NCBI GenBank assembly: GCA_040757295.1
Contig: JBFLXH010000005.1
Location: 7,014-71,013, forward strand
Direction of reading: 5' to 3'
DNA from: Bacillota bacterium
Lineage (GTDB): Bacteria; Bacillota; PH28-bin88
DNA length: 64,000 bases
Shown here piece after piece: positions 1 through 64,000 of the stretch; positions within the stretch are counted from its first letter, which is position 1, and the number at the start of each line of letters is the position of its first letter. The position numbers and the translations under genes were made by a program. The notes below the pieces were generated by a model. That model was not told the origin of the DNA. It worked only from the letters and a program-made list of their open reading frames with translations, and did not search any database.

Positions 1-1610
1 TTTACCGCCTCTTTATCTTGAGGCTCTGCCTTGTCAGCCAGTTCCTTTAGAGTGCGTTCTGCCTGGTAGACCAGGGAATCCCCTTGGTTCCTGGCCTCGA
101 TGGCTTCTTTCCGCTTTTTGTCCTCCTCCGCATGGAGCTCGGCATCCTTCATCATCCGCTCTATTTCCGTTTCGTTTAACCCGCTGGATGCGGTGATGGT
201 GATGGCCTGCTGTTTGCCCGTACCAAGGTCTTTGGCAGTGACATGCACTATTCCGTTGGCATCGATATCAAACTTAACTTCGATTTGAGGAATACCTCTA
301 GGAGCAGGGGGGATGCCGGTTAACTGGAAGCGCCCCAAAGTTTTGTTGTCTCCTGCCATGGCCCGCTCTCCCTGGAGCACATGGATCTCCACCGTGGTCT
401 GGTTATCCGCCGCAGTAGAAAAAATCTGGCTCTTAGAAGTGGGAATAGTGGTATTCCTTTCAATCAGCTTGGTGAATACCCCTCCCAGGGTTTCGATCCC
501 CAGAGAAAGGGGAGTTACATCCAAAAGCAAGACATCTTTGACCTCTCCGGCTAACACTCCGGCCTGGATGGCTGCCCCCAGAGCCACACACTCATCTGGG
601 TTAATCCCTTTATGGGGCTCTTTGCCTGTGAGCCGTTTTACTGTTTGTTGGACAAGGGGCACCCTGGTTGATCCCCCTACCAGAAGCACCCGGTCAATGT
701 CTTCGGGTTTCATTCCTGCATCAGCCATAGCCTGCCTGGTCGGGCCTTCAGTTTTAGCCACCAGGTCGGCGATTAATTCCTCAAATTTAGCCCTTGTCAA
801 GGTAAGATCCAAATGCTGGGGACCGTCTTGGGTTGCCGTAATAAACGGCAAATTAATATTAGTGCTGGTTACTGAAGACAGCTCGTGCTTGGCCTTTTCT
901 GCCGCCTCTTTCAACCGCTGCATGGCAATCTTGTCTTTTGCAAGGTCAACGCCATGGGATTTTTTAAATTCAGCCACCATCCATCCGATGACCCGCTCAT
1001 CAAAGTCATCGCCACCCAGCCGGTTATTGCCGCTGGTTGCTTTTACTTCAAACACCCCGTCTCCCAGCTCCAGGATGGATACGTCAAAGGTACCTCCGCC
1101 CAGGTCATAAACCAGGATGGTATGGTCCTCTCCCTTATCCAACCCGTAGGCCAACGCAGCCGCCGTAGGTTCGTTAATAATCCGGAGGACTTCCAAGCCA
1201 GCGATTCTCCCGGCATCCTTGGTAGCTTGCCGTTGGCTGTCGGTAAAATAAGCCGGCACAGTGATCACAGCCTGGGTAACTTTTTCTCCCAGGTAAGCTT
1301 CGGCGTCGGCTTTCAGCTTCTGTAAAATCATTGCGGAGATCTCCTGGGGAGTATAAGCCTTTTCATCGATCTTGACTTTATGGTCTGAGCCCATATGGCG
1401 CTTGATAGAGATTACTGTCCTGTCCGGGTTGGTAATGGCCTGTCTTTTGGCAACTTGCCCCACCATCCGTTCTCCGTTTTTGGCAAAACCAACTACCGAT
1501 GGGGTGGTGCGAGCGCCTTCCGCGTTAGGTATTACTACGGCCTCTCCGCCTTCCATCACAGCCACACAGGAATTAGTGGTTCCCAGGTCAATTCCGATAA
1601 CCTTTCCCAT
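1..1610 (-). CDS. dnaK: Molecular chaperone DnaK (Hsp70), 3'-truncated by the window edge. The N-terminus [14 protein letters not shown] is encoded at 1610 downward.
   Basis: Minus-strand ORF from ATG at 1608-1610 preceded by AGGAGG. The N-terminal Hsp70 motif is present. The ORF runs off the window start. The plus-strand ORFs 313-1325 are antisense artefacts. Confidence 0.9.
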
Positions 1611-1642
1611 TTCCACAATACCTCCTAGTTTTCACAGATATG

Positions 1643-2272
1643 TTATTCCCTGGTTTGCAAAGCTTTTGCTACTTTAACCATTGCCGTACGGAGCACTTTT
1701 TCTTTCAGCAAATAGCCCTTAAGCACCTGTTCTATTATTTTATTATCTTCATGATCTTCTGTTTCTACTTGCATCACGGCATGGTGGGTTTCCGGGTTAA
1801 AAGGATGGCCAACGGTTTCCATAGCCATTAGCCCCTGCTTTTCCAAAATACCCAATAATTGCCGGTAAATCATATCGACCCCATTAATAAAGGAGGAAAG
1901 TTCTCCCCCTTTGGCTGCAGCCTCAAGGGCCCGCTCCAAATTATCCAATACAGGCAACAGTTCAGCAATTAACTTTTCTGTCGCATAATTGACCAGTTCT
2001 TCCTGTTCGCGGCGGACACGGCGCCGGTAATTCTCGAAGTCCGCCTGCAGCCGCTGTAATCTATTAAACAGGGCTGCCGCTTCCTCGGTTTTTTCCGCTA
2101 ACTTGCTGGCCAGCTGTTCCTCTGGTCTGCCCGCCGCCTGTTCTTCCAGCCTGGATTGAGCTTCGATGTTTTCCGCTCCGTTCTCTGCTTCCTGGCGAGC
2201 CTCTTGTTCTCTTCTTTCCTGCACTTCCTGAGGGTGGCAATTTTTATCTTCATGGCGATTTTCATTGGTCAT
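1643..2272 (-). CDS. grpE: Nucleotide exchange factor GrpE
   Basis: Acidic N-terminus and the GrpE motif LLPVLDNLERAL. ATG at 2270-2272 sits 11 nt after AAAGAGG. An upstream in-frame GTG (2284) overlaps the RBS. Located between dnaK and the chaperonin gene. Confidence 0.85.
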   Translation of the reverse strand: MTNENRHEDKNCHPQEVQERREQEARQEAENGAENIEAQSRLEEQAAGRPEEQLASKLAEKTEEAAALFNRLQRLQADFENYRRRVRREQEELVNYATEKLIAELLPVLDNLERALEAAAKGGELSSFINGVDMIYRQLLGILEKQGLMAMETVGHPFNPETHHAVMQVETEDHEDNKIIEQVLKGYLLKEKVLRTAMVKVAKALQTRE

Positions 2273-2298
2273 GACCAGTCTCACCTCTTTTCAAAAGG

Positions 2299-3858
2299 CT
2301 ATTCCAAATCCATCTTTTTGGAGCTGTTTTCTTCCTTCATTTTGATAATGGTGTCAATTCGCAAAATGGCTTCAGAAACTTCAGCCGCCGTTTTTAACGC
2401 ATAAATCTTCACCAAGACAGGATCGGTAATACCAAGGGAATACATATTTGCCACTTCACCGGTGTCGCAATTAAGGGCAAAGGCCGGAGATTTATGCTCG
2501 GACTGGGCAGCCAGCACATCCCCCAGCTTTTCTAAGGGGTTAAAACCCGCATTGACTACAATCTGAGCAAAAGGCCTTTGCAGAGCTGTTACCACGCAAT
2601 CAACCCCATAAGCGGCCATTCCCCGCATTTCCGCTTTTACTCTTTCAACCTCCCTGGCAGCAGCCAGCTCAATGGATCCCCCGCCTGGCACAATGCCGGA
2701 TTTTACCGCGGCCTGGACTGAGGCAGCCGCATCTTTGGCGATCCGCTCACGTTCACCCACCACCTCTTCAGTGGCAGCTCCCACCAGAATGGTAGCCATG
2801 GGTTTGCCTGACCCGCCAATAATCCGGACATGCTCCAGTTTCTCGTCTAACAAGACCACTTTTGCAGACCCTAAGAATCTTGCTAATTCGGCAGGTGTCC
2901 TTCTTAAACCGGTGCGCTTGACGGCCCGAGCTCCCGTATGTTCTGCGGCCTTCACCAGTTCTTTGTGAGAAACCCGCTGGACCACCATTACTCCCGCATC
3001 AGTCAGCATTTCCTCTGCTTCGTCGTCCACCCCGCGGTCAACCAGTATTACCTTCACTCCGAGAGCAATGACTTTCTGCAGGTTTGACCTGAATTCTTCC
3101 CGCAGGGCAAGGTACCGCTGAAACCCTGTTTCGGTGGCCAAGGCTTCTTCCTCCACGGTCTCTGGTTCAAGGGCGTCATCTACAACCAGCACGGGTGCAT
3201 CAGTTACCTCCCGCGGCATATCCTTGTTCATAGTTTCTTTATTAATGATTAGTCCCTGAAAAACCATATTGGCTGCCGCAGCCTGGGCTACTACCGCTTC
3301 GGCCAACTGGAATTTGGGTTCCAACAGTTTTTCTTTGCCGATGAGCTTGGCGGCTTCCACTACCAGGTTAGCAATATCCTGGTACTCCCGTCCGGCAACC
3401 AAGGCAACCTCCAAGAGCCTGGGATCCTCTATTGTGTCTACAGGCTTTGCAACCTCATTAAAGTATTCGATGGCCCTTTTTACCCCTGCCCTGATCCCCT
3501 CGATTACCCGGGCCACAGGAACACCCTTAATCACCTGTTCCAAACCGCTGTTGACAAGGGCTCCGGCCATAATCGTGGTTGTAGTGGTGCCATCACCAAT
3601 CTCATCCTGTTGGGCTTTGGCGGCGTTGATCAGCATCCTGGCAGCAGGATGATTGACCTCCATCAAATTAAGGATGGTCACACCATCATTGGTAATGACC
3701 ACCTCGCCAAAGCGATCTACTAACATGGTATCCAAACCTTTAGGGCCGATGGTGCCTTCCACAGCCGAAGCAATCGCCCTAATGGCATTGGCATTGGTGA
3801 TAAGGGCGGCTAACCGCTCGTCTACCTCTGCGTTTTGGTTAACCTGTTTCACACTCAT
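2299..3858 (-). CDS. Group II-like (thermosome/TCP-1 type, bacterial 'group III') chaperonin, 519 aa
   Basis: GPKGLDTMLVD...VITNDGVTIL...NHPAARML...AKAQQDEIGDGTTTT matches the group II Cpn60/TCP-1 signature, not GroEL. Embedded between hrcA and grpE with a 26-nt gap to grpE and no separate terminator. Confidence 0.8.
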   Translation of the reverse strand: MSVKQVNQNAEVDERLAALITNANAIRAIASAVEGTIGPKGLDTMLVDRFGEVVITNDGVTILNLMEVNHPAARMLINAAKAQQDEIGDGTTTTTIMAGALVNSGLEQVIKGVPVARVIEGIRAGVKRAIEYFNEVAKPVDTIEDPRLLEVALVAGREYQDIANLVVEAAKLIGKEKLLEPKFQLAEAVVAQAAAANMVFQGLIINKETMNKDMPREVTDAPVLVVDDALEPETVEEEALATETGFQRYLALREEFRSNLQKVIALGVKVILVDRGVDDEAEEMLTDAGVMVVQRVSHKELVKAAEHTGARAVKRTGLRRTPAELARFLGSAKVVLLDEKLEHVRIIGGSGKPMATILVGAATEEVVGERERIAKDAAASVQAAVKSGIVPGGGSIELAAAREVERVKAEMRGMAAYGVDCVVTALQRPFAQIVVNAGFNPLEKLGDVLAAQSEHKSPAFALNCDTGEVANMYSLGITDPVLVKIYALKTAAEVSEAILRIDTIIKMKEENSSKKMDLE

Positions 3859-3896
3859 TCAGCTTTTTCTCACTTCCTTATAAACATTCCGGTTAG

Positions 3897-4928
3897 TTAC
3901 AGCATTTGCTTTATAGCGCGGGAAAGGGCCGCAGCTACAAATTCCACCAAACTGACCGCCTTGGCATAGTCCATGCGGGTTGGGCCAATCAGGCCTACAG
4001 TCCCCAGCAGTTGGCCATCAAGCTGGTAGGTTGTTGTAACCAAGCTGCATTCGGAAATCCCTTCATGATTATTCTCCCCGCCAATCCGGATATTTAATCC
4101 AATATTGCCAGGATGCTCTAGGAGATCCCGCAGCACTTTGCCTTCCTCCAGAATGGACAGCAAACTCTTGATTTTAGTAATATCCTTAAATTCTGGCTGA
4201 TTAAGGATATTAAGGGTGCCTCCCAAAAAAATCCTGTCATCCTTATTATCTGACGTCAACTGCTCCAAGGCCTCCAAAACCGTGCTGGCCAGCTTCTTTT
4301 GGAAAGACAGTTCAGACAGGATTTCATCAAAGGTATCCTCTTTCAACTGCTCCAATGCCAAGCCTTTTAGCTTGCTGTTTAATACTCTGGATACCCGCTC
4401 CAGATCATGCTCTGTTATCCCCGGGTGAATATCCAAGACCTGGTGTTCAACCACCCTGGTATTTGTGATTACTACCAAAAGGGCTTTTGTTGGCTCCACC
4501 TGCAGAAGCTGGATACGCTGGAAAGTGCTTCGGCCCATGGATGGAGCCAGAATAACAGCAGTTTGATGTGTCATTAATGATAAAAGATTTGTAGAGCGCT
4601 GGATTAAATCCTCAATCTCAGTCATCTTCTGGGCAAATCGCTCTTGAATATACTCCCGCTCCTGAGGAGTGAGACAATACTTTTCCATCAAACAATCCAC
4701 ATAGTAACGATAACCCCTATTAGAAGGGATGCGTCCTGCTGAAGTATGGGGTTGCTCGATGTAGCCCAATTCTTCCAAGTCAGCCATCTCATTGCGGATG
4801 GTAGCGGGACTGACGCCAAGGTTATACTTCCGGGCAATGGTGCGGGATCCTACAGGCTCAGCGGTAAACACATAATCATTGACAATAGCTGCCAGCACTT
4901 TTTTCTTCCGCTCGTCAAGACCCATCAT
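3897..4928 (-). CDS. hrcA: Heat-inducible transcription repressor HrcA
   Basis: N-terminus MMGLDERKKKVLAAIVNDYV, HrcA family. ATG at 4926-4928 lies 4 nt after AGGAGGTG. The CIRCE operator is immediately upstream. Confidence 0.85.
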   Translation of the reverse strand: MMGLDERKKKVLAAIVNDYVFTAEPVGSRTIARKYNLGVSPATIRNEMADLEELGYIEQPHTSAGRIPSNRGYRYYVDCLMEKYCLTPQEREYIQERFAQKMTEIEDLIQRSTNLLSLMTHQTAVILAPSMGRSTFQRIQLLQVEPTKALLVVITNTRVVEHQVLDIHPGITEHDLERVSRVLNSKLKGLALEQLKEDTFDEILSELSFQKKLASTVLEALEQLTSDNKDDRIFLGGTLNILNQPEFKDITKIKSLLSILEEGKVLRDLLEHPGNIGLNIRIGGENNHEGISECSLVTTTYQLDGQLLGTVGLIGPTRMDYAKAVSLVEFVAAALSRAIKQML

Positions 4929-4942
4929 TCCCCACCTCCTTG

Positions 4943-4969
4943 TTAGCACTCCATCCTCATGAGTGCTAA
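4943..4969 (-). promoter_or_regulatory. CIRCE operator (HrcA binding site), TTAGCACTC-N9-GAGTGCTAA
   Basis: Perfect 9-bp inverted repeat with a 9-bp spacer, directly downstream of the -10 box and upstream of the hrcA RBS. Confidence 0.85.
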
Positions 4970-4980
4970 TGCCTAATTAA

Positions 4981-5009
4981 AAAATATCACTAGCTCCTTT
5001 TTTTGTCAA
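4981..5009 (-). promoter_or_regulatory. SigA-type promoter of the hrcA-chaperonin-grpE-dnaK operon (-35 TTGACA, 17 nt, -10 TATTTT)
   Basis: On the minus strand: TTGACA (5004-5009), a 17-nt spacer, TATTTT (4981-4986), then CIRCE. Confidence 0.5.
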
Positions 5010-5011
5010 GA

Positions 5012-6154
5012 CTAAGGAAGAGTTAACAAGAACTTCTGAAATGCCTCGTTGGCCAAAGGAAGACCCTGTCTGGTCAGGCGAAACCTTCCCCGATGTTTTT
5101 CAATTAAACCCAAGGTCATCAGCTTCGCCAACTGGCTGCCGTATACTTGCTCAAAGGGGACGCCGAAACGATGCTGAAAATCCATGGGGTGGTAGCCTTC
5201 CAAGAGCCTTAAACCCAAAAAAACGGTTTCAGCCATCTCAATTTCCGGCGGCAATGACTCCTTCTCCCCCACCGGCAATACTCCGCTGTTTACCATAACC
5301 AGGTAGGCATCCAGGTCTTTGGTGTTGGTCCAGCGCATCGACCCAAAATGGGAGGAGGCAGCTACACCTAAACCCAGGTACTCTTGGTTGCGCCAATAAA
5401 GGAGGTTATGTACAGATCTAAAACCTGGACGGGCAAAGTTGGATATTTCATAATGCAGGTATCCGGCTCCCGTCAAAGTATGAATGGTTAGTTCATGCAT
5501 GTTAAGAACAGTCTCTTCTTCAGGCAGAGACAGCAATCCCATTTTAAATTGATCTTCCCACAGGGTGCCTTCCTCCAGCTTTAATCCATAAGCCGCCAAG
5601 TGCTCCGGCTCCAAAGCAACCGCCCAGTTCAGGGTGTCCTGCCAGTCTTCCAGGCTTTGACCAGGCAACCCATACATCAAGTCAAGGTTAATATTAGCAA
5701 ATCCCGCTTTTCTGGCCGCTCTTACAGTTATTTCAGTGTCCCGGGAGTTATGCGCCCGGCCCAGAAAGGATAAAAGCCGGTCCTGGCGGGCCTGGGCGCC
5801 AATAGACAAGCGGTTAAAGCCAGCTTGCCTCAGGGTTTCCAGTTGAGACTGTTCAATTGTAGCCGGATTGGCTTCCATGGTGATTTCCGCATCCGGTACC
5901 AGTTCAATCAACCCCATGATGCCAGTCAGGATCTCCGCCAACTGTTGCGGGCCTAAGAGGCTGGGAGTACCTCCGCCAAAATAAACCGAGACAGCCCTCC
6001 GTCCTGTTACAGCAGGATGATATAAAGCGAGTTCGGCGATTAGTCCCTGCCCGTAAGCCTGGTACCTGTTTTCCTCAGTTGGAAAGGAAATAAAATCACA
6101 GTAATTGCATTTTTGCCGGCAAAAAGGGACATGCAGATAGACGCCAAAATCCAT
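5012..6154 (-). CDS. hemW: Radical SAM heme chaperone HemW/HemN-like (oxygen-independent coproporphyrinogen III oxidase family)
   Basis: N-terminal CxxxCxxC radical-SAM motif (VPFCRQKCNYCDF). AAAGGAG lies 7 nt before the ATG at 6154. The position between lepA and hrcA matches B. subtilis. Confidence 0.85.
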   Translation of the reverse strand: MDFGVYLHVPFCRQKCNYCDFISFPTEENRYQAYGQGLIAELALYHPAVTGRRAVSVYFGGGTPSLLGPQQLAEILTGIMGLIELVPDAEITMEANPATIEQSQLETLRQAGFNRLSIGAQARQDRLLSFLGRAHNSRDTEITVRAARKAGFANINLDLMYGLPGQSLEDWQDTLNWAVALEPEHLAAYGLKLEEGTLWEDQFKMGLLSLPEEETVLNMHELTIHTLTGAGYLHYEISNFARPGFRSVHNLLYWRNQEYLGLGVAASSHFGSMRWTNTKDLDAYLVMVNSGVLPVGEKESLPPEIEMAETVFLGLRLLEGYHPMDFQHRFGVPFEQVYGSQLAKLMTLGLIEKHRGRFRLTRQGLPLANEAFQKFLLTLP

Positions 6155-6191
6155 ATGATACTCCTTTTTGAAATAATTATAAACCTAGTAT

Positions 6192-6221
6192 AACACAAAT
6201 AAGGACTGCATTTTGCAGTCC
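6192..6221 (-). terminator. Intrinsic terminator/attenuator hairpin (GGACUGC-AAAAU-GCAGUCC + UUAUUUGUGUU) 45 nt upstream of the hemW start codon
   Basis: 7-bp perfect GC-rich stem 6203-6209/6215-6221 with a U-rich tail on the minus strand. It sits between an upstream promoter (6438-6467) and the hemW RBS. Confidence 0.5.
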
Positions 6222-6437
6222 AAAAGCTCCCACTTTGCCGTTTACCGAGGGTTTCTGAACCTGCCCCAGCAGGTGGGTATCCTACCAGCAGCTTTTGTCT
6301 ACCGAGCAAAGTCGGCCTGACAGCCACTTCCGGACACGGATTCCCGTAGAAACGGTGTTGGTTCAAAACACAAACGGTTCAACACGAACATCGCAGGATA
6401 TAATCTTTTTTTGCCCTTCAATCTACCGGGCAAAGCT

Positions 6438-6467
6438 ATCATACTATGATCCGGCTCCCGGTGTCAA
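6438..6467 (-). promoter_or_regulatory. SigA-type promoter (-35 TTGACA, 18 nt, -10 TATGAT) driving a ~220-nt leader toward hemW
   Basis: Minus-strand TTGACA (6462-6467) and TATGAT (6438-6443). Confidence 0.4.
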
Positions 6468-6499
6468 AGGGAAATTATTAGGAAAGGAAATCTAGGTGT

Positions 6500-6908
6500 T
6501 CAGTAGTCAGACCCCCTCGCCGCCTATAGCGGCACCATCGAAAGAGGAAAATTTTATTTTCAGGGTAGAATTCAAAATACCTCGGGGGATAATCGGATGC
6601 ATTGGTGATTACCGGAGTAAAACATTACGGCGCATTAGTTCAAAGAGCGAAGAAGCCTGAGGATAAGCCGCAGCCGGTGTTTGAGGGCCTTTAGGCCCGA
6701 GTTCCAGTGCGGCATGAATACCCGCAAGGGGCAGGCCGTCCGGCTAAGGCGGCAAAGCCGCCAAGCCTCCCGCACGGCGACTGAGCTCGTTCGGGAATAA
6801 GAGCGCCGTCCTTTACGGAGGTAACACCAAGGCAGCCAAGCAGCTTTCCTAAAAACCTGGGGACTTCTTTCTCCCCTTCTGACTTCTGACTTCTGACCAC
6901 TGACTACT
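6500..6908 (+). repeat. Structured non-coding repeat element, copy A (~410 bp), abutting the lepA stop codon
   Basis: About 88% identical to the reverse complement of 43023-43460. Flanked by an inverted repeat (GTAGTCAG ... CTGACTAC) and by TTCTGAC x3 heptamers. Contains conserved hairpins (GGCGGC-AAA-GCCGCC, CCCGCAAGGG with a GNRA loop) and has no credible ORF. Confidence 0.6.
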
Positions 6909-6910
6909 TA

Positions 6911-8722
6911 TCATTTATCTACTTGCAGCACAGCCATAAAGGCTTCCTGGGGAATTTCCACATTTCCTACCTGCTTCATCCGGCGCTTTCCTTCTTTTTG
7001 TTTTTCCAAGAGCTTCCGCTTACGGGTTACATCTCCGCCATAGCACTTTTCCAAGACGTTTTTCCGCATCGCCTTGACCGTATCCCGGGCGATAACCTTA
7101 TTCCCAATAGCAGCCTGGATAGGTATTTCAAAAAGGTGCCGGGGAATCAGTTCCCGCAGCTTTTCCGTCAGAGATCTGCCCCGGTGATAAGCTCTGTCCC
7201 CGTGAACAATACAAGACAAGGCGTCCACCACTTCTCCGGCAATAAGGATATCCAGCTTAACCAACTGGGATTCCCGGTAGCCAATTAACTCGTAATCCAT
7301 AGAGGCATAACCTCTGGTGCGAGATTTGAGGATATCAAAAAAGTCATAAATGATCTCACTTAGGGGCAATTCATATTCCAACATAACTCTTTTTTCCGAC
7401 AGGTATTCCATATTAGAGAACTGCCCGCGCCGGTCCTGGGCAAGTTCCATTACCGATCCCACATAGTCAGTAGGTACCATGATCGTGGATTTTACATAGG
7501 GCTCTTCCATCTTTTCAATGAAGTTTGGCAGCGGCAGGGCTGCAGGGTTATCAACCTCCAAGACTTCACCGTCAGTTTTCGTAACCCGGTAAATTACGTT
7601 GGGCGCTGTGGTTATTAGCTCCAGCTTGTATTCCCGCTCCAACCGCTCCTGGATTATTTCCATATGCAAAAGGCCCAAAAACCCGCAGCGGAAACCAAAG
7701 CCCAGGGCCAAAGAAGATTCCGGTTCAAAAACCAAAGAAGCGTCATTAAGTTTTAGTTTTTCCAAGGCATCCCGCAAATCTTCATACTGAGCCGTGTCTA
7801 CCGGATAAAGGCCGCAGAATACCATTGGCGTAACCCGGCGGTATCCCGGCAAAGGTAGGGCTGCCGGTGTCTTCCCACCGGTAATCGTATCCCCAACGCT
7901 GGTGTCTTTGACATTTTTGATACTGGCAGTCAAAAAACCTACTTCCCCTGCCGACAAGGATTCTGCTTGCCGCATGGCCGGTGTGAAAACCCCAACTTCA
8001 TTTACCTCAAAGGTTTTACCCGTGGACATCATTTTTATTTCCATACCCTTTTTTAAGCTGCCTTCAACTAAACGCACGTAAGGCACGGCGCCACGGTAGG
8101 AATCAAAATGAGAATCAAAAATAAGGGCCCTGAGCGGAGCCTCAGCGGCCCCAGTTGGAGGAGGAATTCTCCGCACGATAGCCTCCAAGATTTCCACTGT
8201 ACCGAGCCCGGTCTTGGCTGAGGCCAGAATAGCATCGGAAGCATCCAATCCAATAACGTCTTCAATTTCCCGCTTCACCCGCTCTGGGTCTGCGCTAGGC
8301 AGGTCTATTTTGTTAATAATAGGAATTATCTCCAGGTCGTGCTCCATGGCCAGGTAGACGTTAGCCAGGGTCTGAGCCTCAATCCCCTGGGAAGCGTCCA
8401 CTACCAGCAGGGCCCCTTCACAGGCAGCAAGGCTGCGGGATACTTCATAGGTAAAATCAACATGACCGGGTGTATCAATCAAATTCAATACATAATCCAG
8501 CCCGTCTTTGGCACGGTAGTTCAATCTAACAGCCTGTAACTTAATGGTAATCCCCCGCTCCCGCTCCAGGTCCATCTGATCCAATACCTGTTCAGCCATT
8601 TCCCGGGAAGAAAGGGCGCCGGTGAATTCAAGCAGGCGGTCAGCCAGGGTTGATTTTCCATGGTCAATATGGGCAATGATGCAAAAATTCCGGATAAACT
8701 GTTGTCCCCGAGCACCGCTCAT
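6911..8722 (-). CDS. lepA: Elongation factor 4 (LepA)
   Basis: [17 protein letters not shown] GTPase N-terminus, 603 aa, double stop TGATAA. Confidence 0.9.
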
Positions 8723-8746
8723 TTTTTAGCTCCCTTCAAATTGCAT

Positions 8747-8775
8747 ACTTCAAACTATTATAGCATTCCCTGTTG
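8747..8775 (-). promoter_or_regulatory. SigA-type promoter upstream of lepA (-35 TTGTTC, 17 nt, -10 TATAAT)
   Basis: Minus-strand TTGTTC (8770-8775) and TATAAT (8747-8752), about 25 nt upstream of the lepA RBS. Confidence 0.5.
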
Positions 8776-8805
8776 AAGGGAACAACTTAGCTACAGATTT
8801 AAGAT

Positions 8806-8925
8806 AAAAGTACTACTAGGAGTCAGAAGTCAGGAGCCAGAATGAAAGAGCGGTTTATCGTCTCGGGGCATTTTTGAATTCTGTCTACTGACTTCTGAAT
8901 ACCTGAATAGTAACAGATAAAAAGT
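8806..8925. repeat. Short (~120 bp) member/fragment of the same repeat family, with imperfect terminal inverted repeats (GAGTCAGAAGTCAG ... CTGACTTCTGAAT)
   Basis: Matches one end of the 410-bp elements (AGGAGTCAGAA ... ATTTTTGAATTCTG ... CTGAATAGTAACAG). Sits 1 nt after the murJ stop. Confidence 0.5.
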
Positions 8926-10509
8926 CTACCCCGGAAGCGGGTTGGTTTTACCCCGCCGCAGTCTTTGGCGCAGCATAGCCAAAATCATGGCGGCTTCCTC
9001 CATTTTTAACGCTAAAGTTAGCCCGGCATAAACTGCGCCGCCAGCAGAAACGGCTAGAGCCACCTGGACAGCCTGATACAGTTTGTTGGTTAAGTCTAAC
9101 GTTTGTCCCAGATAGGATGCAATACCGTAGGCAACCAGCCCCATGGCTAAGGAGGCAAAAAGGCTTTTAGCAAAGGACGTAATGATCCGCCAGCCGTCAA
9201 CCCCGTGGATTTTGCGGCGCAGGATTACCAATAAGATCAGCATGTTAAAGCCGCCGGCAATGGAATAAGCCAAGGCAAGCCCTCCTTCAGCCATAGGCTT
9301 GATCAACAGAAAATTAAGAGCAATATTTAGCGCAATGGTTGCCACCCCTACGGTTACTGGTGTCCTGGTATCCTGCAGGGCGTAGTACACCCTGTTCAGC
9401 AATTGAATCGAAGCGTAGGCAGCCAATCCGAGGGAATAGAACACCAGTACATGGGCCGTCGCCCGGGTAGCCTCAGCAGTAAACATGCCTTGTTCAAATA
9501 AAAACCTTACTACCGGTACGCCAATAGCGATAAATCCAACTGCAGCCGGCAGGTTGACAAAGAGCACGGAACGCAAACTTAAAGAAACACTGCGGCGAAA
9601 TTGTTCCATTTCGCCCCGGGCGGCATTGCCAGTCAGAGTAGGGAATACAGCTACAGATACAGCAATGGCGAAAATGCCGATGGGCAGCATCATTAGCCGC
9701 TGTCCTGTCCGGAGAGCCGCTACGGCGCCTGGAGCAAGAGTGGACGCCAGATTTTGATTTACGAAGACATTTAATTGAATTACCGAAAGACCAATCAATA
9801 CCGGGAGCATTAAACGGGCAACCTTTTGCACACCGGGGTGTTTTAGATTAAAAGAAAAATGATAGCGCAGCCCTTTTCTTAAGAGTTGAGGAAGCTGGAC
9901 GCCGAAATTAGCCATTGCGCCCACTACCACACCAATAGAAAAACCGGCGATGCCGTACCATTTGGAAAGGATCAGACCAACCAGCACAATGCACAAATTA
10001 TATAACACCGCACCCAAGGCAGGAGGGAGAAATTGTTTGTAGGAGTTCAAGATCCCCATGGAAATGCCGCTTAAAGCCATAAAGATGACCTGGATGAACA
10101 TGATTCTGGTTAACTTTACAGTTAAATCCATGCTTTCGGGGGAAAAACCAGGCACCAGGAAATATACCAGCTGAGGGGTAAAAATGATGCCAAGTAAAAC
10201 CCCAAAAAACATTACGACCATGATCAGGTTAAAAAGAATACTTGCCATTTCCCAGGCCTCTTCTTCCTTCTCAGTGGCCAAATAGCCGGTAAAAACCGGA
10301 ATGAAAGAAGAGCTTAAAGCTCCGCCCACCAGCAGCAAGTATAAAAAATCAGGGATGGAAAAAGCCGCATTATAAACATCGGTGAGCCTGTTTTGGCCAA
10401 AACGGGCATAAATGACAACATCCCGGAGATACCCCAGGATGCGCGAGGCAATCATGGCTACCATAATAATTCCCACTGCCTTGACTACCCGTTTATCACC
10501 AGAAGTCAT
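8926..10509 (-). CDS. murJ: Lipid II flippase MurJ (MviN family, MOP superfamily)
   Basis: ILGYLRDVVIYARFG...DVYNAAFSIPDFLY...GGALSSSFIP matches the MurJ N-terminal signature. The start is taken as the ATG at 10507-10509 (MTSGDKR), 7 nt after AGGGGG. The longer ORF to 10560 lacks an RBS. Confidence 0.8.
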   Translation of the reverse strand: MTSGDKRVVKAVGIIMVAMIASRILGYLRDVVIYARFGQNRLTDVYNAAFSIPDFLYLLLVGGALSSSFIPVFTGYLATEKEEEAWEMASILFNLIMVVMFFGVLLGIIFTPQLVYFLVPGFSPESMDLTVKLTRIMFIQVIFMALSGISMGILNSYKQFLPPALGAVLYNLCIVLVGLILSKWYGIAGFSIGVVVGAMANFGVQLPQLLRKGLRYHFSFNLKHPGVQKVARLMLPVLIGLSVIQLNVFVNQNLASTLAPGAVAALRTGQRLMMLPIGIFAIAVSVAVFPTLTGNAARGEMEQFRRSVSLSLRSVLFVNLPAAVGFIAIGVPVVRFLFEQGMFTAEATRATAHVLVFYSLGLAAYASIQLLNRVYYALQDTRTPVTVGVATIALNIALNFLLIKPMAEGGLALAYSIAGGFNMLILLVILRRKIHGVDGWRIITSFAKSLFASLAMGLVAYGIASYLGQTLDLTNKLYQAVQVALAVSAGGAVYAGLTLALKMEEAAMILAMLRQRLRRGKTNPLPG

Positions 10510-10590
10510 ACCGCGGCCCCCTTTCTGACAATTTATCATACCATAATTATCCTCAGGCAAGCAATCGGTTTCGGCTACGGCGCCATACGG

Positions 10591-10959
10591 CTACTGGGCT
10601 CCCGCCCAGTAGTCGCGGGCGATGTTTTGGGCCTCTTCCAAGGTACGCTGTACCGCTTCCCTTAATGCAGCTGCTGCTTCATGCCCCCTGGTTTTAGCTT
10701 TACGTGCAATTCGAGCCGATTTGCCTACTGCCTCGCTTACCCGGGAATTGAGTCCCGTTAGCTTTTCCGCCTGCACCGGCAGAGGAAGGTTGGTACCTAT
10801 CAGTGTAATGGTTATTTCACCGGTAGCACCGGGGCCAATTTTGATTAACCCCGGATTCTCTATGCCAAGCATAATGTCTATTTTGTTGGAGGTGTAATTA
10901 AGGCCAAAAATAAACCCGAAAAGAACCAGCAATAGCAGTATCATTTTTGTCCACCTCAT
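10591..10959 (-). CDS. Small membrane-anchored protein (N-terminal TM, beta-rich middle, C-terminal helical), possibly YqxA-like given its position next to spoIIP
   Basis: 122-aa ORF with GAGGGG 5 nt before the ATG. The synteny (spoIIP-yqxA-lepA in Bacillus) is the only basis for the name. Confidence 0.45.
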   Translation of the reverse strand: MRWTKMILLLLVLFGFIFGLNYTSNKIDIMLGIENPGLIKIGPGATGEITITLIGTNLPLPVQAEKLTGLNSRVSEAVGKSARIARKAKTRGHEAAAALREAVQRTLEEAQNIARDYWAGAQ

Positions 10960-11122
10960 GTTATCCCCTCACGCACTAATGTCACTTATATACCTTGTCC
11001 TTTTTTTGCCAAATTAATACCCCAGGATTACTGGGGGAAGCAAAAAAGGGAGAGGTCCTCTCTCCCAGGATGTTGGCGATTCTTATTCGGCTGGCCTTTG
11101 TTACAGTCTTTGGCGGCCAGTT

Positions 11123-12271
11123 TCAGTTGCCGGGTTTGATTCCCATATCCCGCAGGACTTCAGCCACTACATGGGCCACCAATTCAGCGGCTCTTTTGGC
11201 TTCCTCCAAAGAATTTCTGGTACTGCCAATTTCCAGCAGCACAGCCCTTTGATGCAAGTGTTGATTATAACGGCCGTCCTGAATCCGGACCCCTTTAGAC
11301 AGTCCGGGATAAAGGGCTTCCACCTTGGCGGCCAACCGCTGAGCAAACTTAAGGTTCTGTCTCCAGGCAGGGTGATCCAAACGCTTGTCGCTTCCAACAA
11401 TTAGCAGGACTCTTGCTGTTTCTTTTCCATTAATTACGACGGATTCCTTTTGCTTTAACCCGGCATCCCGGTGGATATCCAGCACAACCTGAATGCCAGG
11501 GTTAGCCGAAATAAGTTCCTTGATTGTTTGCTCAGAATTAGTATAGGACTTAGCCCAGTTGGGATAATCATGGATTTTTTCAGAACGGGCCGTTTTTATC
11601 CCGTACTTGCCAGATAATACATCAGCCAGAGTTTCCGCCACTTTAACTACCCCACCGTTTTTCCCTTCTAGCTTCTCTTTACCGTCTGTTGGCACGTAGG
11701 TTTCAGCATTGTGGGTGTTATAAATGGCTACTAAGGCAGACCCGCTGGGTACCACTGGCGGTGGTTCCGGCTGAGCAGCCTCTTCCTCAGGCGGCAGTTC
11801 AACCAACTGGCCGCTTTGGGCCTCTGCCCCCTCATCTTCCACATACCTAGCCACTACAGGCGCAGCAGCTACCGGAACTACGTCAAGGACTGCCAGTTGC
11901 GAAGCCAAAAAACTTCTAGGGTCAAATACATCCACTTGTGCCAAGGTCTTGACGGTAGACTGCAGAAGGTCTCCTGGCTGCCTTTCGATGCTGGCTATTT
12001 CCCCTGCTACGGCAACGACAAGCATACCCTGCCGCAGGACCCCTTTCAGTGTTTCTACACTTACTCCGGTCAACAAACGGATCAGGTGACTATCCTGCTG
12101 TTCAGCTGCCACTGGCTGCCTATCTACCCCACCGGTTCCGGGTGAACCCCAAAAAAAGCTGACAAACAAAAAGATTACCGCCCCAAACACAATAATAAGT
12201 ACCGGAATGGGGCTGATCCAAAAATGAAAAGGGCGGTAGGCCTTTCTGCCTGCCCAACGCAGTCCTGACAA
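11123..12271 (-). CDS. spoIIP: Stage II sporulation protein P (SpoIIP, cell-wall amidase/endopeptidase)
   Basis: C-terminal domain VAIYNTHNAETYVP ... VVLDIHRDAG. The start is proposed at the TTG (12269-12271, MSGLRWAGRKAYRPF + TM), 7 nt after GGGGGG. The ORF-track start at 12367 has no RBS and would add an implausible N-terminus. Confidence 0.75.
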   Translation of the reverse strand: MSGLRWAGRKAYRPFHFWISPIPVLIIVFGAVIFLFVSFFWGSPGTGGVDRQPVAAEQQDSHLIRLLTGVSVETLKGVLRQGMLVVAVAGEIASIERQPGDLLQSTVKTLAQVDVFDPRSFLASQLAVLDVVPVAAAPVVARYVEDEGAEAQSGQLVELPPEEEAAQPEPPPVVPSGSALVAIYNTHNAETYVPTDGKEKLEGKNGGVVKVAETLADVLSGKYGIKTARSEKIHDYPNWAKSYTNSEQTIKELISANPGIQVVLDIHRDAGLKQKESVVINGKETARVLLIVGSDKRLDHPAWRQNLKFAQRLAAKVEALYPGLSKGVRIQDGRYNQHLHQRAVLLEIGSTRNSLEEAKRAAELVAHVVAEVLRDMGIKPGN

Positions 12272-12354
12272 TGGTAGTCCCCCCTTTGTGGTTACATCCC
12301 ATTTTATGCCCCGGACTACCAGGTTATGACCAAAATGAGGACAAGCCGCTAGGG

Positions 12355-12405
12355 AGAAAAAAAACAAACAGGCCGGGATATACCCCGATCCTGTTTGCGG
12401 CCTGT
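12355..12405 (-). terminator. Intrinsic terminator after the DUF360 gene (CAGGCCG ... CGGCCUG stem + U-rich tail)
   Basis: Minus-strand hairpin followed by UUUGUUUUUUUCUCCC. Confidence 0.5.
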
Positions 12406-12415
12406 TAAAACTTCC

Positions 12416-12745
12416 TTACCGCAGCTCTGTCGGGACAAAGATATCAATTACCCCGATTACCAGAGCGGCCAATAAGGCCCCCAGGATGTTCACAGTTAAA
12501 AACTGCGGCACAATAAACTGGGCCAAGTAGATAACGACTGCTGCGGTAACGAATCCGATAATTCCCCGGTTCTGGGGAGACACTTTTTTCCCCAAAAGGC
12601 TCTCCGCTATAAAACCTAAAACAGCAATAACGATTGCGGCTATTAGAGCCCCTGTAAAGCCTGCTACTCGAATACCTGGCAGAAGCCAACCGACCAACAT
12701 CAGGACCAGCGCTGACACAACAAAACGAACCGCTGCACCAATCAT
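12416..12745 (-). CDS. DUF360 / phage-holin-4_2 family small membrane protein (YvlD-like)
   Basis: Four predicted TM segments with LPGIRVAGFTGALIAA ... motifs. The ATG at 12743-12745 lies 7 nt after AGGAGGTG; the ORF track's 12775 start has none. Confidence 0.65.
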   Translation of the reverse strand: MIGAAVRFVVSALVLMLVGWLLPGIRVAGFTGALIAAIVIAVLGFIAESLLGKKVSPQNRGIIGFVTAAVVIYLAQFIVPQFLTVNILGALLAALVIGVIDIFVPTELR

Positions 12746-12937
12746 TTTTTTCACCTCCTTTTTCCTGTTAACCATAGGATTACCTGCGGCTAAGCCTGTT
12801 ATACGTGGTCTTTGCTCCCTGAAAGCCGGCGGCCAACTTATTTGTTCTATTGCCTTTTATCCCTTCCCATGGTAGAATAAATGCTGTTAACTGTGGTTAA
12901 AAGATGTGAATCCTTTCCCAAAAGGAGGTGACCATTC

Positions 12938-13189
12938 TTGGCAAATATTAAATCCGCAGAGAAACGGGTTGAGATAAATCGCCGCAATGCCCTGCGCAAT
13001 GCTGCGATTAAATCCCAGGTTAAAACGGCTGTGAAGAAGTTCGAAGCCAACGTTAATGATGTAAACCTAGTCAATGCCGTCAAAAATATTGATAAGGCCG
13101 TCACGAAAGGCGTATTGCATAAAAATACCGCCGCCAACAAAAAATCTAAGCTACAAAAGAAATACAACGCCGTAGCAGGCTTGCAGTAA
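12938..13189 (+). CDS. rpsT: 30S ribosomal protein S20
   Basis: MANIKSAEKR ... S20 family. TTG start 6 nt after AAAGGAGGTGA. Confidence 0.9.
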   Translation: MANIKSAEKRVEINRRNALRNAAIKSQVKTAVKKFEANVNDVNLVNAVKNIDKAVTKGVLHKNTAANKKSKLQKKYNAVAGLQ

Positions 13190-13196
13190 AACAGTT

Positions 13197-13240
13197 AAGT
13201 CCCGGGTATGTTTCCAAACCAGGGACTTATTGTTTTTCTC
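13197..13240 (+). terminator. Bidirectional intrinsic terminator between rpsT (+) and holA (-)
   Basis: AAGTCCCGG ... CCAGGGACTT hairpin followed by ATTGTTTTTCTC. It overlaps the holA stop. Confidence 0.5.
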
Positions 13241-14213
13241 TATCAATAACCAACCGCAGCAAGGCCATCTCCAGCAGCAAATGGGGCGGGCCTTTTCCGC
13301 TTTTTAAAGCCACATCTAGCCGCAAAAAATCCTGTAAAATCTTTTTTAATTGTTGATGAGAAAAGTTCTTGGCTTGAGCTACAGCTTTTTGAGCCACATA
13401 AGGGTGTACTTGCAATATACTGGCCAGGTTTTCTGCTTTGGCGGATTTAGCAGCCAGCATTAACCGGAACTGCCGCGCCAGCATCAACGCAATTGGCACC
13501 GGCTGTTCTCCAAGTGTAAACATTTCACGGAGAAGTCTGATTCCTTGTCCAATCCGCTTTTCAGCAACAGCGTCAACCAATTGAAAAATCCCAGCCTCCT
13601 GTGTCACTCCGGTGATTGACTGAACAACCGGCAAGGTAATCCGAGATTCCTCCCCCAAGTAATCGCTAATTTTGGCTATCTCGGCAGCCAGTAAAGACAA
13701 ATTGTTTCCTCCACAAGCAATCAGGTAATCTAAGGCTTGATTATCAAAAGTTTTCCCCCGGCTTGCCGCCTCCCGGTGCAGCCAATCTTGCAGCGCTTTC
13801 CCTTTTAGCGGAGCAAATTCCATTACTAAACCGCTCTTTTCCACTGCTTTATAAACCTTCCGCCGGGTATCCACCTTGCCCAAAGCCACCAAGACCAGGC
13901 AAGTCTGGGGATTGGGATCAGCAAGATATGCCAGCAGACGGTGGTTTTGGGCGCCCAGCTCGGTCTCTCCGGTTTCCTCTTGGGAGGGCCTGCTTTGAAA
14001 AAGGGATGTATTTTTTACCACCACCATCTTCCGGTCCCCCCAAAATGGCACGGTGTTGGCGGCATTTACTATTTCCTCCGAAGAAATCTCTTTCCCGTCC
14101 AGCAGTTCAAAGTTCCATTCGTCTGTATCCGGCAAAAAGCAATTGCGAAGGGAATTCAGGGCCTGTTTAATAAGGTATTGTTCTTCACCGTAAAGGAGGT
14201 AGACCGGAGACAT
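13227..14213 (-). CDS. holA: DNA polymerase III delta subunit (HolA)
   Basis: PVYLLYGEEQYL ... delta-subunit N-terminus. The start is chosen at the ATG 14211-14213 (MSPVYLLYG). The ORF track extends to 14369 but without an RBS, so the start is uncertain. Confidence 0.7.
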   Translation of the reverse strand: MSPVYLLYGEEQYLIKQALNSLRNCFLPDTDEWNFELLDGKEISSEEIVNAANTVPFWGDRKMVVVKNTSLFQSRPSQEETGETELGAQNHRLLAYLADPNPQTCLVLVALGKVDTRRKVYKAVEKSGLVMEFAPLKGKALQDWLHREAASRGKTFDNQALDYLIACGGNNLSLLAAEIAKISDYLGEESRITLPVVQSITGVTQEAGIFQLVDAVAEKRIGQGIRLLREMFTLGEQPVPIALMLARQFRLMLAAKSAKAENLASILQVHPYVAQKAVAQAKNFSHQQLKKILQDFLRLDVALKSGKGPPHLLLEMALLRLVIDREKQ

Positions 14214-14427
14214 TTTTCCCGAGGTTTCCCATGGGAAAACCGGCAAACCTGAAACCTTAGCCCTGCTTTGACTATTTATTACCATTTCTTCACCACCTAC
14301 TTCGCTATAACAAGTTCTAGCCATCTTTAATAAGTCCTCTTTATCTTTAAGTGAATCCTGCATGAACAAAAACAGTTAAACAGATAATATGAAATGCTTG
14401 AATTATGATTTTGAAGGGAAAGCTTAC

Positions 14428-15483
14428 ATGACAGAACCGGTAAAAACCATTATCGGCCCACGCCGCAGTCCCAGGCTTTTTGGAGGAAGGGATCTGGGTA
14501 TTGACCTTGGCACAGCAACCACCCTGGTATTCGCAAAAGGCAGGGGCATCATCCTGCGGGAGCCCTCGGTAGTGGCTATTGATGTTCATACGAACCAGAT
14601 CGTAGCCATCGGGCAAAAAGCGTGGGCCATGATCGGCCGCACCCCCGGCCGCATTAGAGCAATTCGTCCTTTGCAAAATGGAGTAATAACCGATTTTGAA
14701 ACAACCAAACTGATGGTATCCTCATTTATAAAAAGATGTCTCCCTATTTCCTTAGGAAAACCGAAGATAGTAATCAGCGTTCCCTTCGGCAGCACCCAGG
14801 TAGAACGAAGGGCCGTGTTTGAGGCCGCCCGCCAAGGGGGAGGCAAGGAGGTTTTGTTAGTAGAAGAGCCCCTGGCTGCAGCTATCGGAGCAGGCCTGCC
14901 TGTAGCCGAAGCGGTAGGGAGCATGGTTGTTAATATCGGGGGAGGCACAACCGAGGTAGCAGTTATTGCCTTAGGGGGGATCGTAAAGGGTGTCTCTTTA
15001 CGAAGCGCTGGTGATACCCTAACGCAAAGCATCCAAGCTTACATGAGAAGAAACTACCGGCTGGAGATTGGGGAACCTACCGCTGAAGCCATTAAGATAG
15101 AAGAAGGCTACGCCTTCAACCCTCCTGCCGATAAAATTATCCCGATTAAGGGAATCTACCTGCCTACGGGGATGCCGAAAGCTGTTCATGTTAAATCTTC
15201 AGAAATCACGGCTGCAATGGAAGAACCGCTGGCCACTATTCTTGCCGGTATCAGGCGGGTATTTGAACAGGCCCCGCCCCAGTTGGCCTCCGACATTATT
15301 GACACTGGTATTACCCTCACTGGCGGCGGAGCACTCCTTAAGAATATCGATGGCTTAATTGCCAAACAACTGGGGCTGCCGGTACAGGTGGCCACGGAAC
15401 CTCAGGAATGCGTCGCCCTTGGTACAGGCCAAATCCTGCAGCAAACCGGGAACCTAAACCGGGTTGCACTTTACCGGCTGTAA
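14428..15483 (+). CDS. Actin-like rod-shape protein MreB/Mbl family
   Basis: LFGGRDLGIDLGTATTLVFAKGRGIILREPSVVAI is the MreB signature. The ATG at 14428 lies 6 nt after GAAGGGAAAG. Confidence 0.8.
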   Translation: MTEPVKTIIGPRRSPRLFGGRDLGIDLGTATTLVFAKGRGIILREPSVVAIDVHTNQIVAIGQKAWAMIGRTPGRIRAIRPLQNGVITDFETTKLMVSSFIKRCLPISLGKPKIVISVPFGSTQVERRAVFEAARQGGGKEVLLVEEPLAAAIGAGLPVAEAVGSMVVNIGGGTTEVAVIALGGIVKGVSLRSAGDTLTQSIQAYMRRNYRLEIGEPTAEAIKIEEGYAFNPPADKIIPIKGIYLPTGMPKAVHVKSSEITAAMEEPLATILAGIRRVFEQAPPQLASDIIDTGITLTGGGALLKNIDGLIAKQLGLPVQVATEPQECVALGTGQILQQTGNLNRVALYRL

Positions 15484-15586
15484 ACATTTACTCCGATCAT
15501 GGCATGACCGCACATAACCGCGATCTCCAGAATTTCCTGGGGAGGCAGCTTTTCCGTCTTACCCCAGCGGCCCAAGCGTCTATTGG

Positions 15587-16615
15587 CTATTGTCGCTTCC
15601 TTTTGGCAGCAAGGCGAATAGCCACCTGAAAAGCTTCTTTCGTGGCCAGTTCATTCGCCTGGCCTTTCCCTGCCAGCTCGAAACTGCTGCCGTGGGCCGG
15701 CGTAACTGCCACCAAAGGCAAACCGGCGCAAATGGTTACTGTCTTGCTAAACCCCAACAGTTTAGCGCCGATTTGGCCCTGATCGTGGTACATGGCCAAA
15801 ATCCCGTTTCCCTGCCTTCGGAGGTAGCGCAAAAATATAGTGTCAGACGGATAAGGACCGCTGGCAAAAATCCCGTTATTCTGAGCCTGGGCAATCACAG
15901 GAACGATTATTTCTTCTTCTTCCGTCCCGAATAGGCCTCCATCGCCGGCATGAGGGTTAAGAGCAGCTACAAGTATTCTTGGAGACTTCGTTCCATAAGA
16001 AGTTATGGTTTGAGCCAGCAACTGCAGGGCGTTTAATATGCTGTCTTGGGTGACATGATGAGCGACATCCTTTATGGCCACATGGGATGTTACCCTGCCC
16101 AGCCACAACCTGCCCATTTTATTTATCTCGCCAAAAACCGCGCCGGCTGGCATTTTCGCCAGATGGGCCAGATAGTGAAGCTCATCGGTAACATCATAAC
16201 CCCCTAGATGTAACGCTGCTTTTGTCAACGGGCCATAGACTATCCCATCAGCAACGCCGTTCTGCACCAGATTAACCCCCCTGGCCAAATCCTGACCCAT
16301 TGCCCGGCCGGTTTCTTCGGAGACTTGCCCAATGGCAAAATCCCCTGGAGCTAAATTATTTTGCTCCAGCACATAGACCTTTCCAGGCTGATGATGGATT
16401 TCTTTCTCGTTTTCACAGACTTGAAATTCAGGTCCCCGGCCGGCAACCTCAATTCCTTTTCTTACAATACGCTGGTCCCCCACAACAACAAAGCAAGCCC
16501 GCCGGCGGAGTCTTTCGACCGCTAAAGCTTTCGCGATCACTTCCGGGCCGATACCTGCCGCATCGCCTAGAATGACGGCCAGGGTAGGAAACTGTTTCTT
16601 TCTTTTGGAGTCCAT
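15587..16615 (-). CDS. PdxA-family NAD-dependent 4-hydroxythreonine-4-phosphate / D-threonate-4-phosphate dehydrogenase
   Basis: AVILGDAAGIGPEV, LNPHAGDGG and HDQGQI motifs. GAGGGGGG 8 nt before the ATG. Confidence 0.75.
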   Translation of the reverse strand: MDSKRKKQFPTLAVILGDAAGIGPEVIAKALAVERLRRRACFVVVGDQRIVRKGIEVAGRGPEFQVCENEKEIHHQPGKVYVLEQNNLAPGDFAIGQVSEETGRAMGQDLARGVNLVQNGVADGIVYGPLTKAALHLGGYDVTDELHYLAHLAKMPAGAVFGEINKMGRLWLGRVTSHVAIKDVAHHVTQDSILNALQLLAQTITSYGTKSPRILVAALNPHAGDGGLFGTEEEEIIVPVIAQAQNNGIFASGPYPSDTIFLRYLRRQGNGILAMYHDQGQIGAKLLGFSKTVTICAGLPLVAVTPAHGSSFELAGKGQANELATKEAFQVAIRLAAKRKRQ

Positions 16616-16749
16616 TGCTGGATCCCCCCTCAGATAGCAGCGTAACGAAAATATTATGTTAACTTAGGGTCTTGACATAATACCGCTGCTCTCATTCTTA
16701 AATTATTATTGGAATATTGATCTTGGTCGGAGCTGGCATACTAATGATA

Positions 16750-17763
16750 TTAGCCCGAGAAATGACTATAACCCCTTGGCTCCAGGGGACGACGGTTGCC
16801 GGAGGGGTCGATTAACGTAACCCCTTTCTCCTTGGGCAAAACCCGCCCAATGATATGAAATGGAGTGTTACAGGCAGCCAGGGCTCCCCGGACAGCTTCC
16901 AACCTATCAGCTGAAAAAGCAAACAAGAGCTCATAGTCCTCGCCTCCCTCCAGGACCCAACCTAACAGGTCAACGCCCAGCAAACGAGCAACAGCCTGGG
17001 TTGCTTCCCCTACTGGCAAGCGGCCAAGCTCAATTTCTATCCCTACGGCGCTTTGGGCTGCTATGTGGTTGACCTCGCTGGCCAACCCATCGCTAATATC
17101 TATCATTGCCGAGACGGCTCCACTGGCGGCAAGAGCCTGTCCTGCCGCCACCCTAGGTGCCGGAGCCAGATGGGCAGCGACAACTTCGGCTTCATACCCA
17201 GAAGGCAGCCCGCCGGGAACAGGACCGGCCTTTTTGGCCTTCAGCCAGCCCAGGCCAGCCGCCGAAGCCCCTAACTGGCCGGTAACCCCTACCAACTGGC
17301 CCGGACGAGCTCCGCCTCTGGTCACCGGATAATCAGCTTCTCCGATAACAACAACATCGATCACCACTCCCCCGGGGGATCGCACCGTATCACCACCAAC
17401 TAGGCTTGCGCCGGAGGAGTGGGCCATTTGGACCATACCCTGATAAAGCTCTTCAACCTCCTTGTCACTGGTCAGGTCAGTTGCCCCTAAGGATACCAGC
17501 ACATACCTTGGGCGTCCCCCCATGGCGGCAATGTCGCTGATATTCACTGCCAGGGCTTTTGCCCCTAACTGAAAGGGGTTAATAAAAGAAAGATCAAAAT
17601 GCACTCCTTCTACCAGCATGTCCATGGTAACCAGCATCCGCCCCTGAGGTGGCTGCAGTACCGCCGCGTCATCGCCAATTCCCAGTTCAACCCCAGGACC
17701 GGCAGCCCCTACGATCTGTTTAATCCGGCCAATTAGCCCAAATTCTCCGCCTGCAAAAGGCAA
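16750..17763 (-). CDS. thiL: Thiamine-monophosphate kinase (ThiL) family
   Basis: EFGLIGRI ... GIGDDAAV ... NISDIAAMGG motifs. TTG start 7 nt after GGAGG. Confidence 0.7.
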   Translation of the reverse strand: MPFAGGEFGLIGRIKQIVGAAGPGVELGIGDDAAVLQPPQGRMLVTMDMLVEGVHFDLSFINPFQLGAKALAVNISDIAAMGGRPRYVLVSLGATDLTSDKEVEELYQGMVQMAHSSGASLVGGDTVRSPGGVVIDVVVIGEADYPVTRGGARPGQLVGVTGQLGASAAGLGWLKAKKAGPVPGGLPSGYEAEVVAAHLAPAPRVAAGQALAASGAVSAMIDISDGLASEVNHIAAQSAVGIEIELGRLPVGEATQAVARLLGVDLLGWVLEGGEDYELLFAFSADRLEAVRGALAACNTPFHIIGRVLPKEKGVTLIDPSGNRRPLEPRGYSHFSG

Positions 17764-17861
17764 GGCAATTCCTCCGTTCCTTTGTTAGGTAACATGTCTA
17801 CTGTTAATATTATCCCGAGGCTTCGCCTAATAGCAAGCCGCAGTTATTCAACTGGGTCTTG

Positions 17862-17983
17862 GCTTCAGCGGGGGATTGCTTCCCCCGCTGAGCTTAGAGC
17901 CAGTTAATACAGTGGCGTAGCCGCTCTTATCCCGCCGCTTGGAGAAGCGGGGGTATTAGAGCGGGTAGCCATCTGTGATAAAA
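17862..17983. repeat. GC-rich palindromic repeat units shared with 39036-39455 (second repeat family)
   Basis: 17862-17935 is the reverse complement of 39368-39455 (CTTCAGCGGGGG ... CCCCCGCTGA(A)GCTTAGAGCCAGTTAATACA ... GCGTAGCCGCTCTTA). 17956-17983 matches the reverse complement of 39036-39063. Confidence 0.5.
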
Positions 17984-18028
17984 AGCCGGGTTTTCCTAAA
18001 GCCTGAGGAATTGATCCGAGACAAACCC

Positions 18029-18847
18029 TTATGTATAGAGCCCAGCCAGGTGATTTGTAGGGCGGTAGCCCTTACCCACAACAGGCGCCTCCGCAATGGC
18101 ACGATTGATAAAGGCCTTTGCTTTTTGCAGGGCCGGCAAAACCTCCAGGCCTTTGGCAAGATAAGCGGCAATGGCAGCAGAGAAAGTACACCCGGTGCCG
18201 TGGGGCGTATAGGGGAACCTCATTCCCTTTAATTCAAAGTACTCTTCCCCATTAAAAGCCAAGTCTATGGCTTCCCCAGAAAGGTGCCCTCCTTTAACCA
18301 CCACCCATTCAGGGCCTAATTGATGCAAAAGCTTGGCAGCCAGGCGCATTTCTGGAAGACTCTTAATCTCCCTGTTTAATACTGCTCCTGCTTCATGTAA
18401 ATTGGGGGTGATTACCTTGGCCAGCGGGAATAAACGGTTAATTAGTGCGTCTCTGGCACCCGGAAGAAGCAGGTGGTGGCCGCTTTTGGCAACCATAACG
18501 GGGTCAACCACCAGGTTAGGTACCTGGTAAACAGCTATCACTTCAGCTACAGCACGGATAATTGCCTCATCTCCCAACATGCCTGTTTTTGCTGCATGGG
18601 TACCGATGTCGGAAAGCACGGCTTTCATTTGAGCTCGGACCATATCCGGGGGCAACAGCTGCACCGCCTCAACCCCTAGGGTATTTTGGGCGGTAATTGC
18701 AGTCAGGACACTGGTACCGAAGGCGCCTAAAACAGTAAAGGTCTTTAAATCTGCCTGGATACCGGCCCCCCCTCCACTATCAGAACCTGCAATGGTCATT
18801 ACCTTGGGGTACCTCGGGTTACTCTCCTGGTTTTGCACCTGTTCCAT
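18029..18847 (-). CDS. thiD: Hydroxymethylpyrimidine/phosphomethylpyrimidine kinase (ThiD/PdxK family)
   Basis: [20 protein letters not shown] motif. ATG at 18845-18847 lies 9 nt after GGAGGTG. Confidence 0.75.
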
Positions 18848-18873
18848 AAACTTGACCACCTCCAAATCACATC

Positions 18874-18909
18874 AAAAAAAATAAATGCCGTAAGCCTTTA
18901 AGGTTACGG
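18874..18909 (-). terminator. Attenuator-like hairpin with U-tracts on both sides, 30 nt upstream of the thiD-like start
   Basis: Minus strand reads GAUUUUUUUUGAA-CCGUAACC-UUAAA-GGCUUACGG-CAUUUAUUUUUUUU. Confidence 0.45.
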
Positions 18910-19302
18910 TTCAAAAAAAATCTTCCGAGGCCGGACTCCTGGAAGATATAAAACCCGTTTCCTTCGCTTTCAGACTGTAACGCCCATCACACTTAACGCC
19001 AAAAAGGGCGTGAACTACCCCCGCCTAAAGAGGCGTGAGCTTCCTGCTTCAAAGACAACCTGCGGTGTCTCGGCAGGCTTGAATTCCCGTGGTCCCCACG
19101 GTACTGCGTCTGCTTGGCACTCCCACTTGACTTTACGGAACCCAGGGCTACCAAGCACGATTGGTGTTCCGACCCCCTTGTCTGCAGGTGGACGCTAATT
19201 ACATTTTACAACGTTTTTATCAAATTGCAACAAAATTACCTGGCTATCGCCCGGCCGCCCATTCACCACCCGCCTATAGAGGCGGAGTCCTCTGGGCGGG
19301 TT

Positions 19303-19338
19303 ATGATAGAAAAGGGACAAGGGGCTAAGCCTTGTCCC
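19303..19338 (-). terminator. Intrinsic terminator of metY (GGGACAAGG-CUUAGCC-CCUUGUCCC + UUUUCUAUCAU)
   Basis: 9-bp perfect stem followed by a U-run, 12 nt after the metY stop. Confidence 0.6.
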
Positions 19339-19349
19339 AATGTAATTCT

Positions 19350-20717
<1,368 letters not shown>

Positions 20718-20736
20718 CTAAAATAAACAATTCCAT

Positions 20737-20913
20737 GCAAAACAAAACGCCTCTCCTATGACAAGAAGAGGCATGAAAACTTATCCTCCTCTTATCTCTC
20801 AGGAATAACCTGCAGGAATTGGCACCAATTCAAATAATCACGGCTATGCGGCCATCAATTCGAACGGTTGCCGGGCTTCATCGGGCCAGTCCCTCCACCT
20901 CTCTAGATAAGAG
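20737..20913 (-). ncRNA. SAM-I (S-box) riboswitch with intrinsic terminator, upstream of metY
   Basis: Minus strand reads CUCUUAUCUAGAGAGGUGGAGGGACUGGCCCGAUGAAGCCCGGCAACC ... GGUGCCAAUUCCUGCAGG ... GAGAGAUAAGAG, the canonical S-box core. It is followed by a GCCUCU ... AGAGGC hairpin + GUUUUGUUUUGC. Confidence 0.85.
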
Positions 20914-20938
20914 TTACTTATGATCTTTTAATACTCAT

Positions 20939-20967
20939 AATATACAGGGCAAAAAATTGGTTGTCAA
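20939..20967 (-). promoter_or_regulatory. SigA-type promoter for the S-box/metY transcript (-35 TTGACA, 17 nt, -10 TATATT)
   Basis: Minus-strand TTGACA 20962-20967 and TATATT 20939-20944. Confidence 0.5.
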
Positions 20968-20979
20968 TAACTTGTTTTG

Positions 20980-23490
20980 CTACCACCCGAAGGCCTGCCG
21001 CCAAAAATCCCTCCCCCGGCTTTCACCAAGCTCTGTCTCGACCCGCCAATCCCTGCCGTTACTCCAAAAGGTAATGGCGCCGTGCAGGTCATTCCGGCAA
21101 ACGGGGATCTCCCTTTCCTGCCAATACTTGATCACTTCAGGGGCAGGGTGATCAAAGGAATTGCGCTCACCAACCTGAATTACCGCTGCCTGAGGTTGGA
21201 TGGCAGCCAAAAAACCCCTATGCAACCCATATTTGCTGCCATGATGGGGAATCAGGAAAATGTCACAGTCCAGGTAATCCCCGTAATCTTGCAGCAAAAG
21301 TTCCATAGCTTCCTTTTCAATATCGCCGGTAAGGAGGATACTAGTCAGTCCATAATTGAGCTTTAGCACCAGAGAGTTGTTGTTGTAATCTGAACGGGTT
21401 CCGCTCAAGGGTTTGTCAGGCGCCAGGACCTGAATTTCTATCCGGGGGTCCAGCCAAAGTTGATCGCCCTTCCTGGCCGAAGCCCCCGGAATTTGTCTTT
21501 GAGACAGCAAGGAGAAAAACTTTTTGTACTCAGCTGCAAAGAATTCCGGAGGAGGTGTAATCACCAGTTGGACAGGCATTTTTTCCACTACTGCAAACAA
21601 CCCCGTCAAGTGATCGCCGTGGGGGTGGGTGTTAATCACCATATCAAGCCGCCGAATCCCGTGCCTGACAAGATAGGGTACAATAACCTTAGCTCCTGGG
21701 TCAAACAGGGAAGGCCCTTCTGCACCTCCCCCGTCCACCAGTGCCGTACGTCCGGCCGGGGTACGGATAAAAATGGCGCTGCCTTGACCCACATCCAAAA
21801 AAGCTACCTGCAGCAAATCTTTCTGGGAGTAGCTGCGTACCAAGGGCGCCACTCCCAGCAAGCAAACCGCTAATACAACAGCTATCAGTTTGATCCCTTG
21901 TGGTCTTCTAGTAGAATACTCTTTTTCCTGTGCGCGACCAACCCAATACTCCCGAAACATAATTAATGCTGAATAAAACAGGACTATTTCAATGATTGCA
22001 GGAGTTCTAATCCTATAGACGGTACCAGGCAAATAGGAGATACCCTCGACAGCCCATGTCAAGAAACTGATCACTGCACCATCAGCCAGGGCAAACATTG
22101 CCCCTACAGGCGGCAGGACAAGAGAGAACAAAAACATCACCAGACCCAGCATGACTACCAGCCCCACTAGCGGCACAACCAGGGGGTTTGCCACCATCGC
22201 CCCCGGGGACAGGATATTAAAGTAATAGGCAGTTAAGGGTACCAGGGCTAGCTGGGCCGCCAGGGGAACAACCAAAAGCTTACGCCAAGGGGGCAAAAAG
22301 GACAGCATGCTGTCCAAAAAGGGATACAGGTATACCAGGCCCCATGTAGCTGTGAAAGACAGCTGAAACCCCGGTTCAAAAAGGGCATTGGGGTTAAAAA
22401 GAAGGATAACAAAAGCAGCAACCCCCAGGGCAGTATAAAAATCCCTATCCCGGTCCCATAAGTAAGCGAATAAGGCCATGGATGCCATCAGACCAGCCCG
22501 TACCACTGAAGGGGTAAAACCGGTGACCGCTGCATAGAACCAAAGGACGGGCAGGGCAAGGAATACCAGCTTCTGTCTCGGCACCCCCAAGAGACGGCTG
22601 ATTTCATATAAAAACAACAACAGGAAACCTACATGAAGGCCAGACACTGCAAAGACGTGCATCACGCCCAAGTCGCGGAATCGCTCCACCTCTCCCTTTT
22701 CCAGGCGCTCCTTGTCTCCGAACAGCAGGGCCAGCAGCACTCCCGCCTGTTCAGCCGGCAGCGCCCTGTCCACCAGGGCGACAACCCGGGATTTGGCGGC
22801 CAACGACACCGCCACCACCGGATTACCCGGCCGCCTGCCTACCGGCTCCATACTGCCGGGGTTGTCCACCAGCATGCGGGTGAATACGCCCCGCCGGGCC
22901 AGGTAAGACCGGTAATCGAACTCCCCGGGGTTACGCCTGGTTGGAGGTAGCTCAAGCTGACCATGGATATGCAGGACGTCCCCGTAACGGTAAAGGGGAG
23001 CCCCCCACGGGGTGCGCCCCGGTTCTCTGTTGTTCGACCCGTAGCTGCCCAGGTTGTCACTACTCGTACCGGTTTGTTTCCCTCCTGCCGGGCGGGGTGC
23101 ATAGGCTACCACCTGCACCTTTTCGTCTATCCTTTGGTACCGGCCCTCCTGCCGCACCTCCTGCGCCCGCAGGGTATAGACCACCCGGTTGGCGTACACC
23201 TGCGGCTCTTCCACCACCACGCCTGTCAGAACCAGGTGCGTTTGCAGCCAATCCCCCAGGGCTGAGCGGTTTCGTTCCGCGGCTAGGGCAGCCCAAAACA
23301 AACCTATGACCAGGAAGCAGCCCAACACCAGCCAGGTATTGAACCGCCACCCCCGCCGGTACCCCATCGCTCCGGCCAACAGCAGCACCGCCGCAATTAA
23401 CGCCGTAAGGCCCAGGGATAAATTAACCCTCTGGGCCAAAGCAATTCCTGCAGTAAAAGCCGCGACAGTCATCACCAACGGGCGCTGCAT
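20980..23490 (-). CDS. comEC: DNA internalization-related competence protein ComEC/Rec2 (with C-terminal metallo-beta-lactamase domain)
   Basis: 836 aa, polytopic membrane N-terminal half, C-terminal VINTHPHGDHLTGL motif. GGGAGGGG 5 nt before the ATG. Confidence 0.85.
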   Translation of the reverse strand: MQRPLVMTVAAFTAGIALAQRVNLSLGLTALIAAVLLLAGAMGYRRGWRFNTWLVLGCFLVIGLFWAALAAERNRSALGDWLQTHLVLTGVVVEEPQVYANRVVYTLRAQEVRQEGRYQRIDEKVQVVAYAPRPAGGKQTGTSSDNLGSYGSNNREPGRTPWGAPLYRYGDVLHIHGQLELPPTRRNPGEFDYRSYLARRGVFTRMLVDNPGSMEPVGRRPGNPVVAVSLAAKSRVVALVDRALPAEQAGVLLALLFGDKERLEKGEVERFRDLGVMHVFAVSGLHVGFLLLFLYEISRLLGVPRQKLVFLALPVLWFYAAVTGFTPSVVRAGLMASMALFAYLWDRDRDFYTALGVAAFVILLFNPNALFEPGFQLSFTATWGLVYLYPFLDSMLSFLPPWRKLLVVPLAAQLALVPLTAYYFNILSPGAMVANPLVVPLVGLVVMLGLVMFLFSLVLPPVGAMFALADGAVISFLTWAVEGISYLPGTVYRIRTPAIIEIVLFYSALIMFREYWVGRAQEKEYSTRRPQGIKLIAVVLAVCLLGVAPLVRSYSQKDLLQVAFLDVGQGSAIFIRTPAGRTALVDGGGAEGPSLFDPGAKVIVPYLVRHGIRRLDMVINTHPHGDHLTGLFAVVEKMPVQLVITPPPEFFAAEYKKFFSLLSQRQIPGASARKGDQLWLDPRIEIQVLAPDKPLSGTRSDYNNNSLVLKLNYGLTSILLTGDIEKEAMELLLQDYGDYLDCDIFLIPHHGSKYGLHRGFLAAIQPQAAVIQVGERNSFDHPAPEVIKYWQEREIPVCRNDLHGAITFWSNGRDWRVETELGESRGRDFWRQAFGW

Positions 23491-23583
23491 CCGGTCCCCT
23501 CCCGCCGGGATTTCTTATACCTCGAGAAAATTCGCCCATGACCGGCAATATCCTGCAACGACATGTTAATAAGCCTTTTTCCC

Positions 23584-23870
23584 ATGCCTAGCCGAAAAAC
23601 AATTTGCTAGGTTGGGCAGACCGGTGATCGGAAGATGCCTCCACCTACCAGATGTGCTCCTAGCTACCGTCAGGAGGGATATGCCCATTACCGGGTCGTT
23701 GTCCATTCCTCTTCACTCGCGCCGCCGGTTATAACCCTGCCAGGCCGGAAGGCTAACCCCGGTACGCCTCCCGTCGATGCTTTACATGCAGGACGTAGAG
23801 GAGGCCCTTTTCCCGGTCAAAACGTAGGATAACCCGCCAGTCACCAACTCTGTATCGCCATATGTCCGCA
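23584..23870. repeat. 287-bp direct repeat, copy 1 (covers the last ~40 codons of the RelE-like toxin gene plus ~170 bp downstream)
   Basis: Near-identical to 25345-25629 except for one ~50-bp divergent patch. Confidence 0.7.
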
Positions 23871-24013
23871 GTACCTTCAAGTTTCTTTAAGTTCACAGCC
23901 TCCGGGTGCTGTGTTAACCTTTCCAGCGCGGCTACTATCCGTTCCCTAGTTGTCCTGTCCAACCTTGCCAGGTCTTTTAGGGCCGGTCTGGTCATCTCTA
24001 GCCGCACATTCAT
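23753..24013 (-). CDS. RelE/ParE-family type II toxin
   Basis: C-terminus GDWRVILRFDREKGLLYVLHVKHRREAYRG, typical of RelE/ParE. The ATG overlaps the upstream antitoxin stop as ATGA (24010-24013). Confidence 0.7.
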   Translation of the reverse strand: MNVRLEMTRPALKDLARLDRTTRERIVAALERLTQHPEAVNLKKLEGTADIWRYRVGDWRVILRFDREKGLLYVLHVKHRREAYRG

Positions 24014-24267
24014 AGACCAAGCTCCTTTTTGGCTTGCTCCCAAGGTATTGTGTCGCCCTGGGCGATGGCTTTTTCAGCCTCGCGGATTGCCGCCAACTCT
24101 TCCGGCTCTAGCGGTTCGTCATCTACCGGTGCCGTTTCTAAGGCTCTCAGAAGCGGGTCATCAATCTTCATGCTTAGGAGGAATTCCAAAAACCTTTTGG
24201 CTACCGGCATTTCCTGATCCGGCAAGGCCTCCACCAACCTGTGCAGGTCTTCTTTAATGACACTCAA
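24010..24267 (-). CDS. Cognate antitoxin (small acidic protein) of the RelE/ParE-like toxin
   Basis: 85 aa. TTG start 7 nt after GGAGG. Overlaps the toxin start by 4 nt. Confidence 0.55.
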   Translation of the reverse strand: MSVIKEDLHRLVEALPDQEMPVAKRFLEFLLSMKIDDPLLRALETAPVDDEPLEPEELAAIREAEKAIAQGDTIPWEQAKKELGL

Positions 24268-24349
24268 TGCTATGCCTCCTTTACTCTTGGCAATTCACTA
24301 TTCCGGTCCGATTTTTCCGGCCTTCTGACTGGCTTTCAGTTATTCAATG

Positions 24350-24759
24350 CTAGCTAACCCCAACTCTTTCGATTAGATTACGAGTAAGTTGCAAAAAGAC
24401 TTCCGCTTGTTTCACCGTATCGGCGGCCTCCGACTTGCTAACCAGATAAAACTCGTTATAATCACTTTCCTCCCGAATATCTTTGGCGTTTAATAGTATT
24501 CTACCAAACTCCTTTGGAACGATCCCTGTCTTAACAAAATGCTGGTTAAACAAGGAAATTACACCCGAGTGCTTCTTAGAATCGAATCAAGGCCTTTAGT
24601 GGCTAGAAGTGCCCTGGCCCCGTGCAAGAGAGCGTAATACGCCCTTGAGGTGGCATCGGCAAAATGAGATTGGTCAAGCAGCATTTTAGCACTTTCAAGT
24701 TTCTTTTCCGCCATTTCCAACCTATACCGAGCCAATTCTAAGCGGTCTATTGACTCCAT
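24350..24759 (-). pseudogene. HEPN-domain toxin gene split by a frameshift caused by a 5-bp tandem duplication (GATTC GATTC, plus-strand complement at 24579-24588)
   Basis: The N-terminal ORF (24559-24759, ... AYYALLHGARALLATKGLDS) and C-terminal ORF (24350-24553, ... FNQHFVKTG ... AKDIREESDYN) are in different frames. Removing one GATTC restores GLDSKKHSGVISLFNQHFVKTG. Confidence 0.65.
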
Positions 24760-25079
24760 AGTGCATACCCCTCGGACAGCACTTCTCTGACAAAAGGAAC
24801 CCCTTTCCTTTTGAAAGATTCAAATTCGTCTTCTCCATATATCTTGAGCGATAGGTCAACACCGTATTGCAGATTTACGTCCAACACATAATCATAAATC
24901 CGGGATCTGTCAATAAGCGATCTGTCCTTTACCACAATTAAAACATCAAAATCCGAATCCCGTCGAGCATCTCCCCTCGCGCGGGAACCAAACAACTGAA
25001 CCAAACGGATTTCGCCGGGGTATAACTCATTCAAATAATTGACTAACCCCTGCAACAGCTTCCTTTCACTTGTTTTCAT
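24747..25079 (-). CDS. Minimal nucleotidyltransferase (MNT) antitoxin of the HEPN/MNT pair
   Basis: GSRARGDARRDSDFDVLIV motif. ATG at 25077-25079 (MKTSERKLL) lies 10 nt after AGAGGGGG. Overlaps the HEPN start by 13 nt. Confidence 0.7.
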   Translation of the reverse strand: MKTSERKLLQGLVNYLNELYPGEIRLVQLFGSRARGDARRDSDFDVLIVVKDRSLIDRSRIYDYVLDVNLQYGVDLSLKIYGEDEFESFKRKGVPFVREVLSEGYALWSQ

Positions 25080-25344
25080 TAAAAACGGACCCCCTCTTTG
25101 GCTAAGGCCTTGCAATTCCTGGTACTATAATACCACAAACACTTGTTCCTGGCAAAGATCGTTTATCGTTCCCAGCACTGACGCATGAAAAATACCCGCA
25201 GACCGCTATTTTTTAACACCTTCACAAGAAAATAGCGCGAGAAGTTATTTCGTTCCAACCCCTGTAAGCCCTGATATGCCTGCGTTTTAAAAGTCATGCG
25301 TCCGTGCTGTGTCGTTCCTCTTGGTTGCCGAGCTGTTGACCTTG

Positions 25345-25629
25345 GATGCCTAGCCGAAAAACAATTTGCTAGGTTGGGCAGACCGGTGATCGGAAGATGC
25401 CTCCACCTACCAGATGTGCTCCTACTACCGCCAGGGGGGATTGCCAATTATCGTTTGGTCGTTGTCCATTCCTCTTCACTCGCACCGGTTATAACCCTGC
25501 CAGGCCGGAAGGCTAACCCCGGTACGCCTCCCGTCGATGCTTCACATGCAGGACGTAGAGGAGGCCCTTTTCCCGGTCAAACGTAGGATAACCCGCCAGT
25601 CACCAACTCTATACCGCCATATGTCCGCA
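25345..25629. repeat. 287-bp direct repeat, copy 2 (contains a frameshifted relic of the RelE-like 3' end)
   Basis: Same sequence as copy 1. The toxin-derived part lacks one T (CGTTTGACC vs CGTTTTGACC), giving a premature stop. ORFs 25163-25447 and 25296-25586 inside it are not credible. Confidence 0.7.
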
Positions 25630-25799
25630 AATCAGCTTGTTGGGCTGGCTGGTTCCGTCGTAGCTGAACCGGGTCAGCTGATTCCCCGCCACGGCGTCGT
25701 CCTGGGTGGGGACATAGAAAAAGGTCCTGCGCTTTTCATGAGCGTTGGGCCTTTTTCTTATGACTCTAACTAGAAGTTTGCTCCTAAGGTATAACAACT

Positions 25800-26219
25800 C
25801 TACGATGTAATTTCTTCGAAGAAAAATTTAGGCGTGACAATTTCAATGCCCCTGAACACACCTAGATTCAGCAAATGCTCGTCACCGGTAACAATGCGCG
25901 AAGCCTTCCCGGCCGCGGCACATTCTAAAACCATGTCGTCCTTGGGGTCTTCGGCGATGGCTTTGATTTTTTCTGCAGGATGAATTAATAATACCCAAGG
26001 AAATTCGAGAAGTTTTTGCAAGACCTCCAGCCGTTCCTCAATCCCGCCTAATACGTTAAATTTCTTGCGTGCAAGGACTACCGAATATTCTCTAATAAGT
26101 TCCGGACTTACAACAGGAACAAATTTACCAAAAACCCACCCGTCAAGCACCCTGACGGGGTAGCTTCCCGTGCTTAGCATACCGGAAATTAGGACATTGG
26201 TATCAATTACGACTCGCAT
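25800..26219 (-). CDS. PIN-domain toxin (VapC-like)
   Basis: MRVVIDTNVLISG ... N-terminus, PIN fold. Overlaps the upstream antitoxin by 13 nt. Confidence 0.75.
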   Translation of the reverse strand: MRVVIDTNVLISGMLSTGSYPVRVLDGWVFGKFVPVVSPELIREYSVVLARKKFNVLGGIEERLEVLQKLLEFPWVLLIHPAEKIKAIAEDPKDDMVLECAAAGKASRIVTGDEHLLNLGVFRGIEIVTPKFFFEEITS

Positions 26220-26491
26220 GAACGTGCTTCCTCTATTTCATACATGACATCCTTTTCGCTTAAACCGGCCTGTTCCCCACGTTCCCGCATTTCGTCCAGT
26301 ATGCTCTTTACTTCCAATTGTTTCGCTTTTTCGGACAGCTTTTTGAATTCCTCGTAGGAGGAATAACTCATAAGAACACCTTTTGGCTTTGAGCGTGATG
26401 AGATAATTACTACATCATCTTTCTTTTCAATTTCCTTTAGGTATTTCCCTAACAGAGGTCGTATTTTGTCAATACCCACTATTTTCTCCAT
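26207..26491 (-). CDS. Phd/YefM-type antitoxin
   Basis: DVVIISSRSKPKGVLMSYSSYEEF resembles the YefM/Phd core. AAAGAGGAGGG 5 nt before the ATG. Confidence 0.6.
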   Translation of the reverse strand: MEKIVGIDKIRPLLGKYLKEIEKKDDVVIISSRSKPKGVLMSYSSYEEFKKLSEKAKQLEVKSILDEMRERGEQAGLSEKDVMYEIEEARSCES

Positions 26492-26509
26492 GTTAACCCT
26501 CCTCTTTCG

Positions 26510-26553
26510 TTAATCTTAAGATTAATGATAATATTAATATGGAAAAAGGTCAA
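26510..26553 (-). promoter_or_regulatory. Promoter (-35 TTGACC, -10 TATCAT) with a perfect 16-bp palindromic operator TTAATCTTAAGATTAA between the -10 and the RBS of the Phd/PIN operon
   Basis: Read directly. The palindrome is at 26510-26525. Confidence 0.45.
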
Positions 26554-27015
26554 CCCTTAGTAGCCGGTTCCCACCGGTTCCCGCGACAGAACCGGGCGCA
26601 GGTGACAGTATCTCCATTCTCCTTCTCGTATAGAAATAAAAAACAGGTTTGCAAAAAACAATTTCCCCTGCCCCCGTGTCCCAAATGCCTAGTTTGGTAT
26701 AATCATAAGCGAAAAAGCATGCTCCTTCGGTTTGTTTTTCTTTAGCCGATTAAACAATACCACAGAAAGCGCATGCTTTTTCTTTTTTTTATTTAATTCT
26801 TTTGTTTTAGGTATTGCTCTCGCAAGCCATCGCGAAGCGATTTCGTTCTTCTCAATCTGTCGCATTTCAGGCTCTGAATATGATATCCTTACTGATGCCG
26901 GTATATTAAGCTAAGAAATGTCGGGAGTGTTGGCAAATTAGCGTAAAAAAATCGGCATTAACCTGGCCTTTGGGATTTACATTAATTACATGTATTAATG
27001 AGAGGCTACCCAAGG

Positions 27016-27804
27016 CTATTTCTTGTCTTGCCCCGCTTCATTAAGCACTCTTTTTTCTCCTCCACAAACCGGACAGTTCTGCATGGAAAGGGGAATTTCT
27101 AGTCCGCATTCTTCCATTAATTCTTTATCGACAAGAATTTTGTTTGTTGGCCCATCAGCTATTACTTCTCCATTGTTTAATATAATCGTTCTTTCGCATA
27201 GTTCCAATATCATATCCAAATCGTGAGATGCAATAATCTTTGTATGAGTAAATCCTTGAAGCAACCTGATTAACAGTCGTCTTGATTTTGGGTCGAGGGC
27301 AGAGCTTGGTTCATCCATGACCAATATATCAGGGTTCATCGCCAATATTGTCGCAATTGCTGCTGCCCTCTTTTCTCCCCCTGAAAGTTTATACGGTGGC
27401 CGGTCCGATAAGGACAAAATTCCGACAGTTTCAAGAGCCCTTTTTACCCTCTTTTCAACCTCTTCTTCGGGTAGCTTATAGTTGCGGGGCCCAAATGCTA
27501 CATCATCGTAGACAGAGGTCGTAAATAATTGATCATTAGGATCTTGGAAGACCATCCCCACTTTTTGCCGGATTATCGGTATGGTCTTCTTTGTTACCGG
27601 CATCTCACCTACCCGGATTTCTCCTTCATTGGGTAACAACACTCCGACCAGATGCATCAAAAGTGTAGATTTTCCTGCCCCATTTGCACCTACGATACCC
27701 ACAGATTCTCCATGCAGGATTTGAAAAGCAATCCCATTCAGCGCTTGCCGTCCATCAGCATACCTAAATTTTAAATTGTTTACTTCAATAATATGGTGAC
27801 TCAT
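27016..27804 (-). CDS. cbiO: ECF-type cobalt/nickel transporter ATPase (CbiO/EcfA-like)
   Basis: Walker A GANGAGKST, ABC signature LSGGEKRAAAIA, Walker B ILVMDEP. The ATG overlaps the cbiQ stop (ATGA). Confidence 0.8.
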   Translation of the reverse strand: MSHHIIEVNNLKFRYADGRQALNGIAFQILHGESVGIVGANGAGKSTLLMHLVGVLLPNEGEIRVGEMPVTKKTIPIIRQKVGMVFQDPNDQLFTTSVYDDVAFGPRNYKLPEEEVEKRVKRALETVGILSLSDRPPYKLSGGEKRAAAIATILAMNPDILVMDEPSSALDPKSRRLLIRLLQGFTHTKIIASHDLDMILELCERTIILNNGEVIADGPTNKILVDKELMEECGLEIPLSMQNCPVCGGEKRVLNEAGQDKK

Positions 27805-28622
27805 CTTCCTTCTCCTGTCATTAATAAACCTAAAAACGCAGGTATGTTAATAAATCTAACGATTACAAAAAATAAACTCCATCCTGCGAAATAAGCAATA
27901 TCACCAATCATCATTTTATTTTGTTTGCTAATCCTGTACTCCCCTGTAAATCCCCGACAGCACATAGAATGATAAACACGTTGCGCTCTTTCCAGCGTCC
28001 TCATTAATAACTGTCCGGTCAACGAACCCCAATTACTTATTTTGATACCCTTTGTATCTGGAGAGCGCAACGAATATGCACACAACGCACGCCCAACTTC
28101 CTCAATTAACAATGTTATATACCGGTATGTTAGAAGAAGTTGCATTATGAAAACCTTGGGAATTCTCATCATTCTAAGGGCTGACGCAACCCTTGTTATC
28201 CCCGTTGTCGCTATAAGCAGGAGGGCTGCCAATATTGTTAGAGATCCCTTAACCAGGATGGAAAAAAAGGATATCCAACCTCCGGAAATTTGTATCCATG
28301 GCAATATCACTACGGGATTGGTATCAAAAAAAGGATTAAAAACCCCTATGCCAATGATAAAAGGCATGACAAAAAGCATTCTTTTTAAAATTGGCACTAC
28401 AGGAATATCCGCCAGGGTTATTACAACAACAGGATAGAATATAAGGGGCAACAATCCGCTTAATTGATATTTGTCAAAAGATACGGTAACAAATAAAAAC
28501 ATGAGTGTGGTTAACACCTTCATCAGTGGATGTATCTGATGAATATTTGTTCTTTTTCCTGCAAGTTCATCAAGTAGCCTTATATTGTTTAATAATTCCA
28601 TCATATTTACCATATCAATCAT
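27801..28622 (-). CDS. cbiQ: ECF transporter transmembrane (T) component CbiQ
   Basis: 273-aa polytopic membrane protein of the CbiQ family, between cbiMN and cbiO. Confidence 0.75.
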   Translation of the reverse strand: MIDMVNMMELLNNIRLLDELAGKRTNIHQIHPLMKVLTTLMFLFVTVSFDKYQLSGLLPLIFYPVVVITLADIPVVPILKRMLFVMPFIIGIGVFNPFFDTNPVVILPWIQISGGWISFFSILVKGSLTILAALLLIATTGITRVASALRMMRIPKVFIMQLLLTYRYITLLIEEVGRALCAYSLRSPDTKGIKISNWGSLTGQLLMRTLERAQRVYHSMCCRGFTGEYRISKQNKMMIGDIAYFAGWSLFFVIVRFINIPAFLGLLMTGEGR

Positions 28623-28674
28623 CAGATCCTATAAATATTATTATGGCGGGTTTAAAGCCCGCCTACTTTTTTTT

Positions 28675-29727
28675 CTAAACAACGCTTGGTCTTTTTCGTT
28701 TTTTGAATAAAATTATGCAAAAACCTGTTATCCCAGCTAAAATTAAAGTCATGATGCCGCCAACCAACCCTGATATACTGGTTCCGGCATCCACAACAGG
28801 CCATGCTTCTTCAGTCTTTGTTTCACCTGTATTAGTTTCCTGTTCCTGAGTTTTAAAGCTGTAATCAGGTAAAAATGCAGTCTTCTCCTGAATGGAGGCC
28901 AATGTTTGATGGATACCATCGGGAACCTCAAGTTCCTCTTTACCCGAAGTATTAAATACAGACCACTCCAAGCCGTCTGGATGTGCAGATGCAAACCAAG
29001 AAAGAAACCCGCCAGTAAAAACCGCAACGATAGCAAGCACGGCAAGAACCTGCTTAATTGGAATTGTTCCCAACGCCTCACCTGACGATGCCTTCTCAAT
29101 GATTTCAGGGCGTGCCTTCCACACAAATCCAACAACTGCAGCTGTAATAAGGCCCTCCACCATTCCTATGGCCAGGTGAATAGGCTGCATTAACAGTAGG
29201 AAGGTGCCAAAAGGTAATTCCGTTTTTCCTGAGAAGAGTGTTTCCAATACTACACTGAACGCCCCAAGTTGAAGACCTATGATTGCAGACACCATTGTCC
29301 CAATAAATATTCGGCTAGGGGAATATCCCCTTCGCATGATTTGTTTATAAATCAAAGGATAAGCTATAAAGCATGTAAAAAAACCAAGATTAAAAATATT
29401 GCATCCCAGTGCAAGTAATCCGCCATCTGCAAAGAACAGTGCCTGGATAACTAAAATAGATGCCATAGTCAGAAAGCCCGCATAAGGGCCTAGTAATATT
29501 GCAAGCAATAAACCTCCACCTAAATGCCCACTAGAACCAGTTGCAGGAATGGAAAAGTTAATCATCTGGGCAGCAAACACAAATGCTCCCATTACCCCCA
29601 TTAAAGGTATTTTTTGCTCATCCAAGTCATTCTCAACTTTTTTTGTGGCATAAGCAGCAACCCCTGCTGTTACTGCCCACATGGTTCCGCCTACAACCGG
29701 TGAAATCAAGGCGTCTGCCATATGCAT
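28675..29727 (-). CDS. cbiM: CbiM substrate-capture component fused to a CbiN-like C-terminal segment
   Basis: N-terminus MHMADALISP ... (CbiM starts MH-x-x-DG/A). ATG at 29725-29727 lies 8 nt after AGGAGGAG. The C-terminal extra TM segment plus KKRKRP resembles CbiN. Confidence 0.75.
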   Translation of the reverse strand: MHMADALISPVVGGTMWAVTAGVAAYATKKVENDLDEQKIPLMGVMGAFVFAAQMINFSIPATGSSGHLGGGLLLAILLGPYAGFLTMASILVIQALFFADGGLLALGCNIFNLGFFTCFIAYPLIYKQIMRRGYSPSRIFIGTMVSAIIGLQLGAFSVVLETLFSGKTELPFGTFLLLMQPIHLAIGMVEGLITAAVVGFVWKARPEIIEKASSGEALGTIPIKQVLAVLAIVAVFTGGFLSWFASAHPDGLEWSVFNTSGKEELEVPDGIHQTLASIQEKTAFLPDYSFKTQEQETNTGETKTEEAWPVVDAGTSISGLVGGIMTLILAGITGFCIILFKKRKRPSVV

Positions 29728-30123
29728 ATGTATCTCCTCCTTAGCAGACCTCTTTTTACCGACAAAAAGCCACAAAGGCAATACACTGCTTCTGCAATGT
29801 GATCAACCTTCGTGGCTGTCTATCCTAAGAATAATGTTTTGCAGTTTCTAACTTAACCTTTTTGAGCCTTCATGACTCTTTTATACAAAATCTATTATAG
29901 TAAACAAAATCGCACTTGTCTACAATAATTCTGGCTGGTTATGGTGACTACGGGCTTGCACTAGAATTTGGCAGATGGGTTTTATGCAACGGTAACAGTA
30001 TTGCCATGGTTTTGGCGGGCTAGTCTCAACAACACCTTGCTGAGCCACGCCAGGTAAAAGTTGTTAAGAATATTCTTGTACATTACTATGATAATGATAT
30101 AATGTATATGGAGGTGTTACAGA

Positions 30124-30363
30124 ATGCCGCAAAAAATGGTTCGCAAACAGGTCTATCTTACTTCCGTGCAGGAACAAAAATTAAAAAAACTCGCCCGGAA
30201 AAACAGTGTAACAGAAGCCGAAATACTCCGTAGGGCTATTGATAATTACATTCAAGAAGAGCCGTTAGAAGAAGATCCCCTACTTGAGCTATGCGGTTGT
30301 TACGATGGAGAGGAGGATGAATCTCTCCATCATGACGAGTATGTCTATGGGCAAAAATCGTAA
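30124..30363 (+). CDS. Ribbon-helix-helix (CopG/VapB-like) antitoxin
   Basis: 79 aa with an acidic C-terminus. A consensus promoter (TTGTAC-17-TATAAT) and GGAGGTG RBS lie upstream. Confidence 0.6.
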   Translation: MPQKMVRKQVYLTSVQEQKLKKLARKNSVTEAEILRRAIDNYIQEEPLEEDPLLELCGCYDGEEDESLHHDEYVYGQKS

Positions 30364-30784
30364 GATCTTCGTTGATACTAGTGGGTTGCTGGCCTTGTTT
30401 GACCGCAAGGACCAGTATCACCAATCCGCAGCGGAATACTACCGCAAGATCTCCACGCGAAAAAAGGTCATAACCAACTTAATTGTGGCAGAAACGTACA
30501 CGCGTTTGAGACAGCAAGCGGGCTTCGATCTGGCCATGACATTTCTGGCAGCAATAGACGCAGCTAAAAACAGTGGCCTGCTGGACCTTGTGTATAGCAA
30601 TGCTCGGATTGAAACATTGTCTAGAAGCTATTTGGACAAATACCATGATCATAAACTTTCATACACTGACGCTGTCAGTTTTGCCGTTATCCTGCAACCA
30701 CGAAGTGAGATCCATGAAATCTTTGCGTATGACCGCCATTTCATTATGACCAAGAAGCTGGTTTGCCCGGGACTTGGCAAATGA
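30341..30784 (+). CDS. PIN-domain toxin (VapC family)
   Basis: IFVDTSGLLALFDRKDQYH ... Overlaps the antitoxin 3' end by ~20 nt. The start (30341 or 30347) is uncertain. Confidence 0.7.
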   Translation: MSMGKNRKIFVDTSGLLALFDRKDQYHQSAAEYYRKISTRKKVITNLIVAETYTRLRQQAGFDLAMTFLAAIDAAKNSGLLDLVYSNARIETLSRSYLDKYHDHKLSYTDAVSFAVILQPRSEIHEIFAYDRHFIMTKKLVCPGLGK

Positions 30785-30839
30785 ACTACCAGGGTTTTAG
30801 AATTTTCACCGAATGAACTTCCTGAAAGGAGTGATCAAC

Positions 30840-31394
30840 TTGCGCCGCGTGTTAATGGTGATCGACATGCAAAATGATTTTGTGGCAGAAGTAGGAGCCT
30901 TGAGTTTCCCGGAAGCCCGCCAGGTGATACCTTTTGTAACCGCTAAGGTTAAGGAAGCCCTGGCCAGGGGATATGAGGTCCTGTTCACGCTGGATACCCA
31001 TACCCCCGGTGACCTTGAGTTTAATAAGTTTCCTCCTCATTGCCTTGCCGATACACCCGGGCAAGAACTAATCCCAGAACTGCAGCAAATTGTCAATGAC
31101 GAATTGAAAACCGACCGGATTCACTTGGTCCGCAAAAACCGTTACAGCGCTTTCCACGGTACTGAACTGGACCAATTGTTGGGCCTGAGCCCCGGCTCGT
31201 CAAAGGAAAAGGTGGCCGAGGTGGAACTGGTGGGGGTATGTACAAATATCTGCTGCTTTTTCACGGCGGAAGAACTGGCGAACCGCGATGTACCGGTTAC
31301 GGCCTACCAGGAGGGCATGGCCAGTTTCGACCAAACCGCCCACCAATATGCCCTGGAACAAATGAAGAGTGTATTGGGGGTGAAAGTCGTCTAG
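30840..31394 (+). CDS. Isochorismatase-family cysteine hydrolase
   Basis: LMVIDMQNDF motif. TTG start 6 nt after AGGAGTG. The ORF-track start at 30813 has no RBS. Confidence 0.75.
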   Translation: MRRVLMVIDMQNDFVAEVGALSFPEARQVIPFVTAKVKEALARGYEVLFTLDTHTPGDLEFNKFPPHCLADTPGQELIPELQQIVNDELKTDRIHLVRKNRYSAFHGTELDQLLGLSPGSSKEKVAEVELVGVCTNICCFFTAEELANRDVPVTAYQEGMASFDQTAHQYALEQMKSVLGVKVV

Positions 31395-31493
31395 CCACGT
31401 ATTTATCCATAGTCTATCAATACTCGTGATTTCTCATAACCAATACTTCTTAAAAGGTTAGTCATAATGTTCAGGTTGCAGGATCCTACTGAA

Positions 31494-31522
31494 TTCTGAA
31501 TACCTGAATAGTAACAAACTCC
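31494..31522. repeat. 29-bp fragment of the 410-bp repeat family end motif (CTGAATTCTGAATACCTGAATAGTAACA)
   Basis: Matches 8895-8920 and the reverse complement of 43425-43460. Confidence 0.35.
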
Positions 31523-31746
31523 CGGCAGAAAGGGAAAAAAATGCCTGCGGCATAAACAGGCGGCGCTTGAGAGGAAAAAACCGGTTAAAATTCTCACCTG
31601 TTTTGATAAATAGGTGTATATTCGCCCAGCTTTGGGCATAATCCTCTACCATAAAAGATTAGATACCCTTCTTTTGCAGGAAATCCTTGCCGCTTGAAGA
31701 AATTATTGCTGAAAGCAAGACGCTGGCTTACCTCTTTGAAGGAGTG

Positions 31747-32323
31747 ATGCGCTATACTAAAAATAACCAAAGCGCCTTATACCGCCCTGTTCCCTGTTCC
31801 TGCGGTACTAGTAAGCTGTGGTTCTGTTGATTATTCACCCAACATTATCACAATCGCCTGGACCGGCACCATGTGCTCGGAACCTCCTATGGTCTATGTT
31901 AGTATCAGGCCGGGAAGACATTCATTTAGCATTATTGAAGCCACAAGAGATTTTGTCATCAATATCCCCTCGGCAAGTATGGCTCGAGCGGTGGACCTGT
32001 GCGGTACTGTCTCGGGCAGGAATGTTGACAAGTTTCTGGAATGCGGTTTTACTCCCGTACCAGCTACTGTCGTGAAGGCGCCGCTAATAAATGAGTGCCC
32101 GGTAAATATTGAGTGCGCTGTTAAACAGGTATTGCCCCTTGGCACCCACCATGCTTTTGTCGCTGAGGTGGTAGCCGTAAATATAGACGCGGCAGTGATT
32201 GACGATAAAGGCCGGATCGACATGGAACGATTACAGCCTTACGCCTACTGCCTGAATGAATACCGGCAAGTTTCTTCCCTTTTAGGCGTGCACGGCTTTT
32301 CCCTAAAAAACAAAGGCAAATAG
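31747..32323 (+). pseudogene. Flavin reductase-like (FMN-binding split-barrel) gene interrupted by a 7-bp tandem duplication (CTGTTCC CTGTTCC at 31787-31800)
   Basis: Frame 1 gives MRYTKNNQSALYRPVP then a stop at 31828. Frame +1 continues as AVLVSCGSVDYSPNIITIAWTGTMCSEPPMVYVSIRPG ... Deleting one heptamer gives a contiguous ... ALYRPVPAVLVSCGSVD ... protein. Confidence 0.6.
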
Positions 32324-32362
32324 AAAAAAGATCTTTGAAGGCCTGTAGGGTAATGCAGGTCC

Positions 32363-32899
32363 TTATTCTTTTAGCTGCTTAAGTATTTGTTTAGAGTAGT
32401 AGGATTTGGGAGTTCCGGTCCTGGCAACGAACTGGGCCAGGCCCCGCTCACCCCGGTTGTAGGCGGTTAAGGCCTTGTCCAAATCTCCATGATACCGCTG
32501 AATGAGATAAGAGAGAATATACGCAGTCAGTTTGATGTTGAATTCCGGGTCAAACAGCATCTCCGGGTTGAAATCCTTAACCCCTAAACGCTCAGCAGCC
32601 CAGGCTCCGGTTCCGGGCATAATTTGGCCTAACCCCATAGCTCCTTTATGGCTTACCGCCATTGGATCAAAATTGCTTTCAAACCGGATCACCTCGTGCA
32701 AGAGCTCGGGTGTCAATTGAGGGTATTTGGCCGCCTGTCTGATGATGGTGGCTTCCAGGTCAAAGGGCTTTTCCTCCCCTGGCGGCTCCAGGGACTGACC
32801 CTGTTCTTTCTCTGGTTCTCCTGGCTGTAAAAGAGTAAAGCCAACCGTGAAAAGAAGAAATAGGCATATTAATGCCCCAGCCGTTACTTGCCGTGCCAT
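32363..32899 (-). CDS. Lytic transglycosylase (SLT domain) with signal peptide/membrane anchor
   Basis: ESNFDPMAVSHKGAMGLGQIMPGT is the SLT catalytic motif. Confidence 0.75.
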   Translation of the reverse strand: MARQVTAGALICLFLLFTVGFTLLQPGEPEKEQGQSLEPPGEEKPFDLEATIIRQAAKYPQLTPELLHEVIRFESNFDPMAVSHKGAMGLGQIMPGTGAWAAERLGVKDFNPEMLFDPEFNIKLTAYILSYLIQRYHGDLDKALTAYNRGERGLAQFVARTGTPKSYYSKQILKQLKE

Positions 32900-33133
32900 A
32901 TTACCTTCACCCCGTTTGCCGGAAAAAATCCGCTTAATCTAGCATAAACTTATGGTTATGCTAAATTATTATTTCTTGGATAATATTACACCTGATTCCG
33001 GCAAAAGGGAAGGAAACTTTTTACATTACGTTGTACTATTAGGTTTTTGGATAGCGGAAATGGTGAATTAAGGGAGATGGCCAGGTAAGCAAACGGTCTT
33101 CCTCCGTCGCCCAAGGGCCGCCGTTATGGATGA

Positions 33134-33164
33134 GCATAAAACGAAAGCCTGCAAGCATGCAGGC
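33134..33164 (-). terminator. Intrinsic terminator after the thiolase gene (GCCUGCA-UGCU-UGCAGGC + UUUCGUUUUAUGC)
   Basis: Perfect palindrome 33147-33164 followed by a U-rich tract on the minus strand. Confidence 0.6.
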
Positions 33165-33190
33165 CGAAAGACTTGTTTGCACCCTGATTT

Positions 33191-34366
33191 TTAACGTTCC
33201 ACAATGATGGCCATTCCCATGCCGCCACCGATACAAAGGGTGGCCAGACCCCTCTTGACATCCCGCCGTTTCATCTCGTACAGGAGAGTGGTAAGGATGC
33301 GGGCGCCGGTACACCCTACCGGATGGCCCAGGCCCACACCGCTGCCGTTGACATTGACAATATCCCTATTCAAACCTAAGAGCTTTTCACAGGCCAAATA
33401 CTGGGCCGCAAAAGCCTCGTTCACCTCAATCAGGTCGATATCCGCCAAGGACAGCCCAGCTTTCTGCAAAGCCTTTTGAGTGGCAGGCACTGGCCCGTAG
33501 CCCATCAATTCAGGTTCTACGCCGGCCCAAGCATAAGACACCACTTTGGCCAAAGGTTCTAGGCCTAAAGAGAGAGCCTTGGCGGCAGACATTAGCACCA
33601 AAGCTGCGGCGCCGTCATTGATGCTGGAGGAATTACCGGCAGTGACTGTCCCACCCGGGCGGAATGCGGGGGCTAGTTTAGCCAGTTTCTCTAGGCTGAT
33701 GTCTTTCCGGGGATGTTCATCCTTCTCCACTACAATAGGAGGGCCCTTGCGCTGGGGAACCGCTACAGGCACGACTTCTTCCAAGAAGCGGCCTGTTTCC
33801 CAAGCCTCTACCGCTTTCTGGTGACTGCGTTGAGCGATCTCATCCTGTTCCTCCCGGGTAATGGCATACTTATCTGCTAATCTTTCGGCAGTTTCACCCA
33901 TCATTATTTTGTGGTCCGGATCCGTCAACAATTCCCACATAGCGTCTGTCATCTGCCCGTGCATCATCCTTTGGCCCCAGCGGGCGTCTTTCAGTACATA
34001 GGGGGCTGAACTCATGCTTTCGGTTCCGCCGGCAATCATCACCTGGGCATCACCGGCGGTAATTGCCTGGCAGGCTGATACAACCGCCTGTAAGCCGGAT
34101 GCGCACTGGCGCTGCACAGTATAGGCTGTGGTTTCTTTCGGAAAACCTGCTCTAAGGGCAGCAACCCTGGCCGTATTGGGCTCGTCGGTCCGCTGGATGG
34201 CATTACCCAGAATTATTTCTTCCACTAGCTCAGGGGTTATTCCCGCCCGCTTGACAACCTCTTGCAAGACAACGGAAGCCAGCTGGTTTGCCTGCAGGTC
34301 TTTCAAAGCCCCGCCAAATTCGCCGATAGGAGTTCTGGCTGCTGAGACGATTACTGTTTCTGGCAT
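33191..34366 (-). CDS. Acetyl-CoA C-acetyltransferase (thiolase II)
   Basis: [15 protein letters not shown] ... thiolase N-terminus, with the C-terminal [12 protein letters not shown] motif. Confidence 0.85.
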
Positions 34367-34396
34367 TTTTCCATCTCCTTTTTAGCATATCTCTCT

Positions 34397-34987
34397 TTAA
34401 TAAACCGCAATCAATTCCTTTACTTGATTATACTTGGCTTCTCCGATGCCGGAGACATTGGTAATATCCTTAATATCCCGGAAAGGTCCTTTGCTGTTCC
34501 TGTAATCAATAATGCGCTGAGCCAAAGCAGGGCCGATCCCCGGCAGGTTTTTCAGTTGCTCCAGGGTGGCGGTATTAATATTTATTAAGCCTGGCTGTAA
34601 GGCCGCTGCCGCTCCTTCGGCATGGGTCAGTGCCGCTCCAACCCTTGGCACGGTAATCTTTTGGCCATCAATGAGGGGAGCAGCCAAATTAAGGGCCTGC
34701 AGGTCAGCCTCCTCCAAGGGTTTAGCCTTTTCCACCCCGTCCACTACCCGGGAGCCCTTTGGCACCCGGTACACCCCGGGAAACTGTACCGCCCCGGAAA
34801 CATGGATCACAACCTCCTGTTGGACCGGGGTTTGCTCCCGAGCTGGCAAATTATTTGTCCCAGCTGAAATCACTTGCGGTGGTGCCGGCTTGGACGTCCA
34901 CCGGGCATATTTGATGCCAGCGCCAAAAAGCAGCGCCGCCACTAACAAAAGGAGCAGCGCCTGGGCTCGACGGTCCATCTGAATCAA
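34397..34987 (-). CDS. comEA: Competence protein ComEA (membrane-anchored tandem helix-hairpin-helix DNA-binding protein)
   Basis: N-terminal TM; C-terminal INTATLEQLKNLPGIGPALAQRIIDYR ... ITNVSGIGEAKYNQV HhH motifs. TTG start 6 nt after AAAGGGGGG. Confidence 0.8.
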   Translation of the reverse strand: MIQMDRRAQALLLLLVAALLFGAGIKYARWTSKPAPPQVISAGTNNLPAREQTPVQQEVVIHVSGAVQFPGVYRVPKGSRVVDGVEKAKPLEEADLQALNLAAPLIDGQKITVPRVGAALTHAEGAAAALQPGLININTATLEQLKNLPGIGPALAQRIIDYRNSKGPFRDIKDITNVSGIGEAKYNQVKELIAVY

Positions 34988-35158
34988 TTACAGCCCCCCT
35001 TTCCCCAAGGGAATCTATACTACAATTCAAGCCTTTTCTCCTTCAAATCACCGGAGTAGCTGTAAACTTTATGCAAAAAAAACCCAGTCCCGGCAAAAGG
35101 CACAAAAAACGCCCGGGGTCCAATCCCGGGCTTAAGGTAGCAGGTAAATAGTAAGCGG

Positions 35159-37642
35159 TTATTTAACTACAATGTTCAAAAGCTTATCGGGAACAGGGAT
35201 TACCTTGACGACCTCTTTGCCCGCCAGCAGTCTAATCACCCGATCCATGGACATGACCTCTTGTTCCATTTCACTTGCTGAGAGGTTAGCCGGTACCTGC
35301 ACCCGGTCCCTGACCTTCCCGTTAATCTGAACAACTATGGTTACTTGGTCCTGAACCAAAGCGGCCGGATCAAACTTAGGCCAGGGCCTCTGGTGAATGC
35401 TGCCGCTGCCACCTAAGGCCTGCCACATTTCTTCCGTAATATGGGGGGCAAAAGGAGCCAGCACATGAGTCAACAACCACAGACCTTCCTTTACCAGGGG
35501 TAGGTACTGCTGTTCCTGGGGCACTTGGTCCTTATAGTGATACAAAGCATTAACCATCTCCATGATGGCGCTGATGCCTGTATTAAAGTTAAACCGCTGG
35601 GTAATGTCATCGGTAATTTTTTTCACGCCGGCGTGGAGGGCGCGGCGCAGGTTTCTGGCCTCAACATCCAATTCCTCGTCTTGGTAAAGAGAGACTCCTT
35701 CCAATTGGGGAACATAATTATATACCAAACGCCAAACCCGGTTTAAGAAACGGAAACATCCTTCTACCCCCTGGTCACTCCACTCCAAGTCCCGTTCCGG
35801 GGGCGCGGCAAACAGGATAAACAACCGGGCTGTGTCTGCCCCGTATTTGGCGATAATCTCCTCGGGGCTCACGGTATTGCCTTTGGATTTACTCATTTTT
35901 CCGCCATCTTTCAGGACCATGCCTTGGGTCAGGAGGTTCTGGAAGGGTTCCTCATAATCCAGCCAATCCAAGTCATACAAAACCTTAACGAAGAAGCGGG
36001 AGTACATTAAATGGAGAATGGCATGTTCTACTCCACCGATATACTGGTCAACGTTCATCCAGTAATTAGCCTTCGCCTGGTCATAGACCTCCGGAGCATC
36101 CGGGCTGCAATAGCGCAAAAAGTACCAGGAAGAATCCACAAAAGTATCCATGGTATCTGTTTCCCGCTTAGCCGGTTTCCCGCAAGTAGGACAGGTGGTA
36201 TTCAGGAAATCGGGATTGGTGGTTAGCGGGGAATCTCCTGTTGGCTTAAATTCTACCTTTAGGGGAAGTTCCACCGGTAGGTCCTTTTCCGGTACAGGCA
36301 CTGCCCCACAGCCCTGGCAGTAAACAATGGGTATCGGCGCCCCCCAGTAGCGCTGGCGGGAAATCAGCCAATCCCGCAAGCGGAAATTAATCCTGCGCCG
36401 GCCAATCTGCTGCTGTTCCATGTGGTCGGCGATCCGCTCCTTAGCCTCCTCGCTAGGGAGCCCGTTAAATTGGCCGGAATTAACCATGAAACCCTCTTCA
36501 TCATACGCTGTGACTAGGGTTTCAGGGTCTAACTGTTCTCCTAAGGGTTGGACAACAATTCTCACCGGCAAACTGTATTTGCGGGAAAAGTCCAAGTCCC
36601 GCTGGTCATGAGCCGGCACTCCCATGACAGCGCCAGTGCCGTAGTCCATCAAAACGTAATTGGCTGTCCAGATAGGCACCTGTTCTCCATTCATGGGATT
36701 AATGGCATAAGCCCCGATAAAAATCCCTTCTTTTTCGGTATCCGCTGACGTGCGTTCCATTTCTTTCAGCTGGCGGACGCGCTGCACAAACTCCCGTACT
36801 TTGGCTTCATGCGGCGTTCCGGCGGTTAATTTCTCCACTAAGGGATGCTCCGGAGCCAACACCAGGTAGGTTGCTCCAAAAACCGTGTCATGGCGGGTGG
36901 TGAACACCGGGATGTCTTCTCCGGTATTCTCCACTGTAAAATTAAACTCTACGCCAGTGGAACGGCCGATCCAGTTCTGCTGCATGATTTTTACCTTTTC
37001 CGGCCACCCCGGCAATTTCTGCAAGTCGTCCAGCAGGCGGTCGGCATAAGCCGTGATCTTAAAAAACCACTGCTCCAGGTCCTTTTTCTCCACAATGGTG
37101 TCACAACGCTCACAAGCGCCATCTACTACCTGCTCATTAGCTAAGACGGTGGCACAGGAGGGACACCAGTTCACAGCAGCCTTCTTTTTATAAGCCAGGC
37201 CGTTTTTAAACAAGAGCAAAAATAGCCATTGGGTCCATTTGTAATAATCAGGGTGGCAAGTAGCAACTTCCCTGGCCCAGTCATAACTGATTCCCATCGC
37301 CTTTAACTGGCGGCGCATGTTGTTGATATTGCTCCAGGTCCATTCGGAAGGGTGGACATTACCATGCTTGATGGCCGCGTTTTCAGCCGGCAGACCAAAG
37401 GCATCCCATCCCATTGGATGCAGCACGTTATAACCCTGCATGGTTTTAAACCTGGCTACTACATCACCTATGGAGTAATTGCGCACATGACCCATGTGCA
37501 GGTTGCCGGAGGGGTAAGGGAACATTTCCAAGGCGTAGTATTTGGGCTTGTCTCCCCGCTCCGTTACTTTGTACAAGAGGTTTTTCTCCCATTCCTCTTG
37601 CCACTTTGCTTCCAGCTCGCGGAAATCGTAACGTTCTTTCAT
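35159..37642 (-). CDS. leuS: Leucyl-tRNA synthetase
   Basis: HMGH motif ([15 protein letters not shown]) and KMSKS motif. The start is taken at ATG 37640-37642 ([15 protein letters not shown]), 9 nt after GAGGTG. Confidence 0.9.
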
Positions 37643-37695
37643 TTTCTCCATCACCTCAAAGACTAAATAGGGACTAATTGTAGGATTCCGGCGCT

Positions 37696-37965
37696 AAAAG
37701 AAAAACCTCCCGCCCCATGCCTTGGGACGGGAAGTTTTATTTCCCGCGTTACCACCCAAATTGGTAATAATAAGTAATCATTACTACCCTCTCAAGGTTT
37801 ATTAACGGCAACCAGCCGGCACAGGTTAAAAATTCACCTGCACAGCTCCCGGGCGAGTTCAGCGGGCTTCCTGCTGTTTTTCACCATCCAACAGCTCTCT
37901 GATAAAGCTGACCCAGCCTAATGCTCCCGTTCACTGCTTTTCCCATTAGTTGATTAATAATTAAC
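37696..37965 (-). ncRNA. T-box riboswitch leader (Leu, specifier CUC region) with intrinsic terminator, upstream of leuS
   Basis: The T-box sequence AAUUUGGGUGGUAACGCGG is the reverse complement of 37746-37763. It is followed by the terminator CUUCCCGUCCC ... GGGGCGGGAGG + U-run. Stem I contains AGAGA and GAACUCGCC. Confidence 0.7.
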
Positions 37966-37973
37966 ATTACTCA

Positions 37974-38002
37974 TTATATGGTAATTATGGTTGAATGTCA
38001 AT
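37974..38002 (-). promoter_or_regulatory. Consensus SigA promoter for the leuS T-box leader (-35 TTGACA, 17 nt, -10 TATAAT)
   Basis: Minus-strand TTGACA 37997-38002 and TATAAT 37974-37979. Confidence 0.6.
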
Positions 38003-38047
38003 GAAGGAGTGCCGGGCTCGCCGGGCTGCCAGGCTGAAGGAAAAGGC

Positions 38048-38404
38048 TTAAGCCTGCTGGATGTCCAGATTTAACTTTTTTGCGTCACCCCAGAGCCGCT
38101 CCAGGTTGTAAAAAAGCCGGTCTTCCGTCTGAAAGACATGAATTACAAGATGCCCATAATCCAATAGAACCCAGCGGCCTTCCCGGAAGCCCTCCCGGCG
38201 CAGGTATTTGTGTCCGTGGGTTTCCAGCACCTCAGAAATGTTTTCAGCAATGGATTGAACATGGGTAGTGGATCTGCCGCTGCAGATTAAAAAATAGTCG
38301 GCAATTAAGGTAATCCCCCTAAGATCCAGTATAACGACGTCCAAGGCTTTTTTATCAGTGGCAGCATCATAACTCCAGGACAAAAGCTGGTCTTTTTCTC
38401 CCAA
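38048..38404 (-). CDS. rsfS: Ribosomal silencing factor RsfS (Iojap family)
   Basis: 118 aa of the RsfS/Iojap family. Conserved position after yqeK. Confidence 0.8.
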   Translation of the reverse strand: MGEKDQLLSWSYDAATDKKALDVVILDLRGITLIADYFLICSGRSTTHVQSIAENISEVLETHGHKYLRREGFREGRWVLLDYGHLVIHVFQTEDRLFYNLERLWGDAKKLNLDIQQA

Positions 38405-38405
38405 T

Positions 38406-39008
38406 TCATCCCCTCCTCCTTAATTCTATCTCCAAACGGCAGTGTCTAATCTCAGATAAAACTTCATTAAACCCATCAATAGTTGCCGGGTGTATATATG
38501 TTTCTTTATCCAGTACATAGCGGATGGCTGATTTAAAAGCAGCAATCATAGCAAGGTTAAGATCCTGGAGAGCCAGAAGCCGGATTTCTTCCACCCCCGG
38601 GAAATCCCGGCCAGGCTCGGCAATATCTGCCAAAAAGATTACTTTATCCAGTTTGGTCATATTTCTTCCGCCAACGGTATGCAGGGCTATGGCAGTTAAT
38701 ATTTCCGGGTCGGTAATGCCAATCTCTTCTTTAACCAAGCATGCGCCAACTGGTGCATGTAATATAACCGGAACCAGGCAGTCCACGGGGTGAACTGCCA
38801 TTCCTTTTTGCCTAGCAAGATACAACAGTTTTTCTTCTGGCAAGTCCCGCCCATAGTCGTGGAGCAAACCGGCCAGGGAAGCCTGATTTTCAGCCACCCC
38901 ATGCTTAGCCGCCAGGCTGGCGGCTAAGTCCGCCACGCGCAAAGAGTGCTCATAGCGGTTGGGGGAGAGGCGCTTTAATAACAACTGCCTCAGTCCTTCG
39001 TTTTCCAT
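38406..39008 (-). CDS. yqeK: HD-domain phosphohydrolase YqeK (bis(5'-nucleosyl)-tetraphosphatase-like)
   Basis: HSLRVA ... LLHDYGRD HD motifs. ATG at 39006-39008 lies 6 nt after GGGAGAG. The ORF-track start at 39047 lacks an RBS. Confidence 0.8.
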   Translation of the reverse strand: MENEGLRQLLLKRLSPNRYEHSLRVADLAASLAAKHGVAENQASLAGLLHDYGRDLPEEKLLYLARQKGMAVHPVDCLVPVILHAPVGACLVKEEIGITDPEILTAIALHTVGGRNMTKLDKVIFLADIAEPGRDFPGVEEIRLLALQDLNLAMIAAFKSAIRYVLDKETYIHPATIDGFNEVLSEIRHCRLEIELRRRG

Positions 39009-39035
39009 TTGGCTCTCTCCCGACAACAAAAACCC

Positions 39036-39460
39036 CCTATTTATCACAGATGGCTACCCGCTCTAAGGAACGGGGACACACCGCTTACAAATCGCTCTTG
39101 CCGCAGAAGCACTCTAAAGTTAAGGTTACAGGGGACATGTCTACCGCATTCATCCTTAACGCGGAATGTCCCCAACGCGTTCGCTTCTTTAAAGCGGCGG
39201 GATATGCTCGGCATGAAATTCGCTTTGAGGCCACATTTAATCAAGGAATAATTGGTGGCCTCGCTCATTATATGCTCGGCGAGGAATAAAATTTGATTAC
39301 AGTCAATGAAGCCGAGCATGAAATTCGCTTTGAGGCCACATTTAATCAAGGAATAATTGGTGGCCTCGCTCATTTTAAGAGCGGCTACGCCATTGTATTA
39401 ACTGGCTCTAAGCTTCAGCGGGGGTAGCAATCCCCCGCTGAAGCTTAGAGCCAGTTGAAG
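39036..39460. repeat. Repeat-dense non-coding region: two tandem 63-bp direct repeats (39206-39268, 39311-39373) each with an 8-bp-stem hairpin, plus a 21-bp-arm perfect palindrome (39402-39450)
   Basis: GAGGCCAC-N20-GTGGCCTC units, and GGCTCTAAGCTTCAGCGGGGG-tagcaat-CCCCCGCTGAAGCTTAGAGCC. Homologous units occur at 17862-17983 and 55025-55125. ORF 39044-39373 is an artefact of the tandem repeat. Confidence 0.55.
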
Positions 39461-39480
39461 GAATAGGAGGTCCTGAAGCA

Positions 39481-39732
39481 TTATTGTTCTCTGGGTTTTG
39501 CTTCATTAACTGTCAATATTCTGTTTCCTAATTCGGCCCCATTCATAGCGGAAATCATTTTTTCTGCATCCTCATCCGCCACTTCTACAAACCCAAATCC
39601 CCGGGAGCGTCCTGTTTGGCGGTCGGTAATGATGCGGCTGCTGACCACCTGGCCGTGGGCCTCAAAAGCCCTCGCTAGTTCCTCGTCATTTGTAGACCAT
39701 GGCAAATTACCTACATAAAGCGTGCGTACCAA
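39481..39732 (-). CDS. RRM-type RNA-binding protein (glycine-poor, ~83 aa)
   Basis: RNP-2 LYVGNL and RNP-1 RGFGFVEV motifs. TTG start 7 nt after AGGAGG. Confidence 0.75.
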   Translation of the reverse strand: MVRTLYVGNLPWSTNDEELARAFEAHGQVVSSRIITDRQTGRSRGFGFVEVADEDAEKMISAMNGAELGNRILTVNEAKPREQ

Positions 39733-39852
39733 GAGGTAACCTCCTAACTGCTTTGGTGTTCACCATGTATTATATACAGTGGTGAAACTAGTATACGCAG
39801 ACAGATGGGTTTTGCCCTTTTGAAAAAAAGGGGTTTTCAGGATTAATTAGCG

Positions 39853-40473
39853 CTAAGTGGAATAAATCCCCTTTTGAATAATATACCTTTCTACTGTTTC
39901 AGGTAATAAGTATTTGATTGTTCTCTTTTCTCGCACCCGGCAGCGGATATCAGTTGAAGAAATGGATAAGGCCGGCACCTCAAGCTGGTGAATCCTGTCC
40001 CTGGCTGCTGGAGGAAGCTGTTCCAGGGTAGGGTCAAGCTCAAGATTATAGCCGGGTCTGGTGGCAGCGATGAACTCGCACAGATCAACCAGGCGATGAA
40101 CCTGCTTCCATGTGAGTATTTCTAAAATTGCATCAGCGCCGGTGATAAAGTATAAGCGGCAATTGCTGCCATAGGCTTGGGCAAAATAGGATACCGTATC
40201 AATGGCAAAGGAATATCCTGGGCGGTTAATTTCCACATCGGAAATATGAAAATAAGGATTGGAGGCTATGGCCAGCTTGGTCATTTCGTACCGGTGCAGC
40301 GCATCGGTAACTCGATAGTCCTTTTTATGAGGAGGCATACCAGCAGGGACAAATATTACTTGTTCCAGCCGAAACTGATCCCGCGCTTCCTCCGCCGTAA
40401 CCAAGTGGCCTAAGTGAACTGGATCAAAGGTTCCGCCCATTAGGCCTATCCTCAAATCCTGGTTTGCGCTCAC
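39853..40473 (-). CDS. nadD: Nicotinate-nucleotide adenylyltransferase NadD
   Basis: RIGLMGGTFDPVHLGH motif. The start is proposed at the GTG 40471-40473, 6 nt after GGGAGG. The ORF-track TTG at 40536 has no RBS. Confidence 0.75.
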   Translation of the reverse strand: MSANQDLRIGLMGGTFDPVHLGHLVTAEEARDQFRLEQVIFVPAGMPPHKKDYRVTDALHRYEMTKLAIASNPYFHISDVEINRPGYSFAIDTVSYFAQAYGSNCRLYFITGADAILEILTWKQVHRLVDLCEFIAATRPGYNLELDPTLEQLPPAARDRIHQLEVPALSISSTDIRCRVREKRTIKYLLPETVERYIIQKGIYST

Positions 40474-40572
40474 GCTGTACCTCCCGCAAAGTCTTATGCT
40501 TGCCAACATTCTAACAAATATTTTTTCTGGCTGCAAACCAGTTTTACCAAATGTTTCCTGGCAAATTTCCGA

Positions 40573-41835
40573 TTATTGTCTTATATGACCATCCCCATAA
40601 ACAATGTATTTTAGACTTGTCAAGGTTTCCAATCCCATCGGCCCTCTGGCATGAAGCTTTTGGGTGCTAATTCCTATTTCCGCCCCTAATCCATACTCTC
40701 CTCCGTCGGTAAACCGGGTCGAGGCATTTACGTAAACCGCGGCGGCATCCACTTCCTGCAGAAACCTGCGGGCCCGCTGGTAGTCACTAGTTACAATGGC
40801 CTCTGAATGCTTGCTGCCATAGCGGTTGATATGGTCAAGAGCATCCTCCATGCTATCCACTACCTTAACCGCCAAAATCAGAGCCAGGTATTCGGTTTCC
40901 CAATCCTCTTCCGTTGCGGGCTTGGCTTCAGGCAACAATTCCTGGGTAAACGGACAGCCCCGGATTTCTACTCCTAACTCTATTAAGCGTCGTCCCAGGG
41001 CCGGGACTATTTGTTCAGCCTCGGCCCTGTGCACCAGGAGGGTTTCAACCGCATTACATACCCCGGGCCGCTGGGTTTTGGCGTTGATCACGATTTCAGC
41101 CGCCATTTGCGGATTAGCGCTTTCGTCAATATAAATATGGCAGTTGCCGACCCCGGTTTCGATCACCGGAACCGTAGAATTGGTTACCACTGCCCGGATC
41201 AACCCGGCTCCACCCCTGGGAATTAATACATCCAAGTAATCCCGCATCTGCATCATGATTGTAATAGCTTCTCTTTCAGCAGTTTCAATTAACTGGAAGC
41301 TTCCTAAAGGCAGTTTGCTGTCGGCAAGAGTCTGATTTAAAGCCTCTACAATAGCCAAATTTGACTGCAAAGCTTCAGAGCCGCCTCTTAAAATGACGGC
41401 ATTTCCCGTTTTTAAAGAGAGGGCTACTGCATCAACAGTTACATTAGGCCTTGCCTCGTAAATCATGCCGACTACCCCTAAGGGCACCCTGATTTGGCCG
41501 ATTTGCAGACCGTTAGGCCGTGTCCACATGCGGATTACCTCGCCAATAGGATCAGGCAAAAGGGCTACCTCCCGCAAAGCATTAGCCATCCCTTTTACTC
41601 GCTGGCTATTGAGCAGTAAACGGTCAAGCAAGGCTCCGGAAATGCCTTTATCGCGGGCACTTTTCATGTCGATTTGGTTAGCCGCCAAGATGTCTTTTTC
41701 CCGCTCTTCGATGGCTGTTGCCATAGCAAGCAAGGCTTTGTTTTTGGCTGCCGTCGACAACGAGCCTAATTTTCTGGCTGCCTCCCTAGCCAGGCGGCCT
41801 TGGGCAAATAGCCTTTCATGCAGTTCGTCGTTCAC
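40573..41835 (-). CDS. proA: Gamma-glutamyl phosphate reductase ProA
   Basis: Aldehyde-dehydrogenase-like ProA family. GTG start 5 nt after GGGGGGG. Confidence 0.85.
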   Translation of the reverse strand: MNDELHERLFAQGRLAREAARKLGSLSTAAKNKALLAMATAIEEREKDILAANQIDMKSARDKGISGALLDRLLLNSQRVKGMANALREVALLPDPIGEVIRMWTRPNGLQIGQIRVPLGVVGMIYEARPNVTVDAVALSLKTGNAVILRGGSEALQSNLAIVEALNQTLADSKLPLGSFQLIETAEREAITIMMQMRDYLDVLIPRGGAGLIRAVVTNSTVPVIETGVGNCHIYIDESANPQMAAEIVINAKTQRPGVCNAVETLLVHRAEAEQIVPALGRRLIELGVEIRGCPFTQELLPEAKPATEEDWETEYLALILAVKVVDSMEDALDHINRYGSKHSEAIVTSDYQRARRFLQEVDAAAVYVNASTRFTDGGEYGLGAEIGISTQKLHARGPMGLETLTSLKYIVYGDGHIRQ

Positions 41836-41853
41836 ATATACCCCCCCCGTTGT

Positions 41854-42993
41854 TTAATTGCAGCTGATCACCAGGTTATTCCTATGAATAACCTCATCAT
41901 AGTCCTTATAGCCTAAGATATTAATAATCTCCGCTGTCTTGCGTCCCTTGATCCGCCTGATTTCTTCCGCACTGTAATTGACCATTCCCCTGCCAATTTC
42001 GGCGCCGTCCGGATCCTGGATACTAACTACATTACCTGGCTCAAAATACCCCTCAACTCTGGTAATGCCTATGGGCAGGAGGCTCTTCCCTGTTAAACGG
42101 ACGGCCTCGGCAGCCCCTTTATCCACATGAATCTCGCCCTGTACCGGGGAACCAAAGGCAATCCATCTTTCTTTGGTGTGCAGGCGGGTATCTTTGGGGA
42201 CAAATAGAGTCCCCAGGGCTTCCCCCGCCAAGAGCCCGGCCAGAACACCGGCTCGCTTACCATTAGCTATTACCATAGGGATGCCGGAGTTCATAGCAAT
42301 TTTGGCGGCTGCAATCTTGGTGCCCATTCCCCCTGTACCCAGAGTGGAACCAGCTCCGCCAGCCAGTTTTTCAATCTCCGGGTTGATTTCCCGCACCAGA
42401 GGGATTATCCTAGCGCTTTCGTCAGTCCTTGGATCGCCGTTATAAAGGCCATCGATATCAGACAACAACACTAAGAGTTCCGCATCCACCAAACCGGCCA
42501 CCAGAGCCGAAAGAGTATCGTTATCTCCTACCCGCATCTCTTCAACAGCCACAGTATCGTTTTCATTGACTACCGGAATAACCCGATACTGGAGCAGGGT
42601 CAGCAAGGTATTTCTGGCGTTTAGGAAACGGCGCCGGTTATTCATATCCTCTCTGGTAAGCAGAACCTGACCCACAGCGTAACCGTACTCACTGAACAGT
42701 TTCTCATACATATGCATTAACAGTCCCTGACCTACTGCTGCGGCAGCCTGTTTTTCGGGAATTGTTTTGGGCTTTTTGTTAAATCCCAACCTGCCCATCC
42801 CGGCCCCAATGGCTCCCGAGGTTACCAAAACTACCTGGCGTCCCTGGTTGGCCAGGTCAGCCAACTCCCGCACCAGCCTTTCCAGTTGGGCCAGGTTTAA
42901 CTTGCCGGTACCATGAGTCAAGGAACTGGTACCGACTTTTACCACTAACCTTTCTGCCCCGGCTAGCCCCTTGCGAGCTTCTGTCTCCACCAT
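41854..42993 (-). CDS. proB: Glutamate 5-kinase ProB (with PUA domain)
   Basis: LVVKVGTSSLT ... amino-acid-kinase fold. GAGGTGG 6 nt before the ATG. Confidence 0.85.
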   Translation of the reverse strand: MVETEARKGLAGAERLVVKVGTSSLTHGTGKLNLAQLERLVRELADLANQGRQVVLVTSGAIGAGMGRLGFNKKPKTIPEKQAAAAVGQGLLMHMYEKLFSEYGYAVGQVLLTREDMNNRRRFLNARNTLLTLLQYRVIPVVNENDTVAVEEMRVGDNDTLSALVAGLVDAELLVLLSDIDGLYNGDPRTDESARIIPLVREINPEIEKLAGGAGSTLGTGGMGTKIAAAKIAMNSGIPMVIANGKRAGVLAGLLAGEALGTLFVPKDTRLHTKERWIAFGSPVQGEIHVDKGAAEAVRLTGKSLLPIGITRVEGYFEPGNVVSIQDPDGAEIGRGMVNYSAEEIRRIKGRKTAEIINILGYKDYDEVIHRNNLVISCN

Positions 42994-43022
42994 CTACACC
43001 CACCTCATTAAATTAGGTAGTC

Positions 43023-43460
43023 AGAATTCAGCACTTAGTATTCAGAATTTTTCACGCAACCGTCCTCCCATTCTGACTCCTGCCCTGAAAATAAAATTTC
43101 CTGTTAGGTTTTTAAAGGCTACTTGACTGCCTTGGTGTTACCTCTGTAAACGACGGCGCTCTTATTCCTGAACGAGCTCGGTCACCGTGCGGGAGACTTG
43201 GCGGCTTTGCCGCCTTAGTCGGACGGTCTACCCCTTGCGGGTATTCGGGACGCACCGGAACCCGGGCCTACGGCCCTCAAACACCGGCTGCGTCTAATCC
43301 TCAGGTTCCTCGCTCTTTGAACTTAAGCGCCGTAATGTTTACTTCCGGTAATCACCAATGCATCCTAGTTTGAAAATACAATTTTCCTCGCCTGATGGTG
43401 CCGCCATAGGCGGCATGGGGGTCTGACTCCTGTTACTTATTAGGTAGTCGGAATTCAGCA
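43023..43460 (-). repeat. Structured non-coding repeat element, copy B (~440 bp, inverted relative to copy A), bounded by 22-bp direct repeats TTAGGTAGTC(A/G)GAATTCAGCAC
   Basis: The reverse complement aligns with 6500-6908 at ~88%, with loop-only and compensatory-looking changes around conserved hairpins. It lies between the yhbY 3' end and the proB RBS. Confidence 0.6.
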
Positions 43461-43854
43461 CCCAAGACAGGAGAACCGTCCCCTTGTCTCCGGCCAGCAC
43501 CCAAGACAGGAGAACCGTCCCCTTGTCTATTCGGCCAGCACCCAAGACAGGAGAACCGTCCCCTTGTCTATTCTGCGGTTTTTTCTTGGAAGGCCGGTAA
43601 AAAAGAAGGGTGCGGCCAATAACCTGCACCAGGTCCGCGCCGGTACCCTGAGCCAGATCAACCGCCACTTGTTCAGTTTCTTCTTCGCAGTTTTGCAGGA
43701 CCTTAGCCTTCACCAATTCCCTGGCCTCCAGGGCCTCGTCCAATTGGCGCAAGACATTGTCATTAAGCCCGCCCTTGCCCACCTGAACGATTGCCTCCAG
43801 GCTCGTCCCCATGGCTCTTAAATAGCGCTTCTGTTTTCCGCTTAAGGCTGCCAT
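43339..43854 (-). CDS. yhbY: Ribosome-assembly RNA-binding protein YhbY (CRS1/YhbY domain) with an aberrant ~75-aa C-terminal extension read through the tandem repeat into repeat element B
   Basis: Residues 1-95 (MAALSGKQKRYLRAMG ... LVQVIGRTLLFYRPSKKKPQ) form a complete YhbY domain. No stop follows. Translation continues through the repeat units (giving DKGTVLLSWVL twice) and ends at a TAA inside element B (43339). ATG at 43852-43854 lies 6 nt after GGGGAGG. Confidence 0.6.
   Translation of the reverse strand: MAALSGKQKRYLRAMGTSLEAIVQVGKGGLNDNVLRQLDEALEARELVKAKVLQNCEEETEQVAVDLAQGTGADLVQVIGRTLLFYRPSKKKPQNRQGDGSPVLGAGRIDKGTVLLSWVLAGDKGTVLLSWVLNSDYLISNRSQTPMPPMAAPSGEENCIFKLGCIGDYRK
43459..43578. 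repeat. Tandem direct repeat, 3 units of 39-41 bp (CACCCAAGACAGGAGAACCGTCCCCTTGTCT(ATT)CGGCCAG), each with an internal hairpin
   Basis: Read directly. No spacers between units, so this is not a CRISPR array. Confidence 0.65.
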
Positions 43855-43871
43855 ACTGTTCCTCCCCACGT

Positions 43872-45149
43872 TTATGCCTCGTCCACAAATTCAAACTCCT
43901 TTTTTTTGATGCGCACCATATCTCCGTTTTTCGCCCCAAGCTCCCTTAGGGCCTGGTCAACGCCAATTATCTTTAAGATCTTTGCAAATCTTTTAACAGC
44001 GGCCTCGTTAGCGAAATTTGTCATCGCCAGGTGGCGTTCGACCTCCTTACCAGCTACAACAAATACATTTCCATCCCGTTCGATAGTAAAACGCTCCTCT
44101 GCCGTAGCCATCCGGTGAACCACATACTCCGGAACCGTTTCAGGCTCTTCCTCCGGCAGGGCCGCCAAGGCCTCCGCTACCCTCCGCATCAGGGCCTCAA
44201 GGCCCTGACCGGTAGCAGCGGAAATAGGAAACACTTCATATTCTTCTTCAAAATGCTCCCTGAAGCGCTGCAGGTTTTCCTGGGCCTGGGGGAGGTCCAT
44301 CTTATTAGCCGCCACCAACTGGGGACGCTCTAAAAGTTTGGGGTTATACAGCTCCAGTTCCTTGTTGATGGTGATAAAGTCCTGCACAACATCCCGCCCC
44401 TCAGTCGCAGCAGCATCCAATACATGGACAAGGAGTTTAGTCCGTTCAATATGCTGCAAAAAATCGTGGCCTAAACCAGCCCCCTGGTGGGCGCCTTCAA
44501 TTAAGCCTGGAATATCAGCCACTACAAAGCTTTCTCCGCTTTCCTTCTGTACCACGCCCAGATAGGGAACCAAAGTGGTAAATGGGTAATCTGCCACTTT
44601 GGGTTTTGCTGCTGAGATCCTGGAAATCAGGGTAGACTTTCCTGCGTTTGGAAACCCGATTAAGCCTACATCCGCCAAGAGCCGCAACTCCAATTCCAGC
44701 CAGCGCTCTTCGCCTGGCTCACCGTTTTCCGCCAAAGTGGGCACTCGGTTCTGGGCGCTGGCAAAACGGGCATTGCCCCGCCCCCCTCTGCCGCCTTTTG
44801 CCGCTACAAAACGATCTTCCGGTCCAACCAGATCGGCAATCAGTTCACCCGATTCCGCATCTTTAACCATAGTCCCCGGGGGAACCTTTATTACCAGGTC
44901 CTCCCCGCCGCTGCCATGCATGTTTTTACCCTGGCCATGCTGGCCCCTTTCGGCTTTATAATGGCGCTTGTAGCGAAAATCCACTAGTGTCCTTAAACCG
45001 GGGTCAGTGACCAGGATTACATCTCCGCCTTTACCCCCATCCCCTCCGCTGGGGCCTCCCTGAGGGACGTATTTCTCCCGCCTGAACGCAACAACTCCGT
45101 TGCCGCCATCGCCGCCCTTAACATAAATTTTTGCATGATCAAAGAACAT
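43872..45149 (-). CDS. obg: GTPase Obg/CgtA
   Basis: KIYVKGGDGGNGVVAFRREKYVPQGGPSGGDGGKGG Obg fold plus GTPase motifs. Confidence 0.9.
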   Translation of the reverse strand: MFFDHAKIYVKGGDGGNGVVAFRREKYVPQGGPSGGDGGKGGDVILVTDPGLRTLVDFRYKRHYKAERGQHGQGKNMHGSGGEDLVIKVPPGTMVKDAESGELIADLVGPEDRFVAAKGGRGGRGNARFASAQNRVPTLAENGEPGEERWLELELRLLADVGLIGFPNAGKSTLISRISAAKPKVADYPFTTLVPYLGVVQKESGESFVVADIPGLIEGAHQGAGLGHDFLQHIERTKLLVHVLDAAATEGRDVVQDFITINKELELYNPKLLERPQLVAANKMDLPQAQENLQRFREHFEEEYEVFPISAATGQGLEALMRRVAEALAALPEEEPETVPEYVVHRMATAEERFTIERDGNVFVVAGKEVERHLAMTNFANEAAVKRFAKILKIIGVDQALRELGAKNGDMVRIKKKEFEFVDEA

Positions 45150-45286
45150 ATACTATTCACCTTCAAATAACAATTTACCAGCCCTTAATAAAACTATTTG
45201 ACTGCCTTGGGGTTTGTCGCTAGCTAATATTCTTATTTATGTTTTCCAATGTGGGTTTATTGCAATCCTGGCCAGGTGAGATTCAA

Positions 45287-45856
45287 TTAACTGTTTTTTC
45301 GCTTTTCCAGGGAGATTTCCCAACCGCCGGCTATCGACCGGCCTGAACAGCTTATATCCCTTTCATTACAGGAAAGAAACAGGTGTTCAAAAGCCTCTTT
45401 TACTCTTTCAAAGGTGTTATCTTGCCAGTTAACCTGAAATCTTAACCAGTCAAAATCCTGGCTTACCGATAATTGGGCTTGTAGCCATTTATCTTCTCGG
45501 ATCTCAATAGCAAATCCTGCCAAAACCAGGTCCCAGGCCATACTTACTATCTCTTCCGGCAACAGGCACTCGGCCGGAAAACCAGGCGTTTGGCAGTCAA
45601 AACTTGCATATACCCCCATGTCCTCAGCCTTTTTCCTGTTAAGAAGACAGCAGAGCGCCAGACCAGGGGGCTGAAGCGAAAACAAGGCGCTGCCGGCAGA
45701 GACCTGAGCAATGGCTTCCCGGGCATATTCATGGGCCTTTTGATGCCGGTTTAGCTGCAGGTAACCGACAATAACTTGAAGGTGATTTAAAAAATCGTGC
45801 CTTTCGGTTCTTAAGATAGAGATCAGGTCCCTAGACTCCTCTTGACCAGTCGCCAT
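45287..45856 (-). CDS. Spo0B-like sporulation phosphotransferase (HisKA-like four-helix-bundle protein)
   Basis: N-terminal HDFLNHLQVIVGYLQL resembles the Spo0B His-phosphotransfer helix. The position between rpmA and obg matches B. subtilis spo0B. Confidence 0.5.
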   Translation of the reverse strand: MATGQEESRDLISILRTERHDFLNHLQVIVGYLQLNRHQKAHEYAREAIAQVSAGSALFSLQPPGLALCCLLNRKKAEDMGVYASFDCQTPGFPAECLLPEEIVSMAWDLVLAGFAIEIREDKWLQAQLSVSQDFDWLRFQVNWQDNTFERVKEAFEHLFLSCNERDISCSGRSIAGGWEISLEKRKNS

Positions 45857-46071
45857 TTTCTAGTACCCCCCTGGAAGCGTTGGCTATATCATTAATTTAC
45901 CATATCAAACCACGGACGCAAAAGAACAAAATCTTCTTTTCGAAAACTTAATATGGCTGATTTTCTTGAAACCCATTACGGAAATTATGAATTATCCACA
46001 TTTTTTAAAGGAGCATAATTTCCTGGTAAAAAAAAAAAGAAAAACCCCGCAGCGGGGTTTTTCTAAACTGC

Positions 46072-46350
46072 CTATAATGCGTATACGCTGACCTGCTTTT
46101 TGTCTCTGCCCATGCGCTCGAATTTAACCTTGCCGCCAACCAGGGCAAATAAGGTGTCGTCTTTGCCAATACCAACATTTTCACCAGGATGAATTCTGGT
46201 ACCTCTTTGCCTTACGATAATGCTTCCGGCGTTAATAACCTGCCCGTCGTGACTTTTTACTCCAAGACGCTTCGGCAGGCTGTCACGACCGTTACGAGAA
46301 CTGCCAACCCCTTTTTTATGCGCAAACAGCTGTAAGTTCATTTTAATCAT
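46072..46350 (-). CDS. rpmA: 50S ribosomal protein L27 (with N-terminal propeptide)
   Basis: [24 protein letters not shown] ... ATG at 46348-46350 lies 7 nt after AGGAGGTG. Confidence 0.9.
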
Positions 46351-46681
46351 AGCTATACACCTCCTCTGATATTTCCACATACTTGCCGTAGTTTTCCTTG
46401 ATAGCAGTTAACCCTAAATACATTGTTCGCAGAATTGTTTCCGCCTGCAGAGCTTCTTTTCCCGTAACAGGGCGGGCGCGGCAATCCAAAAAACCATCTC
46501 TGACTTCCACATCCACTCTGTTGCCCAAGTAATGGCAAAGACCAAGAACCGCAGTCTGAGCCAGCACTGAAACCGCTGCACAAACAATATCTTTTCCCGC
46601 TGGAGCAAAACCGGAGTGTCCCTGGGCTTTGAAACCTGACAACCGCCCCTCCGGTGTTTGATAAAAAGAGACAGTAACCAT
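46343..46681 (-). CDS. prp: Ribosomal-processing cysteine protease Prp (YsxB/DUF464)
   Basis: 112 aa between rplU and rpmA. The start overlaps the rplU stop (TAATG). Confidence 0.8.
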
Positions 46682-46995
46682 TAAGCCTGGATGCTTTCCA
46701 CCACCAACTGGGTATAGGGTTGCCGGTGTCCTTGCTTGCGGCGATAGTTCTTCTTGGCTTTATACTTAAAAACAATGATTTTCTTGCCTTTTCCTTGGTG
46801 GTTAGCTCTACAGATTACCTTAGCGCCGGAAACCGTAGGAGAACCTAATTTAAGGTCTCCGTCTACTGAAACAGCTAAAACAGTATCGATCTCAACAGGA
46901 GCCCCGTCTTCCACCGGAAGCTTCTCCACCCGCAATACCTGGCCTTCCTCTACGCGGTACTGTTTGCCTCCAGTTTGAATAATTGCGTATTTCAT
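46681..46995 (-). CDS. rplU: 50S ribosomal protein L21
   Basis: [19 protein letters not shown] ... ATG at 46993-46995 lies 5 nt after AAGGAGAG. Confidence 0.9.
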
Positions 46996-47118
46996 AATAT
47001 CTCTCCTTCGCCAAATACTCGCCTGCACGGGTAGCCTGGCGGCTTTTGATACCCTGCCAGAGCGGTTTTGCAACGTCTTACAAATAATGATATTAGCACA
47101 GCCTCGTCATTCTGTCAA
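46996..47118 (-). promoter_or_regulatory. SigA promoter (-35 TTGACA 47113-47118, 17 nt, -10 TAATAT 47090-47095) and ~85-nt structured leader of the rplU operon (possible L21-leader type autoregulatory element)
   Basis: Consensus promoter read directly. The leader contains paired segments (GCCAGGCUACCCGUGCAGGC ...). The L21-leader assignment is by position only. Confidence 0.4.
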
Positions 47119-47155
47119 GGAAAGAACTCCCCTTAAAATCACGGCCTCCAGGACT

Positions 47156-48835
47156 TTAATGGGCTGTCAGAGGGCGAGCCTTTGCACTTGTGCGCAAGAC
47201 CTTAATTATTTCCACCGGGATTTCCCGGCCCACCAGAGAAGCAGCTCCGGCCACATCTAAAATAAACCCGTTAACCCGGGCAATTCCATCCTGATTGTTT
47301 GCCGCATGGGTTTCTTCGATTTTCACCATAATAACCTCTCCGACTTGGACAGGCGCAGACAGGCCGCTGGCTTGCTCAAGGTCAATCCCCTTAATGTGAA
47401 ACTCCTCCAAGTGCAGACTCTCCACTCCTTTTATTACCACCTGCTTCCCGGTACAGACCTCCAAATGGCGCAGGCCAGCGCCGCCGCTGCCAATAACCAA
47501 AGCTGCCACAGCAGGATTGGCCTCTACCAGCAGTACCGGATAAAGGCTAAATTCTGCAAAGGAAAGAATTTGCTTCTTGCAGCGCAAGCTAATCGTTTCT
47601 GCCGACAAAACCTTTCCACTGCCCTCACAGTAAGGACAATCTTTCTGCAGCAATTTAGCCAGGCCCTGCCTTGCTTTTTTTCTCGTAAGCTCAACTAATC
47701 CCAGCCGAGTAAGACCCTGGATAGAGGTCTTGGTTTTATCTTTCTTCAGTTCGTCCTCCAGAGTTTTGAGGACCTTTTCCTGGTGGCTCAAATCCTCCAT
47801 ATCGATAAAATCAATGATAATAATCCCGCCAGTATTGCGCAGGCGAATTTGCCTGGCTATCTCCACAGCAGCCTCTAAATTAGTCTTTAAGACCGTATCC
47901 GAAAGGTTGGTGCTGCCCACAAATTTACCCGTATTGACATCAATTGCTGTCAAGGCTTCCGTCTGGTCAATCACCAGGTACCCTCCGCACTTAAGCCAAA
48001 CCTTACGCCGCAAAGCCTCCTGGATCTGGGAGTACACGTTATGGACAGAAAAAAGGTCCCTGTTATCCAGTCTCACTTTTGAACGTAAAGAGGGCGCCAT
48101 GGCCTCCACCATTTCCATCACCCTGTCATGGGCCTCCCGGGAATTGACGGTTAGCCGGTCCACTTCTGTGTTAAACAGGTCTCTTAATATCCGGTCCAGG
48201 AGTTCCACATCCCGGTGCAACAGGTGGGGGGCAGGAACTCGTTCTGATTTTGCTACAACCCTGTTCCATTGGTTGGCCAGGTTATGGAAATCCCTTGCCA
48301 GCTCCTCATTTGACACGCCTTCAGCAACCGTCCTTACTATTAATCCCATTGCAGGCGCCTTTATTTCCTGGGTCAATTTTTTGAGACGGTTCCGTTCGGC
48401 TTCACTTTCAATTCGCCTGGATATTCCCACATAATCCACTCCGGGCATCAAGATAACGTATCGCCCAGGCAAGGTAATCCTGGTGGTAACTCGAGCCCCT
48501 TTACCGCCAAGAGGTTCCTTAGCAACCTGGACAATCAGTTCCTGTCCTTCCTTGACCAGGGCATCAATGGAGGGACGGGCCTGCTTGCTATTTTTTGCCT
48601 GATCACGGGGCGGTATTACATCCTCTACATAAAGAAAAGAGTTCCGATCAAGCCCAATGTCCACGAAAGCAGCCTGCATACCCGGAAGAACATTGATTAC
48701 CCGGCCCTTGTAGATATTCCCCACCAAGCGGGAATGGACAGGCTGTTCCAAATATATTTCCACCAACCGGTGGTCCTCCAGTACAGCCACCGAGGTTTCC
48801 TCATCATCCATTTGCACCAGCATTTCCCTATACAC
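47156..48835 (-). CDS. rng: Ribonuclease G/E family endoribonuclease (Rng)
   Basis: S1 domain plus RNase E/G catalytic core (... NIYKGRVINVLPGMQAAFVDIG ...), 559 aa. GTG start 5 nt after AGAGGGGTG. Confidence 0.8.
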   Translation of the reverse strand: MYREMLVQMDDEETSVAVLEDHRLVEIYLEQPVHSRLVGNIYKGRVINVLPGMQAAFVDIGLDRNSFLYVEDVIPPRDQAKNSKQARPSIDALVKEGQELIVQVAKEPLGGKGARVTTRITLPGRYVILMPGVDYVGISRRIESEAERNRLKKLTQEIKAPAMGLIVRTVAEGVSNEELARDFHNLANQWNRVVAKSERVPAPHLLHRDVELLDRILRDLFNTEVDRLTVNSREAHDRVMEMVEAMAPSLRSKVRLDNRDLFSVHNVYSQIQEALRRKVWLKCGGYLVIDQTEALTAIDVNTGKFVGSTNLSDTVLKTNLEAAVEIARQIRLRNTGGIIIIDFIDMEDLSHQEKVLKTLEDELKKDKTKTSIQGLTRLGLVELTRKKARQGLAKLLQKDCPYCEGSGKVLSAETISLRCKKQILSFAEFSLYPVLLVEANPAVAALVIGSGGAGLRHLEVCTGKQVVIKGVESLHLEEFHIKGIDLEQASGLSAPVQVGEVIMVKIEETHAANNQDGIARVNGFILDVAGAASLVGREIPVEIIKVLRTSAKARPLTAH

Positions 48836-48889
48836 TATTTCACCCCTCTATCTCCAGCCTTAATCCTTTGCCAAAAAATGATTTCCAGA

Positions 48890-49597
48890 TTAAATAGCTC
48901 CTTGATTGTCCCCTAACGCCACAAATCCGTCCGGTCCCTTTGCCAGCAAATCACGCCTGATTATCTTCAAGCCTTCTCCGATTAAAGGCAAACCGGTATA
49001 CTGCATCAAAGCCTTCACCACGTCTTCCGGCCTGACATTGCCCTGGGACCCTGCCTTTAGAGACATTTGGAGCTCGACCCATGAGCCTTTGAGTTCAGCC
49101 TGCAGGCAATAGACGCCGGGGCGCACATCCTGGGGTTTCGGGCCATGTTTCCCTTCCTTCATTACCACTGCTTCAGATAAAGCCGAAAAGGCGTCTAAGG
49201 CTTTTTTCAATTCTTCTTCTGATATTGGGCGGGACAACGGGGACCTGACCAGATAACTTGCCCCTTCTACCTGCGCCATTAATGGCGGGCCACCGTCAGG
49301 CAGGAGGGTTACGGAAATAACTCGCAGCCCTGCAGGCAAAGCCTTGGATAAGGCTTCCGTCATTGCCCCCAGGTCCTTTCCGGCCTCCACCATAATTTCA
49401 AGGTATTCCCGGAGGCCTTCACTACCCACCGCCAGCGGCAAAGCAAAAGACATCCTGGGATGGGGATTAAAGCCTTCGGAATAGGCAACCGGAACAGCCG
49501 CCCGCCGTAAGGCCCGCTCCCAGGTCTTCATTAATTCTAAATGAGAGATAAAACGGGCTAATCCCTCTTTAGCGAATTCTATTTTGAGACGGGGCAT
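48890..49597 (-). CDS. Radical-SAM-associated protein (DUF2344 / TIGR03936-like)
   Basis: 235 aa immediately downstream of, and overlapping, a large radical SAM gene. GGGGGG 7 nt before the ATG. Confidence 0.65.
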   Translation of the reverse strand: MPRLKIEFAKEGLARFISHLELMKTWERALRRAAVPVAYSEGFNPHPRMSFALPLAVGSEGLREYLEIMVEAGKDLGAMTEALSKALPAGLRVISVTLLPDGGPPLMAQVEGASYLVRSPLSRPISEEELKKALDAFSALSEAVVMKEGKHGPKPQDVRPGVYCLQAELKGSWVELQMSLKAGSQGNVRPEDVVKALMQYTGLPLIGEGLKIIRRDLLAKGPDGFVALGDNQGAI

Positions 49598-51470
49598 CCC
49601 CGGTCCCCCCTTTTAACAAGACGTCAACATTCAATCCAAAACAAACCCCGCATCCAGGACATTTTTCCCAGCGGCAGTCTCCGGTGGGAGCTAATTCCGT
49701 TGCGGCCTGATACTCCTTAATCAAATATTCTTTGCTCACCCCGGAATCGATGTGGTCCCAGGGCAAAACCTCTTCTAAAGGGATCTGCCGGTGGGTATAA
49801 TAAAGAGGATCGATGCCCGCTTCTGCAAAAGCCTCCATCCAAGATTGGAATTTAAAATGTTCCTGCCAACTGTCAAATTTGCACCCTTTGCCCCAAGCCG
49901 CCTCCAGCACTCGGCCCAGCCGCCGGTCCCCCCTGGCAAAAACCCCTTCCAGAAAACTGATTTCACTTTGATGCCAGTTAAAATTGAGCCCCCGATCCTT
50001 TAACTTGGACTTCAGGTAGTACTGTTTTCGCTTCAATTCAGCAATGGAGTCTTGGGCTACCCACTGAAAAGGGGTATGGGCCTTGGGGACAAAAGAGGAA
50101 ACGCTGATGGTAACCGAGGGGTTCTTCCCTTGATTTGTTTCCCTTTTAACCCTGCGTCCAATGGCCAACACCCGGTGAGCCAAAGAAATAATTCCATCCA
50201 GGTCTTCGTTTCGCTCCATTGGCAAACCAATCATAAAATAAAGCTTTATTGAATGCCATCCTGCTCTAAAAGCCTTCTCGGCAGCGTTAAAGAGATCTTC
50301 CTCCGTGACCCCTTTATTGATGATATCCCTTAACCGCTGGGTACCAGCTTCCGGTGCAAAGGTTAACCCAGACCGCCGGACTCTTTGGATTTCTTGGGCC
50401 AAGTCAACAGAAAAGGAATCAACCCTTAGAGAAGGAAGGGATATCCCTACCCGGTGCTCCTGGAACAGATCTAACAGCTTCGTTGCCAAGGGCTGTACAC
50501 AAGAATAGTCAGCCGTACTCAATGAGGTAAGGGATATTTCTTCATGGCCGGTGGCCCGGTAAATCTGCATGGCCTGGTTTAATAGCACTTCCTGGCTGCG
50601 CTCTCTAACAGGTCTGTAGATAGCGCCAGCTTGACAAAAGCGGCAGCCCCGAGTACAGCCGCGCAACACCTCCAACATAATCCGGTCATGAACCACTTCA
50701 ACGGCAGGAACAATCGGCTGCAGGGGAAAGTAAGCTTCATCAAGGTCCCTGATCACCCTTTTTGCCACCCGGTGCGGAAGACCTTCCAAGAGCGGCACGG
50801 TCTTTTGCAGGCGGCCATCAGGGGAATAAACCGGCTGGTACAAGGAAGGCGCATAAACACCACTTATCTGAGCCATTTGAAACACAACCTGCTCCCGGTC
50901 CGCTCCCTCCTGTTTTAATACCTGCAATTTGGATAAAAGTTCGGGCAAGCTTTCTTCGCTGTCACCTACCAAAAATAAATCGATAAAATCTGCCAGGGGT
51001 TCTGGATTAAAGGCGCCGGGACCGCCGGCAATCACAAGTGGGTCTCCCGCTCCCCGTTTGCCACCATGCAGCGGAATCCCCGCCAGATCCAATATATTCA
51101 GGATATTAGTAAAACTCATCTCGTACTGCAAAGTAAACCCGATCACATCAAAATCTTTTAACGGGCGATACGACTCCAGGCTGAATAGGGGTATTCCCTT
51201 CGCCCGCAATAGCTCCTCCATATCCACTCCAGGCGCGAACACTCTTTCCATCAGGAAATGGGGGTGCTGGTTTACCAGACCATATAGGATCTGCAGGCCT
51301 AAGTGGGACATGCCTATTTCATACACATCAGGAAAGGCGAAAACCATGCGGACTGCAGTCTCATCCCAGGATTTCCGGATGGAATTCCATTCGTTGCCTA
51401 AATAACGGCCCGGCTTTTTAACAAAAGGGAGCACCTCATTTTCTACCAAAAAACGCACATCAGCGGACAT
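49569..51470 (-). CDS. Radical SAM protein with N-terminal B12-binding-like domain (TIGR03960-like)
   Basis: 633 aa with a CxxxCxxC motif (VLRGCTRGCRFCQAG). AGGAGG 6 nt before the ATG. Confidence 0.75.
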   Translation of the reverse strand: MSADVRFLVENEVLPFVKKPGRYLGNEWNSIRKSWDETAVRMVFAFPDVYEIGMSHLGLQILYGLVNQHPHFLMERVFAPGVDMEELLRAKGIPLFSLESYRPLKDFDVIGFTLQYEMSFTNILNILDLAGIPLHGGKRGAGDPLVIAGGPGAFNPEPLADFIDLFLVGDSEESLPELLSKLQVLKQEGADREQVVFQMAQISGVYAPSLYQPVYSPDGRLQKTVPLLEGLPHRVAKRVIRDLDEAYFPLQPIVPAVEVVHDRIMLEVLRGCTRGCRFCQAGAIYRPVRERSQEVLLNQAMQIYRATGHEEISLTSLSTADYSCVQPLATKLLDLFQEHRVGISLPSLRVDSFSVDLAQEIQRVRRSGLTFAPEAGTQRLRDIINKGVTEEDLFNAAEKAFRAGWHSIKLYFMIGLPMERNEDLDGIISLAHRVLAIGRRVKRETNQGKNPSVTISVSSFVPKAHTPFQWVAQDSIAELKRKQYYLKSKLKDRGLNFNWHQSEISFLEGVFARGDRRLGRVLEAAWGKGCKFDSWQEHFKFQSWMEAFAEAGIDPLYYTHRQIPLEEVLPWDHIDSGVSKEYLIKEYQAATELAPTGDCRWEKCPGCGVCFGLNVDVLLKGGTGDAPSQNRIR

Positions 51471-51634
51471 ACAGGGCCTCCTTTATCCAACATACTATCA
51501 AATTGCATCTAAATTAAGACTACTCACCGACGGATGTCTTGGAAACTAAATCTCTCCTGACTATTTTACCCCGATAACAAGGTAATCTGTGTACTTTTCC
51601 ATGAATAATCAATAATTCCTTCCATGAGAAAAAA

Positions 51635-51660
51635 TTTGGGGCAGTTAGCCCGCCCCTTTA
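51635..51660 (-). terminator. Intrinsic terminator after the M23-domain gene
   Basis: GGGGCGGGCUAACUGCCCC + AAAUUUUUUCUC on the minus strand. Confidence 0.5.
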
Positions 51661-51711
51661 GCTTTTTTTAACGTTTTTACATCAATGGCAATAAAGTCAA
51701 AAGACCTTATT

Positions 51712-52470
51712 TTAAATATTGCCCGGATTAGGACGGAAATAGTCTACCGGGTTGACTGGGGTCCCATTAACCCGGACCTCAAAATGAATTGAACCGGTTC
51801 GATTATTAATGCTCCCAGCCTTGCCGATTATTTCATCCCGCTTAACCTGTTGGCCCCGGCTGACCAAAACCTCTGACAAACCCGCATAGACAGTGGAAAG
51901 ACCAGTAGCGTGTTCCAATTCTACCATCCTGCCGAGAGCTGGGCTTTGCCCGATAGTAATTACCTTGCCTGGCAGGGAAGCGCGAACAGGCGCCCCTGGG
52001 TCGGTGGCAATTACTATGCCTGGGTATAAACGACGCTGCCCGTCAACAGCGGAAGTTTCCCAGCCAAACTCTCTTGAGAAACGCCCAGACACCGGGATGC
52101 TCATGGCCGGCAGGCTTTTAATCACTGGTTTTTCCGGAGCGGTCAGATTAAAAACCTGGCGCTCATAGCTGTCCATCCACAGGCCTTTTTCCAAGGCGGT
52201 TTTTAGAACAGGCGTCCAATCGCTCCGGCTGTCAGCAAGATAGTACCGAACTCTGTTTTGCATCTCAGATGCTATTGGGCTGTCAAAGAAGAAAATACTC
52301 GTTATCAAGAGCAACAGGGCCATGCTGACAATGGCCTGGCCCAGCCACCCGCTGGTTTTTGCGGCTCCACCAGGTTGACTCCAGTTGGATTTAGGTCCGA
52401 ATACCTCTCCCAAAGGTACTCCCTTAATCTCCCGCCATTCTCGGATATTATCGTCATACTTATGTTTCAA
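51712..52470 (-). CDS. Membrane-anchored protein with a degenerate M23/LytM peptidase domain (SpoIVFA/SpoIIQ-like)
   Basis: C-terminal LytM fold (GIVIATDPGAPVRASLPGKV ... IHFEVRVNGTPVNPVDYF) lacks the HxxxD/HxH metal ligands. It has a single TM. The start is proposed at the TTG 52468-52470, 6 nt after AGGGAGGAG; the ORF-track start at 52707 has no RBS. Confidence 0.55.
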   Translation of the reverse strand: MKHKYDDNIREWREIKGVPLGEVFGPKSNWSQPGGAAKTSGWLGQAIVSMALLLLITSIFFFDSPIASEMQNRVRYYLADSRSDWTPVLKTALEKGLWMDSYERQVFNLTAPEKPVIKSLPAMSIPVSGRFSREFGWETSAVDGQRRLYPGIVIATDPGAPVRASLPGKVITIGQSPALGRMVELEHATGLSTVYAGLSEVLVSRGQQVKRDEIIGKAGSINNRTGSIHFEVRVNGTPVNPVDYFRPNPGNI

Positions 52471-52754
52471 GGCCCACTCCTCCCTCGGACATGCCAAAAA
52501 CCTATTACTATCATATGGTCGGAGTGGAAAAATATGACTAATTATTCTTTCTAGCTCCGCCAGTGCCACTGGAGTTAAGGTCATCTTCCAAAATAACCAG
52601 GACTGGATGGGTGCCGTAGGGGAAGCCCAGTTGGAAGTTGCCAGCAGCTGCCGGGTAACCGGAGGTATTCCCAAGATAACAATACTTAACCCGCGGTTTA
52701 ACCTCACCAGAACTCATGAAAAGATTCTCTTCTTCCCTGACCCCTGTCCGACTA

Positions 52755-53780
52755 TCATAATCCACGGCATGTGCACCCCCGTTCATACAGTTTCTGCCAG
52801 CTTTGATCCAGCATATTAACCATTACTTTCGGGTTGCCTTCTGCATTGGAGCCGGTTTTGGTGATCCTGCCGGAAAAAATGAAGCCATCGGTCCGGTCTT
52901 CACTTTCAATAATTCCGCCAATAACCTTGAAATTAACCTCCCGTTCGTGGTCAGGCAACATAGCTTCAGGGTTAAAGGCTTCTTGCAGGCGCAAGCAGCG
53001 TTCATACTCCTCAAACAGTTGCCAGACACATTTTTCCACCAAGGGAGGCGGAACAGAAACTGGCAACTGGATATTTTGCTTTGCTTCCCTCCGAGAGATC
53101 ATGTAATTATGAGCATAAAGCTTTTCCGTTAAATTATCGATAATCTCTTGGATTACTGTTTCCGGCAGGGAAAAACTGCGTTGGGTCAGGAGCTTGCGCG
53201 CCAAGGATCGGATTAAGGCATGATTGCGGTGTACATTTCCTAATGCTAAAGGGTGCACCCTGTCTGACAGCAGGCGAAAAATTGATAATATCTGGTTCTC
53301 GCTGTTCAAGCCTCCTTTTTCCCTGGCTAAGGCCAAGTAGGAAGACACATCTTCCACGCTCACCGGAATCCTGGCAATGGGGTTATTAGGGTCCTGTGGA
53401 TTAAAGGCATTAGCTACGCTTGGGTCAATTGGGCCCAACTCTCCCATCCGCCCCATTACCAACTCATCAGCGCCTAAACAAATGAGGGTACCGGCGCTGT
53501 AAGCCCGGTAAGGAATTATCACCCCGAAAAAAGGAGTGTATTCCCGAATCAGATTTACCAAACGCCAAGGAGTTAATACATCTCCTCCACGGGTATACAG
53601 AAGCAGATGAACCTTAGGTTGAGGCCCCATTATTTCCAGGTGATGAAAAAATACTCTGATAATATCAGGAGCTACCCGGGTATTGACATTTTCCCGATCT
53701 CCGGTCAGGTAGCATATGATGCGGGAACCTAAATAATCCTCTAATTCCTTGATCAGGGTTATTCTCTGTTGCCGTTCCAT
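52755..53780 (-). CDS. SDH-family (ClpP/crotonase-fold) serine protease
   Basis: TGDRENVNT ... LYTRGGDV ... YRAYSAGTLICLGADELVMG matches the SDH_sah-type serine-dehydrogenase proteinase pattern. Confidence 0.55.
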   Translation of the reverse strand: MERQQRITLIKELEDYLGSRIICYLTGDRENVNTRVAPDIIRVFFHHLEIMGPQPKVHLLLYTRGGDVLTPWRLVNLIREYTPFFGVIIPYRAYSAGTLICLGADELVMGRMGELGPIDPSVANAFNPQDPNNPIARIPVSVEDVSSYLALAREKGGLNSENQILSIFRLLSDRVHPLALGNVHRNHALIRSLARKLLTQRSFSLPETVIQEIIDNLTEKLYAHNYMISRREAKQNIQLPVSVPPPLVEKCVWQLFEEYERCLRLQEAFNPEAMLPDHEREVNFKVIGGIIESEDRTDGFIFSGRITKTGSNAEGNPKVMVNMLDQSWQKLYERGCTCRGL

Positions 53781-53848
53781 TTTTTCACCCCGCCAGGTAA
53801 TTTGCGGTATTATTATTTCCTCCCATCACCTAGCTATGCTACTGGAAT

Positions 53849-54985
53849 CTAGAAAACAATCTTTTGCCGTCTTAAATTGATGTTCAGGACCAACCCTAAG
53901 GCCAACATATTTGCCAGCATGCTGCTGCCCCCAGAGCTAAAAAGAGGCAATGGCAGTCCTGTAATCGGCATTAAACCAATGGTCATCCCCACGTTTTCCA
54001 CAATATGAAAAAAAATCATAGACGTCACGCCGGTAACTAACAGGGCTCCAAAAAGGTCCTTTGCTTCAAAAGCGATCCGGATGCACCGGTAAATTAAAAC
54101 AAAGTACAAGATCAGGAGAGAAGCGGCTCCAATAAAGCCAAGCTCTTCTCCTACCACAGAAAAAATAAAGTCGGTGTGGTGCTCCGGCAGAAAGTTTAAC
54201 TGTACCTGGGAACCCTTGGTCAGGCCTTGGCCCCATAAACCCCCGGAACCAATAGCCACCTGGGACTGGATAATATTATAACCGGCGCCCCGCCCGCCAT
54301 AACCATCGTTATAAGGATTAAGAAAAACGACCAAACGCATTAATTGATAACCTTCCAGCGGCACGGGCAGACCGAAACGGAAATGTCCTACCAGCACGCC
54401 TATACATGCAAGCAAGCCAAAAAGGATAATACCGGTCAGAAGCCTGGGATTAGCTCCGCCAATGAACAACATCCCAAAAAGAATGGCCACAAAAACCAAG
54501 GAAGTTCCGAGATCGGGCTGAGCCATAATTAAAAGCATTGGCGGGATGAAAAAGGCAAAACAGGGAATAAGATCCCACAAACGATCCAGCTTTCCCTGTC
54601 TTTTAACCAGGAATTGAGCAAAGGAAATAATTATAAATACCTTGGCAAATTCGGAAGGCTGAATCTTTAACGGCCCATACCCCAGCCACCTTGTGGCGCC
54701 CTTGGCGTCATCACCCAGCACTAAGACTGCCAGCAGCATCAAGAGGTTAAGAGCGTAAATATGCCAGCCCATCCTGGTCAGATGGCTGTAGTTTATTGTT
54801 AAAACCGCTATAAGGGCTGCAAAACCCACGCCAATCCACATCAGGTGTTTACGAAAATAATAGGTGGGATCCCCAGGGATGACACTGGCAGAAGCGCTGT
54901 AAAGCACCACTGCGCTCATGGACAGTATCGCCAGAAGGGATAAAATTAGGGTATAGTCAATATTCTGCAAGAGTCTCCGATCCAT
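53849..54985 (-). CDS. SEDS-family peptidoglycan glycosyltransferase (RodA/FtsW/SpoVE)
   Basis: 378 aa, 10-TM SEDS profile. GGAGGAGGG 5 nt before the ATG. Confidence 0.8.
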   Translation of the reverse strand: MDRRLLQNIDYTLILSLLAILSMSAVVLYSASASVIPGDPTYYFRKHLMWIGVGFAALIAVLTINYSHLTRMGWHIYALNLLMLLAVLVLGDDAKGATRWLGYGPLKIQPSEFAKVFIIISFAQFLVKRQGKLDRLWDLIPCFAFFIPPMLLIMAQPDLGTSLVFVAILFGMLFIGGANPRLLTGIILFGLLACIGVLVGHFRFGLPVPLEGYQLMRLVVFLNPYNDGYGGRGAGYNIIQSQVAIGSGGLWGQGLTKGSQVQLNFLPEHHTDFIFSVVGEELGFIGAASLLILYFVLIYRCIRIAFEAKDLFGALLVTGVTSMIFFHIVENVGMTIGLMPITGLPLPLFSSGGSSMLANMLALGLVLNINLRRQKIVF

Positions 54986-55024
54986 TTTATCCCTCCTCCA
55001 ATTTATCTTATAATGAGCAAGGCC

Positions 55025-55125
55025 ACTAATTATTCATTGATTTGCCGTGGCCTCAAAGCGAATTTCATACTCGGCTTCATTATGATAATGCAATTTTATC
55101 CCTTGCCGAGTATATCATAATTATT
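55025..55125. repeat. Inverted copy of the 63-bp hairpin repeat seen at 39206-39373
   Basis: The reverse complement reads AATGAAGCCGAGTATGAAATTCGCTTTGAGGCCAC ... AATAATTAGTGGCCTT. Confidence 0.45.
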
Positions 55126-55259
55126 ATAGATCACTCCTCCCCAGCTTAGCTACTGACAAAATTACGGCAGGATCAAGCTTTGGTTAAAACAAAACGTTCA
55201 CTGAAGTAACACTTTCAAAAAAAAGAGGGGCCCGAAGGCCCCCGGCGTAGAAAGAAAGA

Positions 55260-56687
55260 TTACCTGCCGTAAGTGCTCTTTTCGTGATCTACCACTATTC
55301 CCCGCAGGATTCCGTCTGCTGCATTGCCGTAGGCAGCTTTCGCCCAGACATAGAAGATCAATCCCAGTAAGGACCAGCCCAAGACCATAGCCCATTCATA
55401 GGGCCACACCAAGGCAGCAGGAGAAACCCCCGGCAGGTACAGCAGCACAAAAAAGCCGCTTAAAACTACTGCAATAGTGCCTACCAGTTTTCCTTGAGGA
55501 ACTAAGAAAGGCCTGGGCATTTGGGGTTCTTTAGACCGCAAGGCTAAAAATGAAGCAGCTACCAGGACCCAAGCAACTACTACCGCAAAGCCGCCTGCGT
55601 CCACCAGCCAAACCAGCATTTTCCTGCCCAGCAAAGGGGCAAGGGTAGACAGGATGCCAATCAGAATAATGGCATTATGGGGGGTTTTATATTTTGGGTG
55701 CAGCGCGCCCAGAAATTCAGGCAGCATTTTGGCCCGGGCCATAGCGTAAAGCGCCCGGCTACCGCCGATGTAAAAGGCGTTCCAGCTGGTCATAATCCCG
55801 CAAATGCCACCCAGGATCAGCAGTTTAGCCGCTACCGGGCTTTTGAACACGGCAGCCATGGCGTCGGCTGTAGCCAGGGAAGCAAAATTCCTGGCCTCAA
55901 AGGGCAAGGCCCGGCTGACACCGAAAATAATAAACATGTACCACGCTACCGCCATTAAAACAGACGCCAATAGGATTAAGCCAATGCTGCGATAAGGAAT
56001 GTTTATTTCTTCCGCCGCCTGGGGAATGACATCAAAACCCACAAACATGAAGGGAGTCATGACCATAACAGCAACGATGCCCTTCCACCCATCCACAAAG
56101 AAGGGCTGCATGGCCTCTGTGCTGCCGGTAAAAAGGCTGCCGGTGATAAACATGACACCAATGATGGCCAGCCCAGCGGTGAGAGTAGCCTGGAAAACCG
56201 CCGCCGGCCTGATGCCAAGGTAATTAACCACCGCAACCAGCACGGATCCCAGCATTCCGACCAGAACCCAAGTAGCATAGACATCCCAACCGGCTATAGT
56301 CCATAAGTAGCCCACTTTATAACCCGGAACAATATACTCCACAACGGTTGGCAGAGCAACCGCCTCGAAGGCCACAACAGATATATATCCAAGGATTATT
56401 GCCCAAGTACAAATAAACGAGGCTCCTACACCCAACCCTCGCCAACTAAAAAACAGTTCGCCGCCGGCTTTAGGAATTGCTGTTGTTAACTCCGCATAGG
56501 CGAGGCCTATAAAAATAACCATAATACCGCCTAATAAAAAGGCCAACATCCCGCCAAGAGATCCTCCGGTATTAGCCCATTCCCCTGCCAGGACTACCCA
56601 GCCCCAACCGATCATTGCGCCAAAGGCGAGCACCAGCACATCCCACCGGCCCAACACCCTCACCAGGCTATTGTTTTCACTTGACAA
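55260..56687 (-). CDS. APC-family amino acid/polyamine permease
   Basis: 475 aa, 12 TM, APC signature region. TTG start 7 nt after AGGAGGG. Confidence 0.85.
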   Translation of the reverse strand: MSSENNSLVRVLGRWDVLVLAFGAMIGWGWVVLAGEWANTGGSLGGMLAFLLGGIMVIFIGLAYAELTTAIPKAGGELFFSWRGLGVGASFICTWAIILGYISVVAFEAVALPTVVEYIVPGYKVGYLWTIAGWDVYATWVLVGMLGSVLVAVVNYLGIRPAAVFQATLTAGLAIIGVMFITGSLFTGSTEAMQPFFVDGWKGIVAVMVMTPFMFVGFDVIPQAAEEINIPYRSIGLILLASVLMAVAWYMFIIFGVSRALPFEARNFASLATADAMAAVFKSPVAAKLLILGGICGIMTSWNAFYIGGSRALYAMARAKMLPEFLGALHPKYKTPHNAIILIGILSTLAPLLGRKMLVWLVDAGGFAVVVAWVLVAASFLALRSKEPQMPRPFLVPQGKLVGTIAVVLSGFFVLLYLPGVSPAALVWPYEWAMVLGWSLLGLIFYVWAKAAYGNAADGILRGIVVDHEKSTYGR

Positions 56688-56810
56688 CTATTTTCCCTCC
56701 TTTTTTTCTCTTTGCTACCATCCCAAATTATTTGGAAAACTACTCCTTTGCTTGCATACCACCCCCAAACCGCTTTTTGAATGGCAACTGCTGTTGTAAC
56801 AAACCTTAAG

Positions 56811-56828
56811 ATGCAAAATTGATGCCAA
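56811..56828 (-). promoter_or_regulatory. Candidate sigma-54 (-24/-12) promoter TTGGCAT-N5-TTGCAT upstream of the permease
   Basis: GG and GC elements are spaced 10 nt apart as in TGGCAC-N5-TTGCW. One mismatch (T for C) in the -24 box. Confidence 0.45.
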
Positions 56829-57005
56829 TACAGAAAATTTTTTATTCTCTGTATTTACTTAATTGGCTAAAATTATTAAATTCTTAATGCCTGAATAACA
56901 TGAATAATGCAAAATAACCTCAAACTTTCCAGCTCTTTTGGGACACCCCTATTGAATAATGAGCCGTAAAAAATGCAAAAATACCGACTTAAATGCGTAT
57001 TTGCA

Positions 57006-57051
57006 TTTATTTTTTGGAAAAAGGCGGCCTTGAACCCCAGGGCTCAAGGCC
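57006..57051 (-). terminator. Intrinsic terminator after the aldehyde:ferredoxin oxidoreductase gene
   Basis: GGCCUUGAGCCCUGGGGUUCAAGGCC followed by GCCUUUUUUCC on the minus strand. Confidence 0.6.
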
Positions 57052-57080
57052 AAATTTATTGCAAGAGGATGGTAGATTGC

Positions 57081-58838
57081 TTAGTTCGCCACGGGAATCC
57101 CTTCAGGGGTCCAACCCCGTAACCGGTAATAATCAGCCAGCATCAAATCGAATTCGGCTTCAGTCAGGTGACTGCGATCAGGCGCTATTGATTGGCGGAA
57201 CAGGCGGGCAGGCAACCGGTCGTCAAGAGCGCTAAGTCCTTGATCAAGGTTAAACTGCCGGGACATGGCTACAATCCGGTTGGCAACCTGACGCAGTTCA
57301 TCGGGGGTAAACTCCCACCCACAGGTAGCCCTTATTAGGGAAACTAAAGATTCCCAGGGGATCAGGTCCCGGAAAAATACGCAGAGGATCATGGTATTAA
57401 AGATGGTAAGGCGGTTTTCAAACTCGATAAACAGTTGGGCTTTCCCGTCAATCTGGGCCGGGTCGATGATTCCCGCCAGTTCAGGTTTATAGAAAGTTGC
57501 CCGCAGGTGGCAGGCACCCCTGGCTGAAGTGGCATAAGCTAACCCCATGCCTTTTAATAAGCGGGGATCATAACCGGCTGGCTCCATCCCTTTGACATGG
57601 ACAGCCAGGTCCTCAAGCCCCAGCTGGGCTGCTGCTGCCTTAATACCGCCTGAAAGAATGGCCCCTAAACCTTGCCTGCCTGAGATTTGCAATATAAGAT
57701 CAGCCGCTCCTTTGGCATCGCCGTATAAAGGCCCTTCAGTTAACCGGCCCTGCTCTCTCGCCTCCATCACCAGCCCGATTAGGTTGCCGCAGGTGATGGT
57801 ATCAACCCCCAACCGGTCACAGAGGTCATTTAATTTTAGGATTTCGTCCAGTCGATCAATTTCGCATAGGCCGCCGAAAGCGTAAATTGTTTCATACTCA
57901 GGCCCCTCTACCGTCAGGCCTTGATACTCCCCTTCTCTTACTTTCGTAAGTTTGCCGCAGGCCAGCATGCAGTGGGGGCAGGCCTTTGCCTTGACGTCAA
58001 AATTATTTAATAAGGCATCACCGTTAATTTTTTCCCAGTGATCGCTCCTGCCTTTGGACCAGTAGCGGGCAGGGAAAACTCCTGCTTTATTCAGAATAGA
58101 GACCATCACCGGAGTGCCATAGGTACGGTAATTTTTGGCCCCTGGGTCATCTTTGGCTTTTTCCCGCAGGCTCATGACCAATTCTTTTAGCAATTCCGGA
58201 TCGGCAAGCTGGCAGGCGGCCTGGCCATGGAAAACCACGGCCTTTAATTTTTTAGACCCCATTACAGCCCCCATGCCGGTACGGCCGGCAGAACGCCAGT
58301 AATTGTTCTCCAAACAGGCAAACCGCACCAGGTTTTCCCCGGCAGGGCCGATGACCAAAGCCTCGGCCCCCTCCTGTCCAACTTCTGCGATCACCGCATC
58401 TTCGGTAAAGTAAGTATCCTTTCCCCACAGGTGACCGGCATCATGGACCTTGACTTCTCTATCGCTGATTTCCAGATAAACTGGCTTGTCGCTTTTGCCT
58501 TCAATTACAATGGCATCATATCCGGTAGACTTCATGGCAGCAGCCACTCGACCGCCGGAAGAGGCCTCCCCAAAGCCGCCCGTTAAAGGGGATTTGCTGA
58601 AAACGCTGTAACGGCTGGCGCCAGGCATGATGGTCCCAGCGGCTGGACCAGTCACAAAAATCACGGGGTTCCCCGGACCCAGGGGATCCGTTCCAGGCGG
58701 CACCAGGCGGTTCAAGAGGTAGGTTGCTAACCCGCGGCCGCCCAGATATTTTTTTAACAACTCTTCCTCCAATACCTCAACAAAATGATCCCCGGTTATC
58801 AAGTTAATACGTAGCATTTTACCAAAAAAACCAAACAT
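57081..58838 (-). CDS. Tungsten-containing aldehyde:ferredoxin oxidoreductase (AOR family)
   Basis: MFGFFGKMLRINLITG ... AOR N-terminal domain and a full-length ~585-aa catalytic domain. ATG at 58836-58838 lies 6 nt after AGGAGGGG. The ORF-track start at 58922 is an upstream in-frame extension. Confidence 0.85.
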   Translation of the reverse strand: MFGFFGKMLRINLITGDHFVEVLEEELLKKYLGGRGLATYLLNRLVPPGTDPLGPGNPVIFVTGPAAGTIMPGASRYSVFSKSPLTGGFGEASSGGRVAAAMKSTGYDAIVIEGKSDKPVYLEISDREVKVHDAGHLWGKDTYFTEDAVIAEVGQEGAEALVIGPAGENLVRFACLENNYWRSAGRTGMGAVMGSKKLKAVVFHGQAACQLADPELLKELVMSLREKAKDDPGAKNYRTYGTPVMVSILNKAGVFPARYWSKGRSDHWEKINGDALLNNFDVKAKACPHCMLACGKLTKVREGEYQGLTVEGPEYETIYAFGGLCEIDRLDEILKLNDLCDRLGVDTITCGNLIGLVMEAREQGRLTEGPLYGDAKGAADLILQISGRQGLGAILSGGIKAAAAQLGLEDLAVHVKGMEPAGYDPRLLKGMGLAYATSARGACHLRATFYKPELAGIIDPAQIDGKAQLFIEFENRLTIFNTMILCVFFRDLIPWESLVSLIRATCGWEFTPDELRQVANRIVAMSRQFNLDQGLSALDDRLPARLFRQSIAPDRSHLTEAEFDLMLADYYRLRGWTPEGIPVAN

Positions 58839-58921
58839 CTTTTTCCCCTCCTCGAACTCTCCTCCAACCATCCTAAGCAAGCACAAACATGCTTTTTGGC
58901 CAAGGGGCGCCGCGGAACCCA

Positions 58922-60268
58922 TTAATTCAGAGAAGCAGCCTCCAAGGCCCGCTCCACTACGTCAAGCCCCATAGACAGCTGTTCCTCAGTGATAACCAGG
59001 GGAACCAGGAAACGGACCACATTGCTGAATACACCGGCGCTTAAGGCCAAAACGCCGTTTTTAACGCAGGAGTTGATGACCTTTGAGGTTGCTTCCTTAG
59101 CGGGCTCTTTGGTCTGGCGGTCTTTTACCAGTTCAATGGCAACCATGGCTCCTAGCCCCCGGACATCGCCAATCAAAGGGAATTTATCCTGCATGGCCTT
59201 CAATCGCTGAACCAAAATTTCTCCCAGTTGGTTAGCCCTGTTAGCAAGGGCATCCCGTTGAAGCAGCTCGATTGACTTCAAGGCAGCTACACAGGATACT
59301 GGGTTGCCGCCAAAGGTGCCTCCAATTTCGCCCGGGTTCGCCGCATCCATTATCTCGGCCCGGCCTACAACAGCGCTGACAGGCATCCCGGCAGCCAATG
59401 ACTTGGAAAGAGTCATCATGTCAGGCTCAATTCCAAAGTGTTCAACAGCAAACATCGTCCCGGTACGGCCAAAGCCCGATTGGACCTCATCGGCAATCAG
59501 CAAAATACCGTACTTCTCACATATTGCCTTGAGACCCTGAAGATACTCCGGCGGCGGGACGATGAAGCCGCCCTCGCCCTGGACGGGCTCAGCGATTATT
59601 GCAGCAACGTTTTCGTGGGGGCATTCAGACAGGAAAAACCGCTCCAGGTAACTAACGCACTGCAGGTCACATCCCGGATACTTTTGCCCAAAAACACAAC
59701 GGTAGCAATAAGCTGATGGAATTTTGTGAACCTCGGGGGCAAAAGGGCCAAAGCCAAATTTATAGGGCTTAACCTTGCTTGTCAGGGTCATTGCCATCAG
59801 AGTCCGGCCGTGGAATGCACATTCCAACGCAATGATCCCCGTCCGCTTGGTATACTTTCTGGCCAGCTTGACAGCATTCTCAACTGCCTCTGCCCCGGAA
59901 TTGGCCAACATCACCTTTTTAGCAAAGGAGCCTGGGGTTATCTGGGTTAATTTTTCCGCCAGCCGCACATAGGGCTCGTACATGGCCACATGAAAACAGG
60001 TATGGAGATACTTTTCCGCCTGTTCCTTAACAGCGTTTACAATTTCCTGGGGACTGTGGCCTACATTTACAACGCCGATACCAGCCGCAAAATCAATAAA
60101 AACATTACCGTCTACATCCCGTACCAGGGCCCCTTTAGCCTCTTCGGCAAAAATCGGGGCGGTATTCGCCGGTCCCCGGGATACAAATTGCTCTCTTAAT
60201 GCCAGCAGTTCCTTTGATTTGGGACCCGGGATTTCAGTAAGCAACTGAGGCTTCCACTCAAAGGCCAT
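58922..60268 (-). CDS. Class-III PLP aminotransferase (4-aminobutyrate/omega-amino acid aminotransferase-like)
   Basis: GabT-like fold (... FIDFAAGIGVVNVGH ... DEVQSGFGRTG ...). AGGAGG 8 nt before the ATG. Confidence 0.8.
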   Translation of the reverse strand: MAFEWKPQLLTEIPGPKSKELLALREQFVSRGPANTAPIFAEEAKGALVRDVDGNVFIDFAAGIGVVNVGHSPQEIVNAVKEQAEKYLHTCFHVAMYEPYVRLAEKLTQITPGSFAKKVMLANSGAEAVENAVKLARKYTKRTGIIALECAFHGRTLMAMTLTSKVKPYKFGFGPFAPEVHKIPSAYCYRCVFGQKYPGCDLQCVSYLERFFLSECPHENVAAIIAEPVQGEGGFIVPPPEYLQGLKAICEKYGILLIADEVQSGFGRTGTMFAVEHFGIEPDMMTLSKSLAAGMPVSAVVGRAEIMDAANPGEIGGTFGGNPVSCVAALKSIELLQRDALANRANQLGEILVQRLKAMQDKFPLIGDVRGLGAMVAIELVKDRQTKEPAKEATSKVINSCVKNGVLALSAGVFSNVVRFLVPLVITEEQLSMGLDVVERALEAASLN

Positions 60269-60306
60269 TTTAATAACCTCCTTGCATTTTGTGTTACCAT
60301 TCCTTT

Positions 60307-60323
60307 ATGCAAGAAGTGTGCCA
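60307..60323 (-). promoter_or_regulatory. Consensus sigma-54 promoter TGGCAC-N5-TTGCAT, 4 nt after the activator stop and ~40 nt before the aminotransferase start
   Basis: The minus strand reads aaTGGCACacttcTTGCATaaagg, a perfect match to the -24 GG / -12 GC consensus. Confidence 0.65.
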
Positions 60324-60326
60324 TTC

Positions 60327-61814
60327 TTATTGCCCGCTGCAGGAGGTTTTCTTGTTGGGCTTGCGGCGCCTGATGGCCAAATATTTATTTATTTTCCGTA
60401 CAACTGTGGATTGGTTGATTCCTAAAACTTCCGCTATCCGGTAGGTATTCCCTAACTGGTGATAAGCCTTGGCAATCAGCTGTTTTTCCAGCTCTTCTAT
60501 GGCCCTGCTCAAGGTGCAAAGCCCCCGGACAATTACCACTGGCTCTTTTCGACCGGCTGCCCTTGCCAAAAAAAGGTCCGGCAAATGGCCAACAGCAATT
60601 TCCTTCCGGTCACTGGTAACCACCAGACGCTCAATAACATTCTCTAACTCCCGCACATTACCAGGCCAATCATAATTCATAAAAAGGTCCAACACCTCGG
60701 GGCTCAATTCCTTGGTGATGCCGTATTTCTCCTTAAAGCGGCTTAAACACCCCTCAATTAAAAGAGGAATGTCTTCTCTCCGATACCTAAGCGGAGGAAC
60801 GGTGATGGGCACTACATTGAGCCGGTAGTATAGGTCTTCCCGGAACCCACCGGTAGAAACCATTCTTTGGATATCCTGATTGGTGGCAGCCAGAATCCGC
60901 ACATTGACAGGCCGTTCTTTATAGCCCCCTACCCTGACAACCCGTTTCTCCTGCAAGACTTGCAAGATTTTAGCCTGGAGTCCCAAAGGCAGTTCGGCTA
61001 TCTCATCTAAAAACAGGGTGCCTTGATCGGCCATCTCAATGGTACCCTTTTTACCTTCTTTTCTGGCGCCGGTAAAAGCTCCCGGTTCATAGCCGAACAG
61101 CTCGGACTCCAACAGATTGGCAGGGATGGCTGCGCAATTAATACTGATAAATGGTCCTCGGCACCTGGGACTGTTTTGGTGTATGTGGGCTGCCAGTAAG
61201 CCCTTACCAACTCCCGTTTCGCCTAGTAGCAGGATAGTCGAGTCAACTTTGGCTACCCGTTTGGCTAGGTCTACTACCTCCCGCATGCAGGGACTCTCGG
61301 CGACCATTTCATATCCAGCTTGCTGAAGGCTCTTTTGGTTTAATTGGGCGATCTGCTGCCGGTAGCTGTCTGCTAAGGCCTCCGTTTCGGCCAGTCTTTC
61401 CTTGAGCACATTGAGTTCGGTGATATCCCTGGAGTTGATCACAATTCTTTCAATGACCCCGTCCTCGTTAAATACGGGGTTTCCGGTAACGACTACCTGC
61501 CGGCCGCTGCGGGTATGCTGCAAGATGGTTACCCGCCGCTTTTCTTTTAAGACCACCTCTGTACAGGAAGGGAAAAAAAGACCTGCTTTAACCAGTTCAT
61601 CAACCGGTTTTCCAACCAATTCTTCGGGCTTAACGCCATAAAGCCGTTCACAAGCAGCACTTACCCTAAGAGTAATTCTGTTTCCATCGGTAAGGTAGAT
61701 TTCGTCGAAAGAAGATTCGAGCATGGCCTCTAACTCTTTATTGACCTGCTGCAATTTTTTTAACTCTTCCTGCAATGCCAAAACCTGTTGCAAGAGGTCT
61801 GGCGAACCTGACAT
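60327..61814 (-). CDS. Sigma-54-dependent transcriptional activator with an N-terminal PAS sensor domain (PAS-AAA+-Fis HTH)
   Basis: GETGVGKGLLAAHIH (Walker A), GAFTGA motif (EPGAFTGA), and a C-terminal HTH. Confidence 0.85.
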   Translation of the reverse strand: MSGSPDLLQQVLALQEELKKLQQVNKELEAMLESSFDEIYLTDGNRITLRVSAACERLYGVKPEELVGKPVDELVKAGLFFPSCTEVVLKEKRRVTILQHTRSGRQVVVTGNPVFNEDGVIERIVINSRDITELNVLKERLAETEALADSYRQQIAQLNQKSLQQAGYEMVAESPCMREVVDLAKRVAKVDSTILLLGETGVGKGLLAAHIHQNSPRCRGPFISINCAAIPANLLESELFGYEPGAFTGARKEGKKGTIEMADQGTLFLDEIAELPLGLQAKILQVLQEKRVVRVGGYKERPVNVRILAATNQDIQRMVSTGGFREDLYYRLNVVPITVPPLRYRREDIPLLIEGCLSRFKEKYGITKELSPEVLDLFMNYDWPGNVRELENVIERLVVTSDRKEIAVGHLPDLFLARAAGRKEPVVIVRGLCTLSRAIEELEKQLIAKAYHQLGNTYRIAEVLGINQSTVVRKINKYLAIRRRKPNKKTSCSGQ

Positions 61815-61943
61815 GAAAACCTACCCCCAGTCAATGGAATAATAACGCCACTCAACCCTCTTAAATGCAACTATCCATTTGCTTCATGCAATCTTGCATT
61901 TACGAAAGTTCCTGATTAGACCCCCTGACGGGAAAATCTCCGC

Positions 61944-64000
61944 TTAGGCAAGCTTTTTTGGCAGCGGAAACACATTAAGCCTTACATGCTTTTTAGCGAT
62001 AATAAGAGCGTCAGCCAACCTGACTCCCTGTCCCTCCGGCAACACGATTAATGGGTTGATATCCAGCTCCGCCAGGTCATCTTTTAGGTCAACAGCCAGG
62101 TGGGATACGGTAATCAGGACTTCCGCCAAGGCAGCAATATCCCCCTTTCCCCGCCCCCTAAAACCAGCCATTAAGGGATACCCTTTGATTTCCATAATCA
62201 TTTCCATTGCATCCCTTTTGGAGAGGGGCGCCGGCCGCATGGATACATCTTTAAATACTTCTACAAATATCCCTCCCAATCCAAACATGACCACCGGCCC
62301 AAACACGGGATCGTTATTGACCCCGATGATGGCCTCGACGCCTTTGCCAATCATTTCCTGCACCAGGACGCCCCAGATTTCCGCATCAGGGTTATACTCC
62401 TTGGCATTCGCAACGATGGTGCGGAAAGCTTCTCGCACCTCCTGGGGAGAGAAAATATTTAATATGACCCCTTTAGCTTCCGTCTTGTGCAAAATTTGGG
62501 GAGATTCTATCTTCATGACCACCGGGTAGCCTATTTCCTGGGCTAAGGCCACAGCGTCTTCCTCGTTTGTAGCCAGGCCCTCACCGGGCATGGGCAGCCC
62601 ATAATACTTTAAAACTTTTTTCGCCTGGTGCTCAGACAGGGTGCCTCCGTCAGCCAAGAGCTCCCGGACTCTTTGCAGTTCTTGTTCGCTGAGTACCTGA
62701 GGCCTTATTTGCGCCTGAAGGGAACTATTCTTGTAGGCTTGGGCAAAGGAAGCATAGTCCACCAAGGCCTTAATTGCCCGCACCCCCCTGCCTGGAGCCT
62801 TAAAATAAGGAACGCCGCCTTGTTTAAGAATCTGAAAGCAACGCTGATTGGTCACATCCCCAGCTGTCCAGACAATGACCACCGGTTTTGTGCTGGAGCC
62901 CATCACATCAACAATATCCCTGGCTACCTGTTCACCCGCCGAGCCGGTAATCATGGTCTGCACAATCATTAGGCAGTCCACGTTGGGATCAGCCAGGACA
63001 ACCTCAACACACCGGCGGAAACCGGTGGGGTCGTTAATTACCTGGGCTGTAATATCAATGGGGTTCCTGGCTGAACCATAGGAAGGGATAAATTCTTTAA
63101 TCTGGTCATAGCTTTCCTCCAAGAGGTCCGGCAGGTCCAAGTCCAGGTCCGCGCAGGTGTCTGCTGCAATAATCCCCGCCCCGCCAGAAGTGCTGATTAC
63201 ACAAAGGCGATTTCCCTGAGGAAGTTTGCCGGGGGCAAAGACTTTTGCCATATCAAGCAGCTCTTCGATATCGTTCACCCGGACAATCCCTTTTTGCCGG
63301 CAGACAGCCTGGAATGCTGCGTCAGAGCCGGTCAGGGCTGCCGTATGGGAGGAAGCAGCGCGGCTGCCGATAGCCGAACGCCCCGCCTTTAAAAGAACCA
63401 AAGGTTTTCCCAAGGCCAAAGCCCGTTCTGCCACGGCCTTAAACTGCTCTGAATCGGGCACTCCCTCCAAATAACCGAGGATAACCCTGGTTGAGTCATC
63501 CTCAACCATAAATTCCATGGCATCTAAAGTAGTCAAATCTGCCTCATTTCCGGTGTTCACGATATATGTAAAGCCAATACCTGCTTCCTGGGCCTGATTA
63601 AAGGTGGAATAGCCCAGGGCCCCGCTTTGGGTAGCAAACCCCACCGGGCCACAGAGAAGGGCTCCGTTTTCCAAAGCCGCGCTAAAACTTGCCGTAATAC
63701 TGTCTGCCAGGTTGACCATCCCCTGGCAGTTAGGGCCGCAGACCCTAATCCCGCTGGCTCTGGCCAGTTCCTTGATCTGTTTTTGCAGACGGGCGCCCTC
63801 AGCACCTGTCTCTGCAAACCCAGAACTGAAGATAATTACGTTTTTGATTCCCTTTTCCGCACACTCTTCCAGAGCAGGCAAAACCCGGTGGTAGGCCACC
63901 GCAAAAAGAGCCAGGTCCGGTTGGCCGGGGATAGCCTTAATCGACGGATAGCAGGCCACGCCGTAAATTTCGCTGTACTTAGGATTGACCAGGAAAATAT
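61944..64000 (-). CDS. ADP-forming acyl/acetyl-CoA synthetase (fused alpha/beta, NDP-forming), 5'-truncated by the window edge
   Basis: The in-frame continuation to position 64000 encodes the N-terminal CoA-binding region (... IFLVNPKYSEIYGVACYPSIKAIPGQPDLA ...). Succinyl-CoA-synthetase-like and ATP-grasp domains follow. Confidence 0.8.
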   Translation of the reverse strand, partial: IFLVNPKYSEIYGVACYPSIKAIPGQPDLALFAVAYHRVLPALEECAEKGIKNVIIFSSGFAETGAEGARLQKQIKELARASGIRVCGPNCQGMVNLADSITASFSAALENGALLCGPVGFATQSGALGYSTFNQAQEAGIGFTYIVNTGNEADLTTLDAMEFMVEDDSTRVILGYLEGVPDSEQFKAVAERALALGKPLVLLKAGRSAIGSRAASSHTAALTGSDAAFQAVCRQKGIVRVNDIEELLDMAKVFAPGKLPQGNRLCVISTSGGAGIIAADTCADLDLDLPDLLEESYDQIKEFIPSYGSARNPIDITAQVINDPTGFRRCVEVVLADPNVDCLMIVQTMITGSAGEQVARDIVDVMGSSTKPVVIVWTAGDVTNQRCFQILKQGGVPYFKAPGRGVRAIKALVDYASFAQAYKNSSLQAQIRPQVLSEQELQRVRELLADGGTLSEHQAKKVLKYYGLPMPGEGLATNEEDAVALAQEIGYPVVMKIESPQILHKTEAKGVILNIFSPQEVREAFRTIVANAKEYNPDAEIWGVLVQEMIGKGVEAIIGVNNDPVFGPVVMFGLGGIFVEVFKDVSMRPAPLSKRDAMEMIMEIKGYPLMAGFRGRGKGDIAALAEVLITVSHLAVDLKDDLAELDINPLIVLPEGQGVRLADALIIAKKHVRLNVFPLPKKLA

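Follow-up and report, generated by a model that had tools for sequence, protein, structure and literature searches.

A yhbY reading frame displaced from its stop codon at a tandemly duplicated 3' hairpin, beside an unclassified repeat element, in a Bacillota genome

The window, i.e. the whole stretch of 64,000 nucleotides that was analysed, carries obg (45149-43872), yhbY and proB (42993-41854) in this order, all on the minus strand, and a repeat, here termed element B, occupies the spacer between yhbY and proB. The N-terminal part of the yhbY product is a regular member of the YhbY/CRM-domain family: CRS1_YhbY (PF01985) matches amino acids 4-87 only, over profile positions 1-84 of 84 and with 102.8 bits against a cut-off of 27, which places the product above the Pfam gathering threshold. 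Judged instead as a short protein with a P-x-I/L-x-L-P tail, the window YhbY falls outside the family pattern, as it is 171 aa long, counted from ATG 43854 to TAA 43341-43339, and the motif is absent. Homology to other YhbY proteins stops at Q94. The earlier note on this DNA had placed the end of the domain at about residue 95 with no stop codon behind it; the frame is indeed open past Q94, but a TAG still stands at 43570-43568, out of frame. The coordinates of all features are collected in Table 1.

Table 1. Position of the features at the yhbY locus and of their counterparts elsewhere in the window.
Feature	Position	Strand	Basis or remark
yhbY ORF	43339..43869	-	Open frame; likely start ATG 43854
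YhbY-homologous part of yhbY, M1-Q94	43573..43854	-	Pfam 1.3e-29; 98% identity to sister YhbY
A6 run (AAG AAA AAA)	43579..43584	-	A -1 slip would end at the native TAG, ...KKKTAE*; speculative
Read-through extension, 77 codons (NRQGDGSPVLGAGRIDKGTVLLSWVLAGDKGTVLLSWVLNSDYLISNRSQTPMPPMAAPSGEENCIFKLGCIGDYRK)	43342..43572	-	Formerly non-coding DNA, now in frame
Tandem unit 1, 41 nt: AATAG + hairpin + GGGTGCTGGCCG	43532..43572	-	Repeat search; sister alignment
Tandem unit 2, 41 nt, identical to unit 1	43491..43531	-	Repeat search
Tandem unit 3, spacing 39	43452..43490 (repeat match to 43492)	-	GAG replaces AATAG
Hairpin copies 1, 2, 3	43546-43568, 43505-43527, 43466-43488	-	Exact match search
Displaced native TAG, -1 frame	43568..43570	-	Homologous to sister TAG
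Duplicated TAG, +1 frame	43527..43529	-	Frame translation
Final stop TAA	43339..43341	-	92 nt inside element B homology
Left 23-nt direct repeat (ATTAGGTAGTCGGAATTCAGCAC on + strand)	43439..43461		Flanks element B copy 1
Element B copy 1, insert between direct repeats	43035..43438		81% vs copy 2 over 358 nt
Element B core: CCC-GCAA-GGG hairpin + CUAAGGCGGCAAAGCCGCCAAG hairpin	43181..43247	-	Covariance model, 81.3 bits
Right 23-nt direct repeat	43012..43034		Native spacer, 18 nt upstream of proB ATG (42993)
Element B copy 2	6501..6858	+	Between 6S RNA gene (6223-6402, -) and lepA stop (6911)
Core module in copy 2	6715..6781	+ copy	Covariance model

On the main outline of the 3' end, the open reading frame and the repeat search agree with what had been noticed before: the in-frame stop is lost, translation would pass through three hairpin units into element B, and the frame closes 92 nt beyond 43432, where the homology of element B with its second copy begins (about 100 nt had been estimated). 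The peptide encoded by the extension contains ...KKKPQNRQGDGSPVLGAGR and the hydrophobic stretch DKGTVLLSWVL. The latter had been attributed to all three units, but it occurs only twice, because the 41-nt unit changes the frame, tandem unit 1 itself being translated as NRQGDGSPVLGAG. Shuffles of the 231-nt extension stay open in 2.2% of cases, so that no selection need be invoked for it, and chance is an adequate, though not overwhelming, explanation for a 77-codon open frame.

The protein collections offer no counterpart of the extension. In a search of 5.8 billion protein clusters nothing aligned to its 77 residues, so the refuting case named in the earlier note, orthologues that have the extension but lack the element, did not turn up; the 120 homologues listed, which are 96-134 aa long (mostly 96-107), reach a coverage of the 171-aa query of 55% at the most. 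A collection of 15 billion proteins contains neither the exact 171-aa nor the exact 176-aa extended protein; an intact YhbY with the N-terminal sequence of the window is likewise absent from the protein collection, where the best other match is that of a sister species, at 98% identity. The NCBI record of assembly GCA_049323775.1 lists no yhbY product between obg and proB.

The repeated DNA that follows Q94 was reported by TRF as a tandem repeat at 43456-43573 (period 41, 2.9 copies, 96% matches), and the repeat search found three units in it, spaced 41 and then 39 nt apart and each with one exact hairpin, as had been described (39-41 bp). The 5' edge of unit 1 is the frameshifting junction CCGCAG/AATAG, also written CAGAATAG, and unit 3 continues into the left direct repeat of element B. 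The 23-nt hairpin, GACAAGGGGACGGTTCTCCTGTC, is found in three exact copies and nowhere else in the window, with none expected by chance. As RNA of the yhbY strand it is predicted to form a stem of 10 bp, interrupted by a single bulged A and capped by a CGGU loop, at about -13 to -16 kcal/mol. Its 3' tail is UUGGGUG, where the sister species has UUGUUCU or UUAUUCU, and a terminator scan made no call of an intrinsic terminator at the hairpin. In Zhaonella formicivorans, proB lies on the same strand as yhbY, 15 nt downstream, a layout suggesting that the two genes may be co-transcribed there. A CRISPR-like array was considered for the tandem units and was ruled out, as the units are identical and spacers are absent.

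Each unit holds the yhbY stop triplet and remnants of the last codons of the gene. The junction of unit 2, GCTGGCCGAATAG, resembles the sister yhbY end, GCTGCCGTAG, and the between-unit junction GGGTGCTG-GCCGAATAG resembles the sister gene end CAGCTG-CCG-TAG. AATAG opens both unit 1 and unit 2, and the duplicated segment therefore included the stop codon.

The closest YhbY, a protein of 98 aa that shares 98% identity with the window product over residues 1-94, is encoded in a Syntrophomonadaceae MAG, GCA_018333865.1, and in several metagenomes. Its locus shows a DNA identity of 83-85% over obg-yhbY and proB, which makes its source a sister species. When the yhbY 3' ends of relatives were compared, as the earlier note had proposed, the sister gene was found to end in IQLP-TAG with no extension (...AAA AAA CCC CAG ATC CAG CTK CCG TAG, KKKPQIQLP*). 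The hairpin follows directly after this TAG, and in the variant seen at three of the sister loci it is identical to that of the window. The sister lacks element B; its yhbY stop is separated from proB by an empty site of 81 nt, and the hairpin is therefore a native 3' stem-loop of yhbY rather than a part of element B. The spacer in Z. formicivorans is shorter still, and from its 15 nt it follows that the long spacer of the window, which measures 579 nt from codon Q94 to proB, is the derived state. Five relatives were retrieved, with the C-termini IQLP, IELP, IVLPD, LELP and IKLP; the I-x-L-P tail, reported in all five, has been lost from the window YhbY.

Alignment with the sister gene shows what became of the stop codon, which had been described as erased. 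Where the sister reads CAG-ATCCAGCTKCCG-TAG the window reads CAG-AA-TAG, a net loss of 10 nt with which the IQLP codons have gone missing; the native TAG has thus been kept and not overwritten, but it is displaced into the -1 frame. Since a 41-nt period is not divisible by three, unit 2 carries its TAG in the +1 frame. The TAG of unit 3 would have been in frame, but GAG stands in its place, and frame 0 therefore escapes to the first chance stop, running through the three hairpins, the left direct repeat and 92 nt of element B to TAA.

Most probably, therefore, yhbY in this genome is a degenerate allele that arose by local, slippage-type rearrangements at its own 3' hairpin, with an unrelated repeat element nearby. 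The likeness of the unit junction to the sister gene end suggests that the ancestor of the window lineage may have read ...CAGATCCAGCTGGCCGAATAG-hairpin-GGGTGCTGAATTC, the ancestral state being taken from one sister species. The 41-nt segment, which now stands three times in tandem, comprises the stop codon, the hairpin and some 12 nt of sequence 3' of it. Its duplication would have come about through misalignment at a GCTG microhomology found at both of its boundaries, a process that the hairpin probably aided. At the first junction a deletion of about 13 nt would have produced the frameshift, its size and the order of events being reconstructed. The entry of element B into the spacer, with duplication of 23 nt of native spacer, would have been a separate event, and all that the element contributes to the frame is its eventual stop codon. 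Alternatively, one error-prone repair event may have made all of these changes.

If it is made at all, the product would consist of the YhbY core without its I-x-L-P tail, joined to 77 residues of non-coding origin, and we infer that the gene is impaired or a pseudogene. The description of yhbY as essential was too strong in this context, given that the Escherichia coli ΔyhbY strain is a viable Keio mutant (PMC12457515), and as the gene is dispensable there, it is plausible that an impaired allele or pseudogene is tolerable.

The best-surviving alternative, though an improbable one, is that the units, the junction or the join to element B were mis-assembled or are strain-chimeric, and that the true yhbY encodes 98 aa. 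The nature of the source lends it some weight: the genome is a short-read MAG, and the window matches contig JBMOOT010000036.1, from GCA_049323775.1, at 100% identity. In the Logan assembly of run SRR32167787, contigs are interrupted within unit 1 and within element B, and a second NCBI assembly encoding the identical Obg, MEW6661326.1, has a contig of 102,324 nt, which is 94 nt longer. Against it, this Logan assembly was made with a different assembler and reproduces the frameshift junction CCGCAGAATAGACAAGG. One of its contigs, recorded in two samples, covers obg and the unique yhbY sequence, continues without interruption into the junction ...AAAAAACCGCAGAATAGACAAGG... and proceeds through ...AAAAAACCGCAGAATAGACAAGGGGACGGTTCTCCTGTCTT, with no branch at the point where an intact allele, whose junction would read ...CAGATCCAGCTG(G)CCG(AA)TAG, would diverge. 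This contig ends at 43544, exactly where a branch of the 31-mer graph is required if units 1 and 2 both exist, and another starts at 43214, within element B. The absence from the protein collection of an intact YhbY with this N-terminus, noted above, also counts against an artefact. The frameshift junction is therefore read-supported; of the read support that had been sought for the repeat, this much was obtained from an independent assembly, whereas the number of units and the linkage across element B, where the contigs break, rest on the MAG assembly.

It is highly improbable that the 171-aa fusion is a selected isoform, or that -1 slippage at the A6 run yields a rescued protein of 97 aa (...KKKTAE*). 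Some parts of a programmed -1 frameshift cassette are present, in that the -1 frame ends at the retained TAG and the A run is followed, after a spacer of 9 nt (5-9 nt being expected), by a stable predicted hairpin, and the domain core of aa 4-87 is intact. However, the heptamer is non-canonical, since G AAA AAA does not conform to X XXY YYZ; six As are a short run for ribosomal slippage, and the run is native in the sister too. The missing I-x-L-P tail and the absence of any homologue of the extension from the collections searched also argue against a function. Scarcely tenable is the proposal that the hairpin array is a terminator or 3'UTR module that arrived with element B, for although the array abuts the left end of the element, and both its expansion and the element are confined to the window lineage, the sister carries an identical hairpin right after the yhbY TAG without any element B, copy 2 of the element is without the hairpin, and the units carry the stop triplet and last codons of yhbY itself.

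Local slippage at the 3' hairpin, by comparison, leaves yhbY a real frameshift allele or pseudogene, a case of ordinary gene decay that involves no new mechanism. The locus shares with known slippage pseudogenes with C-terminal read-through the tandem duplication, here bounded by GCTG, together with a small deletion that puts the stop out of frame; it also shares the read-through to the next chance stop and the lack of a yhbY product on the NCBI record. It differs from them in that the duplicated unit includes the stop codon, which leaves stops in two other frames. Rickettsia palindromic elements likewise place hairpin-forming repeat DNA inside an ORF. These are in-frame internal insertions conserved among orthologues, whereas the repeat in the window, which is confined to one lineage and shows no sign of conservation, comes to be read only by way of a 3'-terminal frameshift.

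The consequences of the yhbY fusion itself are modest. It provides a clean, datable example of a 3' hairpin seeding tandem duplication and stop displacement, and it illustrates that an ORF entering a repeat element can stem from a small local indel and not from the element. It also flags a pseudogene or an altered ribosome-assembly factor in an uncultured Bacillota lineage, and cautions annotators that a label such as 171-aa 'YhbY fusion' is unwarranted.

Element B is about 340-400 nt in size and is located in spacers at gene 3' ends. The homology of copy 1 with copy 2 spans 43106-43432, with a partial internal duplication at 43068-43105, and the flank at the right direct repeat is homologous to the native spacer of the sister. 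Taken with the empty site in that species, this comparison supports element B as a lineage-specific gain. An insertion into the 3' end of the gene had been envisaged; the gain stands, but the element lies in the spacer beyond the third hairpin, outside the gene, and was not the cause of the stop loss. We take element B to be a structured repeat, unclassified and possibly mobile, that has entered the spacer.

Some features recall miniature inverted-repeat elements of the MITE type, with which element B shares terminal inverted repeats (copy 2), direct repeats (copy 1) and an empty site in a relative. Copy 2 is bounded by 16-nt inverted repeats (6496-6511 / 6885-6900, 88% complementary) and a (CTTCTGA)n array. 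At copy 1 a weaker equivalent, GGAGTCAGA / TCTGACTAC, was seen by eye; its 23-nt direct repeat is far longer than a usual target-site duplication, and copy 2 has no direct repeat. A search with the C-terminal part of LepA for the site of copy 2 returned relatives that were all at 78% identity or below. The many near-identical copies and the transposase-bearing autonomous relative expected of such elements were not found in about 79 kb of contig and the external collections: two copies, 81% identical, are present in this contig sequence, and about 15 kb of added contig flank contained no further copy. Like REP/BIME, ERIC, Correia and BOX/RUP repeats, element B is non-coding, occurs at least twice and is found at the 3' ends of genes, in the spacers. 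Unlike them, it is larger (~340-400 nt), has a multi-helix structure with compensatory substitutions and belongs to no Rfam family.

Element B is predicted to fold into an extended structure of several helices (z-scores -5.3 and -3.0). Over a core of 243 columns copies 1 and 2 differ at 24 positions, six of which make up three compensatory pairs, compared with 0.34 pairs expected and a maximum of three in 2000 randomisations. In the window region no Rfam 15 family matched at the gathering threshold, and E<=10 gave two chance-level matches; at 15 related loci Rfam likewise assigned neither element B nor the hairpin to a family. One sub-threshold match, to Clostridiales-2 (33 bits against 58.6), lies beside the core and not on it in Clostridiales bacterium PH28_bin88. 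A coding gene was rejected as an identity for element B, its frames being broken and differing between the copies, and so was a proB leader or T-box, for which there was no Rfam match and which copy 2, with no downstream gene on that strand, does not fit.

Searches in other collections recovered parts of the element at most. A 20-mer scan of GTDB representative genomes found the 45-64-nt core or the bare hairpin and no full-length element B; in a metagenome contig collection the 21-mer GGATGCATTGGTGATTACCGG had no matches and a 22-mer matched 14 loci, all with core or hairpin only. Viral contigs gave only chance matches to a 20-mer and a 15-mer of element B, and BLAST against plasmids and phages gave nothing, or one 45-nt match to the core. 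The longest frame through element B had no matches as a protein query, and a literature search with a 17-mer found nothing.

Of the element, only the core was found again. Within the window its covariance model finds only the two known copies, and outside it the 45-64-nt core recurs in PH28_bin88 and in gut Clostridia; in PH28_bin88 it is followed by a hairpin and a T-run, read as a putative intrinsic terminator. The core pairs a C(GCAA)G hairpin with a neighbouring helix that has a CUAAG/CAAG internal loop, which brings to mind a GNRA tetraloop and its 11-nt receptor, canonically CCUAAG...UAUGG (bioRxiv 10.1101/2024.03.11.584472). Compared with the canonical receptor, the loop of element B has two changed positions, both in the 3' strand, and is not a characterised variant, so that the likeness, which is one of sequence only, may serve as a lead.

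The second hairpin of the core has a wider distribution. Its 22-nt apical part, CUAAGGCGGCAAAGCCGCCAAG, is identical in intergenic DNA across widely separated phyla, and as a bare hairpin with flanks that are complementary but different it occurs in Rickettsiales, Acidobacteria, Acetobacteraceae, Sphingomonas, Treponema and termite-gut contigs. In the basal stem there is covariation: one position shows four pair types, and 98% of the cells are paired, compared with 44-49% when the partners are slid by one column. We regard it as possible, if rather doubtful, that element B, and not the yhbY fusion, is the novel item at this locus, namely a structured RNA, or a mobile element resembling one, that belongs to Clostridia-related bacteria and has no earlier description. 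In that case the 22-nt hairpin would be a widespread RNA tertiary or protein-binding module that has gone unrecognised. Any wider value of the locus may lie in element B and in this cross-phyla hairpin, which Rfam does not cover and which could be the mark of an RNA module new to the literature. As to the strand from which such an RNA would be read, G-U counts between copies 1 and 2 slightly favour the strand antisense to yhbY, whereas the GNRA loop, the receptor-like loop and the PH28_bin88 terminator favour the yhbY-sense strand, as do the G-U pairs in the other instances, by 9 to 1.

The core of element B, the ~400-nt structured intergenic repeat, contains a 20-22-nt hairpin, (CT)AAGGCGGCAAAGCCGCCAAG, which was found invariant in the intergenic DNA of Clostridia, Rickettsiales, Acidobacteria, Acetobacteraceae, Sphingomonas, Treponema and termite-gut contigs, phyla that are very different from one another. 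The flanks of the hairpin are complementary within each instance and variable between instances, with G-U and A-C pairs occurring in a ratio of 9 to 1 when counted on the (CT)AAGGCGGCAAAGCCGCCAAG strand; no Rfam family was found at any instance. In another Firmicute, a Peptococcaceae MAG, the motif forms an array in which a 126-nt unit with the 20-mer hairpin of the element B core occurs three times in tandem.

Coordinates of repeats, RNA landmarks and related loci (L-numbers denote loci in other genomes or contigs)
Feature	Location	Remarks
Hairpin (CT)AAGGCGGCAAAGCCGCCAAG	window 43210-43231 and 6744-6765	inside the two element B copies
Hairpin (CT)AAGGCGGCAAAGCCGCCAAG, elsewhere	L065-L067, L072, L075, L076, L078, L079, L081, L083, L086, L087, L089, L090, L092, L096-L109	
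Tandem array with 20-mer hairpin	L066 871-1145	Peptococcaceae MAG JAHZFN010000316.1
~250-nt repeat, two copies	L067 ~3420-3560 and L078 ~4050-4190	Clostridiales bacterium PH28_bin88
Heptamer array CTTCTGA x4.3	window 6876-6905	one side of lepA
Heptamer array AGTCAGA x3.1	window 8821-8842	other side of lepA
6S RNA	window 6223-6402 (-)	Rfam, at gathering score
SAM riboswitch	window 20789-20913 (-)	Rfam, at gathering score
T-box leader	window 37720-37943 (-)	Rfam, at gathering score
Direct repeat, 290 nt	window 25346-25629 and 23584-23870	94% identical, ~1.8 kb apart
Second intergenic repeat family	window 39211-39459, 17847-17994, 55006-55118	
Insertion between obg and yhbY	L114 209-1925	Zhaonella formicivorans CP085524.1

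Both PH28_bin88 repeats share the 64-nt core of element B and, on the CTAAGG strand, have a 3' end formed by a hairpin followed by a T-run, which looks like an intrinsic terminator; because each copy ends in this way, the repeats look like small RNA genes. Directly upstream of the core lies a match to Clostridiales-2 that, at 33 bits, stays below the family's gathering score of 58.6.

Within the window, a short stretch at 43068-43105, preceding element B copy 1, duplicates the opposite end of that copy (TCTGACTCCTG + TGAAAATAAAATTT; compared with 43371-43432 in copy 1 and 6549-6578 in copy 2), and 27 nt present in copy 2 are missing from copy 1; the element is thus not a simple unit but modular or rearranged. 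Copy 2 has lepA on one side and, on the other, a strong promoter-like site (TTGACA-18-TATGAT, 6467-6438) upstream of the 6S gene; the 6S RNA, like the SAM riboswitch and T-box leader, is an ordinary landmark. The two heptamer arrays that enclose lepA are mutual reverse complements, in register, and their 7-nt periodicity also occurs in the 23-nt direct repeat beside proB (TTCTGAA/TACTAAG/TGCTGAA/TTCTGAC). Such arrays may be a preferred landing site of element B.

The second intergenic repeat family, perhaps the 'element A' of the earlier note, includes a 70-nt tandem pair (39211-39280 and 39316-39385, 94%) and a 57-nt palindrome (39400-39456), adjoining which a Logan contig, an independent assembly of run SRR32167787, terminates at its match to window 39397. 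The obg-yhbY junction likewise receives lineage-specific insertions, since in Zhaonella formicivorans it holds a nucleotidyltransferase pair (PF08780 / PF01909) and two small ORFs.

Follow-up and report, generated by a model that had tools for sequence, protein, structure and literature searches.

Next to a sigma-54 activator gene, a class-III aminotransferase gene is followed by one for an aldehyde:ferredoxin oxidoreductase (AOR) and by an amino-acid permease gene, an arrangement that raises the question of which amino compound the locus serves and which enzyme oxidizes the aldehyde that transamination would release. Sequence features and family assignments, together with a recurring gene pair and an enriched palindrome, lead us to consider it probable, with due reserve, that the locus directs sigma-54-switched import and breakdown of GABA (or 5-aminovalerate) and that the AOR replaces an NAD(P)-dependent semialdehyde dehydrogenase.

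Layout of the module and its promoters

The window (the whole stretch analysed, 64 kb) carries every module gene on the minus strand, in the order activator, P1, aminotransferase, AOR, terminator, P2, APC permease and second terminator. The features are, in the direction of transcription:

61944-64000, minus strand: ADP-forming acyl-CoA synthetase, fused alpha/beta ACD type, 5'-truncated (CoA_binding_2, Succ_CoA_lig, Ligase_CoA_2, ATP-grasp_5)
61886-61899 (exact) and 61865-61878 (1 mismatch), unstranded: two ATGC-N6-GCAT-type palindromes, 21 bp apart, intergenic, upstream of the activator gene
60327-61814, minus strand: PAS-AAA+-HTH sigma-54 enhancer-binding protein, the activator (Sigma54_activat 231 bits, PAS_9, AAA_lid_14, HTH_50)
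60308-60323, minus strand: P1, sigma-54 -24/-12 promoter TGGCAC-ACTTC-TTGCA, zero mismatches
58922-60268, minus strand: GabT-type class-III aminotransferase (omega-amino acid:2-oxoglutarate; Aminotran_3, 441 bits)
59657-59707 (aa 188-204), minus strand: four-cysteine motif C-Y-R-C-x8-C-x3-C in the aminotransferase, conserved in nearly all of its clade
57081-58838, minus strand: AOR, single-subunit type, 585 aa (AFOR_N and AFOR_C domains)
57025-57052, minus strand: intrinsic terminator 3' of the AOR gene (12-bp stem, -20.9 kcal/mol, U run)
56905-57006, unstranded: putative upstream activator region of P2 (palindrome and two conserved blocks)
56812-56827, minus strand: P2, sigma-54 -24/-12 promoter TGGCAT-CAATT-TTGCA, consensus match
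55260-56687, minus strand: APC-family amino-acid permease, TTG start (AA_permease_2, AA_permease)
55226-55243, minus strand: intrinsic terminator 3' of the permease gene (GGGGGCC-TTCG-GGCCCCT, then U8, -15.1 kcal/mol)

The gene order, two promoters and terminator described by the sequence-only reading are all present, with slightly corrected coordinates. Its perfect promoter behind the activator has indeed no mismatches and begins 3 nt past the activator TAA, not 4 nt (60307-60323), ending 39 nt before the aminotransferase ATG; the promoter preceding the permease exists as well, without the outer nucleotides of the span first given (56811-56828). For the AOR, a start at 58922 gave way to ATG 58838, most likely the true one judging from the ribosome-binding site GAGGAGGGG ahead of it and from the size of the homologues (576-589 aa).

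TGGCAY-N5-TTGCA matches exactly twice in the 64 kb, at P1 and P2, against 0.20 expected from shuffles, and both matches fall between genes, on the coding strand. P1 is kept in the related locus L028 as TGGCATGCTTCTTGCA, where P2 is also conserved, and the terminator behind the AOR gene is conserved in both L028 and L112. The 83-nt spacer between the aminotransferase and AOR genes holds no terminator. No RpoN box was detected within the window, and genes for glutamate dehydrogenase, ferredoxin, tungstate uptake and rpoN were not found among its ORFs beyond position 16,700.

In Bacillus thuringiensis, the PAS/sigma-54 activator GabR turns on gabT upon GABA and succinic semialdehyde (PMC4279683). 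The present locus resembles that gab cluster (PMC4279683, PMC4428206) in the domain make-up of a PAS-AAA+-HTH activator adjoining a GabT-type gene, in the TGGCA-N-TTGCA promoter before the aminotransferase gene, in repeats near a promoter that are bound by the activator there and are predicted sites here, and in its catabolic logic. It differs from the GabR, gabT, gabD arrangement in having no gabD, the AOR gene instead following the aminotransferase gene in the same operon, and in a permease with a sigma-54 promoter of its own.

The two enzymes and the proposed route

The aminotransferase passed the curated GABA-transaminase model TIGR00700 (571 bits, cut-off 506.65), and its best 11 matches in the PDB comparison were all GABA transaminases. 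It is 46% identical to E. coli GabT (EcGabT) and has an identical active-site set, with equivalents of I50, R141, E211, D239, Q242, K268, T297 and R398, which we take to be the relevant EcGabT residues. Since the enzyme is of the GabT type with two carboxylate-binding arginines, its substrate should be an omega-amino acid, GABA or 5-aminovalerate. The list put forward earlier (GABA, beta-alanine, a diamine or an aromatic amine) is thus narrowed: diamines and aromatic amines are unlikely because the model cut-off was passed and both arginines and the remaining GabT active site are kept. GABA is the most likely substrate and 5-aminovalerate a possible one; GabT enzymes and 5-aminovalerate transaminases are inseparable by sequence.

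The four-cysteine motif occurs in nearly the entire aminotransferase clade, including 23 of 23 AOR-adjacent enzymes. Neither E. coli GabT nor any of the five solved GabT/PuuE structures with displayed alignments has it, and four of the five aminotransferases that adjoin a GabD-like dehydrogenase lack it as well.

The AOR family is ferredoxin-linked, and we know of no characterised member of the subclade found here. Among solved structures, the AOR of this locus scored best against A. mobile WorL (9mqx, 434 bits), followed by P. furiosus AOR (1aor, 422 bits). Like the latter, it is of the single-subunit type and keeps equivalents of the Fe-S cysteines Cys288/291/295/494 and of the catalytic Glu313 and His448; the second pterin motif reads N-T-Q/M-I-L-C in the subclade versus D-S-A-G-L-C in P. 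furiosus AOR. We infer the direction of its reaction, ferredoxin as the acceptor and tungsten as the metal. It shares the two-domain fold family of the tungsten enzymes (P. furiosus AOR/FOR, A. mobile WorL, A. aromaticum AorB; PMC12096430, PMC12318220) and differs from them in being tied to an aminotransferase gene. The clostridial AorR-sigma-54 system likewise places aor under sigma-54/activator control in Bacillota; there, however, aor is a solitary gene under a promoter of its own, used for reducing acids to aldehydes in acetogens, whereas the gene here is the second of an aminotransferase operon, and the clostridial paper mentions neither GABA nor aminotransferases (PMC6615313).

In the mechanism we propose, the substrate would enter through the APC permease, and the GabT-type enzyme would pass its amino group to 2-oxoglutarate, yielding succinate (or glutarate) semialdehyde and glutamate. 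From the semialdehyde, the AOR would then form the free dicarboxylic acid while reducing ferredoxin, standing in for NAD(P)-dependent GabD, and glutamate would be recycled by a glutamate dehydrogenase, encoded inside the module in other genomes and elsewhere in the present one. The PAS-domain activator would bind ATGC-N6-GCAT palindromes and drive both sigma-54 promoters, P1 serving the aminotransferase-AOR operon and P2 the permease. The sequence from omega-amine through aldehyde to acid parallels E. coli GabT-GabD/PatA-PatD, which act on GABA, putrescine, cadaverine and 5-aminovalerate (PMC6265302). There, however, NAD(P)-dependent aldehyde dehydrogenases perform the oxidation assigned here to AORs, and control is by sigma-S and CsiR-GlaR rather than by sigma-54 and an activator.

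Recurrence of the pair and the competing readings

Our locus set comprised 80 metagenomic loci of close aminotransferase relatives, 72 with sufficient flanking DNA. An AOR gene lay directly 3' of the aminotransferase gene in 21 of the 72 and was adjacent on either side in 23 loci, about two-thirds of the relatives having none next to them; a GabD-like dehydrogenase adjoined the aminotransferase in only 5 of the 80. The pair occupies the same strand with a gap usually below 400 nt and is found in 20 aminotransferase lineages at 90% identity (7 at 70%). At least 25 of the 120 best aminotransferase homologues lie on contigs of the same size as those of the best 120 AOR homologues. The pairing is not coincidental; it recurs across many independent lineages, among them numerous anaerobes. 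In D. kuznetsovii and C. pertinax, on the other hand, the nearest homologues of the AOR have no aminotransferase gene next to them. Co-occurrence in other genomes, named in the sequence-only reading as a check on the module, was thus borne out, often with matching permease and activator types. We did not find the pair described in the literature searched.

Permease homologues with 59-66% identity lie less than 1 kb from the aminotransferase gene in L032, L034, L035, L038, L040, L042 and L051. In Desulfoscipio gibsoniae, whose permease likewise lies within 1 kb and matches the one here in Pfam type, the order runs permease, ThiS-like, aminotransferase, AOR, glutamate dehydrogenase, activator; L030, L035 and L044 also have a glutamate dehydrogenase gene beside the pair. 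A Thermodesulfobacteriota MAG has an ABC transporter between aminotransferase and AOR. In L111 and L026, a unit of putrescine aminotransferase, ferredoxin and second AOR stands beside a unit of GABA aminotransferase, AOR and activator, with an arginase-family gene upstream in L111 as well. This gene content reads as a putative route from putrescine to succinate in which both aldehyde steps fall to an AOR, and L111 shares with E. coli both the putrescine- and the GABA-aminotransferase step. In L064 and L107, a related aminotransferase and a similar activator instead stand beside a GabD-like dehydrogenase, a non-orthologous replacement.

Might the AOR be a broad-range scavenger of the reactive semialdehyde, with the main flux running through another dehydrogenase elsewhere? 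In the close relatives L028, L112 and L113, it has been cleanly deleted with activator, P1 and aminotransferase retained, so those lineages can do without it. Nor does an AOR adjoin the aminotransferase homologue of P. thermopropionicum, and a 2025 review notes that AORs sensu stricto often seem detoxifying, with wide substrate ranges (PMC12096430). However, L112 and L113 lost the permease along with the AOR, which looks like whole-module decay; the tight pairing outnumbers that with GabD-like dehydrogenases by about 4:1, and no AOR-containing module examined has an aldehyde dehydrogenase. That a subclade is so hard-wired to an aminotransferase speaks for a dedicated substrate in catabolism over detoxification in general, and we regard the scavenger role as improbable.

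A more serious contender, though still unlikely, keeps the mechanism and changes the physiological substrate to 5-aminovalerate, a C5 compound from proline reduction or lysine/cadaverine breakdown. The AOR would convert glutarate semialdehyde to glutarate, which the adjacent acyl-CoA synthetase (a CoA-transferase elsewhere) would activate for glutaryl-CoA dehydrogenase. Such a dehydrogenase (Acd model, 503 bits, cut-off 470) and a carboxyltransferase do lie beside the aminotransferase-AOR-activator unit of L111, behind a sigma-54 promoter that carries the identical palindrome ATGCGTATTTGCAT. Acid-activating neighbours also recur, namely the synthetase in this locus, L028, L105 and L112 and CoA-transferase pairs in L032, L034, L040, L042 and L110, and the source annotation of one homologue includes 5-aminovalerate transaminase. 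C5 compounds are among those handled by E. coli GabT/GabD (PMC6265302), and P. furiosus FOR binds glutarate, with glutaric semialdehyde oxidation proposed (PMC12096430). Yet the glutaryl-CoA dehydrogenase neighbours one locus only, where the adjoining putrescine aminotransferase-AOR unit would make GABA; the curated model passed is that of GABA transaminase, and the B. thuringiensis precedent runs on GABA.

Acyl-CoA synthetase, activator and palindrome

The synthetase reading frame continues beyond the window end at 64000, so that about 50 N-terminal residues are missing, and it fell below every NCBIfam equivalog cut-off. Members of its family, as established for archaeal ACD enzymes, are able to work towards ATP formation. 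That family trait and the position of the synthetase next to the module here and in L028, L105 and L112 favour the scheme in which the route ends in ATP made by this synthetase as part of the module. The AOR product, however, is a free acid and not a thioester, so the AOR step cannot feed substrate-level phosphorylation, and a synthetase acting on that product would consume ATP. The synthetase is also missing from most aminotransferase-AOR loci; in three relatives it trails TAXI-TRAP transporter genes as a separate unit, these being NMT1_3 and DctM genes in L028 and L112. The in-window part of its gene has no -24/-12 site with up to one mismatch, its upstream region lying beyond the window end. 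The scheme is disfavoured on chemistry, and we give it very little credence; the synthetase is a neighbour whose module membership is putative. Of the earlier chain from import through transamination and AOR oxidation to ATP, comparative genomics supports a sigma-54 unit that would couple the first three steps, and the ATP-forming step is not supported.

The activator is intact (Walker A GETGVGKG, GAFTGA loop, Walker B LFLDEI). At 425 bits, its best NCBIfam match, PrdR, stays below the 795-bit cut-off, and the activator is therefore no PrdR equivalog. Binding sites had been expected within the 3' end of its gene, where no palindrome with up to one mismatch was found (60324-61814); palindromes lie instead upstream of P2 and of the activator gene. 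The only two exact ATGC-N6-GCAT palindromes in the 64 kb are those at 61886-61899 and 56993-57006, 14 bp each compared with the 21-bp repeats of B. thuringiensis. The sites ahead of the activator gene have no conserved counterparts in L028 or L112, and their role is therefore uncertain. The palindrome upstream of P2, ATGCAAATACGCAT, lies 166-180 nt from the promoter, and L028 and L112 keep it; together with two TTTTGCATT blocks (about 56968-56981 and 56905-56917), it is retained relative to L028 while the surrounding DNA has diverged. The 400 nt ahead of P1 hold no palindrome, either here or in L028; the nearest ones stand about 1.55 kb upstream and about 3.3 kb downstream. Both the inducer and the sites that would serve P1 are ones that we infer. 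Many aminotransferase homologues have promoter-like sigma-54 sites a short way upstream, and ATGC-N6-GCAT occurs upstream of such promoters at 22 sites in 16 of 43 windows (0.32 expected), compared with a single site in 46 downstream windows.

Gene layout and transcription signals of the module

All the genes of the region 55260-64000 are carried by the minus strand, and the gene order, the -24/-12 promoters and the terminator claimed by the sequence-only reading are all present in the window. Promoter matches were scored on the coding strand against TGGCAC-N5-TTGCW, with a gene lying downstream.

Features of the module and its neighbor, in order of transcription (P1 and P2, sigma-54 promoters of the aminotransferase-AOR operon and of the permease; AOR, aldehyde:ferredoxin oxidoreductase)
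61944-64000, minus strand: ADP-forming acyl-CoA synthetase, frame open past the window end
129 nt: intergenic region between the synthetase and activator genes
60327-61814, minus strand: PAS, AAA+ and HTH sigma-54 activator; Walker A, GAFTGA and Walker B intact
60308-60323, minus strand: P1, TGGCAC-ACTTC-TTGCA, 0 mismatches
58922-60268, minus strand: class-III aminotransferase, GabT-type
83 nt: aminotransferase/AOR spacer without a terminator
ATG at 58838, minus strand: most likely start of AOR, 585 aa
57025-57052, minus strand: strong terminator after AOR, -20.9 kcal/mol
200 nt: AT-rich region between the AOR terminator and P2
56812-56827, minus strand: P2, TGGCAT-CAATT-TTGCA, 1 mismatch
55260-56687, minus strand: APC permease, TTG start
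55226-55243, minus strand: second terminator, after the permease

P1 and P2 are the only two matches to TGGCAY-N5-TTGCA in the 64 kb, against 0.20 expected. The AOR start was assigned because a ribosome-binding site (GAGGAGGGG) lies just upstream and the resulting length is in line with homologues of 576-589 aa. On its 3' side, the permease is followed by rodA and a conserved housekeeping block; the module is thus an island within a core chromosomal region. For the activator gene, positions 61815-61943 contained neither a -24/-12 site nor a convincing sigma-70 match. An Rfam search with E up to 1 returned no riboswitch or leader in the 124-nt untranslated region after P2 or across 54500-64000. 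The RpoN box was absent from every frame of the 64-kb window, and the window ORFs scanned (those beyond position 16,700) included no gene for sigma-54, tungsten/molybdenum-cofactor synthesis, a tungstate transporter or a ferredoxin.

Elsewhere in the window we noted a 6S RNA (6223-6402, minus strand), a SAM riboswitch (20789-20913, minus strand) upstream of a Cys/Met-metabolism PLP enzyme, and a T-box leader (37720-37943, minus strand) upstream of leuS. G+C content drops to 0.41 at about 26000-30000, compared with about 0.50 elsewhere, across the cbiM/cbiQ/ABC genes of a cobalt or nickel ECF-type transporter, and on account of this dip the segment may be a horizontal acquisition. An element of about 85-95 nt, which contains a perfect 25-nt inverted repeat (AACTGGCTCTAAGCTTCAGCGGGGG...), occurs at both 17846-17938 (minus strand) and 39376-39459 (plus strand), and a third copy is inserted upstream of the activator gene in a related locus (L028, 6326-6419). 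The element, which matched nothing in Rfam, resembles a mobile palindrome of the REP or MITE kind.

Recurrence of the aminotransferase-AOR pair and a shared palindrome

The sequence-only reading had proposed mapping aminotransferase-AOR pairs in other genomes. A genome-collection scan with AOR as the query was little informative on the pair, with all relatives at no more than 57% identity and few having an aminotransferase nearby; we therefore used a metagenome scan with the aminotransferase, which gave 80 loci at 55-90% identity. The pair does recur: AOR lies directly downstream on the same strand in 21 of the 72 loci with at least 400 nt of downstream sequence, and is adjacent on either side in 23 loci, while a dehydrogenase similar to E. 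coli GabD is adjacent in only 5. The aminotransferases of the adjacent pairs fall into 20 lineages when the threshold is 90% identity, and into 7 at 70%. Among the top 120 aminotransferase homologues, at least 25 are on contigs equal in size to those of the top 120 AOR homologues.

The closest AOR homologue (66% identity, locus L026) lies in the order SSF transporter, two aminotransferases, AOR and PAS activator. Cultured Desulfoscipio gibsoniae DSM 7213, at CP003273 4682577-4697881, carries an APC permease, a ThiS-like gene, aminotransferase, AOR, glutamate dehydrogenase and a PAS activator. The pair has a glutamate dehydrogenase gene at its side in L030, L035 and L044 as well, an arrangement that fits recycling of the 2-oxoglutarate/glutamate couple. 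In two loci (L064 and L107), a similar activator precedes a related aminotransferase that is followed by a GabD-like dehydrogenase in AOR's place, as would be expected of a non-orthologous replacement. The order in a Thermodesulfobacteriota MAG is Fe-ADH, aminotransferase, ABC transporter, AOR.

The most extensive arrangement, L111, runs from an arginase-family gene through a putrescine aminotransferase (726 bits; cut-off 612), a ferredoxin, a second AOR type, ThiS, SSF, a transaminase, a GABA aminotransferase and AOR to an activator. L026, whose start is cut off, picks up at the end of the putrescine-type aminotransferase and follows this order from there. Both loci read as a route from putrescine through 4-aminobutanal, GABA and succinic semialdehyde to succinate, with an AOR at both aldehyde steps.

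The first part of these loci (L111 1-4279, L026 1-2797) forms a second unit of a putrescine-type aminotransferase, a polyferredoxin-like small subunit and an AOR of a different type that shares 37-42% identity with the window AOR. Similar units were seen in L034, L040, L056 and L101; the unit often includes a ThiS/MoaD-like protein and often stands beside a GabT-AOR unit. Its composition suggests AOR-based oxidation of 4-aminobutanal.

Many of the aminotransferase homologues have a sigma-54 promoter-like site just upstream. The activator itself scored 231 bits to Sigma54_activat, with GETGVGKG, GAFTGA and LFLDEI present. It missed every NCBIfam equivalog cut-off, so that assignment as PrdR (the best, at 425 against 795 bits), NifA, AtoC or the like was rejected.

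As a candidate binding site for the activator we considered the 14-bp palindrome ATGC-N6-GCAT. It is strongly enriched ahead of these promoters: 22 sites were found in 16 of 43 upstream windows (30-400 nt from the promoter), where dinucleotide-preserving shuffles gave 0.32 expected and a maximum of 2; the downstream windows contained 1 site in 46. The 64-kb window holds only two exact copies. One, at 56993-57006, is 166-180 nt ahead of P2, and the block around it is conserved, along with two TTTTGCATT elements, in the diverged L028. The other, at 61886-61899 upstream of the activator gene, is accompanied 21 bp away by a one-mismatch copy (61865-61878), and this pair is not conserved in L028 or L112. 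P1 has no palindrome within 400 nt. Activator sites had been anticipated inside the 3' end of the activator gene, but 60324-61814 contains no palindrome with one mismatch or fewer. P1 may be activated from the distant palindromes, 1.55 kb upstream or 3.3 kb downstream, a mode of action that is possible for this activator class. As a predicted activator-binding motif, the palindrome would add to the small set of characterized Bacillota sigma-54 regulons.

In D. gibsoniae (L110), the region upstream of the permease gene (5095-5125) contains a -24/-12-like element, TGGCAT-TATA-TTGCT, whose spacer is one base short of canonical and which overlaps an ATGC-N6-GCAT palindrome. For the glutamate dehydrogenase gene of this locus, the promoter (10623) is canonical and a palindrome lies 98 nt ahead of it.

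Predicted enzymes, substrate and pathway

The aminotransferase passed the curated GABA transaminase equivalog TIGR00700 (571.4 bits, cut-off 506.65) and missed the narrower PRK06918 model (606.3 against 676). Its best 11 solved relatives are all GABA transaminases, and in pairwise alignment it shares 46% identity with E. coli GabT. Residues I50, G111, R141, E211, D239, V241, Q242, K268, T297 and R398 of the E. coli enzyme are all kept; these belong to the active site, with K268 as the PLP lysine, R141 and R398 as the carboxylate arginines and E211 as the Glu switch. Because both arginines bind carboxylate groups of the substrate, this should be an omega-amino acid. Of the substrates named in the sequence-only reading, a diamine and an aromatic amine are thus disfavored; a preference among GABA, 5-aminovalerate and beta-alanine cannot be read from the sequence alone, and the genomic context is likewise mixed. 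The closest relatives are a protein of a Syntrophomonadaceae MAG (90% aminotransferase identity) and contigs L028, L112 and L113.

A loop of the aminotransferase (aa 188-204, window 59657-59707) contains a four-cysteine motif, C-Y-R-C-x8-C-x3-C, that may bind zinc or an iron-sulfur cluster. The motif is kept across almost the whole anaerobe clade, including 23 of 23 AOR-adjacent aminotransferases, and is missing in four of five GabD-adjacent relatives, in E. coli GabT and in the five solved GabT/PuuE structures compared by alignment. Its position differs from that of the 2Fe-2S site of pig GABA transaminase.

AOR contains the AFOR_N and AFOR_C domains and among solved relatives scored highest with A. 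mobile WorL (9mqx, 434 bits) and P. furiosus AOR (1aor, 422), followed by FOR (368), WOR5 (180) and BamB (147). In the alignment to 1aor, its motifs CPHCMLAC, PEYE and ACH and the cysteine of NTMILC match the four cysteines of the 4Fe-4S cluster and the catalytic Glu313 and His448 (P. furiosus numbering). The exact protein has no counterpart on record. The second pterin-binding motif (aa 481-486, window 57381-57398) reads N-T-M-I-L-C instead of the expected D-x-x-G-L-C, which in P. furiosus AOR is D-S-A-G-L-C. The N-x-x-I-L-C form predominates in the top 120 AOR homologues, a few of which retain the Asp, and this marks it as a signature of the subclade and not as decay. No ferredoxin-like or flavin subunit gene adjoins the AOR gene, and the enzyme is of the single-subunit type; its family predicts tungsten, not molybdenum, in the cofactor, with ferredoxin accepting the electrons.

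The next-closest AOR homologues, in D. kuznetsovii (L025) and C. pertinax (L027), are unlinked to an aminotransferase and adjoin fumarate-reductase-type flavoproteins and dicarboxylate or tricarboxylate transporters, with fumarase genes also present in C. pertinax. These neighbors hint weakly at C4-dicarboxylate-related aldehydes as substrates of the clade.

We favor GABA as the substrate, given the curated model passed by the aminotransferase, the putrescine aminotransferase-AOR unit beside the pair in L111 and the precedent of B. thuringiensis, whose sigma-54 gabT promoter is induced by GABA and succinic semialdehyde via the PAS activator GabR (PMC4279683). A serious alternative is 5-aminovalerate: in L111, an identical palindrome and a sigma-54 promoter precede genes for glutaryl-CoA dehydrogenase (503 bits, cut-off 470) and a carboxyltransferase, and P. 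furiosus FOR has been proposed to oxidize glutaric semialdehyde (PMC12096430). On either substrate, the GabT-type aminotransferase-AOR operon predicts a specific AOR substrate, succinate or glutarate semialdehyde.

Several elements of such a system are already known: sigma-54/GabR control of gabT, sigma-54/AorR control of aor, the GabT-GabD and PatA-PatD routes, and oxidation of amino-acid-derived aldehydes by AORs of P. furiosus and A. aromaticum. The window module differs from the B. thuringiensis gab cluster in having no aldehyde dehydrogenase; the sole Aldedh-family gene found in the window (40573-41835), beside a kinase-type gene, looks like proA of proline synthesis. Its activator resembles GabR in domain architecture, the level at which the two were compared (PMC4279683). 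In the acetogen system, sigma-54/AorR controls a stand-alone aor (PMC6615313), whereas the window aor sits in an aminotransferase operon. The sequence-only reading had not recognized the combination as a described operon, and our full-text literature search, which covered papers outside subscription-only access, likewise found no aminotransferase-AOR operon, no link from GABA or semialdehyde transamination to AOR, and no AOR at the GabD step.

All functions proposed here for the module are predictions from sequence and context. With about even confidence, we propose that strict anaerobes harbor a widespread, undescribed AOR-dependent degradation of omega-amino acids and polyamines, organized as a PAS/sigma-54 regulon that is defined by ATGC-N6-GCAT. 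In such a scheme, a GabT-type aminotransferase would work with a single-subunit AOR, and a putrescine-type aminotransferase with a ferredoxin-like subunit and the second AOR type. Ferredoxin-reducing steps would thereby stand in for the two NAD(P)-dependent aldehyde dehydrogenase reactions of the classical putrescine-GABA-succinate route. The acid/aldehyde couple has a very low potential, which allows AORs to reduce ferredoxin for hydrogen formation or energy conservation; this advantage would suit syntrophic and sulfate-reducing Bacillota.

Bacterial AORs were described in a 2025 review as mainly detoxification enzymes "with additional, still unclear functions" (PMC12096430). If true, the scheme would give a large, uncharacterized bacterial AOR clade its first defined physiological substrates and a testable physiological role, and, in sediments, digesters and guts, would make the turnover of GABA, 5-aminovalerate and putrescine by anaerobes tungsten-dependent.

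The acyl-CoA synthetase and AOR loss in close relatives

The sequence-only reading had ended the pathway with ATP formation by the adjacent synthetase. This step is chemically unsupported, since AOR yields the free acid and not a CoA ester. Synthetase and module are adjacent in four loci (the window, L028, L105 and L112), and most aminotransferase-AOR loci have no synthetase. In relatives, it is preceded by TAXI-type TRAP genes (L028 252-6111, L112 290-5528) encoding an NMT1_3 binding protein and a fused DctQM-like permease, with which it looks like a separate unit for organic-acid uptake and activation. No sigma-54 site was visible at the synthetase gene, whose 5' end lies beyond the window. 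Assignment as a 4-hydroxybutyrate-CoA ligase was rejected (525 bits against a cut-off of 1300). An acid-activating neighbor does recur, as the synthetase in the four loci and as CoA-transferase pairs in Desulfoscipio-type loci, and it is conceivable that the synthetase activates succinate or glutarate downstream, with ATP spent.

Three close relatives (L028, L112 and L113; 84-87% DNA identity) share the order TAXI-TRAP transporter, synthetase, activator, P1 and aminotransferase. All three lack AOR through a clean deletion of about 1.7 kb that removed the whole gene, with junctions at L028 9345-9440, L112 8483-8580 and L113 2968-3065. In each, the first ~47 nt of the aminotransferase-AOR spacer are joined directly to the final ~45 nt of the AOR gene, and the terminator and then the palindrome region are retained after the junction. 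The shared junction indicates a single deletion in the ancestry of these relatives, with the window representing the ancestral complete form, and shows that AOR was dispensable in their lineages. In L112 and L113, the aminotransferase leads directly into rodA, because P2 and the permease have also been lost; this further loss suggests that the whole module is decaying there.
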